Made by a program: the position numbers and the translations under genes. From the NCBI GenBank assembly GCA_002256025.1, contig NKIB01006909.1:62001-118070 (forward strand): 56,070 nt of DNA. The letters run 5' to 3'. The notes under the pieces were generated by a model. The model ran no database searches. It worked only from the letters and a program-made list of their open reading frames with translations, and was not told the DNA's origin. Each line of letters starts with the position of its first letter. The stretch's first letter is position 1. Source of the DNA: Asterionella formosa (lineage: Eukaryota). This document shows, in pieces, positions 1 to 56,070 of this stretch.

Positions 1-360
1 ATCTTCCCAGAGTCGGCCCTTCATGTTGGCAAAGATCTCCTTGTTGTGAACATCAGCCAATTCATGATAATTAGCCGCTTTGTCTCCTTCGTCGTCGTCG
101 TCGTCGCTGTCTTCTTGAACCGCATCAGTCCCGAAGGCACTACTATTTAAGAGCTCCATTTCGTCCGAGGAGTATTCGCGAGCAACAAACCTGGACATAG
201 GTTTTGCGAGTTTCTTCATCTCCTCGGCTTCGATTCTGACATCAACTGCGGCTTCTTGGTCTTCGACCCCGTCGAACGTTTTGCGAGCGAAGCCACGTAC
301 AAGCGAGGGTCTTCCATTGAGGAGCCGTCTGGAAGATCGAACGAGTGAAGAGCGCAGCAT
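1..360 (-). CDS. 5' part of a probable mitochondrion-targeted protein (runs off the window edge)
   Basis: Not in the ORF track because it has no stop in the window. ATG at 360 is open for 120 codons: MLRSSLVRSSRRLLNGRPSLVRGFARKTFDGVEDQEAAVDV...DSDDDDDEG...MKGRLWED. The N-terminus is Arg/Ser/Leu-rich and acid-free, typical of a mitochondrial presequence. Confidence 0.75.
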   Translation of the reverse strand, partial: MLRSSLVRSSRRLLNGRPSLVRGFARKTFDGVEDQEAAVDVRIEAEEMKKLAKPMSRFVAREYSSDEMELLNSSAFGTDAVQEDSDDDDDEGDKAANYHELADVHNKEIFANMKGRLWED

Positions 361-3300
361 GATTTGGAGATTTCAATATGAAGAATGGTCAAAGGTGAGA
401 ATGAGGGCGGCTGCTGTTCTATGGACCACCTATTATTTCACATATGATGTGTATTGTGTTTTGATATGGAGCGGAGTACTCTTATGTACTCACACTCATA
501 TGGATGAAACAATACAGGGTATAATTGTTAGAGCCTTCATTAGCTCCATGCAGGCAGAACGAGGTCTATTCTATGAAAATGTTGTAAGATAATAGATATT
601 CATATATGTATATGAACATAAAATATGCTTGTTGGGCGCTCTACACATGTGGTCGGCCACTATGTTTTTATCTCATCAATACTATTAGCAATGTTTGTTC
701 CTGCTGCTGGAGATTCAAAGGTTCTTATTGGATTTTTGATGAAGAAGGACAAAGATTGGCAATGTTCCCCTGGTATTCAGCCATGTATTCTACTAGGCCA
801 CATGAGTGACATGCCAGATCACAATGAATCTACTTTTTTGCTAGCGGGCCTTTTTGTATTTCCGATGCGCCTTGCTCGTTGTTGCTTACCACCACAAATC
901 AATGGTATTTTGCATATTACTGTAAAATAATGTATGAGTCAAATATCGCATAAAATATTCATCAATACATCGCTCGTCCACACGGTGTTGTTTAGAATTT
1001 ACAAAAACTGTTTGTTTACCAACAATATACTGATAGATAAAACACGGCGCACATGTCATTTATATTCTGTCAGATGCTTCTGGTTTGAATTGATACAAAG
1101 ACGATAGCACTTACCGATTGTCTTTTTTCCACATTGGTGTTCTCCCACCAAATTTGCATAATCTGTTATTCAATCACTTGAAGTGGAAGCACGCATAAAA
1201 GTTAACCCAACTATCAAAGATCCTGGCTTTTCCCCTTAACCTATTAAGGCTTGTTTCTGTTCACCTTTCCGTATTTTTTCCCGTAAAGCCGCAAGTTATA
1301 TCATTAATTTATAGCGGAAGTGAACAGGTAGTTTATCGTTTTTGTTAATTTTTCATTTCAGGTAGCATGCATGAGAATGAAGATGTAATCACGATTCTAA
1401 GTATACCATAGCCATGTATATATCTATACAAATTTTGTATTATACTTTTATATAGTTGAACAACATTTCCAAAATTCAAAAAGGTAGCTAACCTAAAAAT
1501 GCTACATCTATGGCACAATATCACCAATATTTCCGATACCAAATTCCAATTTAAACAATGCTGGATGAGTTCATTGTTTTCCACGATCTGATGTACTGTT
1601 TTGAATTTTTCCAGTAAAAATTCCAGGTAGTAATAGTCAGTGATTAAGCCCGTCATCAGTGTTGACAGGCGTAACATTTGGTGCTGTCCCAATACTTCTA
1701 TTTATCCTAGAAATCAAATAGAAAGCATAGTGTTGATAGTAAATCGAAATATCTTAGACCAAATTACACATTACGGCCGTTATTGATTGATTACGATAGA
1801 AGGATAATTTCGAACACATACGTACATACAGAGTACCATACATTTGATTGTCCAGGTCAGAGCTACCCCCGCCCCTAATGTACATTGCTGCCATGACTGA
1901 ATTTGACTGATTTAAGGGGGTCTAGGTTCATCGAGAGATCTCCACTATAATGGACCAAAGTAAATTTCATAAGTTCTACAGAATGGAGTGTTTCTTTCTA
2001 ACTTTTATTATTATCATCACCAAGTTCTTCACCCTGAAAGAAAAATGTGACATCGTCAGCAAATAGAAAACATCTTATTCGTGTGGTGCATCTTATGATG
2101 AGTTGCATTTCAGACAACTTTGAAATTTACGTAGATCAGTTATTAAATAGGCTAGATACAATGAATTCAACACACGAGTGTACAACAGGACGGAATCCTG
2201 AATCCGTTCGTGTGCCATAATTGATGTCGAAATCGGGCAACACAATAACACAAACAATGCATGTATGGAATTGTGGATGGATTTGTACGGTTCACCCGGT
2301 ATACATAGCACACTCAATGCACCAGGTGGGAGATCTCAATTTACCTATAACATTAATGGTGTCATTTTCTGGTGATACTGCTGCTATCTCGTCTTCAGAC
2401 AAACCAAGCCTCATGGTGTTGAAGAAACAAGCTCTCCATCAACATTTTCTATCATCGTCACAAGAAATGATCATTCCTCTTCCTGCTTCAGATTTGTTCC
2501 TGAGTGTCAAACAAAACACAAGCAAAGCCTCATGCTCTGCATATCTCCCACTTGACTTTCTCTCATCATTAGAAGAAGGGTTAATAATTTCATGTCACCA
2601 AATAGCAATCAGCCAAACAATCGCAGCAACAACCAACCACACAATAATGATATTGAAAACCTTTTGACTCGAATTTCTTCAAGTACCGTCTCCCCTTTTT
2701 CTAACAGCAACAAAAGATACACTGGAACTTATGATCCACTAAACGTGCAGAATGAGAATTCTCCCACTATCCCTAATACTACAACCCCTGTCAAGCCAAC
2801 AAGAATGATCATTGATCCACCATTGCCATCAATGCAACAGGTACAGCACACCAATCGACCTCTCTTATATCAAAAGATATCCAAACTTAATTATTCACTG
2901 CAGAAGAAGGAGAGAATAATTGCAAAACAAATGGCGAAGATTGTGGAACAGGAGAAAATACATCTAAGCCGTTTACGGAACTTTTTTGAATTTATGTCTA
3001 AAGTGACGTATTTGTGCTACTTTTCTAAAGAATTATGCCACTTTTTCGTCGGTAATTCTTTTGGGTCAAACCAAAGTTTTTGTGTTCTTAAACAAAATTT
3101 ACTTCACTTATTGAATCATCATGTGAGTTCGCAACAATATTTTCTTACCAACTAGCCGTTGCTACAGTATGATGGCGAAATTATTATTCTTTGTGGCCAT
3201 TTTACGTTGGTTTCTCCACATAACTAAATGAAGAGTTCCTAGTAACATCGATTCAATTATTACTTTTTCCGCTTTCACATTTTCTGTGGTATCATCTCCC

Positions 3301-3984
3301 AAAGAATGCCGTTATCACTTTTGTCGGCACTAATAACTGCATCTACGACTGCACAAATCGCCAGAACAATCAATCAACTCTCATTTGATTCACATCTTTT
3401 GCTTCAACTAATCATGCTATTGTTATAGTCGCAGTCTTTTTATGCATTTGTAAGCTACCATGAAAGTGACAAATCGCTTAGAAACATTGTCGTCTTCAAT
3501 TCGGCATTTCTATTTTACATTTTAAAGGGGCCATCAGCAATTTCAATTTTCGTTGTCAATATAAGTGGGATCATAAATATTCCTTTACGATTGTATTGTC
3601 TATGTCGTGTTTGATATATGTATGCTAGGAAAGTATTTGGAAGATTGCTCACGCAAGCAAGCAAAGCAGTGATTTCAGATTGCTGTTCAGCAATTTATGC
3701 AATTACTATTACTAGCTAGTAGTATCACTTTCTTGTCATGCAATATAAATACAGTTCTGTTAGATACAACAATAATATTAATAATGCAATAGAATTTCCA
3801 TTTTACTTTTCTCATTGTTAACAGAAAATATAGTTGATAGTTGTGAACAAATCCTTGCTTGCTACACTGTGAGAACCGGGTCATTGAAAAATATTTCACG
3901 TACTATACAGTATGATATTCTAGCTAGTACGGTATGGTTATGCAGATGGCCTAAACCGCATATGCTATGATACACAGGCGATAT

Positions 3985-4530
3985 TAGAAATTATGCATAA
4001 GGAGGCTTTGGGCAGAATTACCAACCCATCATAATGGCGCTTCCCTCTCTCCCAAGACAAGAACACTGTTGAGAAGGAGAACCTGACCAATCCAAGGCCA
4101 AGGAAGTATGTTAGCGGCTTAGATTCTTGTGTGATCAGGACTGCGGCGTTTAGTCTGATGCTGGAACAAAATAATCAGCCAGCATGTCGGATGGAAAATA
4201 TGCGGTTAGAGCGAGGCGAAGTGGTTGGGAATTATTGGGGTTTCTCAAGATCGACTTGTTAGAGCTGCCAGACAAGAGGAAGACTTTTCCGATGATGAGA
4301 TAAAGGAATTCCATGACCTGTGCAACAGTTTCATGGAAAAATAGGTTGATCTAACAATAACAAGCAAGGCAAGTGATGAATAATATCCATATGATTGGTC
4401 TGCTATTATGTCAAGCAGTTCGGAAATCTATACAAGTATAGCAATCAAGGATGGGAAAGCTTGAATCAAAAGTTAAAGAGGGTCTACTTGAATAACACAA
4501 GTCAAGGTGGAAATGTAGGTGGCGCAAAAT
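3985..4530 (+). pseudogene. Degenerate DDE transposase C-terminal fragment, RAG1/Transib/Chapaev-like
   Basis: Manual translation across stops and frameshifts: RQEEDFSDDEIKEFHDLCNSFMEK*VDLT...MNNIHMIG/YYVKQFGNLYKYSNQGWESLNQKLKRVYLNNTSQGG. This resembles the RAG1 catalytic-Glu region (TNYFHKTLAH...[20 protein letters not shown]). Confidence 0.55.
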
Positions 4531-7383
4531 GATTGAAAAAAGGTCATGTAGAAAAACCCCTCTGGCTATTTCTGGCAAGGAGCAAATTGTGGAGGACTGG
4601 CGATGCTGATGACAACTTCAATCTACAAAAGAAAATATATAATAGTTTTTTTCAACTAATTTATATTGAAATGAACGATTCTATAATAGCTTATTGACTG
4701 TTTTTGCTAGCATAAGTGCCACCTCGATTGGTAGAATCGAAAGCACACCAGTTGACACATCACTTACCATGATCCGGTCCATTGAATGAATTTTTTCTAG
4801 GAGATATTCAGTCCAATAATTTCGTCATGGTCAGGACGGAGTTGCTGTGGTCTCAGCGTCCCCCTACGACACGGTACATCAGTACAATCAAATCTTCTTT
4901 AGTAGCTATGTGAAACATAAATAATATTCCGGCATATTTATTACGGTAGTATAATTTGAAGTGATACGAGTTGTCCTACCTATGGATATGAAACCAGCTA
5001 TGCATGCATTTAATACCAGGTACCTGGTACCGGTATGTTGAGATGCACAACATATTACCTGTGCAAGTACCAGCCTAGATAGCAAACTACCGGTACCTGG
5101 TTTCAATGCTGTCCATAGAGCGGGGCGGCACAGCCCATCTTCACGTAGTATCGTAAGGCATGTCGAGCATTGTCTAAGCATGTACAAGTGGTAATAGCAT
5201 TTAGGTATGATATTATAATGGAGCAAGAAGTACCTGTTAACAGGAACTCAATAAACCAACCCCGATTTACTCTCGATTTCGAGGATGATAATACAAAAAT
5301 TGTTTATGATTCTTGATAATCCTTTTCATAAACAAAAATAGTCACTTGAAATTTATTAAGGAAAATATTCTATCATTGATATAAATGATTATATATTATT
5401 AATCACGAGTTCCCTGGACCAACCTGTTGTGCGTATAAAAACACTTTTGTGTCAGGATGGTATTTTCTCACCATGATCCTTTCACTGCCGGGTTCTACTA
5501 TCTTGTAAACCTTCTGTAGCCCCCTATCAGTTAGAAAACTTCCTTTCGAAGAAAGAAGCAATGAATCATCAAAGGAAGAAGGGAAACAAACAAAAGGAGC
5601 AACAACATTGTCATCACCAGCCAAGAGCCTCAGCAAAATGCAGCTTCATCCATAGCACATTTGTCTTGGCATCAAAAATACAGTCGCATCCACAGTCGTT
5701 ACTTTTATTCTTGAAATGACTTTCCTGGTTATAGGTGGAAGCGTCAGGGCATACAACAAGTCGTACAGTATTGGCTCTAGATAACATAGTGTAGAGCATC
5801 TTTGCACCTGCCTTATTTCGTTGTGCAAGTGAGCGATGGTGCTGGCATAGTTAAGAAGGTAACCCGACACCAAATGTCCAACCAAAAATCTGTTGGAAAA
5901 AATCCATCTCATTCTGTGATACTAATCGTATGTACTGCAGTTGATTATATGAGTCTACCACATGAACTGATAGCTGTGTAGATACCTGTTTGCGTGATTG
6001 CTTATATGGGCAAGTAACACCATATCATAAATTCATTGTATTATCATCATCTTAGAAACAAAAACGCAAATCCTCGAAGTATGTAATCCCAACACGCCTT
6101 GCCTGCTCCATCCAATCTAATGGTAGAGTTCGGATTGAAAAAAGTCCGTTTGGCGGATAGAGCTTCGGTGGATGCCTCCTCCCTGACTCTTTTCAGAAAA
6201 GAAAAGATGATTGTGGAAGAAGAGACGGTAAGTCCACCATTGAGACTGGTGTCAAAGTTGTCGCAATCCTCCGAGTTATTGTTGTTGATTTTCATTGCTG
6301 GGATGTTCTCTAATGATCCATCATCTTTCATAAACTTCCTGAAGTAGGTGCAGTCTACAATTCCATTTGGAGAAATGCAATGTGAAGCTATGAAATAGAG
6401 GGCATGAAAAAGGAAGAAAGTTTCTTCGGCTATGGAGTCTTGGTTTATTGTGATGATCTTGGAACCAGCAACATGTTCAGGGACTAGAACCATTTGGTAT
6501 TGCTGTAGTGGCTGGAAGGAGGTTTTCAGATGCTTGTGGATACACTTCTTGGCAGAGAATGTGTCTGTGCGTCCCATGAGGTGTCCACATCCAACAACTT
6601 TCTGATGTCACCATTCTTCAGGAGGACAAACTCTCCACAATGTATATTCATGGAAATTGAATTAACAAATAAAGACTTTTTGTGTTGATCATTGTATCTG
6701 CTGCTCCTTGATTCGTAGCAGTACTAGTAGTTGTATTGCTTTCATTAGCAAGAACAACCATGATAGACCTATCCATTTGTTGCAACAAACTGGTTTGGTT
6801 GGTGCAAGTCATCATGATGGAACCCTGGTACCATCACATGATCCAAGGTTCAGCCATCAAAAGGAGGGGTTCATGGAAATCAAACATCTTCGAGTACTAG
6901 AGAAGAAAGTGAAGAAATGGAATTAAAATATTCCTTAAATAAAACCATTGGCCTACATGAGGTTCCCAAGGCAAAATTTCCATCGGTCACGAGGACTGCT
7001 CGATTTGTATCTGTGTACAAAAACACAGGATTCCAAAAATTAATTTTGCCTTTTGTAGGATGCCACTACGATCTAGTACCAGGCAGCTACTGGAAAATCG
7101 TCATGGAGACCGCCGTGAAGGTGATATTCACTTTAACTTCAACCGATAGTTACTAGCTTCACCGTGTTTGTCTTGATGATTGGCAGGAAGGTTCGTTAAT
7201 CAGCGTACAGAGCGTGCAGGTTGCTCGTTTTCTGTTCATCGATTCAAATACGAGAAAAGGCAAGGGGTACAACCCTAAAAATTTTCGAGCCCCTAAATTT
7301 TGTGCCACTCCGTTATTCTTTAAATTGCTAGTTGTTTATATAGACATCAAGCCGTTAGTCATTTTATCGTCAAAACGAACTTT

Positions 7384-7543
7384 AAGTCAGCAGTCAGTAA
7401 GTTGAAGTTAGCAGTCAGCGATTTCATGTCAGTAGTCAGCAAATGAAGTCAGCAGACAGCGAATATTTCAAATTTTGAGCAAATCAAGTCAGCAGTTAGC
7501 AACAAGAAGTCCGCAGTCAGCAAGTTGAAGTTGGTAGTCAGCG
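7384..7543. repeat. Cluster of degenerate AGTCAGC(AGTCAGC) short repeats
   Basis: About a dozen AGTCAGC-like units in 160 bp, e.g. aagtcagcagtcagtaag, gaagtcagcagacagcg, caagtcagcagttagc. Resembles subterminal transposase-binding arrays. Confidence 0.7.
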
Positions 7544-8161
7544 ATTCTGCTGTGAAAGGTGGCAGCGCTTTTCCGTTTGAAACATTATAACGGTTACAGG
7601 AGATCTAAATAAATTGAAATATTTTGAGATTTTTCATCTTTTCAGACTTGTTGAGCCGGACAGACTTCCAATGAAGTAGGTAGTTTATAATGCGCGAAAT
7701 TCGCTGATTAACTGACCTTCCAGTTCGATCATTTTCTCAAACAATACTGGACGATCAGTATACTATTTCAGCTGTTTCGAAAAACCATACTGTTCAGCCA
7801 TTGGCTGCAGTATACTGGTATATAACTGTAGGCCTAAAAATACTTTTGCAGGCTCGCAATATACTGGCATCGTAGATACTCTGCTACAAAAAATTGCACA
7901 TGTATGTCTAGAACGAATGTGGAGTAGTCAAAAAATTTGGTAGGCAGCGAAGCTAGCAATTCATTTTGTCTATACAAAAAAGTTCCCGTAGGCGACATAG
8001 GGTATCAAAAATCTTATCATTTAAGACTAGTGCTCCATGTGAAAATACGCACAGCAACCTAAAATTTGGGCACATGATGTCAAAGCTAGCGCGCAGTCTG
8101 GAAATGCTGCAAAATAAAAAATCATAAATTAAAATAATCTCGTCCTCTGCTGCATCGCAAA

Positions 8162-9793
8162 ATGGCGCTCTTAAGTCCAATGCACCAGGTGAGCCAGAAG
8201 GCTATGATCTCCTTATTCTTCCAGCAGTATGACGAGGACACAATGGAAGATGGATTGCCACCAATTTGGAAATGCAAGAAATGCTTTCAGTATAAGAAGA
8301 GGAGTGGTGGTTGGACAAATCTCCTCAATCACCTGAAAGCGTGCGTTGGACCACAATATCAAGAAGAATATGTACAGGTTGTGAAGGACAATGTCTTTGC
8401 AGCATTCAAACATACAGTCAGTAAGAGGGAGGCGGACATGTTTGGCTGGATTGAATGGGTTGCTTGTCATGAGAAACGTGCCGCTTGTGGAGGTTGATGA
8501 TGAGATAACTCGAACTGGAATGCGTAATGGTCCCATCACATCCAAACTACTACGAAAAATGCTCTTTTGCTTCCAGCTGAAGTCAATTGTCAAATCAAGG
8601 AAAAACTGCCTGATCAAATTGTCATTGTATTTGATGGATGTACTGAGAGGTCTGGTCACTACATTGCTGTTCATGCCCCTTACATTGATCCCATTTCAAA
8701 TGTCGCTGTGTAGAGGACACTGCTTTTCATTTGACCCCTTCTTTGTGATGGAGTATTGGGAATGACTGCAGCAGATCAAGTGCATCACATTTCCAAAACT
8801 TTGGCATTATATGGGAAGACATATGATAACATTGTATGCTTAGCAGGTGACAACTGCAGTGTAAACCAGAGAATAGCAAAACATCTTGGTGTGCTATTAT
8901 TGGGTTGTGGGTCTCATAAATTCAACTTGGCAGTTAAAAGTTGGATGGCAGACAAACCAACTTTTATCAACATTGTTGCAAGGCTTAACATCATCATGAA
9001 GAAGGCAAGCACCCTCAAAAACACAGCCGCTTTAAGGCAGTGACTGAAAATTCAACCAGGAGGTCTCCCCGATACATGATGAATGCTCGCTGTTTCCAGA
9101 TTAAGTCTCATTAGAGCCGGTTGAGTCATTGGCACCCAGCATGCTCTCATTTGTTGAGTTTCGGTAGCTGCAAGCCTCATTCACGCACATGAAGAAGTTT
9201 AATGAGGTGACACTGGCTCTACAGAAGCAGGACATTACATGTTTAAATGTCCGAGATATCTTTGATCATGTACTAGAAGACTACCCTGAATGCCAAAAGC
9301 ACCTGGGAGTTGATGGTAACATTGTGCAGGACAAGGTATTTGAGATAGCCACCACAAAGATTATGAAAGGGGAACCATTGAATGACATTGAGAGTCGGGC
9401 TGTGATAAAACTCAGGAAGAAGCAAAATGCTGGTCCCCCCATTCACTGCTAGAACAAGATGATAATGATTCTCTCACTAGTGCTGAAAGTGGTGAGGAAA
9501 TGGTGTACCAGATCAATTATGCGGACACAATTCAGCAGAGAATCAAGCGATGCAACAGTGCTCTTGGGGCTGTATATGATGACTACATTTGTCTTGACCT
9601 TTTTGTGGGAACAAGCAATTTCAGCTGCAAGAGACTCGTCTCTATTGCAAAACATATATTAACATGTGTCAGAAAGTCAACATCACCACTTGTATTTGAA
9701 GCCATTCTTTTTCTAAAGATGAACCGTCATTTTTGGAATGATGTTATTGTAGGAAAAGCGATGGGAAGGACACTTGCTCCGCCCTGCAGATGA
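8162..9793 (+). pseudogene. hAT-superfamily transposase pseudogene (BED finger, DDE core, C-terminal dimerisation domain)
   Basis: Successive frameshifted ORFs give the BED finger WKCKKC...GGWTNLLNHL, VFDGCT...HYIAV, GDNCSVN...LGCGSHKFNLAVK (CxxH), and GTSNFSCKRLVS...LFLKMN (hAT C-terminal motif SxxCERxFS). Several frameshifts and stops; TIRs not identified. Confidence 0.85.
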
Positions 9794-10164
9794 ATTCTAG
9801 AAAAAAATCAATTAAAATTTACCTATGTTATTCTTTGCTTAGTATAAAAAATATAAGGAATGGTGTTCAATTCATAAGTTATATAGAAAAAGGCCTTCAT
9901 TTGTTGCAAACTATTCACATCACGATAGCAAGATTTGATAAATTATCATCTATTCATGATCTCTAGCTAGTTTGCTTAATACTACTCTGTCTACTTTTTA
10001 TCTGTTAGAAACATGATGTGAAATGATGTTTTATTGCAAGTGCAACATTTCCAAATAACTTTTAAAACAATCTACCTAATTGAAGCATTATTTGGATAAT
10101 TACAATATACTACTAATTAAAGCAGGATTTAACAATGGTCATCAGATCATTTTGCAGTATAAGC

Positions 10165-10545
10165 ACACAATATTGAAATGATAGGTTCCTACTACTGGAT
10201 ATTCCATAACTGTACAACTATGAAACCTTTCCATGAGCGATGTCAAACAGCTCAATTGACTGGGGAGTAGTATGGCTGGAGTAAGTTAGTATCCATTTCT
10301 CATAATTGGAACAATTGTCATCGCCATAGAATTGTCATCATGTCATGTTGCAGCATAAACAGCCTCACAAAATTGAAATGATAGTTTCCTACTACTGGAT
10401 ATTCCATAACTTTACAACTATGAGACCTTTCCATGATGTTGGACATCTCAATTGACTGGGGAGTTGTATAGAATGAGATTGTATCCATTTCTAATTCTCG
10501 GAATAATCACCAATGCCATACAATGGTCATCATGTCATGTTGCGC
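10165..10545. repeat. Diverged tandem duplication, 200-bp period
   Basis: ttgaaatgatag(g/t)ttcctactactggatattccataac...ctcaattgactgggg...gtcatcatgtcatgttgc starts at about 10173 and again at about 10373. Confidence 0.9.
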
Positions 10546-11334
10546 AAGGATAGGTTCCCACCACTGCTTCTTTGGTAACGGTATGCTTGTACTACTGATT
10601 CTTCAAGTAAACCTAGGAGTGCGAAATTGGCGCGCACAGGCGCATTGCGCGCATTGTTCTTGATCAGTGTACTTTACGTAATATTTACCAGTATCAGTAT
10701 AACAGTACCGGTATACCGGTACTGTTGGACTGGAATAAAGTAACTGTAATAATAACTGGTGGGACTCCCCAATAGCATACTGCCTGACGTTAGTAAGAGG
10801 TACAAGTGTACCGGTATGCCAAAAATGGCTCGTAGTTAACTGCAGTATAAAATCACCGACCTATGCCTGGTATTACCGGTACTTAGTATTACCTCACCGG
10901 CATACCGCAGCTGGTATGTACCAGGTACCAGGTACATAGGAGTACAAGGTACCTACTACCAGGTGCCAGTGCTGGTACCAGGTACCTGGTACCTGGTACC
11001 GGAGTTCTTCTGTGCAGGAAGATATTCATCTGCTCTACGTAACGAAGAAAACTTCTTATTTGCTCCTGTTGAATTCTACAGTACTTGGTACGCCCGTTTG
11101 TTGTGAAGCTGCATACATACTGGTAATTTGATTGAATCCTACATACAAACGAAGTAAAATCCGGTATCATGCAGTCGCTATAAAATTCGGTACCGGTAGT
11201 CATTGTCCTCATTTTTGCAATTCAAGTCCTGTCCTGCGCACAAAGTCACCATCGCCTCCCTCATTGTTGTTGTTGGCTTTCGCTCCTGAAAAGAAGCAAA
11301 AGCCAACTTCAAGGTCTGTCTCCTGCAACCAAAG

Positions 11335-12411
11335 ATGAACAGAAAGCTGCTACTTGTCGCTCAAGATTCTATTTCCAAGTATCAGAGCGAGGTTGTCGAA
11401 GAAGATACCCAAGATTGCGCCAACTTTCTCCTGTCGCTTAAGAATAACAGAAACGTTACTCCGGAACCTTCGCCTTCCGTCGCCGAGCACCAAGTGACAT
11501 CACTCTCCGCGCCCTTCAAGATATCTGTTGCTATCAGCGCATACGACAGCGACGACAACTCGCCTTCGCTAATGGATGAGCACGCTGAAATGACATTCCA
11601 GCATCTGCTTGACTTCGGCGACTCGCTGGTCGCGATGAGCGACAGGCATTTGGTACCCGATGCCCTCTTTGTAGCAATGGCGCAGATGAAAGTTGTCAAT
11701 CTTACAGAGTCAGACAGGGTTGGCTGTTACAGAAACCGAGCCATTGGATTCGTTGGCTTAGGCTGCAAGCATTGCGGTGGACAGCCTGGATTCGGCAAGT
11801 ACTTTCCGGAATCTGTGCGCAGTCTTGCACAAACGACCACATCGCAAACAATTCTCAAGCACATTGGCTCCAAGTGCCGGTTCTGCCCTCAGGAAATACG
11901 TCAAGCAGTGAATCGCCTTCAACATCAACAAGCCATCAAGGAAGCTGCCATCGCTGGACGACCTCGATACGGATCACGAAAGGTTTTCTTCCAAAGAATC
12001 TGGGGACGGCTTCACAACGAACCCATTCCTGAATATTCTGGAACTATCCCAACAAATACCGGTAGAGATGTTCTACCTCCTGACGTTAATTTTATCTGTG
12101 ATGGAGCCGCTGCTCCTCCAGTGGAGGGGTCGCTTACCACTTCGTTGTTGGTACCAACTGCTCCTGACAAACAAGCTCCCCCGGTCGAACGTGAAGCTGA
12201 CGATGCATCTACAGGGTCAATGGATAAGGAACAAACTAGTGAAGATCTGAATTTTTCGGATCATACAGGGAAGAAATGTCGCTTTGGTGGTTTGCCGACC
12301 AAGAAGAATCAAATGAAGCGCAAGCAATTAGCCGACAATGAGAAAAGTACTGGTAGCACGCCGAAACGGCCATGCGATTACAAGGTTGGCGGACCTTCAA
12401 CCTTTCCTTGA
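11335..12411 (+). CDS. Diatom-type Cys/His-rich domain protein, putative nuclear regulator (358 aa)
   Basis: Intact ORF. Core LVPDALFVAMAQM...DRVGCYRNRAIGFVGLGCKHCGGQPGFGKYFP...KHIGSKCRFCP...GSRKVFFQRIWGRLH resembles a domain I recognise from uncharacterised diatom proteins. Basic NLS-like C-terminus (KKNQMKRK). Confidence 0.8.
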   Translation: MNRKLLLVAQDSISKYQSEVVEEDTQDCANFLLSLKNNRNVTPEPSPSVAEHQVTSLSAPFKISVAISAYDSDDNSPSLMDEHAEMTFQHLLDFGDSLVAMSDRHLVPDALFVAMAQMKVVNLTESDRVGCYRNRAIGFVGLGCKHCGGQPGFGKYFPESVRSLAQTTTSQTILKHIGSKCRFCPQEIRQAVNRLQHQQAIKEAAIAGRPRYGSRKVFFQRIWGRLHNEPIPEYSGTIPTNTGRDVLPPDVNFICDGAAAPPVEGSLTTSLLVPTAPDKQAPPVEREADDASTGSMDKEQTSEDLNFSDHTGKKCRFGGLPTKKNQMKRKQLADNEKSTGSTPKRPCDYKVGGPSTFP

Positions 12412-13018
12412 TACCACTTTGTTCAATATTATATCACAAGTGTAACATTTCCTTGCAATAATATTTCTAAAACGAACTCGAACTGCAATAGATTTATGTG
12501 TCTGCCGCTGTACTTCAGGTCCTTCTACAATCCGTTCCATCCATGACCGGCTGTGACAATACTAATATGTCTCCGTGGTATGGGGACAAAGCATACCGAT
12601 AATCAATCGCAAAAGCTAACTACCGGTAGTACACTCCCCGGCCTTGGATCATTGGTGTGGTAGATGAAGGTTTCATTCGCGACCGATTGTTTGGCATGAC
12701 TTGGTCCAAATAATAGACTTCACCATGAAGACTCTAAATCAACCCATTTCCGAATTGGGTGGTTTGTGATGGTGGTCCTGTACCATTAACAATACATACA
12801 TACCATCACTGGACTCACAAAGAAAAAAATTGCTGCAGCGTGAATGAATAAAACAGCAAAGAATTATTATATTGGTGACTCTTATGATTCAAGGCGTGAA
12901 AAGACTCAAATAACACTTGGATGACGCAATTGTTTGCTCGGCTTCGGTGTTGCTTCGCTTTTCGAGTCGGACATAAACTCAATTCGAGAGTTTCTGACTC
13001 CTTACAAGGCGCGGAATT

Positions 13019-16000
13019 CTATCTTCCTCCATCCTCAATCGCCTCCGTTAACAACTCGAGTAGCTTATCGACACCGATCAAACGCCACATCGCTTGCCAC
13101 GAGTTGTCAATTTTGGGAGCCTCTTCGGATCGGCGAGCCACTCGATGCATCTGTTCCGGGCCAGCACCATAAGGGAACATACCAGCCTGTTCTGCTCGAG
13201 CATGCATGGCAGTGAGCTCGGCGTCAGTCATGCTAGGCTCACGGCTCATAAAATTGATGCCTTCAAAGACTCTCACTCCCCCTCGCTCCAAGCATTGGAA
13301 CTGAATGGCCTCTTTGTATTCACCTTAATATGTAACACAATGGAATCAGGTTTGAGAAAATTAATTCCACTGCAATAAACTTGATTTCACAAAAATCTCT
13401 TGCTATCTAGAACGAGGCAATAAACAAAAACATTCACATACTAATCAAACATACCTGTTGCGGGGTCTTTTTGAACATCAACAATGTAATTTGGGAACTC
13501 CACACCAAAGCCGCTCTCGCGAAGAATGCCAGGTGGATCATTCTTATCGACACGACCAAAAAGAAAGTAGTGTGCACCGTTTGCAACGGGAGACTTATCC
13601 CATGACAGGGGTGCTGCATCAGGAGCAGGCCCTTTAACTCCAAAGTCATCGGTCCATGCATTGCCATCTGCTGTTACCTGGAGAAGACAAGATTAACAAA
13701 CGATCACATCACGTAAAGCAGCATACCACTTCATCGTCATACTTACCTTGATATCTAGAGTTGTGTCGTATACTTCCTTGAATTGAGTCCAGTCGTGGAA
13801 TTTATGCTCATACCACTTTCCTTGGTACTTTTGAAGATCGAAATTATTCATGCTTGATTGACGGACCTCCTCATAGGCAGGGCATCCTTTCACCACTTTA
13901 CCTTGGTATGGGTCATCCAACGCAAGGTTGTAGTCTCCAAGACCAGCTTGCCCATCAAGACCAGCACCAACATAAGCCAAGAAAGCAGCAAACGCTGCAA
14001 TATTGACAGCGTTACGGATTTCCTTGGAGGTTGTGACTGCTGCAATAGCAACAACATTGGCGGCCACGAAAGTGTAAGGAATCAAGTCAGCGATCTTGGG
14101 TCCTGGACTACCATGTAAAACATCACTGATCCACAAAATGGGCTGAAGTATAGGATGACCCACAGCAAAGAAAATCCAGAAGTTCACGGCAGCCCAGAAG
14201 TCTTCAGGGTTCTCGACGTTGGCTTTCATTTCCAAAACAGAGGAAAAGAAATTTATGAATCCACCAGCATGAATCGCAACAGCTCCCGCACCTATAAATG
14301 TGGCAGCCACGGTAAGAGCGTTATTTGGAATAGCAGCAAGAGGATTGCTGAGACCATCGCTTATTGCAACTTGTTTCGTGCCCGCAACAATTTCGAGCGT
14401 ATCCATGAAGGCATCCGCAAATTTGAAATTCGTTTCGTCGCTTACAATTGGCGACGCGGGGTGGAATGTGCACATCATTTCGCCAGCAACCGTCAGACAT
14501 GAGGCTTGGTACAAGCACCCTGTCCGGGCATGGGACGTTGCAAAATAGATATCTTCAATCTCATACTTGCCGTGCTTGGCCTAGGTACAAGGATAAATGA
14601 TATAAAAATCAGAGGCGTATGCGTAATTCCATTTTGATTTACAAAATCACTTACCTTCAACGTGTCTCGTTCAATATCCCCTTCCCTTCTTACCGCCTTT
14701 TGGCGATCGTAAACCCCCACGTTGGTAACACCGGCACTATAAGCTCTCCCCAGACTGTCTGAAGATTTCGACGTTAGATCGACAAGATTGTTCATGTCAC
14801 TGATGGTCATGGCAAAGTCAAACACGCGGGCAGCATTTCTTGGACCGTCAGATTTGACAAACTCCGAAGTCTGCTCCTTGCCTTCGCGAGCCAATCCCCA
14901 GAACATATTGATTTGCTTCGTCGATGGATTCTGTCGTAGTGTCTCCCCCGATCGATCATCCAACGGGCCGTGCATCAAGTCCATACTTCCAGCCATGCAA
15001 GCGATGGTCTCAGCATTGTCAAGCTGATCCCCAAATCGTTTCATGTCTAGTGATTGAAGAACTTTGTAATTTCTGGATGATCCTGATTTTACGCCGTTGT
15101 CAATAAAGTCGGTCGCAGTCAACGTCATCGCTGCTGTGAGGGCGTTCGTCATCGAAACTCCATTCTGGCGACACTTGGCAAGCAAAGCGGAAGTTGCCTT
15201 TTCTGAAAGCTTACGAAACTGAAGGGTTGACTTGCGTTCTTGGCTCGTTTCGTCGACGCCTCCAGCTGCTTTTCCCGTAATGATTGTCAGCGCTCCTAAT
15301 AAACCACCTCCATCTTTCGGTGCTGTCGAGTCAGGCAATATCACTGGATTCTTTAAACCCTCCCCGGCCTTACCAGCCACATATTGTAGAGTTTCTGGAG
15401 TGAACCCTCCGACTTGAATATCGCTAAAGCGTTTTTTTGACCCCAAAACGGAGTCCTCTAAAGCCATGGGCATTTCGAGCTTTGCAGTTGGTTTCATTTC
15501 TTCGCCACCTTCTAACGCAGCAATGTTGGCAATAATTTGATCAGTCAGCATATTTGCACTCGACTGATCACTAATAGCATGGTTAAAGGAGAATATTATA
15601 GCACATGTACCATATCCACTTTTGGGGCGGTGAAGCTCCATCTTCCATAGTGGTCCTTTTTCGACATTGCACCATGACCCGTTGTCGAGATCCCGCTTGA
15701 ACGCTGCTTCCCAACTTGAATCAATGGAAGATCGATTGCTACCTTCTACTTGCACAATGGTTAATACATCCTTACTAGTGAAGGAAGATTCTGGTGACAC
15801 AAAAGTGCATGGGTTAGGTTCTCCCTTCCGGACCATTTGAAAGAGATCAATCCGTTCGTCAGGCTCGCCATTTCCCTCCACATGACAACGCAACAAAGGA
15901 TGAGACATAATGGCTTGATCAATGGCCTCTCGAAGCAAATTTTCCGGTGGAGTGGCTGATAGAATAGTGCAGCTAACATGATTCATTTGGGGAAATTTCA

Positions 16001-16259
16001 CATCGCCTGGAGCATATTGTCGAGGTAGCATAAGATTTTCCTGAGATCCAAGGACTCGGCGCTCATCCTTAGCCCTTCCAGGCATATTGGACACTTCGTT
16101 AGCAAAGAACATTGTATCCTTCGTTTGCATATAATTTTTGACCAGAGTGGAGATCTTGAGTCCATAACTATTGCTGTTTCGCAGAATATTCTGTCGCAGT
16201 GAAAACGCCGATGCTGTGTTGGTCAAAATCAGCACAGAAGCTGCGGAAAAAGTTCTCAT
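13019..16259 (-). CDS. Plastid-targeted HxxxD acyltransferase (condensation/alcohol-acetyltransferase-like) + transmembrane region + lipocalin fusion, about 988 aa, 4 exons
   Basis: Exons 16259-14655, 14580-13747, 13677-13455 and 13323-13019. All introns are GT-AG (74, 69 and 131 bp); the total is 2967 nt and stays in frame. Signal peptide plus TASA-FSL plastid motif; HPLLR and FNHAISDQSS (HxxxD); a hydrophobic block; lipocalin SCR1 NFDLQKYQGKWYE. Confidence 0.85.
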
Positions 16260-16591
16260 CTTTGCTGGTAAGTCAGCTGCGGGATCGATAACTAAAAATC
16301 AATCAGAAATCAGAGGAGAAGAGCAGTAGCGAGCAGTGAAGACACTACTTAAGAGCTACGTTTTCATTTGGTGGTGAGATAACAGGATTGTTCAAGTTTT
16401 AACAACACATTGAAGTGATTCAAGGATGATCTAAAATATATAGCCACATAATTAATATACCTGATTTTTGAATAGTGACATAAATAGCAGAATCTATGAT
16501 TATGTACATGTCCGTAGATGTTCATAAACTGAAAATCTGTGTGACGACACTTGGAACTCTAATGCTTGAACGACTCCTACCACCTGTACCA

Positions 16592-16680
16592 GCAAGTTGC
16601 GGTCATTTTGCTTAAACAAACATTTTAATCTGGGATAAAAGTAGCTAAATCTTTAGTTTCAGCAAGTTACCGCAACTTGC
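16592..16680. mobile_element. 89-bp MITE, copy 1
   Basis: Terminal inverted repeat GCAAGTTGCGGT...ACCGCAACTTGC; near-identical copy at 32576-32664. Confidence 0.85.
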
Positions 16681-17231
16681 ACAGGTAGTCATTGCCGCAC
16701 CTGTATATACCGGTTCCTAGTTCCACTATTTACTTATTACCGGTAAAAAGCCCGGTAAATATCAGTATGGCACTCCTCTATGAATATATCGTGAATACCG
16801 GCATATACCCTGACGTCAATAGGTACCTGGTACCAGGTACCCATTTTGGAGCACAACAGCATAAAATTTGGTTTGCACATTAGGATTTCGATAGATTACT
16901 CTGAAATTCTCATGGAAGAGAAGGAACGGATTGTTCAAATCCTGAGCTCTCAAATATTTTCTGGATTGCTGGTGCAAGGACCACACAGTGATATCATGAG
17001 TGGGCCTTGGGGGAAATACTTTCTGTTCTTGCTTGGCATGACAAGGCAGAACTAGTCTAGCCTAAATACATGGTCTAATTTTGCATCATGTATCTAGATT
17101 GAAATATCGTCTGCTGCAGTACTAGGCCAACCAGTTAGTAAGGCGACGAACAATTAAGGGACTATGTATATTTCAGTATATCCTTCCATCCACCCAGGAT
17201 GAGACAATGCATACCTTCCTTGACGCAGAGA

Positions 17232-18671
17232 TTAATTTTCCCTGTTCATCATATCTTTCAGTGACTTTGCTTGCTCGTTTGTAATTATGCCAGCAAGGAT
17301 ACCACGTTCCAAAAGGCTAATCAACTCGTCGGAACCACCAGTTGCCTCCTTTAGCGCAGCTTCCAACTCTTGCATTTGTCTCTGAAATCCTGGGTCAACG
17401 CCCTTGGCGCCACCCTCTGGTATTTTGAAGAGGTAAGCAGTGGCCCGAGCGACACGAATTGATGGCGAGTGGACACGAGCAAAGAAATCACACCAAACGG
17501 CAACATCGACCATCAAGGGGACGCAAAGGACTGAATCCATACATCGTGTGTAAGTCATCATGGTATGTGGAGAGTGCAGAAATCCAAGAGATGTGTATTC
17601 CACAACGTCGCGTTTCTCATCCAACATAAATGGCGTGTACATGACGGCAACATGATGGTCCAAGTCATTCTCGTGCCACGGTCCGAAAATGTCTGATTTG
17701 ACTCGTAGCTTGGCTGTGATGGTCTTTTTCGAAGTTAAATTGAGCATATCATTATTTCCTAAGTGATTTGAACTGGCAATGACGCGCGGAGTAAGACCAA
17801 GTGCACGAATGTATTCAACTGCTGCAGTCTTGAACTTGGTCTGGCCCGCCTTGAAGTCAGTTCCTAAGGCATATGCCGGTTGCTTGGAAACATGAGAAAA
17901 TTTGGCCAAGACCTCCGATGAGCTAGAACGATATGAAGATTCGAACAACTCGACCATGGCTTTCGAAAGTGTGTTTTGTGATCCACCGTTGACAAATGAG
18001 CACCCTTCAAGACCAGCAGCAATGGCATAGATAATTGAAGGAGACATGTCACAATCGTCAAAATTATCTAGTACAGCTTGAAGAAGAGCATCTGCTGTGT
18101 GAATCAGGCTAACATCAGCGGGTCTCTCGACGCTTGCTGACCAGATAACAGTGGTATGACCATCAACCTCGTTTTTGCTGATAAAGTTTCGAATATCCTT
18201 GCGTAAATGGTCCACTTTTTGGGCAAATGTAGTCAACCCCGTGACAACATGTGTAGCAGTCTCATACTGTGTCTCTCCAAGAAATGAGGAATCGTAAATG
18301 CCCTTCATGATCTTAATTTGGTTCATATCGTTACGAACTTGACGGACTAGATCGTACTCCAGCACTCGACTATGGTAGAGTGCATCGCCCAAAGGCGTTG
18401 GCCGAATATCCCATCCACCAATCACTAATTCAGCTGCATCCGCCAAGTCGTACCGTCCCTTGAAACCAACGCCCCCATGAGTTCCCTTGGGTTCCAATTG
18501 TGTGATGCACCCATTCCAAGAAGGTGCGCTGACTCTTCCAGCTGCTGATGTTTCCCATTCCAGGCCTCGTTTGTTGGCCATTTGCCCGGCGACTAACGTC
18601 ACTCCATTGTTCCCTCCTAGGCCAACAATCAGGATGCCAGCCGTTTTCGGTGCAGTGGAGTTGGTCCTCAT
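17232..18671 (-). CDS. INO1: Myo-inositol-1-phosphate synthase, divergent (479 aa)
   Basis: GLGGNNG Rossmann motif, [43 protein letters not shown] and DSVLCVP all align to MIPS core motifs. First in-frame ATG is at 18671; the ORF track starts at an upstream TTG. Confidence 0.9.
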
Positions 18672-19003
18672 GGCTGTTTGATAATTGTCTGGAGTTTTTA
18701 CTACCGGTCCTTTCCTTCTTGTTGTTTGTATCTTGTCAAACAATTGTTGTGAAACATGATTTCGCTTTGTTCAAAAATGATTCGTTCGACAGTATGATAT
18801 CATGACCGTTGTGCGTGATGTTAGGTGCGGTTGCATCACCTTTCTAATAGTAAGGGATTCATAATTTATTAATATACTCATATACGTATATATGTACCGA
18901 TTGTTGATCTTGCTTTGCGGCCAATATATTTGTCACATGATCATGATCATGCTTCACCGCTGCCGTTCTTTGTTAAGCGCCTGCCTCCGACGCTGATCAT
19001 GCA

Positions 19004-20597
19004 ATGGCCGTTCCTAAAATCAAAAAGCCTTCAAGTGGCTGGACAACGAAGGCGTTCGTTGCTTCACTCGTCGTAATCAGCGCGCTCTTTGTTGGTTTCA
19101 ACGTTGACAGCAACAACAACGCCTTGTCGTCGTCACAGTCACCACTGTCAAGCATCGACGTTCCTCTCACCAAGCCATCATCAATATCAGAAAGCAAATC
19201 GCTCAGCATTCAGAAAGTTACCGACACTGAAAGACTTCCAAAAGCAGCTACGCCGACTAGCGCGCCAGTTATTGCATATGCCATTTCACTGATCAAGTGC
19301 GAAGACAAACAAACATCGACGGCAGGTCTGATTGATGCAGCACTAGTGCTTCGCCATTCAGTACATATGCAGTCCATTCGAAATGAAAAATCTGGGAGTA
19401 GATATGATTATCAAATGTATGCCATTGTTCATGTCGATGCTGTGAAATGCTCAAGCATTCTGAAGGCAGTTGGTGAGTAATTTCGTATCGGATCGCGGTA
19501 GGTTGCTGGTCCAGTACTGGATTCCTTCCTCTCACCACACCGTCACCTACTTCTGATCCTTAGGATTCACCACTATCATTGCCGAAACACCAATAAATCA
19601 AACTGAAATAAAGAGTGAACACTTGCGAAACACGATCCATCGCGAATGGTGTTGTGGACATCACGAATTTATCAAACTCCAAGCCTTCAATTTGGTGCAA
19701 CACCCGGCGGTAGTACATGTTGACATTGATTTCTTATTCTTGAAACCAATGGATGCCTTATACGATGCAATTATTTTTGACAAGAATAGTCCAGAAGGAA
19801 AGGCAGCTAGGAGTCAAATTCAAATGGAGAGACCCGAGGAAGACATGCCTGAGAAGATCAATGCCTTTATTACTCGAGATTGGCCACAAGTAAGACCAGG
19901 TCGTATACCGGGGTATCAAGCTGGGTTTATAGTACTTAGACCAGACCCAGCGATACCCAAGGAATTGTATGAGATTATATTGGAAGGCAACTACACGAAA
20001 GGCAATTCGCGGGAGAATGGATGGGGCGGATTGGGATATGGATCATTTGTCGGAGCAATGGCCATGCAAGGACTCATGGCTTATTACTATGATATTGTTT
20101 CGCCAAATTCAGTCGTAGAGCTTAACCAATGCCGATATAATTGGATGGGAATGGATATCTTGTACCGTGCACCTCCGAATTTCAACGCAAAACTTGGAAT
20201 GACAGGACGCTGTAGGAATGACCGAAACACCTGTGAACAATGTTATGAGACAAATTCAAAATTAATTCACAATGTACATTACACTCAATGTCGCAAGCCA
20301 TGGAACTGCGTGGGAGTAGGATTACCTGGTGGAGCAAAGGGCCTCGCAATCGATACAAATGCAGGAAGCTATGAGAAGTGCATGGAGATTGTAACCAAAT
20401 GGCATGAGTTGAGAAGTGACTTCGAAAAGAAGTTTTATGCATTGACCAATGACGAAAGGATTTTAAAAGCCGCACAATGCAATTACAAGACTCAACTATT
20501 TAATGGACATTGTGCAGGAGAAGGAGGCGGGAATTATTCTCAAATAGATGCATCCGAAGAATCCTTTTCAAAAATTCCGCAGATGTACATTCGTTAA
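19004..20597 (+). CDS. Type II membrane glycosyltransferase, GT8-like, 2 exons
   Basis: Exons 19004-19472 and 19564-20597 with a 91-bp GTGAGT...TAG intron, in frame (KAVG-FTTII). N-terminal TM helix, CCGHHEFIKL, HVDID (DxD), QAGFIVL, QGLMAYYY and HYTQCRKPW. Confidence 0.85.
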
Positions 20598-20705
20598 ATC
20601 TTAGAAGAATCTCTTTGGCTATTCCAATTTGGTATTCAATAAGCCATGGAGTATCGGGATCCCATTTAACTATATGATCATCGTCGTTTCTAACGGATTG
20701 GAGTT

Positions 20706-22316
20706 CTACCTTCTTTCCTTTAGGTAGGGACCAATCGTCATTGGTTGCAATTTTTTTCGAATCCACGTTCGAAGTTTCACCGAACCAGTGTTTGTGGAAT
20801 CAAATTTTCGGGCAAAGAGGAAGCCCATCTTCTTGGCCTCCACCAAATAGTACTTGAGATCACGCGCCTTAACATTCAAGCCTTTGGTGAAATTCCAATG
20901 GATCCTAGCATTTCTGTCGCCTAACACATAACAGGAAGTATTGTCCACCTTCAAAAGAGCGTTGCTCATTGTATGCTTACATCCTGGCAATCCGCTCCAG
21001 AATTGTAGCATACTGCCAGTCGCAAGCGTTTCCTCTGCTAGACCGATCGCTTTCATTGATCCATACCATACCAGCTCTTCCAAACAACAACAGCAACCAT
21101 ATTTGGACGAAGCCATAACCTCCATTGCATCAACGCTCTCCAAGAGTGCCTTTACTGTTGCATAATCAAAAATCCCCTGATTGCCAGAGTTACTCTTCTT
21201 ATTAAACAATTCCATGATCTCTGGTCGCATTGGTAAATCTAGGTCCGCCCTTGATTTCGAAGCTTTCAATGGGTATTCTTTGGATTTTTGACGAGAATAG
21301 GTGAGAGCGATTCTCCCGAAGTGTTCTTTTGAGATGTTTTTGGCAAAATCGTTAGCAATTTCTCCCATAAATACCTTCCGACCAGACAATTGCAACGCCT
21401 GGGCCAATTCCATTGCTGAATAAAGTGGGTACACAGCACCTCCCAATGCGAGAAAGTACGAAAACGTTAGACCAGAATCAAACACGAGCCAACGCATTAT
21501 ACGGAGATTGATATCTGTCACTTGACCGGTTTTGTACACAATACTTCCGAATTTCAAAACAACGACATTCTCGTACTCCACGGCAAGCTCCCTTACACCT
21601 TTTTCGAAATCAGGATTTGTGTAGCGTTCTAAATGAATGATGATGTAGTGTTGGGGCAAGTGGACTCCCTTCAGCAAAAGTTTCAAGTGTTTAATATCTT
21701 TGTATGCCACAATGGCTATTGCCAAACGAATAGTGCTCGTGTCCACGTGTAATACATTTCTGAGTATAGCTGCTGCTTGTTCTGGATCTGCCTCCTGTCG
21801 AACTGTAGGTTTATAGAGGGCATAATCACAAAACCTTGAATGGTTGGAGGCATAGATCTCCAATAGTTCCAACTTCATTTCATGTCGACCATCGAATCGC
21901 GTTCTTGTTTTGGGAAAGTTTGTCAGATTTCGTGGCATGGCAATAGACGTAAAGTCGTAAACATCATTCCAATCCACATCTTGAAAGTTGCAATGGTCTA
22001 AGTATGCTGTATCGGACCAGGAGGAAGCCCGATACCCTTGAGTCACCGGATCGATAGACAGGGCCTGCTGCAGGAACTTGTTCTCTGGAAGTGGATGTAC
22101 GGGTAAGATAATGTACTTCTCTGCAGCATTCGTTACTGGTGTCAGATTCTGGTTTTTCGCTTTAATCGCTTTTAACGTGGTGCGACTATCATCAACTATG
22201 AATGTATACCACAATAGTAGACTAGACAGAGAGATGATTCCAACTAGAAGGCTTCTAATCGCCCATTTTCTTGCGTGGGCGAATTGTCGCTTTTCCTCGT
22301 CCTGGTCTTGTTTCAT
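20706..22316 (-). CDS. GT14 (core-2/I-branching/xylosyltransferase-like) glycosyltransferase, copy A (536 aa)
   Basis: N-terminal TM helix, RLAIAIVAYKD...HYIIIHLE, LALGGAVYPL, CLEE and FLFARKFD typical of the Branch family. Confidence 0.8.
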   Translation of the reverse strand: MKQDQDEEKRQFAHARKWAIRSLLVGIISLSSLLLWYTFIVDDSRTTLKAIKAKNQNLTPVTNAAEKYIILPVHPLPENKFLQQALSIDPVTQGYRASSWSDTAYLDHCNFQDVDWNDVYDFTSIAMPRNLTNFPKTRTRFDGRHEMKLELLEIYASNHSRFCDYALYKPTVRQEADPEQAAAILRNVLHVDTSTIRLAIAIVAYKDIKHLKLLLKGVHLPQHYIIIHLERYTNPDFEKGVRELAVEYENVVVLKFGSIVYKTGQVTDINLRIMRWLVFDSGLTFSYFLALGGAVYPLYSAMELAQALQLSGRKVFMGEIANDFAKNISKEHFGRIALTYSRQKSKEYPLKASKSRADLDLPMRPEIMELFNKKSNSGNQGIFDYATVKALLESVDAMEVMASSKYGCCCCLEELVWYGSMKAIGLAEETLATGSMLQFWSGLPGCKHTMSNALLKVDNTSCYVLGDRNARIHWNFTKGLNVKARDLKYYLVEAKKMGFLFARKFDSTNTGSVKLRTWIRKKLQPMTIGPYLKERR

Positions 22317-22684
22317 TTAAGCTTTGAGGACGACGGAAGTTGTGTATAGCCATCAGGGAGAAAAACAGCAACCAATGAAACATCAGAAATAAATACCGGT
22401 AGGAACGCACAAGGATTGTTATACATGGGTCGACAGGAATGTTTCGTTGGTATACCGGTACATACGTAGCAATATTTTATCAATAAACCGTGATTTAATT
22501 AATGCACTACCGGTATTCGGGAGTGTATCAGGTATACTCCCGGTACACTATTCCATGAACGAAGATGGAAGTGAAAGTAAGATTATTTTGATGGGTCGTG
22601 CTTGAGTCAACCTTCGGCATTCGTTGAACAAACTGTACCTGGTACCCGGTAATATCGCTCAACGGACCGCATACCGGCATGTCA

Positions 22685-23905
22685 GATTCTTTCCGGCTAG
22701 GCTGAATTCAGCCTAATAGACTGGATTCAGTCTGGATATCCCTTGCCCCTAGCTAAATTCCACGGATATTTCATTTCTGAAAAGTTAATCTAAATCTACA
22801 GATCTATAGGTTTTAAAGGTACTATGCATAGCAATAAGGTTATAAGGTAAAAAATATCAGATGCATGAGAAGTCTGCCTGCCAAAAAAATCTCAAAAAAA
22901 AATCGTCCATGTTGATTGGGATGGCACAAAAACGAAAATTGACGATGGGCAAAGGTGCCGTTGTTTTATGCCTTTCGAAGTACATTCAACCATCGCTGTG
23001 GGTCCGAAATCATCATGTGATATTGCAAAAGGTCCTCATCGACTTGAAAGAATGTCAGTTCTGCACAGGGAGCTCAAGAAAATCAGAGGTAAGAGGTGAT
23101 GGCCATTGCAGTCACAGCTCCCAGGACTGTGGATGATGCTGATATAACCTTTTACTATGATGAAGACAATTATGTTCTTGAGTAGGCAGAGGAAGGAGAA
23201 GTGATCCCTTCAGAGCTTCTCAAGCTTGTCAAGTGTCCTAGCTAGCACAGTTCATGACTCTGACGATGTTGCCATTCCAGCTGGATTTGTTGATATTGGT
23301 GTTGACAATGCCCCAGAATCTTAAAAGTTTTTTGTAATGATGAAGTTGCAAACTATTTGTTTGATAATGAGTGGGAGAAGTCAGGAATTTCTTGGGACAA
23401 GGAGACAGTTGAATGCATCAAAGAGCAATGCTATATTTTCATCATTTCCAATTCATTTTAAGTCCACTGCCTTCAAGTTATTTAATTTAAACTTTCTTTT
23501 GGGTTCCGAAACAATTCTAGTTTGTTTCTCATTGATCAAAAGATAAATGGCAAAGCTGTAACAACTCAGATGGATTGAAAAATGGTGCAATGAGCATGGT
23601 GAAGAGGAAAGTTTGCGTAGATCATGAATAACAAAAACAAATTACCTCAAATTTCGACATACTGTTCAGTTTCCATGACGCAAAGCATCCTTCCCAAATC
23701 ACTTTGGAGGTGATATGTGCAACGAAATAGTGGCTAAATTAGTAGTTCAAATTCGAATTCTTTGTCTTCAACATCTATAGCCCTTTTAATCAGGAGAAAA
23801 ATTACTATCCGATGATGTATCTAAAGTTAAAAGAAAGTAACAGCAAGTTTTGGAAATTGAGCTTCAAGGAGAGACTGAAATCAGCCTATTGAGCTGGAAA
23901 GACCC
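22685..23905 (+). mobile_element. Non-autonomous TIR DNA transposon relic, copy 1
   Basis: Left end TTCTTTCCGGCT-AGGCTGAATTCAG is an imperfect inverted repeat of right end CTGAAATCAGCCTATTGAGCTGGAAAGA. Internal decayed coding fragment MGKGAVVLCLSKYIQPSLWVRNHH. Homologous to 47272-48194. Confidence 0.8.
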
Positions 23906-24373
23906 CAGATAGATGAAGAATGGTACCAGGTACCAGGTACCCTACTCGGAGTAATGTTACTTCAAAAATTTGCATCCTAATTGTACCGCTATTCATTTGA
24001 TTTTGACATCACCGCATCGATGCCATAAGGAAAGTAACGGTATCTTCTCTTGGTCTATATATCATCATAGGAAACATATGAAAAGTATACAGTAGTCACC
24101 TTTCGAAGATAAACCAAACATATGCAGCCCCTTCATAATGCTCTTTTCAGTAAATATACTGTGAGGGAATATCAACATACTAATACCATGTCTCATAGAG
24201 TTGGACTAGCTTTTTTGTTTACCTAATTGGAGTGAGGTGGCTTTTTGCTGATGGTTTCAACTAAAACAATGGCCTAGCTTATGAGGTGAAACATGCCACT
24301 TGTTACCAGAATAAATGTTGACTCCTGTCATCCCTGCTACTTTGCGTAAACGAATGCAATTGCAAGTTCTGTT

Positions 24374-24880
24374 CTACGACAATGGAATAGAATTGATCAA
24401 TGAAGCCATCGTTTGCTGTCCCAGTTCAGCAGTTTGTTGTGGTGGCGGCAGTTCCGCTTCGTCTATGCCTAGCCAATCGTTCCATCCCTTCCAATCGGTC
24501 TTGTAAAACAAGTCCGGTCGATAGGGTAGACTACTGGCTTCACTACTTATGACTCTGCGAGTGCTCCTCGGGCTACTGGTAGTGCTTGGTGCGTTGGTCA
24601 TCATGTTTCCTGTGGAGAAGGAATGAATCAATTCCATGTACTCGCTTTGCGAACCAAGATGGAGTTTCTGCGCTTCTCGCCGTCCCTCGTCAAAGTTCAA
24701 CATAATACCCAGGAAATCAGCCCAGGATTGCCAGTCGTGTTCCCATATTTGATCGGGATTCTTGGGGAGTTGATAGGATCCTTCTGGAGCGGAATAATCC
24801 AGGAATTCTTGTTTCGACTGCACGCCGTAGCTGCGAGCAATGCGGCGGGCGTCTTTGAAGGTGTACACCACAGCGGGCAT
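24374..24880 (-). CDS. Small protein with two LP-x-P-x-W-x-x-W-x-D-(F/W)LG repeats (168 aa)
   Basis: First in-frame ATG at 24880. Repeats YTFKDARRIAR...LPKNPDQIWEHDWQSWADFLG and LNFDEGRREAQ...LPYRPDLFYKTDWKGWNDWLG. Confidence 0.7.
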   Translation of the reverse strand: MPAVVYTFKDARRIARSYGVQSKQEFLDYSAPEGSYQLPKNPDQIWEHDWQSWADFLGIMLNFDEGRREAQKLHLGSQSEYMELIHSFSTGNMMTNAPSTTSSPRSTRRVISSEASSLPYRPDLFYKTDWKGWNDWLGIDEAELPPPQQTAELGQQTMASLINSIPLS

Positions 24881-25796
24881 GTCTTCGCTGTTTCTGTTTC
24901 TCGATGATGATATGTAAGGAGTTAGTATGAAAGTTGCTGCTGGATTTCTTGTGCGTTGCAAAAGCAAACTACTGATGGGTAACCGCACGCACGAGAAGAA
25001 TATCAGGTGCGTCTGACACAAAACTGGATTTCAGCAATCATGCGAAGTTTATTCATGAGAACCCAAAGGGTGACTTTTCATGGTGGCATCACTTCGCTCG
25101 ATATATATATACCGGTAGCCTACCGGCATGTACTCAAAAACCAGTATTTGAGATACATAGGTACCTGGTACCCTTGTACCACGCAGCACCCCTGGAATCA
25201 AGCTCCGGGTATCCAAGGTATCCCTCGTATGGAGGCACGAGCATATAAATGGCTATTTAATATAAGAAGATTTTTAAGTACGTGTTATGGAACAGCTGCA
25301 CAATGAATATTATCCTGACAAGCTGGTACCCTGACATTTGTGGACTATGTAGGAAGCAAAATAATTCAAGTGTAGGTGGAAATAATAGGAAAAAAGATTG
25401 TGCCTCAGCTCTGCAACACCACCTCAATCAAAAAGCTCTCAAGGATACTACCTTTTTTGAATGTCCATGACTTCACTACTGCAACCAAAAATCCACTAAT
25501 GTGTGCTGTTGTATTTGATGCGAAGATCTGAAGTATGATTGGGTGCAAGTCTTGAATGATACTTAGTAGCCAATACAAATAGTTCTTCTGTTTCGGCTTG
25601 CAATTGAAAGTCACCCATAAAAAAAACCAAATTAAAAAATGCTGTAACATGATACCATCACAATTATTCCACTATGCCGTATACAAAAAATCGTTGCAAA
25701 AGACAATGTTGGGCGCTCAACAGTCGTATTCTAGGGAGTCCAGGAATTCCATCTCCCCTCCTCCTAACAAAATGCCAAATACTTTTTGACAGCTAT

Positions 25797-27168
25797 TCAC
25801 CCATTCACCCCCACCAGTTCCGCTTGCACCAGAGCATTAAAGCCTTTCCCTTCTAAATCCACATGCGACAAGGCCGACGCCACAAGCCGGAAGGGCCACT
25901 CGCTGTCCTTTTCCAGCGGGGCAAAGGTAATGATACTCACTCCAGGTGGCACGAGCCCAACCTTTGTGGTTTGCGAAATATGGTCATGTTGTGAAATCCT
26001 TGGTACAATATTGATGGATGCGCCCTCTGGCATTATAACAGTTAGATCAGGATATTTGTTGTCTCCTGTTACCATGTATGTCAAGTACATCGTGACTGGT
26101 TGGGAAAAAGTATTTAGCACTTTCAACGCACCACCTGCTGATGAAACTTCCAATGCATACTTTCCTGAGCCTATATCAAAGGCCTTCATCTCCAATCCAT
26201 ATAAAATCTCATGAGGTGATTTTCCCGTTAATAACCAATTGCTGCACGAGTCTTCCCAGGTTCGTGGTGATTGAGGAGTTATATGAGTGAGTCGAGGAAT
26301 GCTTCGTAACAATCGTTGCAAGCCCCGAGCGACAGAAGCATGTCCAGTCTCAGTCATGTGCTTATGATCGTCACTCCAAATGTCTAACATGCTGGCCAAA
26401 TGGACTCCAATTGTGACGTTGTCTTTGGGGTACGGGAGTCTCCAAATATACCCATGGACTGCTGCAGCAATCTCATCTTGGAGAGCCGATAAATCGGATC
26501 TGGGATTCAAGAACATTTCCACTTTCGTGGTTTTTAAGTAATGTACAAATTTTGTATCGTGCAACGATTGAAAGCCCAACTTTCTTTGATACGAAAGGAG
26601 ACTCACTGTAGATTTGCCAGGGACGTGACTGTCCTTGACTCGCACCATGCGGGGATACCAAAGATCTAAAAAGATAATAATTGCGCCGGGATATTGAGCT
26701 CGGATAAGTGTGGCCAATTCCATCAAACCTTCGGAAGCGCGTAACATGAATTCCAATAAGATCACTTCGGGATTAACCGATCCCACCATCGTGTGCCAAC
26801 AAACGGCAGGATAAAATGGACCAGAGGCTCGCATGGCCAAGTTGACAACATGAGGGCTACCCAATAAATAAGGATAAGTGAAATTTGTGGGAGGATTTCT
26901 GTTTGTTATGCCACTGCCCCAAGTGTCAGCTAGGAAACGAGAGTGAATGCTTTTCACAGTGAGTGCACCCTAATTGTGTGTCTGTGTTGGATCCTTTGAC
27001 TAACGAGATTCGCTGCCACTTACAGGTGCCCAACGCAATGTAGGAGAGGGATGAGAGTGATTCTTCCGCCCACAGCTCTCTTTTTTCATGAAAATTTACA
27101 GTGTTCCTGTGGGCATTGCACAAGGGTAACAGCAACCACCAAGATCGGAGCAAACTGAGCAGTGCCAT
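25797..27168 (-). CDS. Secreted SGNH/GDSL-fold esterase-like protein, 2 exons (about 425 aa)
   Basis: Exons 27168-27024 and 26929-25797 with a 94-bp GTAAGT...TAG intron. The splice creates the block I motif ALGTSDTWGSG. Signal peptide MALLSLLRSWWLLLPLCNA; VILLEF; DxxH motif DDHKHMTETGH. Confidence 0.75.
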
Positions 27169-27264
27169 GGTCAAAATGGGGGACTTTTTTCTGCGACAAA
27201 GGAAAGTATTATTTACCAAGTATGTAGAGTACTGCTTAATTATTTTATACGATACATTAGACAT

Positions 27265-27515
27265 GCCTGACTGTGAGGAGATACCGGTACTTGTCTTGGT
27301 ACCGTCATATTCCTGTACCCAATGTAAGATGTAGTATACAGGAATGCTACTCGGAGTACATTCGTATAATAATACAGCCTGTCTGTGAGGAGATACCGGG
27401 TACTTGGTACCAGCACCAGTACTGGTACCTGGTACCAGGTACCTGGCCCCTCATGTACCCGATGTAGGATGTAGTATACCGGTATGCTACTCGGAGTACA
27501 TAGAATAATAATACA
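27265..27515. repeat. Tandem duplication (112 bp + 139 bp units)
   Basis: Unit gcctg(a/t)ctgtgaggagataccgg...gtaccc(a/g)atgta(a/g)gatgtagtatac...atgctactcggagtacat...ataataataca occurs at 27265 and 27377. Confidence 0.9.
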
Positions 27516-29377
27516 GGACTGCGGTTGTAGTGGAGGGTCCGGTAAAACACGTTTTTTACTGAGGAAAAGATTAAGCTAAATTCACGAGCATCTATGTCAA
27601 ACAGTCTACCGGTATTATTTCCAGAGGAATCAAAGTAATAAAAGAAACAATACAAGGATAGCTATAATTTGGACCAGGTAGCGGTACTGGTACCACGTCA
27701 AGTTGCTTATGAACGGTGGGTAGGCCAATAAACTCATGTCTCCTCTGCAGTATTCATAAGCTAACTTGTTCCAGATCATTTTATAATTTCATTCATTAAG
27801 CGCCTTATTGCTACTCTACGATTGGTAGGGTAGCCAGCATAAGCACATACCAAGCCTGGGCTTTTGTGAGTAAGACTAACCCATCATGGATCATCCCAAC
27901 AGATGTGGTGATGCTCGGCACTAAGCAGACCAAACAGCATCAAGTTTACATTTAGTGTAAGCAAAAACCTTTATAGCAACAACCAAGAAGTAATACAAAC
28001 AAGTTGTTCTAGAAGAGAACATTCCCACCACTAGTAGCTTGTAGGCTACTAGTAGATAGTACCGCAACCACACCCTTAGGCAGCTACAGCACTTTTATAT
28101 ATTTCTAGAGTTTTTATCGGTTGACCAAAGTATAGATCAATCTAGTGAGTAAACAAATCATGTTCTAGTGTACATACTAGCTAGCTACTATGAGAGCAAT
28201 ACACAACATAGTAGAGTCAGCTACCTGGCTAGTAGTTGTAAATGCTTTATGGCTGTATCATTACTAGACCTAGGCTGGACAACTCGACCTATGTACTATT
28301 AGCAGAGTATGTTGATTCACGATTGGGCGAGAAGCACCAGGTGAGTGGCAAATGACTAAATTGGATTGATGGAGATGAGGACAAATCGGCTGGGGGTCCA
28401 ATCAGTAATAAAGCACTGAGTGATTTGTCCAGCCACACTGGAGCAAGATGAGATTGGCCAGTTCGGTATTGAGCAAACCATGTCTCAAGGAAAAGGATAG
28501 AGTTGGAAGTTGGCCAGCAAGTGAAAGACTACCTTTTTGATGCAGTTTATCTGTTGGAATAGAATAGGCGGCAGAACCTGCCGAAATGATGTTGGTCTAG
28601 TACCATATTGACTCTAAAGACCCTATAGAGAATGCCATGATGTACACCAGGTTTTGGCTTACTAGTACTATATCCTCCTTCTATACCAGTTGCTATCTTT
28701 CATGCATATTTTTACGGTGTTTTACTCTATTCATGTGATTGTGATGATGGTTGATGTCATCGCATGACGATGGATAAACGCAAACAATAATATTTCAGTC
28801 TAGCTAAAATGCTCTGGCAATGTCTTTCCTGCCTCCTCATCATGAGTTGCCGAATCACAAATGGCATTAGCGAGGAAATTAAAACTACACAAAAATAATT
28901 TTACAGCATCTCTCGTGTCAACACATTCATGCAATAACTAAGCTTAATCTTGTTGGTATAAGAACAATTGAGAGTTTGTGAATCTAAAACAAATAGTGAA
29001 CTGTAGTCAATTTAGTGACTATTCTAAAGAGGGAATCCGGAACTAGCAGTTTCAAAAAAGTAGTTCGCTAACTAGATTCAAGTTGTTCTGAAAAATACCA
29101 TGGCGTTGGTCTGAGGTTTGTGAATCTACTTGCTATTCTATTAATACTATTGGACAGTAAGACTGACCTTCAGAATTTGCGAACACTTGCGCTGAGCGAG
29201 AATTTCCAGGTTATATTGTAAATTCTAGGCTACATGATCGCAATTCTATTAACTACTAAAAATATTCATATATAAAAAAATATATGATCAATTATCACCA
29301 AATTAATGCAGAGCTGCTATAATGGGAGATGAAATGTAACATGTTCCATGATTTCCAACCATATCTTCAACTCTCCA

Positions 29378-30997
29378 TCAGGTGGTGATATTGTATCTTC
29401 TTTCCTGGTTTGTATAAGGACCAACCATCAATGGTTGCAAGTATTTTCTAATCCACGTTCGAAGTTTCACCGAACCAGTGTTTGTGGAATCAAATTTTCG
29501 GGCAAAGAGGAAGCCCATCTTCTTGGCCTCCACCAAGTAATGCTGGAGTTCAGGCCCATAAACACGACCAATCTTCCATGTGAACCTGGCATTTCTTTCT
29601 CCTAATAAGTAGCAAGAAGTGTTATCAACCTTCAAGAGTGAATTGCTCATTGTATATTCACATCCTGGCAATCCGCTCCAGAATTGTAGCATACTGCCAG
29701 TTGCAAGCGCTTCCTCTGCTAGACCGATCGCTTTCATTGATCCATACCACACCAACTCTTCCAAACAACAACAGCAACCATATTTGGACGAAGCCATAAC
29801 CTCCATTGCATCAACGCTCTCCAAGAGTGCCTTTACTGTTGCATAATCAAAAATCCCCTGATTGCCAGAGTTACTCTTCTTATTAAACAATTCCATGATC
29901 TCTGGTCGCATTGGTAAATCTAGGTCCGCCCTTGATTTCGACGCTTTCAACGGGTACACTTTGCAATTTTGACGAGAATAGGTGAGAGCTATTCTCCCGA
30001 AGTGTTCTTTTGAGATGTTTTTGGCAAAATCGTTAGCAATTTCTCCCATAAATACCTTCCGACCCGACAATTGCAACGCCTGAGCCAATTCCATTGCTGA
30101 ATAAAGTGGGTACACAGCACCTCCCAATGCGAGAAAGTACGAAAACGTTAGACCAGAATCAAACACGAGCCAACGCATTATACGGAGATTGATATCTGTC
30201 ACTTGACCGGTTTTGTACACAATACTTCCGAATTTCAAAACAACGACATTCTCGTACTCCACGGCAAGCTCCCTTACACCTTTTTCGAAATCAGGATTTG
30301 TGTAGCGTTCTAAATGAATGATGATGTAGTGTTGGGGCAAGTGGACTCCCTTCAGCAAAAGTTTCAAGTGTTTAATATCTTTGTATGCCACAATGGCTAT
30401 TGCCAAACGAATAGTGCTCGTGTCCACGTGTAATACATTTCTGAGTATAGCTGCTGCTTGTTCTGGATCTGCCTCCTGTCGAACTGTAGGTTTATAGAGG
30501 GCATAATCACAAAACATTGAATGGTTGGAGGCATAGATCTCCAATAGTTCCAACTTCATTTCATTTCGAGCATCGCGTCGCATACTTTCGTTGCGAATAT
30601 GGGTGAGATTTCGTGGCATGGCAATAGACATAAAGTAAGAGACATCATTCCAATCCACATCTTGAAAGTTGCAATGGTCTAAGTATGCTGTATCGGACCA
30701 GGAGGACGCCCGATACCCCTGAGTATCCGGATCAATAGTCAGAGCCCATTGCAGAAATTTGTTGGGGTGTACTGCACCAATGAGTTGTTCGCGCGCAGAG
30801 GAGTAGAGCGCTGATAGACTTGAAGACACATTCAGCTTAACACTGGTTTTTTCAAGCGTCATCTGGTCTGCATTTGCAATGAAAATGATCCAGATAAGGA
30901 AACTCGATGCAAGGCTAATGCTGCTACCAACGAAGCAATCCCCAGTCACGCGTCTCATGGTGCTCTCGAACTGTCGTTCATGCTGGTTGAAAGTCAT
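29378..30997 (-). CDS. GT14 glycosyltransferase, copy B (539 aa)
   Basis: Catalytic region nearly identical to 20706-22316 but with a different N-terminus and TM helix. First ATG at 30997. Confidence 0.8.
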   Translation of the reverse strand: MTFNQHERQFESTMRRVTGDCFVGSSISLASSFLIWIIFIANADQMTLEKTSVKLNVSSSLSALYSSAREQLIGAVHPNKFLQWALTIDPDTQGYRASSWSDTAYLDHCNFQDVDWNDVSYFMSIAMPRNLTHIRNESMRRDARNEMKLELLEIYASNHSMFCDYALYKPTVRQEADPEQAAAILRNVLHVDTSTIRLAIAIVAYKDIKHLKLLLKGVHLPQHYIIIHLERYTNPDFEKGVRELAVEYENVVVLKFGSIVYKTGQVTDINLRIMRWLVFDSGLTFSYFLALGGAVYPLYSAMELAQALQLSGRKVFMGEIANDFAKNISKEHFGRIALTYSRQNCKVYPLKASKSRADLDLPMRPEIMELFNKKSNSGNQGIFDYATVKALLESVDAMEVMASSKYGCCCCLEELVWYGSMKAIGLAEEALATGSMLQFWSGLPGCEYTMSNSLLKVDNTSCYLLGERNARFTWKIGRVYGPELQHYLVEAKKMGFLFARKFDSTNTGSVKLRTWIRKYLQPLMVGPYTNQERRYNITT

Positions 30998-32575
30998 CTT
31001 CAATGATTCGTACTAATGTTAATGCAAGTGAACAGAAACAAGAGGAGCATTGAGGACTCGTATGAGAGCATCCAATGGAAACTGAAGAGAGATTTCTGCT
31101 TTCTTCGTGAGCAACATACCGGTAGCGGTGTGAGGGCAACATTGTAATTATATTGGAAAAATACTAAAAAGTCTTGATTTACATTTGTTGGAGAAATTAT
31201 TTCAGAAGACATACCCGTTTTGAAATTACCTACATATATAATATAATACACATTAATTAAATCAAAGGAATCAAAAAGAATGTCAAGATCAGAATTCGAA
31301 AACAACCTGCACATCAAGTAAAACTCATCATTCTATTAAATCTTTTAGGAATGATTACAATCAACCGTTGTTTATATCTACAGCATATTTGGTCCCTGAT
31401 GTGTCCTTATGATCCTTAAAGGAGTACAAGAAAGCAATAGAAGGCTTTGGGACGCAATCTCAACAACATATATAAATTACAGGTATACCGGTGCTGTATT
31501 CAATTGTCTAGCTTTATTTGTTGAGAATATCACAGATCTTCCTTTTAAGATCACTAAAGCAGAAAGTATATTTTCAATTTACACTTTGTAATATTGTGAG
31601 CTATCTGTTAATTGTCTATCTGTCTTGTTCTTGAATGATTACTCATGTAATCCTGAACAAGACATCTCACACTTTCTTTGATCTCATTAATATGATCTTG
31701 CTTGCTTTGACAATAAGTAAGCATATTCATTTGACAACAAGTAAGCATCTCAATTCATTTGTCTATAAGTGTTGTATGTCTTGGTTTCCAATCACTAAAA
31801 ATATTGATCCTTAACTTGTTGGATTCCATACATTTTATCAGTGCTGTACCTGATTGTACCATCAGCCATCAGGTATTATGCATCCCAGTGAATAAGGTTT
31901 TTCTTGTGCCGCTCATTTGCATGAGATACCATAGTATTTTTCTATTTTTTAAGTTGCATAGCAACATATGACTGTCTATTTCCTTGCAGAAACTCCTCAG
32001 ACTACATCTAGTCTTTGGTCACCTGCCAACATCAACAGCCTAACAGACAAATTCTGCCAATACATGCAAAATTTTCGCTGCTCCGTTGCTATCTGTTGGC
32101 AACCAGCCTGATCAAGTGCTGTTTCAACAATGGCTCTGGACAATGATCAACAATCAATAACACCAGTTCGAACCACTCTTCAAAAAACGAAGAATTGTGG
32201 TGCATATACCTTTGTGAAATAATACCACTATTCTGCCAGATGGATGTGTTCTCACCATCTGCAGAGTCTGCACCCAACCTCCATTGGTGTGCTGCACTGG
32301 TAACCCTCTGTCGCCTTTTCTTCGAGCTCCCCGGGTACATATTGTCCACTGTTTCCAAAAAAAACCTGCTTAGCTTGTACCACGTCCGGGTGGTCGCATG
32401 CCTGCGATTTTACATTTGTTCGAGACTGGGTGGCGAGAGTAGGTTGACCGACACATGTTGCCTTAGACGAGCGCCCATCGAACTCATGTATAAGGTATAT
32501 TATATAGAGATTTTTTTTAGATCATTTTTTTATTTTAATTATATACACGATAAGCATATGATCAATAGTTTCAGA

Positions 32576-32664
32576 GCAAGTTGCGGTCATTTTGCTTAAC
32601 TAATATTTTAATCTGGGATAAAGATAGCTAAATCTTTAGTTTCAGCAAAATTACCGCAACTTGC
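32576..32664. mobile_element. 89-bp MITE, copy 2
   Basis: Same TIR (GCAAGTTGCGGT/ACCGCAACTTGC) and interior as 16592-16680. Confidence 0.85.
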
Positions 32665-32795
32665 AGGTATCAATCAGTACCCCAAACAATGGGGTAGTAC
32701 TCCCTACATACAACACAACACTGTAGCACTTCAGCACTTCGCACAGAGCGAAACGACAACGACCAAAAACCCATGAGATCATCATTATCACAATC

Positions 32796-33938
32796 ATGCT
32801 TCTTTCAGCAGTCAGTATCGACTACTCCTACCACTACTCGCACTACCCTAAAGTCTTTGTTGCTCCTCGTGCACCAGTTGGTTTTTCTGTGGATTCCATC
32901 GACGGCAACCTCGACAAGCCTTGTTGGCAAAATGTCTCGTGGAGTGATCCCTTTGATGACATTCGAGGACCAGACGACGCCCCATCCTCCGCCAATAAGG
33001 ATCGACCAACAACGAAAACTCGAGTTAAAATGATGTGGGACGACAGCTATCTCTACATTGGTGCCCTGCTGGAGCGCGAACCTCAAATGCCTACTCCAGC
33101 TACTTTCACAGATCGCAATTCTCCAATTTACCAGAGAGATTCGGACTTTGAAGTCTTTATTGACATTCCTGGTAGCTGTCACAGGTACAAAGAATTTGAA
33201 GTCAACGCTATCAATACCGTATGGAATTTGATGTTAGATAAGCCATATATGGATGGTGGACACGAGCATTCAGGGCGGGTTGCCAAGGAGGGCGAAGATG
33301 ACTTTTACGAAGTGTATCAACAAACATCGTCTACTCGAGTGATTCAAGGCAAACTCAATGATCCTTACGAAGGTGCGACATGGAGTGTGGAGCTTGCCAT
33401 GGCATACACTGATTTGATGAATGATGTTCATCTACTGACTACCACTACAATGAATAGCAATACCCAACCATTGGAGATGGTGATACCACCGTCTAAAAGT
33501 CACTGGAGAATTAATTTTTCTCGCGTTGAAAAGCAAGGTGACATAAATTGGACATGGCAGCCTCAAATTGTTTGGGATGCCCAGTTACACCGGTATCGTG
33601 GGATGGTAAATATGCATCTACCAGATGCCTGGGGCTATGTTGTGTTTCATGATGATGATTCTTCTGTGTCACCCATAGTGAAGGATACAAGTTGGCCACT
33701 CCGGATGGCAGGCATGAGCCTCTACTATGCACAACATGAGTACAAGAGCCGATACGGAGTATTCGCAGAGAGAATAGAGCAAGTGATTGATTTGATGGAT
33801 CAATCCGCAGTTTCGCCGTTTCATGTGGAAATCATGTTAAAGGGGAGTGGCTTTGAGATCATTGTACAAGAAAAGTCATGTGGTTGGGAAGTCAGCGTCA
33901 CAGACGACCGATTGGTGTCTGCAACATTACATGGATGA
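32796..33938 (+). CDS. Carbohydrate-binding family 9-like (DOMON-like) protein
   Basis: IDGNLDKPCW, TRVKMMWDDSYLYIGA, DFEVFID, YKEFEVNAINTVWNLMLDKPY, WRINFSRVE and NMHLPDAWGYVVF match the CBM9-like family. Intronless. Confidence 0.8.
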   Translation: MLLSAVSIDYSYHYSHYPKVFVAPRAPVGFSVDSIDGNLDKPCWQNVSWSDPFDDIRGPDDAPSSANKDRPTTKTRVKMMWDDSYLYIGALLEREPQMPTPATFTDRNSPIYQRDSDFEVFIDIPGSCHRYKEFEVNAINTVWNLMLDKPYMDGGHEHSGRVAKEGEDDFYEVYQQTSSTRVIQGKLNDPYEGATWSVELAMAYTDLMNDVHLLTTTTMNSNTQPLEMVIPPSKSHWRINFSRVEKQGDINWTWQPQIVWDAQLHRYRGMVNMHLPDAWGYVVFHDDDSSVSPIVKDTSWPLRMAGMSLYYAQHEYKSRYGVFAERIEQVIDLMDQSAVSPFHVEIMLKGSGFEIIVQEKSCGWEVSVTDDRLVSATLHG

Positions 33939-34539
33939 TGGTTGAATAACCAGTGATGGCAATACCAAGTGTTGTGGATGCAGAATCCTCGAAACCTTTA
34001 ACTGAGTGGAGTGATTCAAAATTCCAAGATGAGCTGCCCCAGCAAGGAGAACTTTGTGTTGCTTTGATTCATACATAAAACCTGATGGTGTTTGATTGGC
34101 ATCAGACCATCCGCCATTTGCAGCGTTGCTTGATACCTCTAAATTTGCAAGGGTTTCCTCATGGGAAAGTTTGGTTATGTGAGCTCCAAGCTCAAGATTG
34201 AAGCTGCCAAGAACAATGTATGGGATTTCTATGATCTGTGTGCATGATGATGTCAAGATTAATAAGAATGGCAAGCAAGTCCTTTTTCGAAGTACTTGGA
34301 GCTGTAGGAAAAGCAACCAGTACAATCACAATGTGGTTTATTGTCACAGCAAGGGAAACGATGGTGACGAAAGAAGTGCAGAAGGATAAGAGAAAGAATG
34401 TGGTGTGTATTCTCTCTGCAGTGGTATTTTGAAATTGGTGTCATTGGTTACAAGGGGCACCCTGCTGCAAGGGGTTAACGTTTTCGTAGGCTAACGTGGT
34501 AATCGTTCGCTTCTGCTGACTCCTTTCCTCTGGTAGTTC

Positions 34540-34624
34540 TTAGTCCCTCCAGTTCTGATTCTTGCATTTCTTGATCCCCTTGTTAGTCCCTCCAGTTCTG
34601 ATTCTTGCATTTCGTGATCCCCTT
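34540..34624. repeat. 43-bp tandem direct repeat, 2 copies
   Basis: ttagtccctccagttctgattcttgcatttc(t/g)tgatcccctt at 34540 and 34583. Confidence 0.9.
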
Positions 34625-35159
34625 TCACCTTTTCTTATTATTGTGAAACTGGTATGAATACATCTACAAATTGTAGATTCATTGAAATCAAACTTAAAAA
34701 GTTCCAATGCTGCTTCAGGTACTGGGGTCCCAGGGTGGAGCAGCTTGTATTACACTTGCAGGTACCATCTAACCCTGTTTGGATAGATTTGTTATTAGTT
34801 ATGCATCATTTACAATTCTCAAATATTTGCTGTAGATTTTTTACAACTTCCTCATTGATAGGCACTTCCAGTCAAAGTAGCAACCTTACGATCGTCATTT
34901 GCAATGCTGTGTCCTTGAATTCATAAATAGGTGAACTCATAGATTTATGCAATGTTTTTTTGTGAGGCACAATAGATTTATGTAAAATTTGATCTCTTCA
35001 AGCCAAGAGATGTCCAAAGGTGCAAATGCATGTATTCCAAGCATGGGCTTCTACCAAGACTTGGCAGAGAAAAATATTACAATTAAAAGGAGCAAAACGA
35101 GTCCATAGTATCACCCAACTCAGTGCCACCTGGTGAGAAAGGACACCGACCTGTCTCTA

Positions 35160-38100
35160 TTAGTCCAACGTTTGCTGGGTCGGTCCGCCAACAAGGCCAT
35201 TGCGGACAGGTGGTTTCATCTTGAAAATCTTTAATAAGGCATCCGGTTTCAAGGCAGAAAGATCTTGAGGGGTAATAAAAATGAACTGTCGGTGTTTCAT
35301 TTCCTTTGCCACTTCCACAAGGGAATTCAACGCAATCTTTCGAGCAACTGGATCGAGAAAGACATCGAATTCATCCATCACTCGGAAAGGAGTTTCCAGC
35401 CGCTCCCCGAGCGCAAGAAGAAGTGCAAGAGTGGTGAAGCTTCTTTCTCCTCCACTCAAGGCCTTGACATCCTTTGTCTGACTGGTGGGGTCCTCATTAT
35501 CTTTTTGAACCACTAGATTCAAAGTACCTTGTTCTTCTCCATCCTTTGTAGGATGTGAAAACTCGAGTTCACCGGAACTTCCCTTCTTTTGAAGGAATTC
35601 GTCAAATGATTCGTTTGTCATTCTAACGATGTGCTTACGGAATTGTTTCCAGCGCCTCTTGCGACTCTTCATGTCATCTTGCAGTAACGCAATGTTGACG
35701 TTGATTGCTTCAATCTGTTTCAATTTTCCATCCAAGGACTTACTAGCCCGAGTGTATTTGTCCAAAGCAGCTTCGGCAGTAGTTTCTGTCATTTGCTGTC
35801 GTTCTTTCTCCTGAGCAATCTTCGTCTTTTGTCGCTCAATCTTCCTTGCATAACTGTCCACTGAATTCGGCACGGTTTTGATTTCAACAGCCTCAAGTTC
35901 CATTTCTGTTGGAGCAATATATTCAGGAGTTGATGCTTGAGAATCCTGCGAAGCCTGCTTCTGTCTGCGAGCAAATTCACGGCTGAGATGCATTGTGCGA
36001 GCTCGATTCAAAGCAATGTCACGAGTTGCTTTCTTTTTCGCGACAGCGGTCATCTGGTCCTGAATAGCCTGATTCATCAGTGCGATTTTCGCTCTCCTCT
36101 TCTCCAAATGAGCGCTGCGTTGGGACAAGGAGGCCAAATATTGGGCAAGGTCGTCTTCGACTTGTTGCAAATCAGCAAGGACTTTGTTATTGCGAGTCGT
36201 TACCTCAAGCAATCGCTTCTTCACGTCTTCAACAGATGGAACTAACTCGTCAACCTCCTGCTGAAGTGCACATTTATTCTGCACTAATCTATCTAAAGTA
36301 AGCTCGGCAGCCGCTACGTCCTCCTCAAACTCGGAAGTGTCCTGAGCAAAATTGGCAGCATTCTCTTCCTCGGCCTTGAGAATTTCGCGGCGTTCTTCGA
36401 GTGCTTCAATTTCATCAAGGCAACCCCTGCGCTCTCGCTTGACTTCGTTCCACTTCTTCCTGTAGTCTGTGTGTTCTTTTTCCAGGCGCAACTGGGTTGC
36501 CTTCAGTTCCTTGATTTCATCTTGAAGAACAATCATTTCCTCCTTTGCACTTGTAACTGCTGCTGTCTTGTCGACGCCAATGGAACGCTTCAGTCGCCTT
36601 TCGTTCGAAACAATTCCAAGAGAACCGTTATTGACTTTCCAACTGTCGCCATCGGGCAGAGTGAAAACTTCCGTAATAACACCACCTCGAATCACTAGAC
36701 GACCATTTTGTTCAATCAATAGAGCAGTTTCACTAGCTTCTTTTGATGTTCCCAAGGCACGTTGGTCAATGCGAGAATTGTCCACCAAGCAGTTGTATAC
36801 CAAATCATCAGCGACTTGCAACACTGTATCGACCGTCTCTGTGCCTTCTGGAGGTGGATGAATGTTGAACCGCGGGCCATTGTGCATCTGAAAGATATTG
36901 CACTCTTGAGGTCCGCATGCAACTTGCTGACGTACCTGCTGCAACAGCCGACGATCATCATCGTTGGTGACAATGAATCGATCCAAGACACCTGTCCCAA
37001 TTGCCAACTCAGCGATCTCCGCCAAATGTTCCTTTCCCGCCACAATTTTGATGGACGCGCCAATCGGTCCTACAACAGGTCCTTTCCACTTGTCACGCAA
37101 TGCAGCCACTCGCTGATACACCATTGTGCACTTGGGTCCAAATTGAGCGAGTTGGTTGCTTCCTGACTTGTTTAGCTCCTCCACTTTCGAGAAAACTGAA
37201 AGGTACTGAGAATGTCTAGAGGATGTGTTGCTCTTGGCCTGTTCGACATGGGGTTCCAACTCTTCATACTTACGCAAAAACGTAGACGTGTCTTGTCGAC
37301 ACCTGAGCTCTTGTTCACGTAAGACATGTAAGCGAGCATCTGTTGTCGATAGTTCGGCTTGACGCTTAGCAGCATCCGAAGCTTCTGACTGCATTTGAAT
37401 CCTAGCACGCTCTTGTTCCAATCGGGCTTGTGCGGCTTCAACATCGTCTTTTGCGGTCTTGATGTGACGCTCCATCGAGTGCAGTTCTGTAGTCTTGGAC
37501 CTAATAGGGGCTTCGGCGTGTTTCAATTCCAATTCGAGAGCACGTTTTTGTTCGGCAGCACCAGAGGCTTCTACCGAAAGATCGTTCATTGTGGCGTTGA
37601 GGCGAGCTTGCGTGTCATCCACATCGTCTTGGGTTTCGAGTTGTGTGAGTTCTGCTTCTCGTTTCGCCATTTTGGTCAAGGCATGGGCGAGGATCTAATG
37701 CATCAATTTTGCACATGGAGTGTTAAGCCATGAAATGATTTATGTTTTAAAATTTTCAAGAAAGGAAACAAACTCACCTGTTCTTGATCGACGACGTCCA
37801 TGTCAAAATCGCGAAACGTTGCCCAGCAAAGGTCCAATGTAGTCTCCGCCACAACATCTTCCATCTTGTCCAAAGCTTCAAATTGCTCCCACTCCTTTCT
37901 AAGCTTCTTAACCATGGCAATGGCAGAATGCATCGTTTGTTCGACAGATTCCTTTCTTGTCTTGAGGTCGTTGATGTTGTCGACGGTATTGGCATACGAA
38001 CGGTCAATGCGTTCAAGTTCAGTGGCCTTTGTGAAAAACGCATACTTGTCTTCCGGTTTGCCCGTCAAGAATTTCTTTGCTGCCTCGTAGCAAATTAATT

Positions 38101-38830
38101 AAGCTGTAAGTTATCGATTCATCGCTATCCAGCGAAATGCAATTCAGTAACAGTACAAAGGATCTGTTCACGTACCTTCTTCCTGGTCCAACACCGCAAC
38201 TGGATTCTCAACTTGAATATTGAGCTGATCGAGCATCGCATCCAAGTCTTTCTTGAGTCTAGATCTTTCCTTTCCTTCATGATCCAACAAACGGTAGCCA
38301 TTGTAACCTCCATTTTTGCTGATGCTCCGCTCCACAGTAATGGAATCTCCATATACATCGGTCTGGAAGCCATCTGGTCCCCTATTCAACAGAGTCACTC
38401 TGACCTTGGCATTGCCTCCTTCCCCGCTCTCCTTTCGCACCAGCTCTTTCAAATTTCGAGCTCTATGGGTGCGTCGTGCTCCGGCCCCCAAACAAATTTG
38501 GATAGCTGCAAGGATGGCTGACTTTCCGGACCCATTTTGTCCATGAATGAAATTGACGTTGCGGCACAACTCAACTGTGAGCTTGCGATGACACATAAAG
38601 TTCTCCACTTGCACTCTGGTAATGATTCCAGCTTCTGGTGGTTTCCCCGCAGTATTGATGGGACGGAGGGGTGATGAGAGAGGCGGCTGCACCCGCTGAT
38701 CCTCGTCATCAGAATTATCGAGGCGTCGGCGCTGCGGTGGTGATGGCGATGGAAGCACTGAAGACGAAGCATCATGGTTGTACTCGTCATCGTCTTCACG
38801 GATGGTTCTTTTTCCAGAGGTACTTCTCAT
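35160..38830 (-). CDS. SMC6: Structural maintenance of chromosomes protein 6, 3 exons (about 1163 aa)
   Basis: Exons 38830-38176, 38079-37778 and 37694-35160 (3492 nt, in frame). ENFMCH, Walker A GQNGSGKS, LDQEEAKKFL, coiled coils, hinge GPIG, signature LSGGERSF, Walker B MDEFDVFLD, and QFIFITPQ. Confidence 0.95.
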
Positions 38831-39300
38831 AGTGCGGTCCTTGTGTATGCGGTCTTGAAGGAGACAAAGATTGACAATGGCGACGATGCGTGCTCCCGCA
38901 AACTCTCAGGCAACGTCTCTACACTGATTTCTGAGAAATCTATTTTTGCAAATGATCATTATTTTTGGCGCGAACTACGTACGAAGCCAGACCAATCACG
39001 TCCCTCACGCACCAGCATGAGCCATCCCTACTACCAGCAAAAAAATACCTGGTATGATGGTATTCTTGTTACCAGGTTCAGTAAACAGTATCATACCGGT
39101 AGACAATGATACGAAGTATCCACCGTGGTGCTCAAGATTAGGCATTGAGGAGAGCACGACTAATCGACCACAGCGACATCCATCCATAGCGCTCGCCTAA
39201 AGTTATCAAGCACAAATCAATATATGTGTAGGTCTAAAGCAATTTATTAATCTAGATGGTAGCCATCATTATATTCTCGTATGCAAATTTCGTAGACTGA

Positions 39301-40676
39301 TTAAGCCTCCTTATCAATCTTCGCTCGCAAAGCAGCATAAGTCTTGAGACGAACACTGTTAATACGGATGAATCCTTGAGCATCCGCAGGGTTGTAGTCA
39401 AAGACGTCACCACCTCCTTCAATCTCCATGGATGCCAAGTCAGCATTGTACAAAGCCTTGGCTGACTTGCGCCCACTGATGGTGCAGTTACCCTTGTACA
39501 GTTCCATCTGTACGACACCTTCAACATCGCGTTGAGAAAAATCGATCGAGTGACGGATCAACTCCATTTCAGGAGCAAACCAGAATCCATTGTAGCACAA
39601 GCGAGCGAATTCTGCCGACAGACCTTCAGTAATGCGCTTGACTTCACGATCCATGCAAATGCCCTCCAAATCCAAATGTGCAGCACGCAACAAGGTTCCT
39701 CCTGGTGTTTCGTAAACACCGCGAGACTTGATGCCCACGAAGCGGTTCTCGACAATGTCGATGCGGCCAATACCGTGTTTGCCGGCCATGTGGTTGCAAT
39801 AGAGAAAGAGATCCAATGGATTGGTTTTGACTGTTCCGTCGCTCATGTTGGTGACCTTGGTGGGAATACCCTGTGAGAATTCAATCTGAAGGATTTCGGA
39901 TTGCTCAGGAGCATCCTTGGGGGAGACAGTCATTTTGAACATGGAGTCGTCGGGGCCGCACATGGCGTCTTCGAGCATACCAGATTCGTCTGCAATAGAA
40001 AGGAAACTGATTGTGTGAGCTAAATGGATCTGCATAGATGTCGAGCATATTCAGAGCTTCCAGTATGCATCTCCATGCCACGTGCACGGGCTAACTTACA
40101 AGACGTGTGATACAAGTTCTCATCGACACTGTAATTGGCCTTTGGCTTAGCATCGACGGGAATGCCATGCTTCGTGCAGTAAGCCAACAAGTCTGAACGT
40201 CCTTTGAATGACTCGATGAACTCAGCATCACGCCAAGGAGCGACTGTCGAGATAGTAGGACAGAGCGCCTGAGCGCACATTTCAAAGCGAACTTGATCGT
40301 TTCCCTTTCCGGTAGCACCGTGGGCCACGTACTTAGCGCCTTCTTCAATGGCAATTCTGATCATTTCCTTGGCGATGCAAGGACGGGCAATTGAGGTTCC
40401 GAGCAAGTATCGAGATTCGTAAATTGCATTACATTTGATGGCTTCGAAGACGTAATTCTCAACAAAGTCAGCACGAAGGTCAGTGACGATGCACTTGAGG
40501 GCGCCGCAATTGACAGCCTTTGCTTGGATCTTGCTGAAGTCTTCCTCGAACTGACCGACGTTGGCGCAGAAGGCAATCACGTCAAACCCCTTCTCGATGA
40601 GCCATTTCAGAATGACTGACGTATCGAGGCCTCCAGAGTAGGCGAGGATGCACAGTGGTTTCTTATCGTCAGACAT
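39301..40676 (-). CDS. ASS1: Argininosuccinate synthase, 2 exons (421 aa)
   Basis: Exons 40676-40100 and 39989-39301; the splice restores HTSYESGMLED. Motifs [24 protein letters not shown] and [17 protein letters not shown]. Confidence 0.97.
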
Positions 40677-41329
40677 TGTTGTTGAGTATTGTAGTATACC
40701 GGTAGGAGAAGGTGCGATTGAATTTTATGAGCCGGATGGGTATATGTGGGTTCGAAAGTTGTGATCTTTCTCGTCGAGCACCTGTATAAAATGCAGGAAA
40801 GATTTCTTCCATTTTATTGGCTACAACAAGAATTAATATTCTCGCTATATTTAAGACTCGACATTCCTAAATGGAGAGCCATTCTTGTGAGGAATTAGAA
40901 TGTTATCTGACCTCGTATTCGATTTTAGATGGTCACAAGGTCGAGAACCACGAAAATGCACAACGCGGAGGACCAGCGAACTGGCACTTTGTTCCGATCA
41001 TGATGTATCTGCACGAGTGACCGTCGACTGGAGGTCACTACCACATGTACATACCGCTATATGTACGTATTTGTTATCTGTGTGCGTGTAATAAACGTTG
41101 CATACGTTTACATCAAATCATATCGAGTTCCTGGTGCCAGGTGTACCATTAATATACTCTACCGGAATATCCTGAAAATACATTCCGTTGAGGACAACGA
41201 ATCTTGACTCCTCGTCACCCGCAGTTTCATTTCTTGTTGCAGGTTTTTTCATTCTCAGCATCATCCGAAGAATTTTGCTATAAAGAATTTCATGATTTGC
41301 AACTCGGCTATAGAAATGTCCACTAGAAT

Positions 41330-41393
41330 TACTGAGCTACTGAGCTACTGAGCTACTGAGCTACTGAGCTACTGAGCTACTGAGCTACTGAGC
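41330..41393. repeat. Perfect octamer tandem repeat (TACTGAGC)8
   Basis: Eight consecutive exact copies. Confidence 0.95.
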
Positions 41394-41834
41394 CAATGCC
41401 AGAGAGCATGGTGTTTATTAGCAACTAATTTCGATACGTCCTAATCGTTGTACTATAGCTTGATCAACACATGAGAACAAAAGAAATGCCTCAGTAATAT
41501 GCTTCCATGATGTATATACTTTGCCAACATGGAAAACTCGAGAAGATAAGGTTGTTCTGGTCTCAATTGATTATGTCAAGATAGTATGCCACCCTCATCC
41601 ACCGGTTATCTAAAACCACCAAGGCCATTTATTAGAGCAGAAATTCCAATTTTTAAACCTAGCCTAAAGATGTACTCCGATGTCAAATACCGGTATAATA
41701 CGAGTCGCAACAGTTCAAAAACGTTTCCGCTTCCTTCCTATGTGCACGACTGTTGGCCTCTAGACAGTTGCCAACTAATGTGCAAGTCAAACAGTACAAC
41801 AAGTTGGAATATAACCCAACTAGTTGCCCACATT

Positions 41835-42581
41835 TTACTCATCATCATCTATACTAGCTGCTAGACGTTGTTGTTTGAATCGTCTCTTTTGCAACAATTC
41901 CAATGCCGGAGATGATCGTTTTTGGATCTTGGCAGATGTCTTATTATGAGTAATTTCATCATTCGTTGTGTTTCGTGTTTGTGTCCGTTGTTTTAGTTGT
42001 CGTAGTTTGTAAATCTTTGCTTCATATTTGGCTTGCTCCAACTCATGTTCAATAACGCTGTCGAGCTCTTCGCTATCACTTAGTTCTGTGGAATATGTAG
42101 TAATCGATTTTTCTTTGGTTCCTACAACAAGGGCATCATTTGCGTTTGATGCACGAAGGACTGTTGTCTCAAATTCTTTCCAAGCATCATTTTGCAGTTC
42201 CTCTTGTTGTTGTATTTTAGCAGCCATATCGGCATTGAAGACTGGCTGTGTTGGTAATTGTTCTTGTTGTTCTTGCGATTGCAAGGATGGTGATTGTGGC
42301 AGGTCGGAATGGATGAGTCTTTTGTTGCGAGCAGCAGCTGCTAATGGTTGGTCCAACGATGGTAATCCTTCCTCACTACTATCACTTCCATAATCCACCA
42401 AAGCCGATATTATTCTTGGTTTCTGTTTGGATTGCTTCAAAATACTCTTTGGAGGTGGAAGCATGGTGGTGGAAGAAACAACAGGAGGCTGTTGCTTTCG
42501 TTCCTTTTGAAGTTTCATAAGTCTTCTCAGCTCTGATTGCTTGCTACTACTCGACGTAATTGTTGCGTCCGTCGATACCAT
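41835..42581 (-). CDS. Hypothetical low-complexity nuclear coiled-coil protein (248 aa), loosely like the ZNF830/CCDC16 C-terminus
   Basis: Intact ORF with ALVDYGSDSSEE, AWKEFE and EQAKYEAKIYKLR. The family resemblance is weak. Confidence 0.65.
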   Translation of the reverse strand: MVSTDATITSSSSKQSELRRLMKLQKERKQQPPVVSSTTMLPPPKSILKQSKQKPRIISALVDYGSDSSEEGLPSLDQPLAAAARNKRLIHSDLPQSPSLQSQEQQEQLPTQPVFNADMAAKIQQQEELQNDAWKEFETTVLRASNANDALVVGTKEKSITTYSTELSDSEELDSVIEHELEQAKYEAKIYKLRQLKQRTQTRNTTNDEITHNKTSAKIQKRSSPALELLQKRRFKQQRLAASIDDDE

Positions 42582-44230
42582 GGTGATGCTGACGAGAAGG
42601 AAGTGGTAGGCAACTGCAAGCTTCTATTTCCTTGGATGAATGATGGCGGCGTTGTAACTGTGGAATGTGTACCGGTACCCGGTTTTTACCAGTGTACCGG
42701 TACCGTGGTTGACCGGCATGACTCAAATGTACGTTCCAGGCACCGCTATATTCATATAAATACCGGTAGCATTGTTCATACATAGCTGCAAAATGGTTCT
42801 TATGACAGACTCATGGTCAAAATAGTACCAGGGGTACAGCAAAACTGTATACCGGTAAATTGTGGCAAATTGCTAGATAATTAATATTCATGTATAATAT
42901 AGTATTATATTAGAAATGAAGGACACACTGCTTCTAATTTCCCGTTGTTCAACATGCCCATTTTGGGCTTTGCTTGAGCCTCTGCTCTCAGGTCATCTCT
43001 CTCACCCCCTTCTCACCCCACCTCACCACTCTACCAGCTTGCTCTCACTGACATGACACATGTCGATTCACTGAACATGTCACTCTCCAAGCTATGCACA
43101 GAAAAAGCCAACAACTGGACTGCATAACCCAGTGTGGGCACTGATTTCAAGTGGCATGTGCCCATACCAACCTCAGCTAGTAGGAGTACTACTGTGTCCC
43201 TCCCTCTCCAGCACCCTCTCTGCCCACCACCTACCTTGTTCATCACGATCAGTTCAGGGCTTCCACAGCAAAGTGAAGAAGCGATCCTCCCATGCAGATG
43301 GTACAGATTTCTCCCACTCGTTCTCTTCAAAGAAGAACACCTCTAATCTACTGTCAGCCATATGAATCCATCAAAACCCATCAAATTCACTCTGCCTCCC
43401 TGAACCAAAAATCTCTGTTCCTCCTCCTGTCAGCTCCTTCCTCTCCAACTGCTCCTTCTTTTGCCCCCCTATGACACAAATTATTTTCATTTGCAGCCTC
43501 GTCCAAAAAGGCAGGCAGACTGCCATGGCCAACAATCAATACATTTGCATTATACTACTAGCTCACATAGTACCACACCAAAACCAATCAAGAAATCTCA
43601 ACTAGTGTGGGGCCAAAAAGGAAATCTTTGATACAATCAACACTCACAATCTAATTCTCAGGCTGACATGAGAAGTGCAGACATTGAGAATCGAACCAGG
43701 AACAACCCTACTATCATAAATTTTTTACTACTAGCCAGTACTTCCACATCAGGAAGTGACTACTGCCCCAAAATTCCGCTGCCCCACCATTTTGTCGCCA
43801 TTTATGGCCCATGGAGCACAAACAATGCAACTCTAGAAATAGAATGGTAAGAATGTTCTATAAAAATGGCTGCCAGTAATTTTTTTAGTAGTGAAGGATG
43901 TACCGGTATACAATAAACTGCATGAAAACCAGTAGACTACGTATTTTAGGGTTAAGGTTAGAATTAGTATTCGCCATCGTGGTGCATACCGGTATATTAT
44001 TACCGGTAGTTCGTAATCTACGTATGTATAACTAGACTCCAGAAAAAGTAGTACCTGGTATCATACAACCGGTATTCCAGATACACCAGTGGTATGATTA
44101 TGGCAACCGTGACAGACGGTTAGAATTGAATTCAATTGTTGGCTGTTTCTCTCCCGCACTCACAGCAGCTTCCAATCATCCTCGTCTCGTTCTATTCCAA
44201 CAGGAATAACAGCAGACAGTAGTATATAAC

Positions 44231-45922
44231 ATGGTATTGGCTGAACTCGGAGGGAAACTGCGCGAATCTCTTCGCAAGCTTCGCGAAGGAAAAGTAGATG
44301 AAACACATTTGAATGTGTTGCTGGCTGATATTTCTCGTGCGTTGATCGAGTCTGATGTCAACGTCAAACTCGTGATGCAAGTACGAGACCGCATCAAGCA
44401 GAAGGTCTTGGAGGTTATCCATGAATCTCCGAAAACGATAGTCACCTTGGTCCAACAAACGGTTGTCGCAGAATTGACCGCATTGCTCAGTCCTTCGCCT
44501 ACCAATCAGAAAGCCTTCACGGTCCGTCGAGGAAAACCCAACATTATATTGTTCGTTGGATTGCAAGGTGCCGGAAAGACTACTACTATTGCCAAGGTAG
44601 CATCATATTATCAAAAACGAAACTATAAGACTGCCATGGTCTGTGCGGATACCTTTCGTGCCGGGGCATTTGATCAATTGAAACAAAATGCTACTAAATT
44701 ACGAATTCCTTTTTATGGGTCATACACGGAAGCAGACCCGGTGGAAATCGCAACGTTGGGAGTAGCACAGTTCAAACCTCAGTATGAAGTTATTTTGGTG
44801 GACACGTCTGGACGTCATAAACAAGAAGCGTCGTTGTTGGACGAAATGCAAGAAATATCTCAAGCCATTCATCCAAATATGACTGTGTTTGTCATGGATG
44901 CCACTCAAGGACAAGCTGTGTACGATCAAGCCAAAGCATTTGCTGCAGCTGTAGATGTCGGAAGTGTCATCGTCACGAAACTCGATGGACATGCCAAAGG
45001 TGGTGGGGCCCTGTCGGCTGTGGCAGCAACAGACAGTCCCATTTTGTTCTTAGGATCTGGGGAACATTTTGATGATTTGGAAACGTTCCATGCATCATCT
45101 TTTGTCAATAAATTGCTTGGATATGGAGATATGCGTGGCTTCATGGAAGAAATGAAATCCATGAATGAAACTGGTGGACAAGAAAAAATGATAGAGAAGC
45201 TGGTAAAGGGAGAACAGTTTACGCTTCGAGACATGTATGCGCAATTCAATAAAGTTCTTGGTATAGGCCCAATGTCCAAAGTTATGGGAATGATGCCCGG
45301 AATGCCGGACTATTTGACCCCCAAGAGTGGAGATAATGACCAAGCCACCAAACAATTACGAAAATTCATGATCATGATGGACAGTATGACAAATGCGGAA
45401 TTGGATGGAGTTTTTGACTTTGCATCCAAGAAGACATCTGCTGCCGAATTGGAATCACGCATTCATCGAATTGCCCGTGGATCTGGATCTCATCCGAAGG
45501 AAGTACAGCTATTGCTTCAAACACATGGTCAGTTGGGAGGAGTGATGTCGAAAATGGGCAAGAGTTTTGGCAAGGATGGTCAAAAGAAACAAGCCATGTT
45601 GGCGCAACAAATGAAAAAGAATCCCAATGCTGTAATGCAGCGTTTAAATCAAATGGATCCACGAATGTTGCAACAAATGGGTGGGAAGGATGCTGTCATG
45701 GCTATGCTAAAGGGTGGTGGTGGTGGAGCCGACGCGCAACAGGCGGCCATGGAAGCAATGATGGGTGGGGCTGGTGGTGGTATGACTCCTGGTAGCATGC
45801 CGGCGGGATTTCCACCAATGCCTCCTGGTATGGATATGGAGAAAATGATGGCAATGGCGCAACAGATGGGTTTGGGAGGTATGATGGGAGGGATGCCTCC
45901 AAACATGGGTGGACGTAGATAA
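44231..45922 (+). CDS. SRP54: Signal recognition particle 54 kDa subunit, cytosolic (563 aa)
   Basis: MVLAELG start, GLQGAGKTT, DTFRAGAFDQL, DTSGRH, TKLDGHAKGGGALS, RIARGSG and a Met-rich M domain. Confidence 0.97.
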   Translation: MVLAELGGKLRESLRKLREGKVDETHLNVLLADISRALIESDVNVKLVMQVRDRIKQKVLEVIHESPKTIVTLVQQTVVAELTALLSPSPTNQKAFTVRRGKPNIILFVGLQGAGKTTTIAKVASYYQKRNYKTAMVCADTFRAGAFDQLKQNATKLRIPFYGSYTEADPVEIATLGVAQFKPQYEVILVDTSGRHKQEASLLDEMQEISQAIHPNMTVFVMDATQGQAVYDQAKAFAAAVDVGSVIVTKLDGHAKGGGALSAVAATDSPILFLGSGEHFDDLETFHASSFVNKLLGYGDMRGFMEEMKSMNETGGQEKMIEKLVKGEQFTLRDMYAQFNKVLGIGPMSKVMGMMPGMPDYLTPKSGDNDQATKQLRKFMIMMDSMTNAELDGVFDFASKKTSAAELESRIHRIARGSGSHPKEVQLLLQTHGQLGGVMSKMGKSFGKDGQKKQAMLAQQMKKNPNAVMQRLNQMDPRMLQQMGGKDAVMAMLKGGGGGADAQQAAMEAMMGGAGGGMTPGSMPAGFPPMPPGMDMEKMMAMAQQMGLGGMMGGMPPNMGGRR

Positions 45923-46436
45923 TAACGGGAAATGCCAAGAAACCCTGAGACTACATTTATCTCGACTATATCTAATGGATAAATAAAACCGAAGAAAGCT
46001 GGAAATGATATATAATTTATAATCCGACCACGCAAGCAACAGTGCACCGTATACATCCTATCATTTCGACGCTGGTATGTTTGATTCAAGAAAAAGTAGG
46101 CAGTATGAAAATCAACAATACTATTATTGAGAGTAGCAACGCCTATATTTATATTCACAACATCTAAAACTCTGAACCTTTATCTTCGCCACTGCTGGTT
46201 GGACATGAATCAACAAGTTGTTTGTTTCTAAAGTCTAAAAAAGAGGGCCACATTGCAGTGGTTCAGCAAAAACGTTTTCGACAGCATTTCAGGTGAAAGA
46301 CCTAGTCAATGATGATGTGCAGGAAACGCTCTGACTTTCCCATACACCATCCAAGAATGGAGTGTTGTGACTCGGCAGCACAAACTTAAAGTGCGTAATG
46401 TAGATGCTCACTCGTTCAATCACTAATAGTGTTACT

Positions 46437-47138
46437 TCACTCGTCCACATCCCATCCCGCTCCAAACAACACTTCCATGTAATGATATCTGGTATCCGAC
46501 AAGGTGCCTTTTGCCCGAGCTACTCGTTGCGCCCTTTTCCATGCTACCGTCTCAGGCTGTATCAAAATCGTAGGATCCTCCTTGGTTTGCTCCAATAGAG
46601 TACGATATTGTGTCATGAATGCACTACCACATTGTCGTGCCGAAATCCAGGAAAACCCCACATCCGTCAATCGCTTGGCATGCTCCTGTGCCACGTTGGT
46701 CGGCCCCAAGCGGCGCAATCCAGTCACCCAGGCTCCCAATTCCGGATCAGGAGCGAATTTCTTCGGAACCTGGTAGTTGGTTTGATAGACAGCTTCATAC
46801 TGCAACAACCGTTGAAATAAATCTTCAAAATCAGCATAGTCATAGACATCTTCTAAACTGTGAAACCGAAACTGAAGCGATTGCAACAGCTCAATGTCGG
46901 CTTGAGGCAACTTGCCTTGGATGGCCAGTCGTCGCAATACATCACAGTCGCGACCTTCGGAAGTTCCCAAGGGAATGTTGGGATGCCCATACGTCTGATT
47001 GTGCTCCAGCAACGCAGAATAGACGCGTTGCAGCACGGGGGAGGAAATGCCGGAGGGAGGAAGAAAGGAGGGTAAACTCGGCTGATGTACAAACGCACTT
47101 GACGACAATAGCAGCATCGGCGGCAGGAACCATCTCAT
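46437..47138 (-). CDS. Plastid-targeted helicase-associated (HA) domain protein (233 aa)
   Basis: ATG at 47138: MRWFLPPMLLLSSSA-FVHQPS (signal peptide plus plastid motif). HA-like repeats YGHPNIP...IELLQSLQFRF and NYQVPKKFAPDPELGAWVTGLRR...LTDVGFSW. Confidence 0.75.
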   Translation of the reverse strand: MRWFLPPMLLLSSSAFVHQPSLPSFLPPSGISSPVLQRVYSALLEHNQTYGHPNIPLGTSEGRDCDVLRRLAIQGKLPQADIELLQSLQFRFHSLEDVYDYADFEDLFQRLLQYEAVYQTNYQVPKKFAPDPELGAWVTGLRRLGPTNVAQEHAKRLTDVGFSWISARQCGSAFMTQYRTLLEQTKEDPTILIQPETVAWKRAQRVARAKGTLSDTRYHYMEVLFGAGWDVDE

Positions 47139-47271
47139 CGTAGCTGGTGACTGAGTGACAGGGATGACTGAAATTGGAAGATATATACCGGTAGTAGGTC
47201 TATAGACGAGTGTCACTTGTTCACTTCTATCATGGACTAAAATAAATACACACCATATAAGTCCAAAATTT

Positions 47272-48194
47272 TGTTCTTTCCGGCTACGCTAATTTCAGTC
47301 TAATAGACTGGATTCAGTCTGGGTTTTCAATCCCTTGCTTGCCCATAGCTCGATTCAATGGATATTTCATTTCTGAAAAGTTTATATAAATCTACAGAAC
47401 TGTTGGTTTCTAAACATATGCATGACAGCAAGCTTATAGATCTAAAAATTCAGACACTTGACATGAGATGTCTGCCTGCTAAAAAAGCCTCAAAAATATT
47501 TGTGTGGGATGGTGCGAAAACGAAAATTGACAATGGGCAAAGGTGACATCATTGTTTCATGTCTTCCCAAGTACATTCATCCATCACTGCGGGTCCGAAA
47601 TCATCATGTGAACATCACAAAAGGTCCTCATCAACTTGAAAGAATCACAGTTCTGCAGAGGGAGCTCAAGAAAATCAGAGGTGGTAAAGACAACATCATG
47701 GCCATTGTGGTCACAGCTCCCAGGACTGTGGAAAGAAGCTAACACTGCTGATAGGATTGAGTTGTATGCCCTTGAAAGTCACTTCTAGATCATTTCTGAT
47801 GGTGATCCAGACACATGGCACTATGATCAAGGCGATTATCTGAGAAGGAGGTGTAGTGATACCTTCAGAGCTTCTCAAACTTGTCAAGCTAATTGGCGCA
47901 GTTCATGACTCTGATGATGTTGCCATTCCAGCTGGATTTGTTGATACATATACAGTGGTTTTCTGCAGTCACTAAAAATTTCGACGTGCTGTAGAACATC
48001 CATGATGCAAAGCGGCCTAATCAGTTTGGAAATGATATGGGTGTTATGATTGACACATGACTGAATAGCCCTTTTAATCAAGAGAAATAGTACTAGCCAA
48101 CGATGTATCTAAAGTTAAAGGAAAGTAACAATAAGGTTTTCAAATTGAGCCAAAAAAGAGAGACTGAAATCAGCCTAATGAGCCAGAAAGAACC
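47272..48194 (+). mobile_element. Non-autonomous TIR DNA transposon relic, copy 2
   Basis: Ends GTTCTTTCCGGCT and AGCCAGAAAGAAC. Colinear with 22685-23905 but with different internal deletions. Coding remnant MGKGDIIVSCLPKYIHPSLRVRNHH...RELKKIRGG. Confidence 0.8.
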
Positions 48195-50079
48195 TATTAT
48201 TTTCATAATTCTTACAGTTGCTACGCACGTTTTCTACTAATTAATACATAATAATATTGTGGCTGGTTATTATTAATTGTGTACATGAACATTTTGAACT
48301 GTACTCTTGCCGGTATTGTAGTCTAGGACATGATCGATGGAGCAAAGTCGTCATCGCTTCAGGTTCATACTGATAAACTTTCTGATAAAACAAGTTATGA
48401 CGTTAGGCAGTTTATCACAATTGTCTTTTAGTTCCATTAAAGATCGCCTGTTTTTATCAATATCTTGTGGATATTCCGTGAATTCGTCAGCATGGCTTTT
48501 GCGAGATTGTACTGGTAGCTAATTAACACTGAATTCGCAACTTTTTGATTTAGTAGGGAATAACGCTATTGGCGCATTTTCATTGTTTCTTGCTATCTTT
48601 AACAAAGTGCGATCAATTGAATTGGTCAACAAAGCAGTTAAGCCGAGGAATATAACACAAAGCTCCTAGGTTTCTTGCAAAATCACCTAATTTTGCTTGT
48701 CTTGCGAGGAATCTACAAGGGACGTTTTCGTTTTTTATTACTTATCAAACGACTTCACTCTTTTGTCTTTTACTGTGGTCCAACTTACACCTACTACCCT
48801 TGCGCTCCTTCCAGAAAAAATCAGGATATTTCTTCATCCTTTTTTCATCATCTAAGTCAAAATCTTCAAGAATGACATGGTTGAAAATTGAGGAAGTACT
48901 TGCTAAAGAACCACGTTTCTTCCTCCATTTCGGAGGCTTTTCAAATTGCTTTGTTGGAACAAGGGACAGATCAACCATGGGCGCAAAGGAAACGCGTCAT
49001 TAGAACGTTGACATAGGTTTGTGTCTTGCTCTTCTGCAGTAGTGACATTGGTGGATGTCCTGCTAGTCATTGTCCCCGCTCATTTCATGTGGCCATGAAG
49101 GGACAATGGTGCATCGGCAAAGAACATCGAAAAGCGGCACTCCAGATTGAGTTCACTCCTTGGTTGAACTGATGGTTACAACGACATACCTCGTCGTGCT
49201 AATTCTTGGTCCTACTGTTCCATGTTGTAGCCATTTTTTTTGGAAGAAAGAATGGCTGGTTGTTGGAAGTAGCCGACGTTGGCTACTGTTCATTGAAATA
49301 TGATGATGCTAAAAATCATAATATGTACATTATTTATCACCCAATTCGTATAGCACAATCACCACACACAATAGACCAGCACAACACACCATCCCAGGAA
49401 ACAGCAATAATAGCCCGCCCTCAACCAAAATTATGATTGGCTACTCAAATAGCATGTCACGTTTTAACAGCAAAATCGAGATTTCAATCTCGATTTTGCT
49501 AATACAAAATTTCCCTCTGCTCCGGTTTTGTTTATCAGAAAAAAGATGCTTAGATACTACGTCTTGGCATTCTATCCCCAGGATTGTTTATGAGAACATG
49601 TTTTTATCAGAAATATCTTATTTAGCAGCGCTAAGGTAATGAACCTCATTCAGCATGGTGAAGTGTACGTACCTACCGAGGATGATAAAGTCTATGGACA
49701 TCTAGTCACTGCAGCAGCGCAGGCTGAAATTCCTAGTAAATTCGCCTTTTCTTGCCAAAAATTATGTTTTTGTCTTGTAATAGTTCTATTTAACGTGTTA
49801 ATGTATTAACTTTTGTAGATAGACCCTTTCCTTAGACAACAATGGCCGACTCTTGACAGAGATGTACATGTCTTTCTTTCATTGCCATATTCTTATTGGT
49901 GGTTCTTCCTAAGTCAGTTTTTTGGTTTGTTTAGTTTGAATAATCAAACTAACCAATCTCCGAACGTCGTTTGCATTTGTTAAATCATTCATTCATAGAT
50001 AGACCCATGCCTAGCTACTTCCTCACATTCATTGATCATATGTTTATAACAATTGATTATTAGACTCAAACTGTCAGTA

Positions 50080-51330
50080 TTCTGAATAATCTATATCGTC
50101 CAGCTCAGACTTGTTAGATGCATGCCAAGTACGATCAAAAGTTCTCATAACCGCCCATTTGTTCCACGAATGAGCATTATACTATGCGGCTCAGACATCT
50201 GACAGCAATGCTGAAACAGTTTTGAATAATATACTTAAAGCTGAGGATGTCCGCCAAACATTTCAAAAACTTAAAAAAACTAGCAAAAGGTCAACAATAC
50301 TACAGCTCATTAAAAAATCCATCAGGACAACATTACATTCTATGCAAAACTAACACTACCTGACTGCCAAATTGAATATTTTTTAGACTACTACCTCCAG
50401 TGTACCCACACCACCAATACTCCATTTCTCCACAGGTTCCTGTTACCCTGCTTCTGCATGGTCACCATGTGATCTCCTCATAGATGGTCCCAGCTACTCT
50501 AAAAGCTTATTAAAGGCAGGCCAAACAATATATATATTTTCTTCCGCACTTGGCATGGATGGACTTTGTCAGACTCAGATGCTATTGACTTGGAATCCTC
50601 CTCCAAAGCCTATAAACATTTATCATATGGATGCAAACTAGCAATGCTAAATGCCAATCAATGGCCAATGGCCCACCAACGAAATTTTACATCGCTGCAG
50701 CAAATCCTGTACTCACTTTTGCCCGTGCTGCTCCACTTCCTCCTGGAGGACCATGATCATGTTCTGTGCAGCTCTGCCGCCAAAATATTTCGAGACACAA
50801 AGTGGGCCACCCTATCCAAGCACCTTCAGCAGAAAAAATCAAAGACCCTCCACATATCCCTCTTGCACTCACTTATGGTAAACTGGCGACTACCCTCCAC
50901 TTTCTCACTTTTATAGACTATCCATCAAGCATACGTCCAACAAGCAGCCATTGGCTGGAACCACCTTATCCAAGGTCATCTACCTCTCTCCTGGGGACAC
51001 GCTATGACAACATATAACTCCATAAAGCATCCTGGACAGCCCTACAACTCTTCTCAATGGGCCAGCCAACTCATCAACTCCTTCCGCACCTTCTCGTCTA
51101 TGGAACAATGGAATCATTTGCATGACTTTGTACATGGGGAGTGACTCTCCAAGCCACCAAATTGCGCCAACTGACCCTCCTCCTGTGGTTACATATTTTC
51201 ACACTGCTTACGCCAACCAGATTCTAGTCCCAGCTGATGAACGCGGCCATCTCTTTGCCTTCCTAATTAACAATGCATTACTCCCACTCCCTCCGCCATG
51301 ACAGCATCATGGCTAGCCATTTATAATGAG
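50080..51330 (+). mobile_element. Decayed non-LTR retrotransposon (LINE) ORF2 fragments
   Basis: Frameshifted pieces INGQWPTNEILHR...FCPCC/EDHDHVLC (C-terminal CCHC-type knuckle) and QAAIGWNHLIQGHL..SW. An upstream piece reads AETVLNNILKAEDVRQTFQKL. The RT core appears deleted. Confidence 0.6.
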
Positions 51331-51951
51331 TAACTGAATTTATTACGTGCCTTAATGCTACTCTGTTGTTGGTAGAGATACCATCATGGCGCTTTCTGGC
51401 AAACTAAGCCTGAGTATTTGACAAAACGAAAACTCACCCAGTGGCAACCCAACATACGTGGTGACTCTAGGCGCTAGTTGGCAGGGGCATGGCCAGCCAT
51501 TTATCAAGCCAGCCAGCATCGCCTGGCATCCAAAATTAGACAAGACAAACGCTGGCAAGGCACAATTCGCCGATTTCTGATCTACTGCGCCCTTTCTTGT
51601 CATCCCGATTCTCCAGTCTACCTAGGTCCATGGACTTAAACCTAGCGCCTCGTGCCCTGGTGCAACTGAACAAACTCCTTACTATTGGTCGAGGCTCCAT
51701 AACGTGTACTCAAAAACTTAGTTATCAATTATACACATCTACAATAACAAAACAATTAAGACAGGCAAATTAATTAAATGCGCCGTCATTATTTGTACCA
51801 CAAGTATGTTATTAGACTTCCATCATCAGAGCCTCCAGAACAATACACCTACTCTAGATTTCGAGCAAGAAAACCACATTCATGCTCCCTTATAATTGTT
51901 GGTCAAAATTGACTTTTGCTATTCATCATTCTTACGTGTTATCCTGTTCTA

Positions 51952-54380
51952 TTACTTCTTTTCATTCTTCATTGCATCCTTCACAAAATCAAATGACTTG
52001 TCCTCCTTCTTCTTCACTTCTCCTGCCCTTGGGTCGTCCAAAAATGAAAAACCAGACGATGCTGCAAAGTTGGCATTGCTTCCCATAACATGAGGATTGG
52101 ATCCTCGAGCACCTTGCATCATCATCGGAGTACCACCGCTACCAATTTTCTGTTGTTGCATCATCATTAATTGCATCTGCTGCATCTGCTGTTGCATTAG
52201 AAGCATATTCTGTTGCGCATACATGGCATTAAGTTGCTCTGGACCCAAGTTGGCCATCATCGCCTTGGCAGTGATGGGGGAGGGTTGCGAAGACAACGAT
52301 AAAAGTGGATCAAAGACTTGTGTTACTTCGATTGGCGCAGGAGGAGCGCTATTCATGAACCCAAAGGCCGAGCCGCCACTTGTAGCAGCACCAAGATCGG
52401 CCACGTCAGAAGCTGCTGAAAGAGCTTCATTGACAACTACGTCACCAAACAATCCACCACCCGATGAAACAGACTCAGCAGCTGCTGTGTCTTTTATAAT
52501 CATGTCACCAAACAATCCACCACCCGATGAAGCTGGCTCAGCAGCTGGTGTGCCTTTAATAATCATGTCTCCAAACAATCCGCCGCCTGATGTAGCTGAA
52601 TTTTCGGTGGGTGTCTCTTTTACAGCCATGCCACCGAAAAATCCACTACCCTCCGTCGACGGGGCATCCATGCTGGGGAAACTTAGCATGGAAGCGCCAG
52701 CAGCATTAGGAACGCTGCTCATGTCCAACAAGGATCCACCAGGGGTTTTCGGTACATCTGCCAGGTTCAATCCACCAAACAAACCACCATCTGCCTTTGG
52801 CGTAGATGGTGTTTGAGGTGGTGCATTTGTTGAGGGTGGTACGACTGGCTCGGCCCCAAAATCCAATAAATCTGCGGCTGGTGCCGCCGCCGGAGGAGCC
52901 GCTGGATATGCGGCAGCGATTCCACCACTTATCCCAAGTAGCTCCAAAATCCGTAAAGCCGGTTGCTGAATCGGAAGTCTGGCATGTCCCGCCAAAGGTT
53001 CAATTTCTCCTCGACACGCGTAGAAAAAGGCGGCGTAGGCGTTGTCACCGGGTTTGTACTGTTCCGCCATATTGATGCAAGTTTCAATCACGCAAAGTGC
53101 CTTAGCCCGAATCACCCATGGATTTCCTTCTTCCAAACAATCTAGTAGAGCTGGGCAAATCAAGTCAGCATTTAAGGAAGGTACAGCTTGTGCAAATCTC
53201 GCCAATTTGTCGGGTGGTGGTTCTGCCTTGACGCCACCAGGTGGACAAAGCTCCAAAATCATATTCTTTTCAAACGAGCCATCATTTACAGCGATTCCAC
53301 CGCTGCCGGAGTAATTAGAAGTGATGACGCCAATTTGAGGCGTAGAAGACGATAGCTGTCTAGCTTGACTTGCCACACTGATTGGAACCGCTGTTTCCAC
53401 GGTGCCCCAGGATCCTCCAACACCACCAGGTTGAGAGGCACTAAATCCTCCCCCAGTCGATTGTCCACCATACCCAGTCGATTGCCCACCATATGATGCA
53501 TTCCCACCATATCCAGCTCCTACACTTGTACCACGGTTGGATGCCATAGTCCATTGACCACCAGTGGATTGGGCCAATTGCATACTGCCCGGTGGTGGTC
53601 CATACTATTCATGAACAATAATCAGTGTGAGAAATGAGATGAAGGAAACAAGCAACAGGAAAAAATATTCCTCACCGAGCTGTTCCCATATTTGGGAGGA
53701 CCCATTGGAACATTTTTGGCCAGCGGGTCCTTGATCATATTTGCAATGGTCGACGTGGCTTCCTTTGCAATGTCCCCAATAGTCATAGTTCCAATATCCC
53801 TTGGCGAGTCTAGGGTCCGGGGATCCTTGTACATAGGATTTCCAATCCCTTCCATACGTCGACCCGTCCCTGATGCAGGCGGTGGTTGATGCAGTTGATT
53901 GGGATTGGTGTCGAACCCAGTCGACCGGGATGGCGCATATCCTCCACCACCTCCCTGAGGAGCACCATAGTGATGATTTGGGGGCTCGGTACTGGTCGGA
54001 GAATCACTGTATATGGCATCGAGGGCCTCCTTAGCTGCCGTCCGTACTTTGACATAGGGTTCATCTCCTCGAGCTGGGTCCGGTGGACCACGAAATTGCA
54101 AGGCTTCTTTAATGGCTGCCACTGCCGACGAATCCTGTGCAATTTGACGTTTGAACTGCCCTCGTGTGATGGGGTTTACGGCCGTCTTACTAATCACCTT
54201 GAGGCACTTAAATTTGACATTTGGATTGGCCTTGTTGACAAGACGACTGGTCAAATACTGAGCGATTTCGGCGCAAATTACAGGGGAACCAGCGGCATTT
54301 TTGGCAATGTCGATGTAAAGATATCCTGGAGTGGGAGCGTCTGTGGGTTCTGTAGCTCTAGCGAGACTGGTTCTGTCCAT
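51952..54380 (-). CDS. TEPSIN: Tepsin (AP-4 accessory protein; ENTH + VHS-like domains), 2 exons (about 785 aa)
   Basis: Exons 54380-53676 and 53604-51952 with a 71-bp intron. Tepsin ENTH motifs LARATEPTDAPTPGYLY, VKFKCLKVI and FRGPPDPARGDEPYVKVRTAAKE; tVHS LCPPGG...WVIRAKALCVIE; C-terminal LFxxM/L and SAFxF(M/L) AP-4 ear-binding motifs. Confidence 0.9.
52441..52597 (-). repeat. 63-bp coding tandem repeat within tepsin
   Basis: Three copies of the SGGGLFGD(M/V)(I/V)(I/V) core at a 21-codon period. Confidence 0.85.
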
Positions 54381-54681
54381 GATGCTAGTTCGGTTACAGC
54401 TGATCAGCGAATACTTCTACTTATAGATGCAGTGGTTGACGGGGGTGAGCAAAGAGAGCGACAAGAAAGACTTCTGCAATAGCAAATGATGTATGATTCC
54501 ATCCGGATTGCTGCTGTCAGATCGTTGTCATTTTTTATGCCGTGCTATCATACAAATATACCGGTACCTGGTACCAGGTCGTAATGGTAGCTGCTACCAG
54601 GTACGTACATACATTCGAAACAAGTCGTTGAAGGGGGGGGGTATATGCGTACCACAGTTGGATTATAACAGTATCTACCTG

Positions 54682-54748
54682 GCAAGTTTCGTTAATTGTG
54701 CTGAAAACTAAATCTTTAGCTCTTTTTATCCTATATTAAATTGTTTAC
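54682..54748 (-). mobile_element. Diverged, truncated third copy of the 89-bp MITE (reverse orientation)
   Basis: gcaagtttcgttaattgtgctgaaaactaaatctttagctctttttatcctatattaaa aligns to the reverse complement of the MITE right half. Confidence 0.6.
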
Positions 54749-55697
54749 ATACCAGGCAGCCTGGTAGTCTAAATAATTCATCATATAATCACATGCGTGA
54801 CTTTCATCAAATGTACACTGGAATGGAATAAGAATGCAGCGAGTATCAGTATGTCATGAAACCAATAGATCCAATGATAATACAAAAACTGTTAATATTT
54901 TTCGATACTCATTTTATTAAACAAAAAGAGCCATTTAAAATTTAGTTAAGAAACTTTCTATCATTCTTGATAGTCTATCAATATTGATAGAAATGGTTAT
55001 TGATTTGCTAGATATTTTTTCAAAAAAAAGTAAACACCACTAAAAAAGGGCCAATCTTAACAGAGATGCAAAAATCAAAAAAATGTTGCTCGGCCCAATT
55101 TTTTGTATCTCACATATCTGGGTGATATGTTGCTTCCAGCAACACATTTTTTGTTGCTCCGAAATATGTATCTGTGTGTATCGCTGCAGATACAGCGTTA
55201 AGCAACACTAATTTTACAAATTTTATAAATGTGATGTAATTAAGAAATTAATCAACAAAGACACCATTTTTATCTCTAACAGCAACAACAGAAATGAATT
55301 TTGGGAGGAGGGCTTCTCAGCAGCAATTATTATTTTCTCTAGCTACTCATAGAATAATGCTTTTCATCATTTTTAATGACTTGGCAATGGCATCATTTGA
55401 ATCTTTGGACAATAAACTTACTCTGCAACAAGGAAACAGGATGACCAGTGGGTTGCATGTATCACTCCTGCTGATTTTTTCATTGACAACGAAGGGTCTT
55501 TGACAATGATAAAATACATGCTCATTCAACAGATATCGCTACAACGACTTCGTCATATTTGCGTTCACTTTAAAATCGCTGGATACAGAAACAAAACAAA
55601 GATGATAACGATTACACTCCTCATTAAGAATTGTTTCAAAACTCTTGATCTTCGAGAGATGATGTGGTACAACAAAAAGTCATCAAAAGAACCAAAG

Positions 55698-55836
55698 AAG
55701 TATCTGAAAAGAAACGGCACTTCCTCTACTCCTGAATCATCAACAAGGCTGTCTCCACGCCTAAACAAGTATCTGAAAAGAAAAGGCTTTCCCTTTACTC
55801 CGCCTGAATCATCAACGAGGAAGTCTTCTCGCCTAC
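55698..55836 (+). repeat. 69-bp-period tandem duplication in a decayed coding region
   Basis: aagtatctgaaaagaaa...cctgaatcatcaac(a/g)agg at 55698 and 55767, encoding KYLKR...PESSTR.S.RL twice. Confidence 0.85.
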
Positions 55837-56070
55837 TACATCTAAGCCGCGTATTACGTGAAGTGACCATCACATAAATAAGCCTAGTTGATTTTGAATG
55901 CATCACATGAATTAGTTGAATACATCAAAATACGTAGTTGAATATATCTATATATTATCTGAATGCATCACGTTAAATATTTGATCAAAGTATCATGCAT
56001 GCATTCCTGATCATCACTATATTATGTGATCACCTTCACATAATTATTTGAAATACTTCACATAATTATT

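Follow-up and report, generated by a model that had tools for sequence, protein, structure and literature searches.

The locus on the - strand between 13019 and 16259 of the window, by which we mean the whole 56,070-nt stretch of DNA that was analysed, raises the question of whether its scattered open reading frames encode one protein that joins an HxxxD acyltransferase to a lipocalin and, if so, what each half does. The first-pass annotation had proposed a plastid-targeted fusion that acylates a xanthophyll, pointing to the acetyl ester of fucoxanthin, and had left undecided whether an orthologue had already been characterized. One has: as far as the published account goes, the description matches the xanthophyll acetyltransferase XACT, and the enzyme identity is already published (Cao et al., PNAS, April 2026; PMC13080032). 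Sequence comparison makes it highly probable that the gene is the diatom XACT, orthologous to Phaeodactylum Phatr3_J36932.

Gene model and transcript

The features of the locus are as follows, all on the - strand.

13019..16259, -, whole coding region of the putative XACT orthologue; 988 aa, four exons and three introns, from the frame, splice sites and RNA contigs
14655..16259, -, exon 1, aa 1-535 (535 codons); putative presequence and most of the acetyltransferase domain
16206..16259, -, putative signal peptide, aa 1-18, ASA with F at +1, a diatom plastid-type cleavage motif; by eye from the translation
15567..15581, -, HxxxD catalytic motif, H227-A-I-S-D231
14581..14654, -, intron 1, 74 nt, GT..AG; skipped by contigs of RNA runs X2, X6 and X5
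13747..14580, -, exon 2, aa 536-813 (278 codons); end of the acetyltransferase domain, hydrophobic region and first lipocalin strand
13951..14325, -, hydrophobic region, aa 621-745, four helices free of charged residues; H677 and H691 near-invariant; from hydropathy, alignment and predicted models
13229..13893, -, lipocalin barrel, about aa 765-920, interrupted by introns 2 and 3; C768 and C898 near-invariant; from fold matches on the homologue P0075
13807..13842, -, first conserved lipocalin motif, FDLQKYQGKWYE, aa 782-793; from the translation, aligned to the Blc motif
13678..13746, -, intron 2, 69 nt, GT..AG, with an in-frame stop inside; skipped by RNA contigs of X6, X7 and X5
13455..13677, -, exon 3, aa 814-888, ending in phase 1; central part of the barrel
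13324..13454, -, intron 3, 131 nt, GT..AG; skipped by RNA contigs of X6, X7 and X5
13019..13323, -, exon 4, aa 889-988 and stop; last barrel strands and a conserved helical tail ending EDGGR

The joined coding sequence of 2967 nt translates into 988 aa with a single terminal stop, the TAG at 13021-13019. The first-pass annotation had spliced the pieces into this frame through three GT-AG introns, and RNA confirms every joint: the intervals skipped by contigs from four runs (X2, X5, X6 and X7) are exactly the three introns. A single X5 contig of 3211 nt, which runs from 12940 to beyond 16400, contains all three joints. An X2 poly-A contig (13743 to beyond 16400) connects the acyltransferase with the hydrophobic region and with the beginning of the lipocalin. 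One X2 contig keeps intron 3, and a public model of 891 aa, P0334, reads through it. Homologues of about 1000 aa align across all three exon junctions without a break.

The idea that the acyltransferase and the lipocalin are two neighbouring genes joined in error draws on database entries that are often split (many of 540-600 aa cover exon 1 only, many of 200-450 aa the C-terminus only) and on the caveat that a contig across two genes does not show a single transcript, but it deserves practically no credence against spliced RNA contigs that hold one open frame through every joint, transcriptome-derived homologues of 980-1011 aa that are marked complete (P0014, P0029 and P0037) and the absence of any stop or start between the domains among 70 homologues.

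The acetyltransferase half and its orthology to XACT

The N-terminus reads MRTFSAASVLILTNTASA up to the putative cleavage site, followed by FS. We judged the targeting signal, a hydrophobic N-terminus with ASA before the F, by eye on the translation. A crude regular expression for a hydrophobic run and a small-x-small-aromatic motif matches 28 of the 71 aligned sequences, some of which are possibly incomplete at the N-terminus, and 66 of the 71 begin with M. For XACT presequences, signal peptides are reported as predicted in 18/18 and transit peptides in 14/18 (PMC13080032).

The catalytic motif lies within NHAISD (aa 226-231), and its H227 and D231 are kept in all 71 aligned sequences. L123 corresponds to the Leu reported as essential for XACT, within HPLL (PMC13080032), and is kept in 70 of 71. 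The Pfam AATase profile PF07247 scores above its cut-off in three of the five homologues scanned and below it on the protein's own exon 1 (16.0 vs 22 bits) and on P0044; P0071 gives no match. The full-length model of P0002 (pLDDT 80.1) has condensation/acyltransferase fold matches, among them those to 8s6l (E 6.4e-21, TMt 0.84), to the TRI3 15-O-acetyltransferase 3fot (E 6.7e-17, TMt 0.67) and also to PapA5 (1q9j). A full-alignment profile run against PDB sequences returned only a weak match of the PapA5 type (E 0.0048). BAHD membership was considered and rejected in favour of an AATase/condensation-like domain: neither exon 1 nor any of five homologues matched the BAHD profile PF02458 at E <= 1. 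PMC13080032 likewise holds AATase separate from BAHD.

A homologue search in which 8000 candidates were scored gave 70 proteins of 936-2670 aa at E <= 0.001; those that carry a name are diatoms only, and identity to exon 1 is 40-64%. Several can be tied to the published enzyme. P0042 (Psemu1|297863) and P0028 (CAMPEP_0185733512) are best-hit PtXACT orthologues in Dataset S3 of PMC13080032, and P0068 (Fracy1|183807) is a redundant sequence of its Fragilariopsis entry. P0044 (Nitzschia inconspicua, 1030 aa) agrees with a row of the same dataset in species and length alone. With 1020 aa and L153/H154, P0010 fits what that paper gives for PtXACT, and the spliced protein shares 65.7% identity with it over 943 columns. 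Identity to P0010, P0042, P0028, P0044 and P0068 ranges over 57-69%, and identity to P0002 is 68.5%. The orthology is drawn from identifier and length matches together with pairwise identities.

We also weighed whether the gene might be an XACT paralogue whose substrate is some other hydroxylated lipid or pigment outside the fucoxanthin pathway. XACT paralogues do exist, since a second, shorter, lipocalin-free homologue is tabulated for Thalassiosira and Cyclotella (PMC13080032), and the HxxxD enzymes found by fold matching act on varied substrates. However, those second copies are only 36-38% identical to PtXACT and lack the lipocalin, whereas the gene here has the complete set of domains and is 57-69% identical to proteins tied to the PtXACT table and data; no second copy lies within the window. 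We therefore consider a paralogue very unlikely.

What is reported of XACT bears directly on function here. Knock-out in Phaeodactylum replaces fucoxanthin with fucoxanthinol, and acetyl-CoA is the donor; acetyl-CoA-dependent acetylation is reported for PtXACT and for the enzymes of four other species (PMC13080032). By orthology, the N-terminal AATase-type HxxxD domain would, after plastid import, move the acetyl group of acetyl-CoA onto a hydroxyl of late allenic intermediates, a transfer for which PMC13080032 gives mass spectra. The substrates would be fucoxanthinol, phaneroxanthinol and allenoxanthin, as for Phaeodactylum XACT, and the products fucoxanthin and its acetylated precursors. The C-terminal part probably forms a compact module in which four hydrophobic helices pack on a lipocalin barrel of the ApoD/Blc type. 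Such a module may serve to keep the enzyme on a plastid membrane and to bind a hydrophobic ligand, the simplest candidate being a xanthophyll substrate or product in transit to the antenna.

One element of the earlier proposal, that acyl transfer is coupled to ligand binding, fared less well. In the published experiments, Domain 1 by itself restores the mutant and shows activity in vitro, and XACT without the lipocalin shows only Km shifts; Domain 2 alone does not rescue the pigment, and no other trait is given in the report (PMC13080032). Coupling is not required for acetylation, because Domain 1 alone suffices for rescue and works in vitro. The same sufficiency, in vivo and in vitro, speaks against the role suggested above for the module.

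The helix-plus-lipocalin module

The hydrophobic region sits between the acetyltransferase and lipocalin domains. Its topology was judged from hydropathy and charge counts, which are compatible with three or four spans and with a monotopic arrangement. The first-pass annotation had suggested that the two domains may sit on opposite membrane faces, an idea that finds no support as it stands. With four hydrophobic stretches, both domains would lie on the same side of the membrane; if three, not four, of the helices span it, the barrel would be on the lumenal face. A weak hint of a lumenal barrel comes from its two near-invariant Cys residues and from the single basic turn. The purification of full-length PtXACT from E. 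coli as an MBP fusion (PMC13080032) fits poorly with four true membrane spans. The main text of that paper leaves the hydrophobic helices unmentioned, and the words transmembrane, membrane and thylakoid have no occurrences in it.

For the helical region itself (P0075 residues 1-135), no usable protein-atlas match was found; the fold-match lists for P0075 are filled by the barrel, and the helices fall outside them. Kinship with a bacterial DUF2878-lipocalin fusion, raised by an atlas structure with a TM of 0.31, was dropped, as none of 55 module sequences contains DUF2878 at E <= 10.

On predicted structure, the C-terminal domain is a true lipocalin barrel of the ApoD/Blc kind. The model of the homologue P0075 (pLDDT 92.1, pTM 0.88) contains the eight-stranded barrel and helix of the lipocalin fold and matches ApoD with Z 17.0 (rmsd 2.6, 159 aligned), followed by crustacyanin (16.7), TIL (16.5), Blc (16.4) and the VDE lipocalin (15.5). 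The lipocalin region of the protein studied here is 75-89% identical to those of homologues, and GKW, the G-x-W of the first lipocalin motif, lies at aa 789-791. Sequence profiles see the family faintly. Where bit scores are given, the Pfam lipocalin PF08212 (Lipocalin_2) misses the gathering cut-off, at 12-15 bits vs 24 (P0075, 13.0 bits), although the profile appears at E <= 10 in 39 of the 55 module sequences (best E 0.0021). A module profile against the PDB finds Blc at E 0.2, which is not significant.

Across 71 diatom sequences, mean pairwise identity is 84% for the barrel, 75% for the tail and 57% for the enzyme domain. The part that PMC13080032 describes as dispensable, the lipocalin, is far better conserved than the enzyme part. 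Only 189 representatives related to the module are found at E <= 0.001 among 1.84 billion proteins, and the module occurs free of the enzyme in three forms: a clade that includes P0159 of Prymnesium parvum, a clade of diatom paralogues (P0138, from Attheya, and P0185, which carries a signal peptide of its own) and the secondarily split form P0084, which has its own presequence and branches beside Odontella. The module has joined and parted from the enzyme repeatedly.

These patterns open a second reading, in which the protein is bifunctional: the enzyme acetylates xanthophylls, the module has a separate job unrelated to acetylation, and the fusion merely co-expresses two partners. That job could be LCNP-like photoprotection, lipid protection or the delivery of pigment to fucoxanthin-chlorophyll proteins. 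The conservation gradient and the three free forms favour it, as do the Prymnesium XACT that Dataset S3 of PMC13080032 tabulates without a lipocalin and the barrel residues C151 and C281, which all 55 sequences, fused and free, have in common. Among language-model neighbours, P0127 falls with plant chloroplastic lipocalins (score 0.85), a lead only. The rescue experiment also bears on the matter, because S32, the rescued Phaeodactylum mutant, has a -3 bp allele that stays in frame (PMC13080032), and a full-length protein, catalytically dead but with its module intact, may have persisted while Domain 1 restored the pigment. On the other side, strong conservation could also mean a structural or regulatory role inside XACT, organism names are attached to only a few of the stand-alone proteins, and Domain 2 alone rescued no pigment in a report that gives no other traits. 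On balance, we hold a separate job for the module to be a serious contender that falls somewhat short of even chances. With the same tentativeness, the C-terminal 370 aa can be proposed as a plastid membrane lipocalin in its own right, restricted in lineage and serving a function of its own, as opposed to an XACT accessory; such a module may hand acetylated xanthophylls to the antenna or act like LCNP in photoprotection.

It is important to note that the published dispensability of the module came from a mutant still carrying an in-frame allele that encodes it (PMC13080032). In the main text of that paper, we found no mention of the position of the hydrophobic region, of the conservation of the module or of stand-alone modules. 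Among the matches listed for lipocalin, diatom and plastid, no other paper on the helix-plus-lipocalin module was found, and among those listed since 2023 for xanthophyll acetyltransferase only PMC13080032 was relevant.

Comparison with known systems

Acetylation was formerly the missing enzyme step in the synthesis of fucoxanthin and peridinin, the main light-harvesting carotenoid pathway of marine algae. PMC13080032 closed that gap in April 2026, and the present locus adds one diatom orthologue with RNA-verified splicing. Its neighbours encode an inositol-3-phosphate synthase, two Branch-type glycosyltransferases, an SMC/Rad50-like ATPase, argininosuccinate synthase and SRP54, with no carotenoid genes among them. 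The remaining interest lies in the helix-plus-lipocalin half, the best conserved part of the protein.

The enzyme half shares the two-lobed HxxxD fold and the use of acyl-CoA with the yeast-type alcohol acetyltransferases (PF07247) and with the condensation/CAT-like fold (TRI3, PapA5, NRPS C). Sequence similarity to these relatives is marginal, at 16-28 bits and 9-15% identity in fold matches, and, unlike the XACT orthologue, none of those compared has a membrane-lipocalin module.

With ApoD, Blc, plant TIL and the chloroplastic lipocalin LCNP, the barrel has in common its eight strands, the FD..KY.G.WYE motif, a preceding Cys and a C-terminal helix; to Blc there are also weak but colinear sequence matches. 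Unlike all four, it has four hydrophobic helices in front of it and a conserved 70-aa tail behind it. The VDE, VDL and VDR family resembles it as plastid lipocalin-fold proteins that act on xanthophylls, but the XACT orthologue has neither their Cys-rich N-domain nor their Glu-rich tail. The Pfam VDE profile PF07137 appears in one of 55 module sequences (E 0.21). We rejected membership in the VDE family, as the region before the barrel consists of hydrophobic helices and the barrel is nearer to ApoD and Blc than to VDE.

The closest system is PtXACT itself (Phatr3_J36932, PMC13080032), which has the same AATase HxxxD domain, essential Leu and, behind what is here a putative presequence, C-terminal lipocalin, the last a trait of diatoms and close relatives, the Diatomista of that paper. 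The protein described here comes from another diatom species and would share the function of PtXACT by orthology.

Gene model and transcripts

From the minus-strand stop-to-stop frames (13019–16298) and the reverse-complement sequence, we derived four exons, each by frame and splice sites:

16259–14655, minus strand: exon 1
14580–13747, minus strand: exon 2
13677–13455, minus strand: exon 3
13323–13019, minus strand: exon 4

Once joined by script, they read as one frame of 2967 nt, 988 codons long and closed by a single terminal stop. The introns (74, 69, and 131 nt) all have GT..AG borders, and 16259 is the first in-frame ATG past the upstream stop. The first-pass annotation had proposed this 988-aa frame, with cDNA as the check on its three junctions, and public RNA bears it out. 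The stretch is present, whole or in part, in 18 of the 20 public runs listed (17 of the 18 recorded as RNA; 15 studies), and contigs from four runs (X2, X5, X6, and X7) were placed on the gene. All three introns are skipped at their exact borders: the 131- and 69-nt introns in X6, X7, and X5, and the 74-nt intron in X2, X6, and X5. A single 3211-nt X5 contig, from 12940 to past 16400, holds all three joints; the X5 run type is RNA by guess only, yet the contig is spliced. A poly-A X2 contig spanning 13743 to past 16400 connects the acyltransferase with the hydrophobic region and on to the first strand of the lipocalin.

Splicing is not uniform. A second poly-A X2 contig (1889 nt, mean depth 346, 11791–13679) leaves intron 3 (13324–13454) unspliced over 12900–13679; it ends at the exon 3 border and reaches left across the adjoining plus-strand ORF. 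A public protein of 891 aa, P0334 (99.2% identity across 890 aa), likewise continues into intron 3; it terminates in GMFD-stop and so lacks the final 98 lipocalin residues. Intron retention, pre-mRNA, or an overlapping convergent transcript could each account for this read-through.

Neighboring features in the window are as follows:

11290–12411, plus strand: 373-aa ORF convergent with the gene, under the high-depth 1889-nt contig; no Pfam match at E ≤ 0.001
17232–18770, minus strand: myo-inositol-1-phosphate synthase ORF (Pfam NAD_binding_5, E 6.6e-56), directly upstream on the same strand
20706–22316 and 29378–31012, both minus strand: Core-2/I-Branching glycosyltransferase ORFs (536 and 544 aa), domain at equal position, possibly a local duplication
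35160–38905, minus strand: SMC/Rad50-like ATPase, two ORFs
39301–40724, minus strand: argininosuccinate synthase, split between two neighboring frames, probably by an intron or a change of frame
44210–45922, plus strand: SRP54-type GTPase, 570 aa

Orthology to a xanthophyll acetyltransferase

With exon 1 as query, 70 of 8000 scored candidates matched at E ≤ 0.001 (936–2670 aa). All named homologues are diatoms, several from transcriptomes marked complete, and they align with the spliced model over all three junctions. For the proposed HxxxD acyltransferase domain, the window exons gave only subthreshold Pfam matches (Condensation, PapA_C, and AATase), AATase passed the cut-off in three of five full-length homologues scanned, and the predicted structure of homologue P0002 (66-row alignment, pLDDT 80.1, pTM 0.65) resembles condensation and acyltransferase folds, including trichothecene 15-O-acetyltransferase TRI3 and PapA5.

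According to Cao et al. (PNAS 2026; PMC13080032), the HxxxD domain of the Phaeodactylum tricornutum xanthophyll acetyltransferase (PtXACT) transfers acetyl from acetyl-CoA to late allenic xanthophylls in the plastid. The mutant lacks fucoxanthin and builds up fucoxanthinol, and the recombinant enzyme, strict for acetyl-CoA, acetylates fucoxanthinol, phaneroxanthinol, and allenoxanthin. Only lineages that have acetylated xanthophylls carry XACT orthologues, and the lipocalin is present in diatoms and relatives and in dinoflagellates. Dataset S3 of that paper lists P0042 (Psemu1|297863) and P0028 (CAMPEP_0185733512) as best-hit orthologues and P0068 (Fracy1|183807) among redundant sequences, for Fragilariopsis; P0044 agrees with its 1030-aa Nitzschia inconspicua entry in species and length only. 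P0010 (1020 aa) has L153-H154 inside HPLLH, as stated for PtXACT. Because of these homologues, the PtXACT features of P0010, and the 65.7% identity of the window protein to P0010 (943 columns), we take the window gene to be an XACT orthologue. It would perform the same acetyl-CoA-dependent xanthophyll acetylation, and the earlier reading of a xanthophyll-acylating enzyme was essentially correct.

The C-terminal module

Between the two domains, as the first-pass annotation had noticed, lies a hydrophobic region: four uncharged stretches (aa 621–745), kept in proteins with and without the enzyme. They include near-invariant His residues, and the fourth helix opens with a single constant Arg. The lipocalin it reported also stands. 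Lipocalin_2 stayed below the Pfam cut-off in the five full-length homologues scanned; the module model of homologue P0075 (55-row alignment, pLDDT 92.1, pTM 0.88) has six helices, then a barrel matching ApoD (Z 17.0), Plasmodium lipocalin (16.8), crustacyanin (16.7), TIL (16.5), Blc (16.4), and VDE lipocalin (15.5), and Foldseek gave the same outcome. The helical part had no protein-atlas match, and the fold lists, matched to the barrel, do not extend to it.

Conservation is uneven along the protein. Across 71 diatom sequences, pairwise identity averages 0.84 in the lipocalin barrel and 0.75 in the C-terminal tail, against 0.63 in the hydrophobic region and 0.57 in the enzyme domain.

Speculatively, the module would anchor the enzyme at a membrane and bind pigment or lipid. 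With four spans, the two domains would lie on the same side. A barrel Cys pair is invariant in the 55-row alignment and near-invariant among the 71 diatom sequences; it presumably corresponds to the ApoD disulfide, and such pairs are typical of secreted or lumenal lipocalins. Together with a single basic turn, it gives a weak hint that the barrel is lumenal and the spans number three.

The module family is narrow, with 189 representative relatives of exon 2 among 1.84 billion proteins (E ≤ 0.001). Proteins below 544 aa gave 695 matches among 7390 candidates; many of the best 120 are gene-call fragments, and complete free modules also occur among the short matches listed, in three forms. The first is a large clade including Prymnesium parvum P0159; the XACT of that species is marked as lacking a lipocalin (Dataset S3, PMC13080032). 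The second is a diatom paralogue clade (P0138 from Attheya, P0162, P0178, P0185, whose signal peptide ends in ATSF, and P0191), where WYWHKVH replaces WYEHKFH. The third is a split form, P0084, with its own presequence, beside Odontella within the fused diatom clade. The module tree (FastTree, midpoint-rooted) is read for topology alone and leaves out three sequences without the anchoring motif.

The enzyme is already known; the unexplained part is the module. The main text of PMC13080032 has no mention of transmembrane, membrane, thylakoid, or stand-alone. The mutant behind its finding that the enzyme domain (Domain 1) suffices carried a +1 allele and a −3 bp allele (PMC13080032); because the latter is in-frame, the module may, on our reading, still be produced there. 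The lipocalin-free second copies that Dataset S3 gives for Thalassiosira and Cyclotella have only 36–38% identity to PtXACT (PMC13080032).
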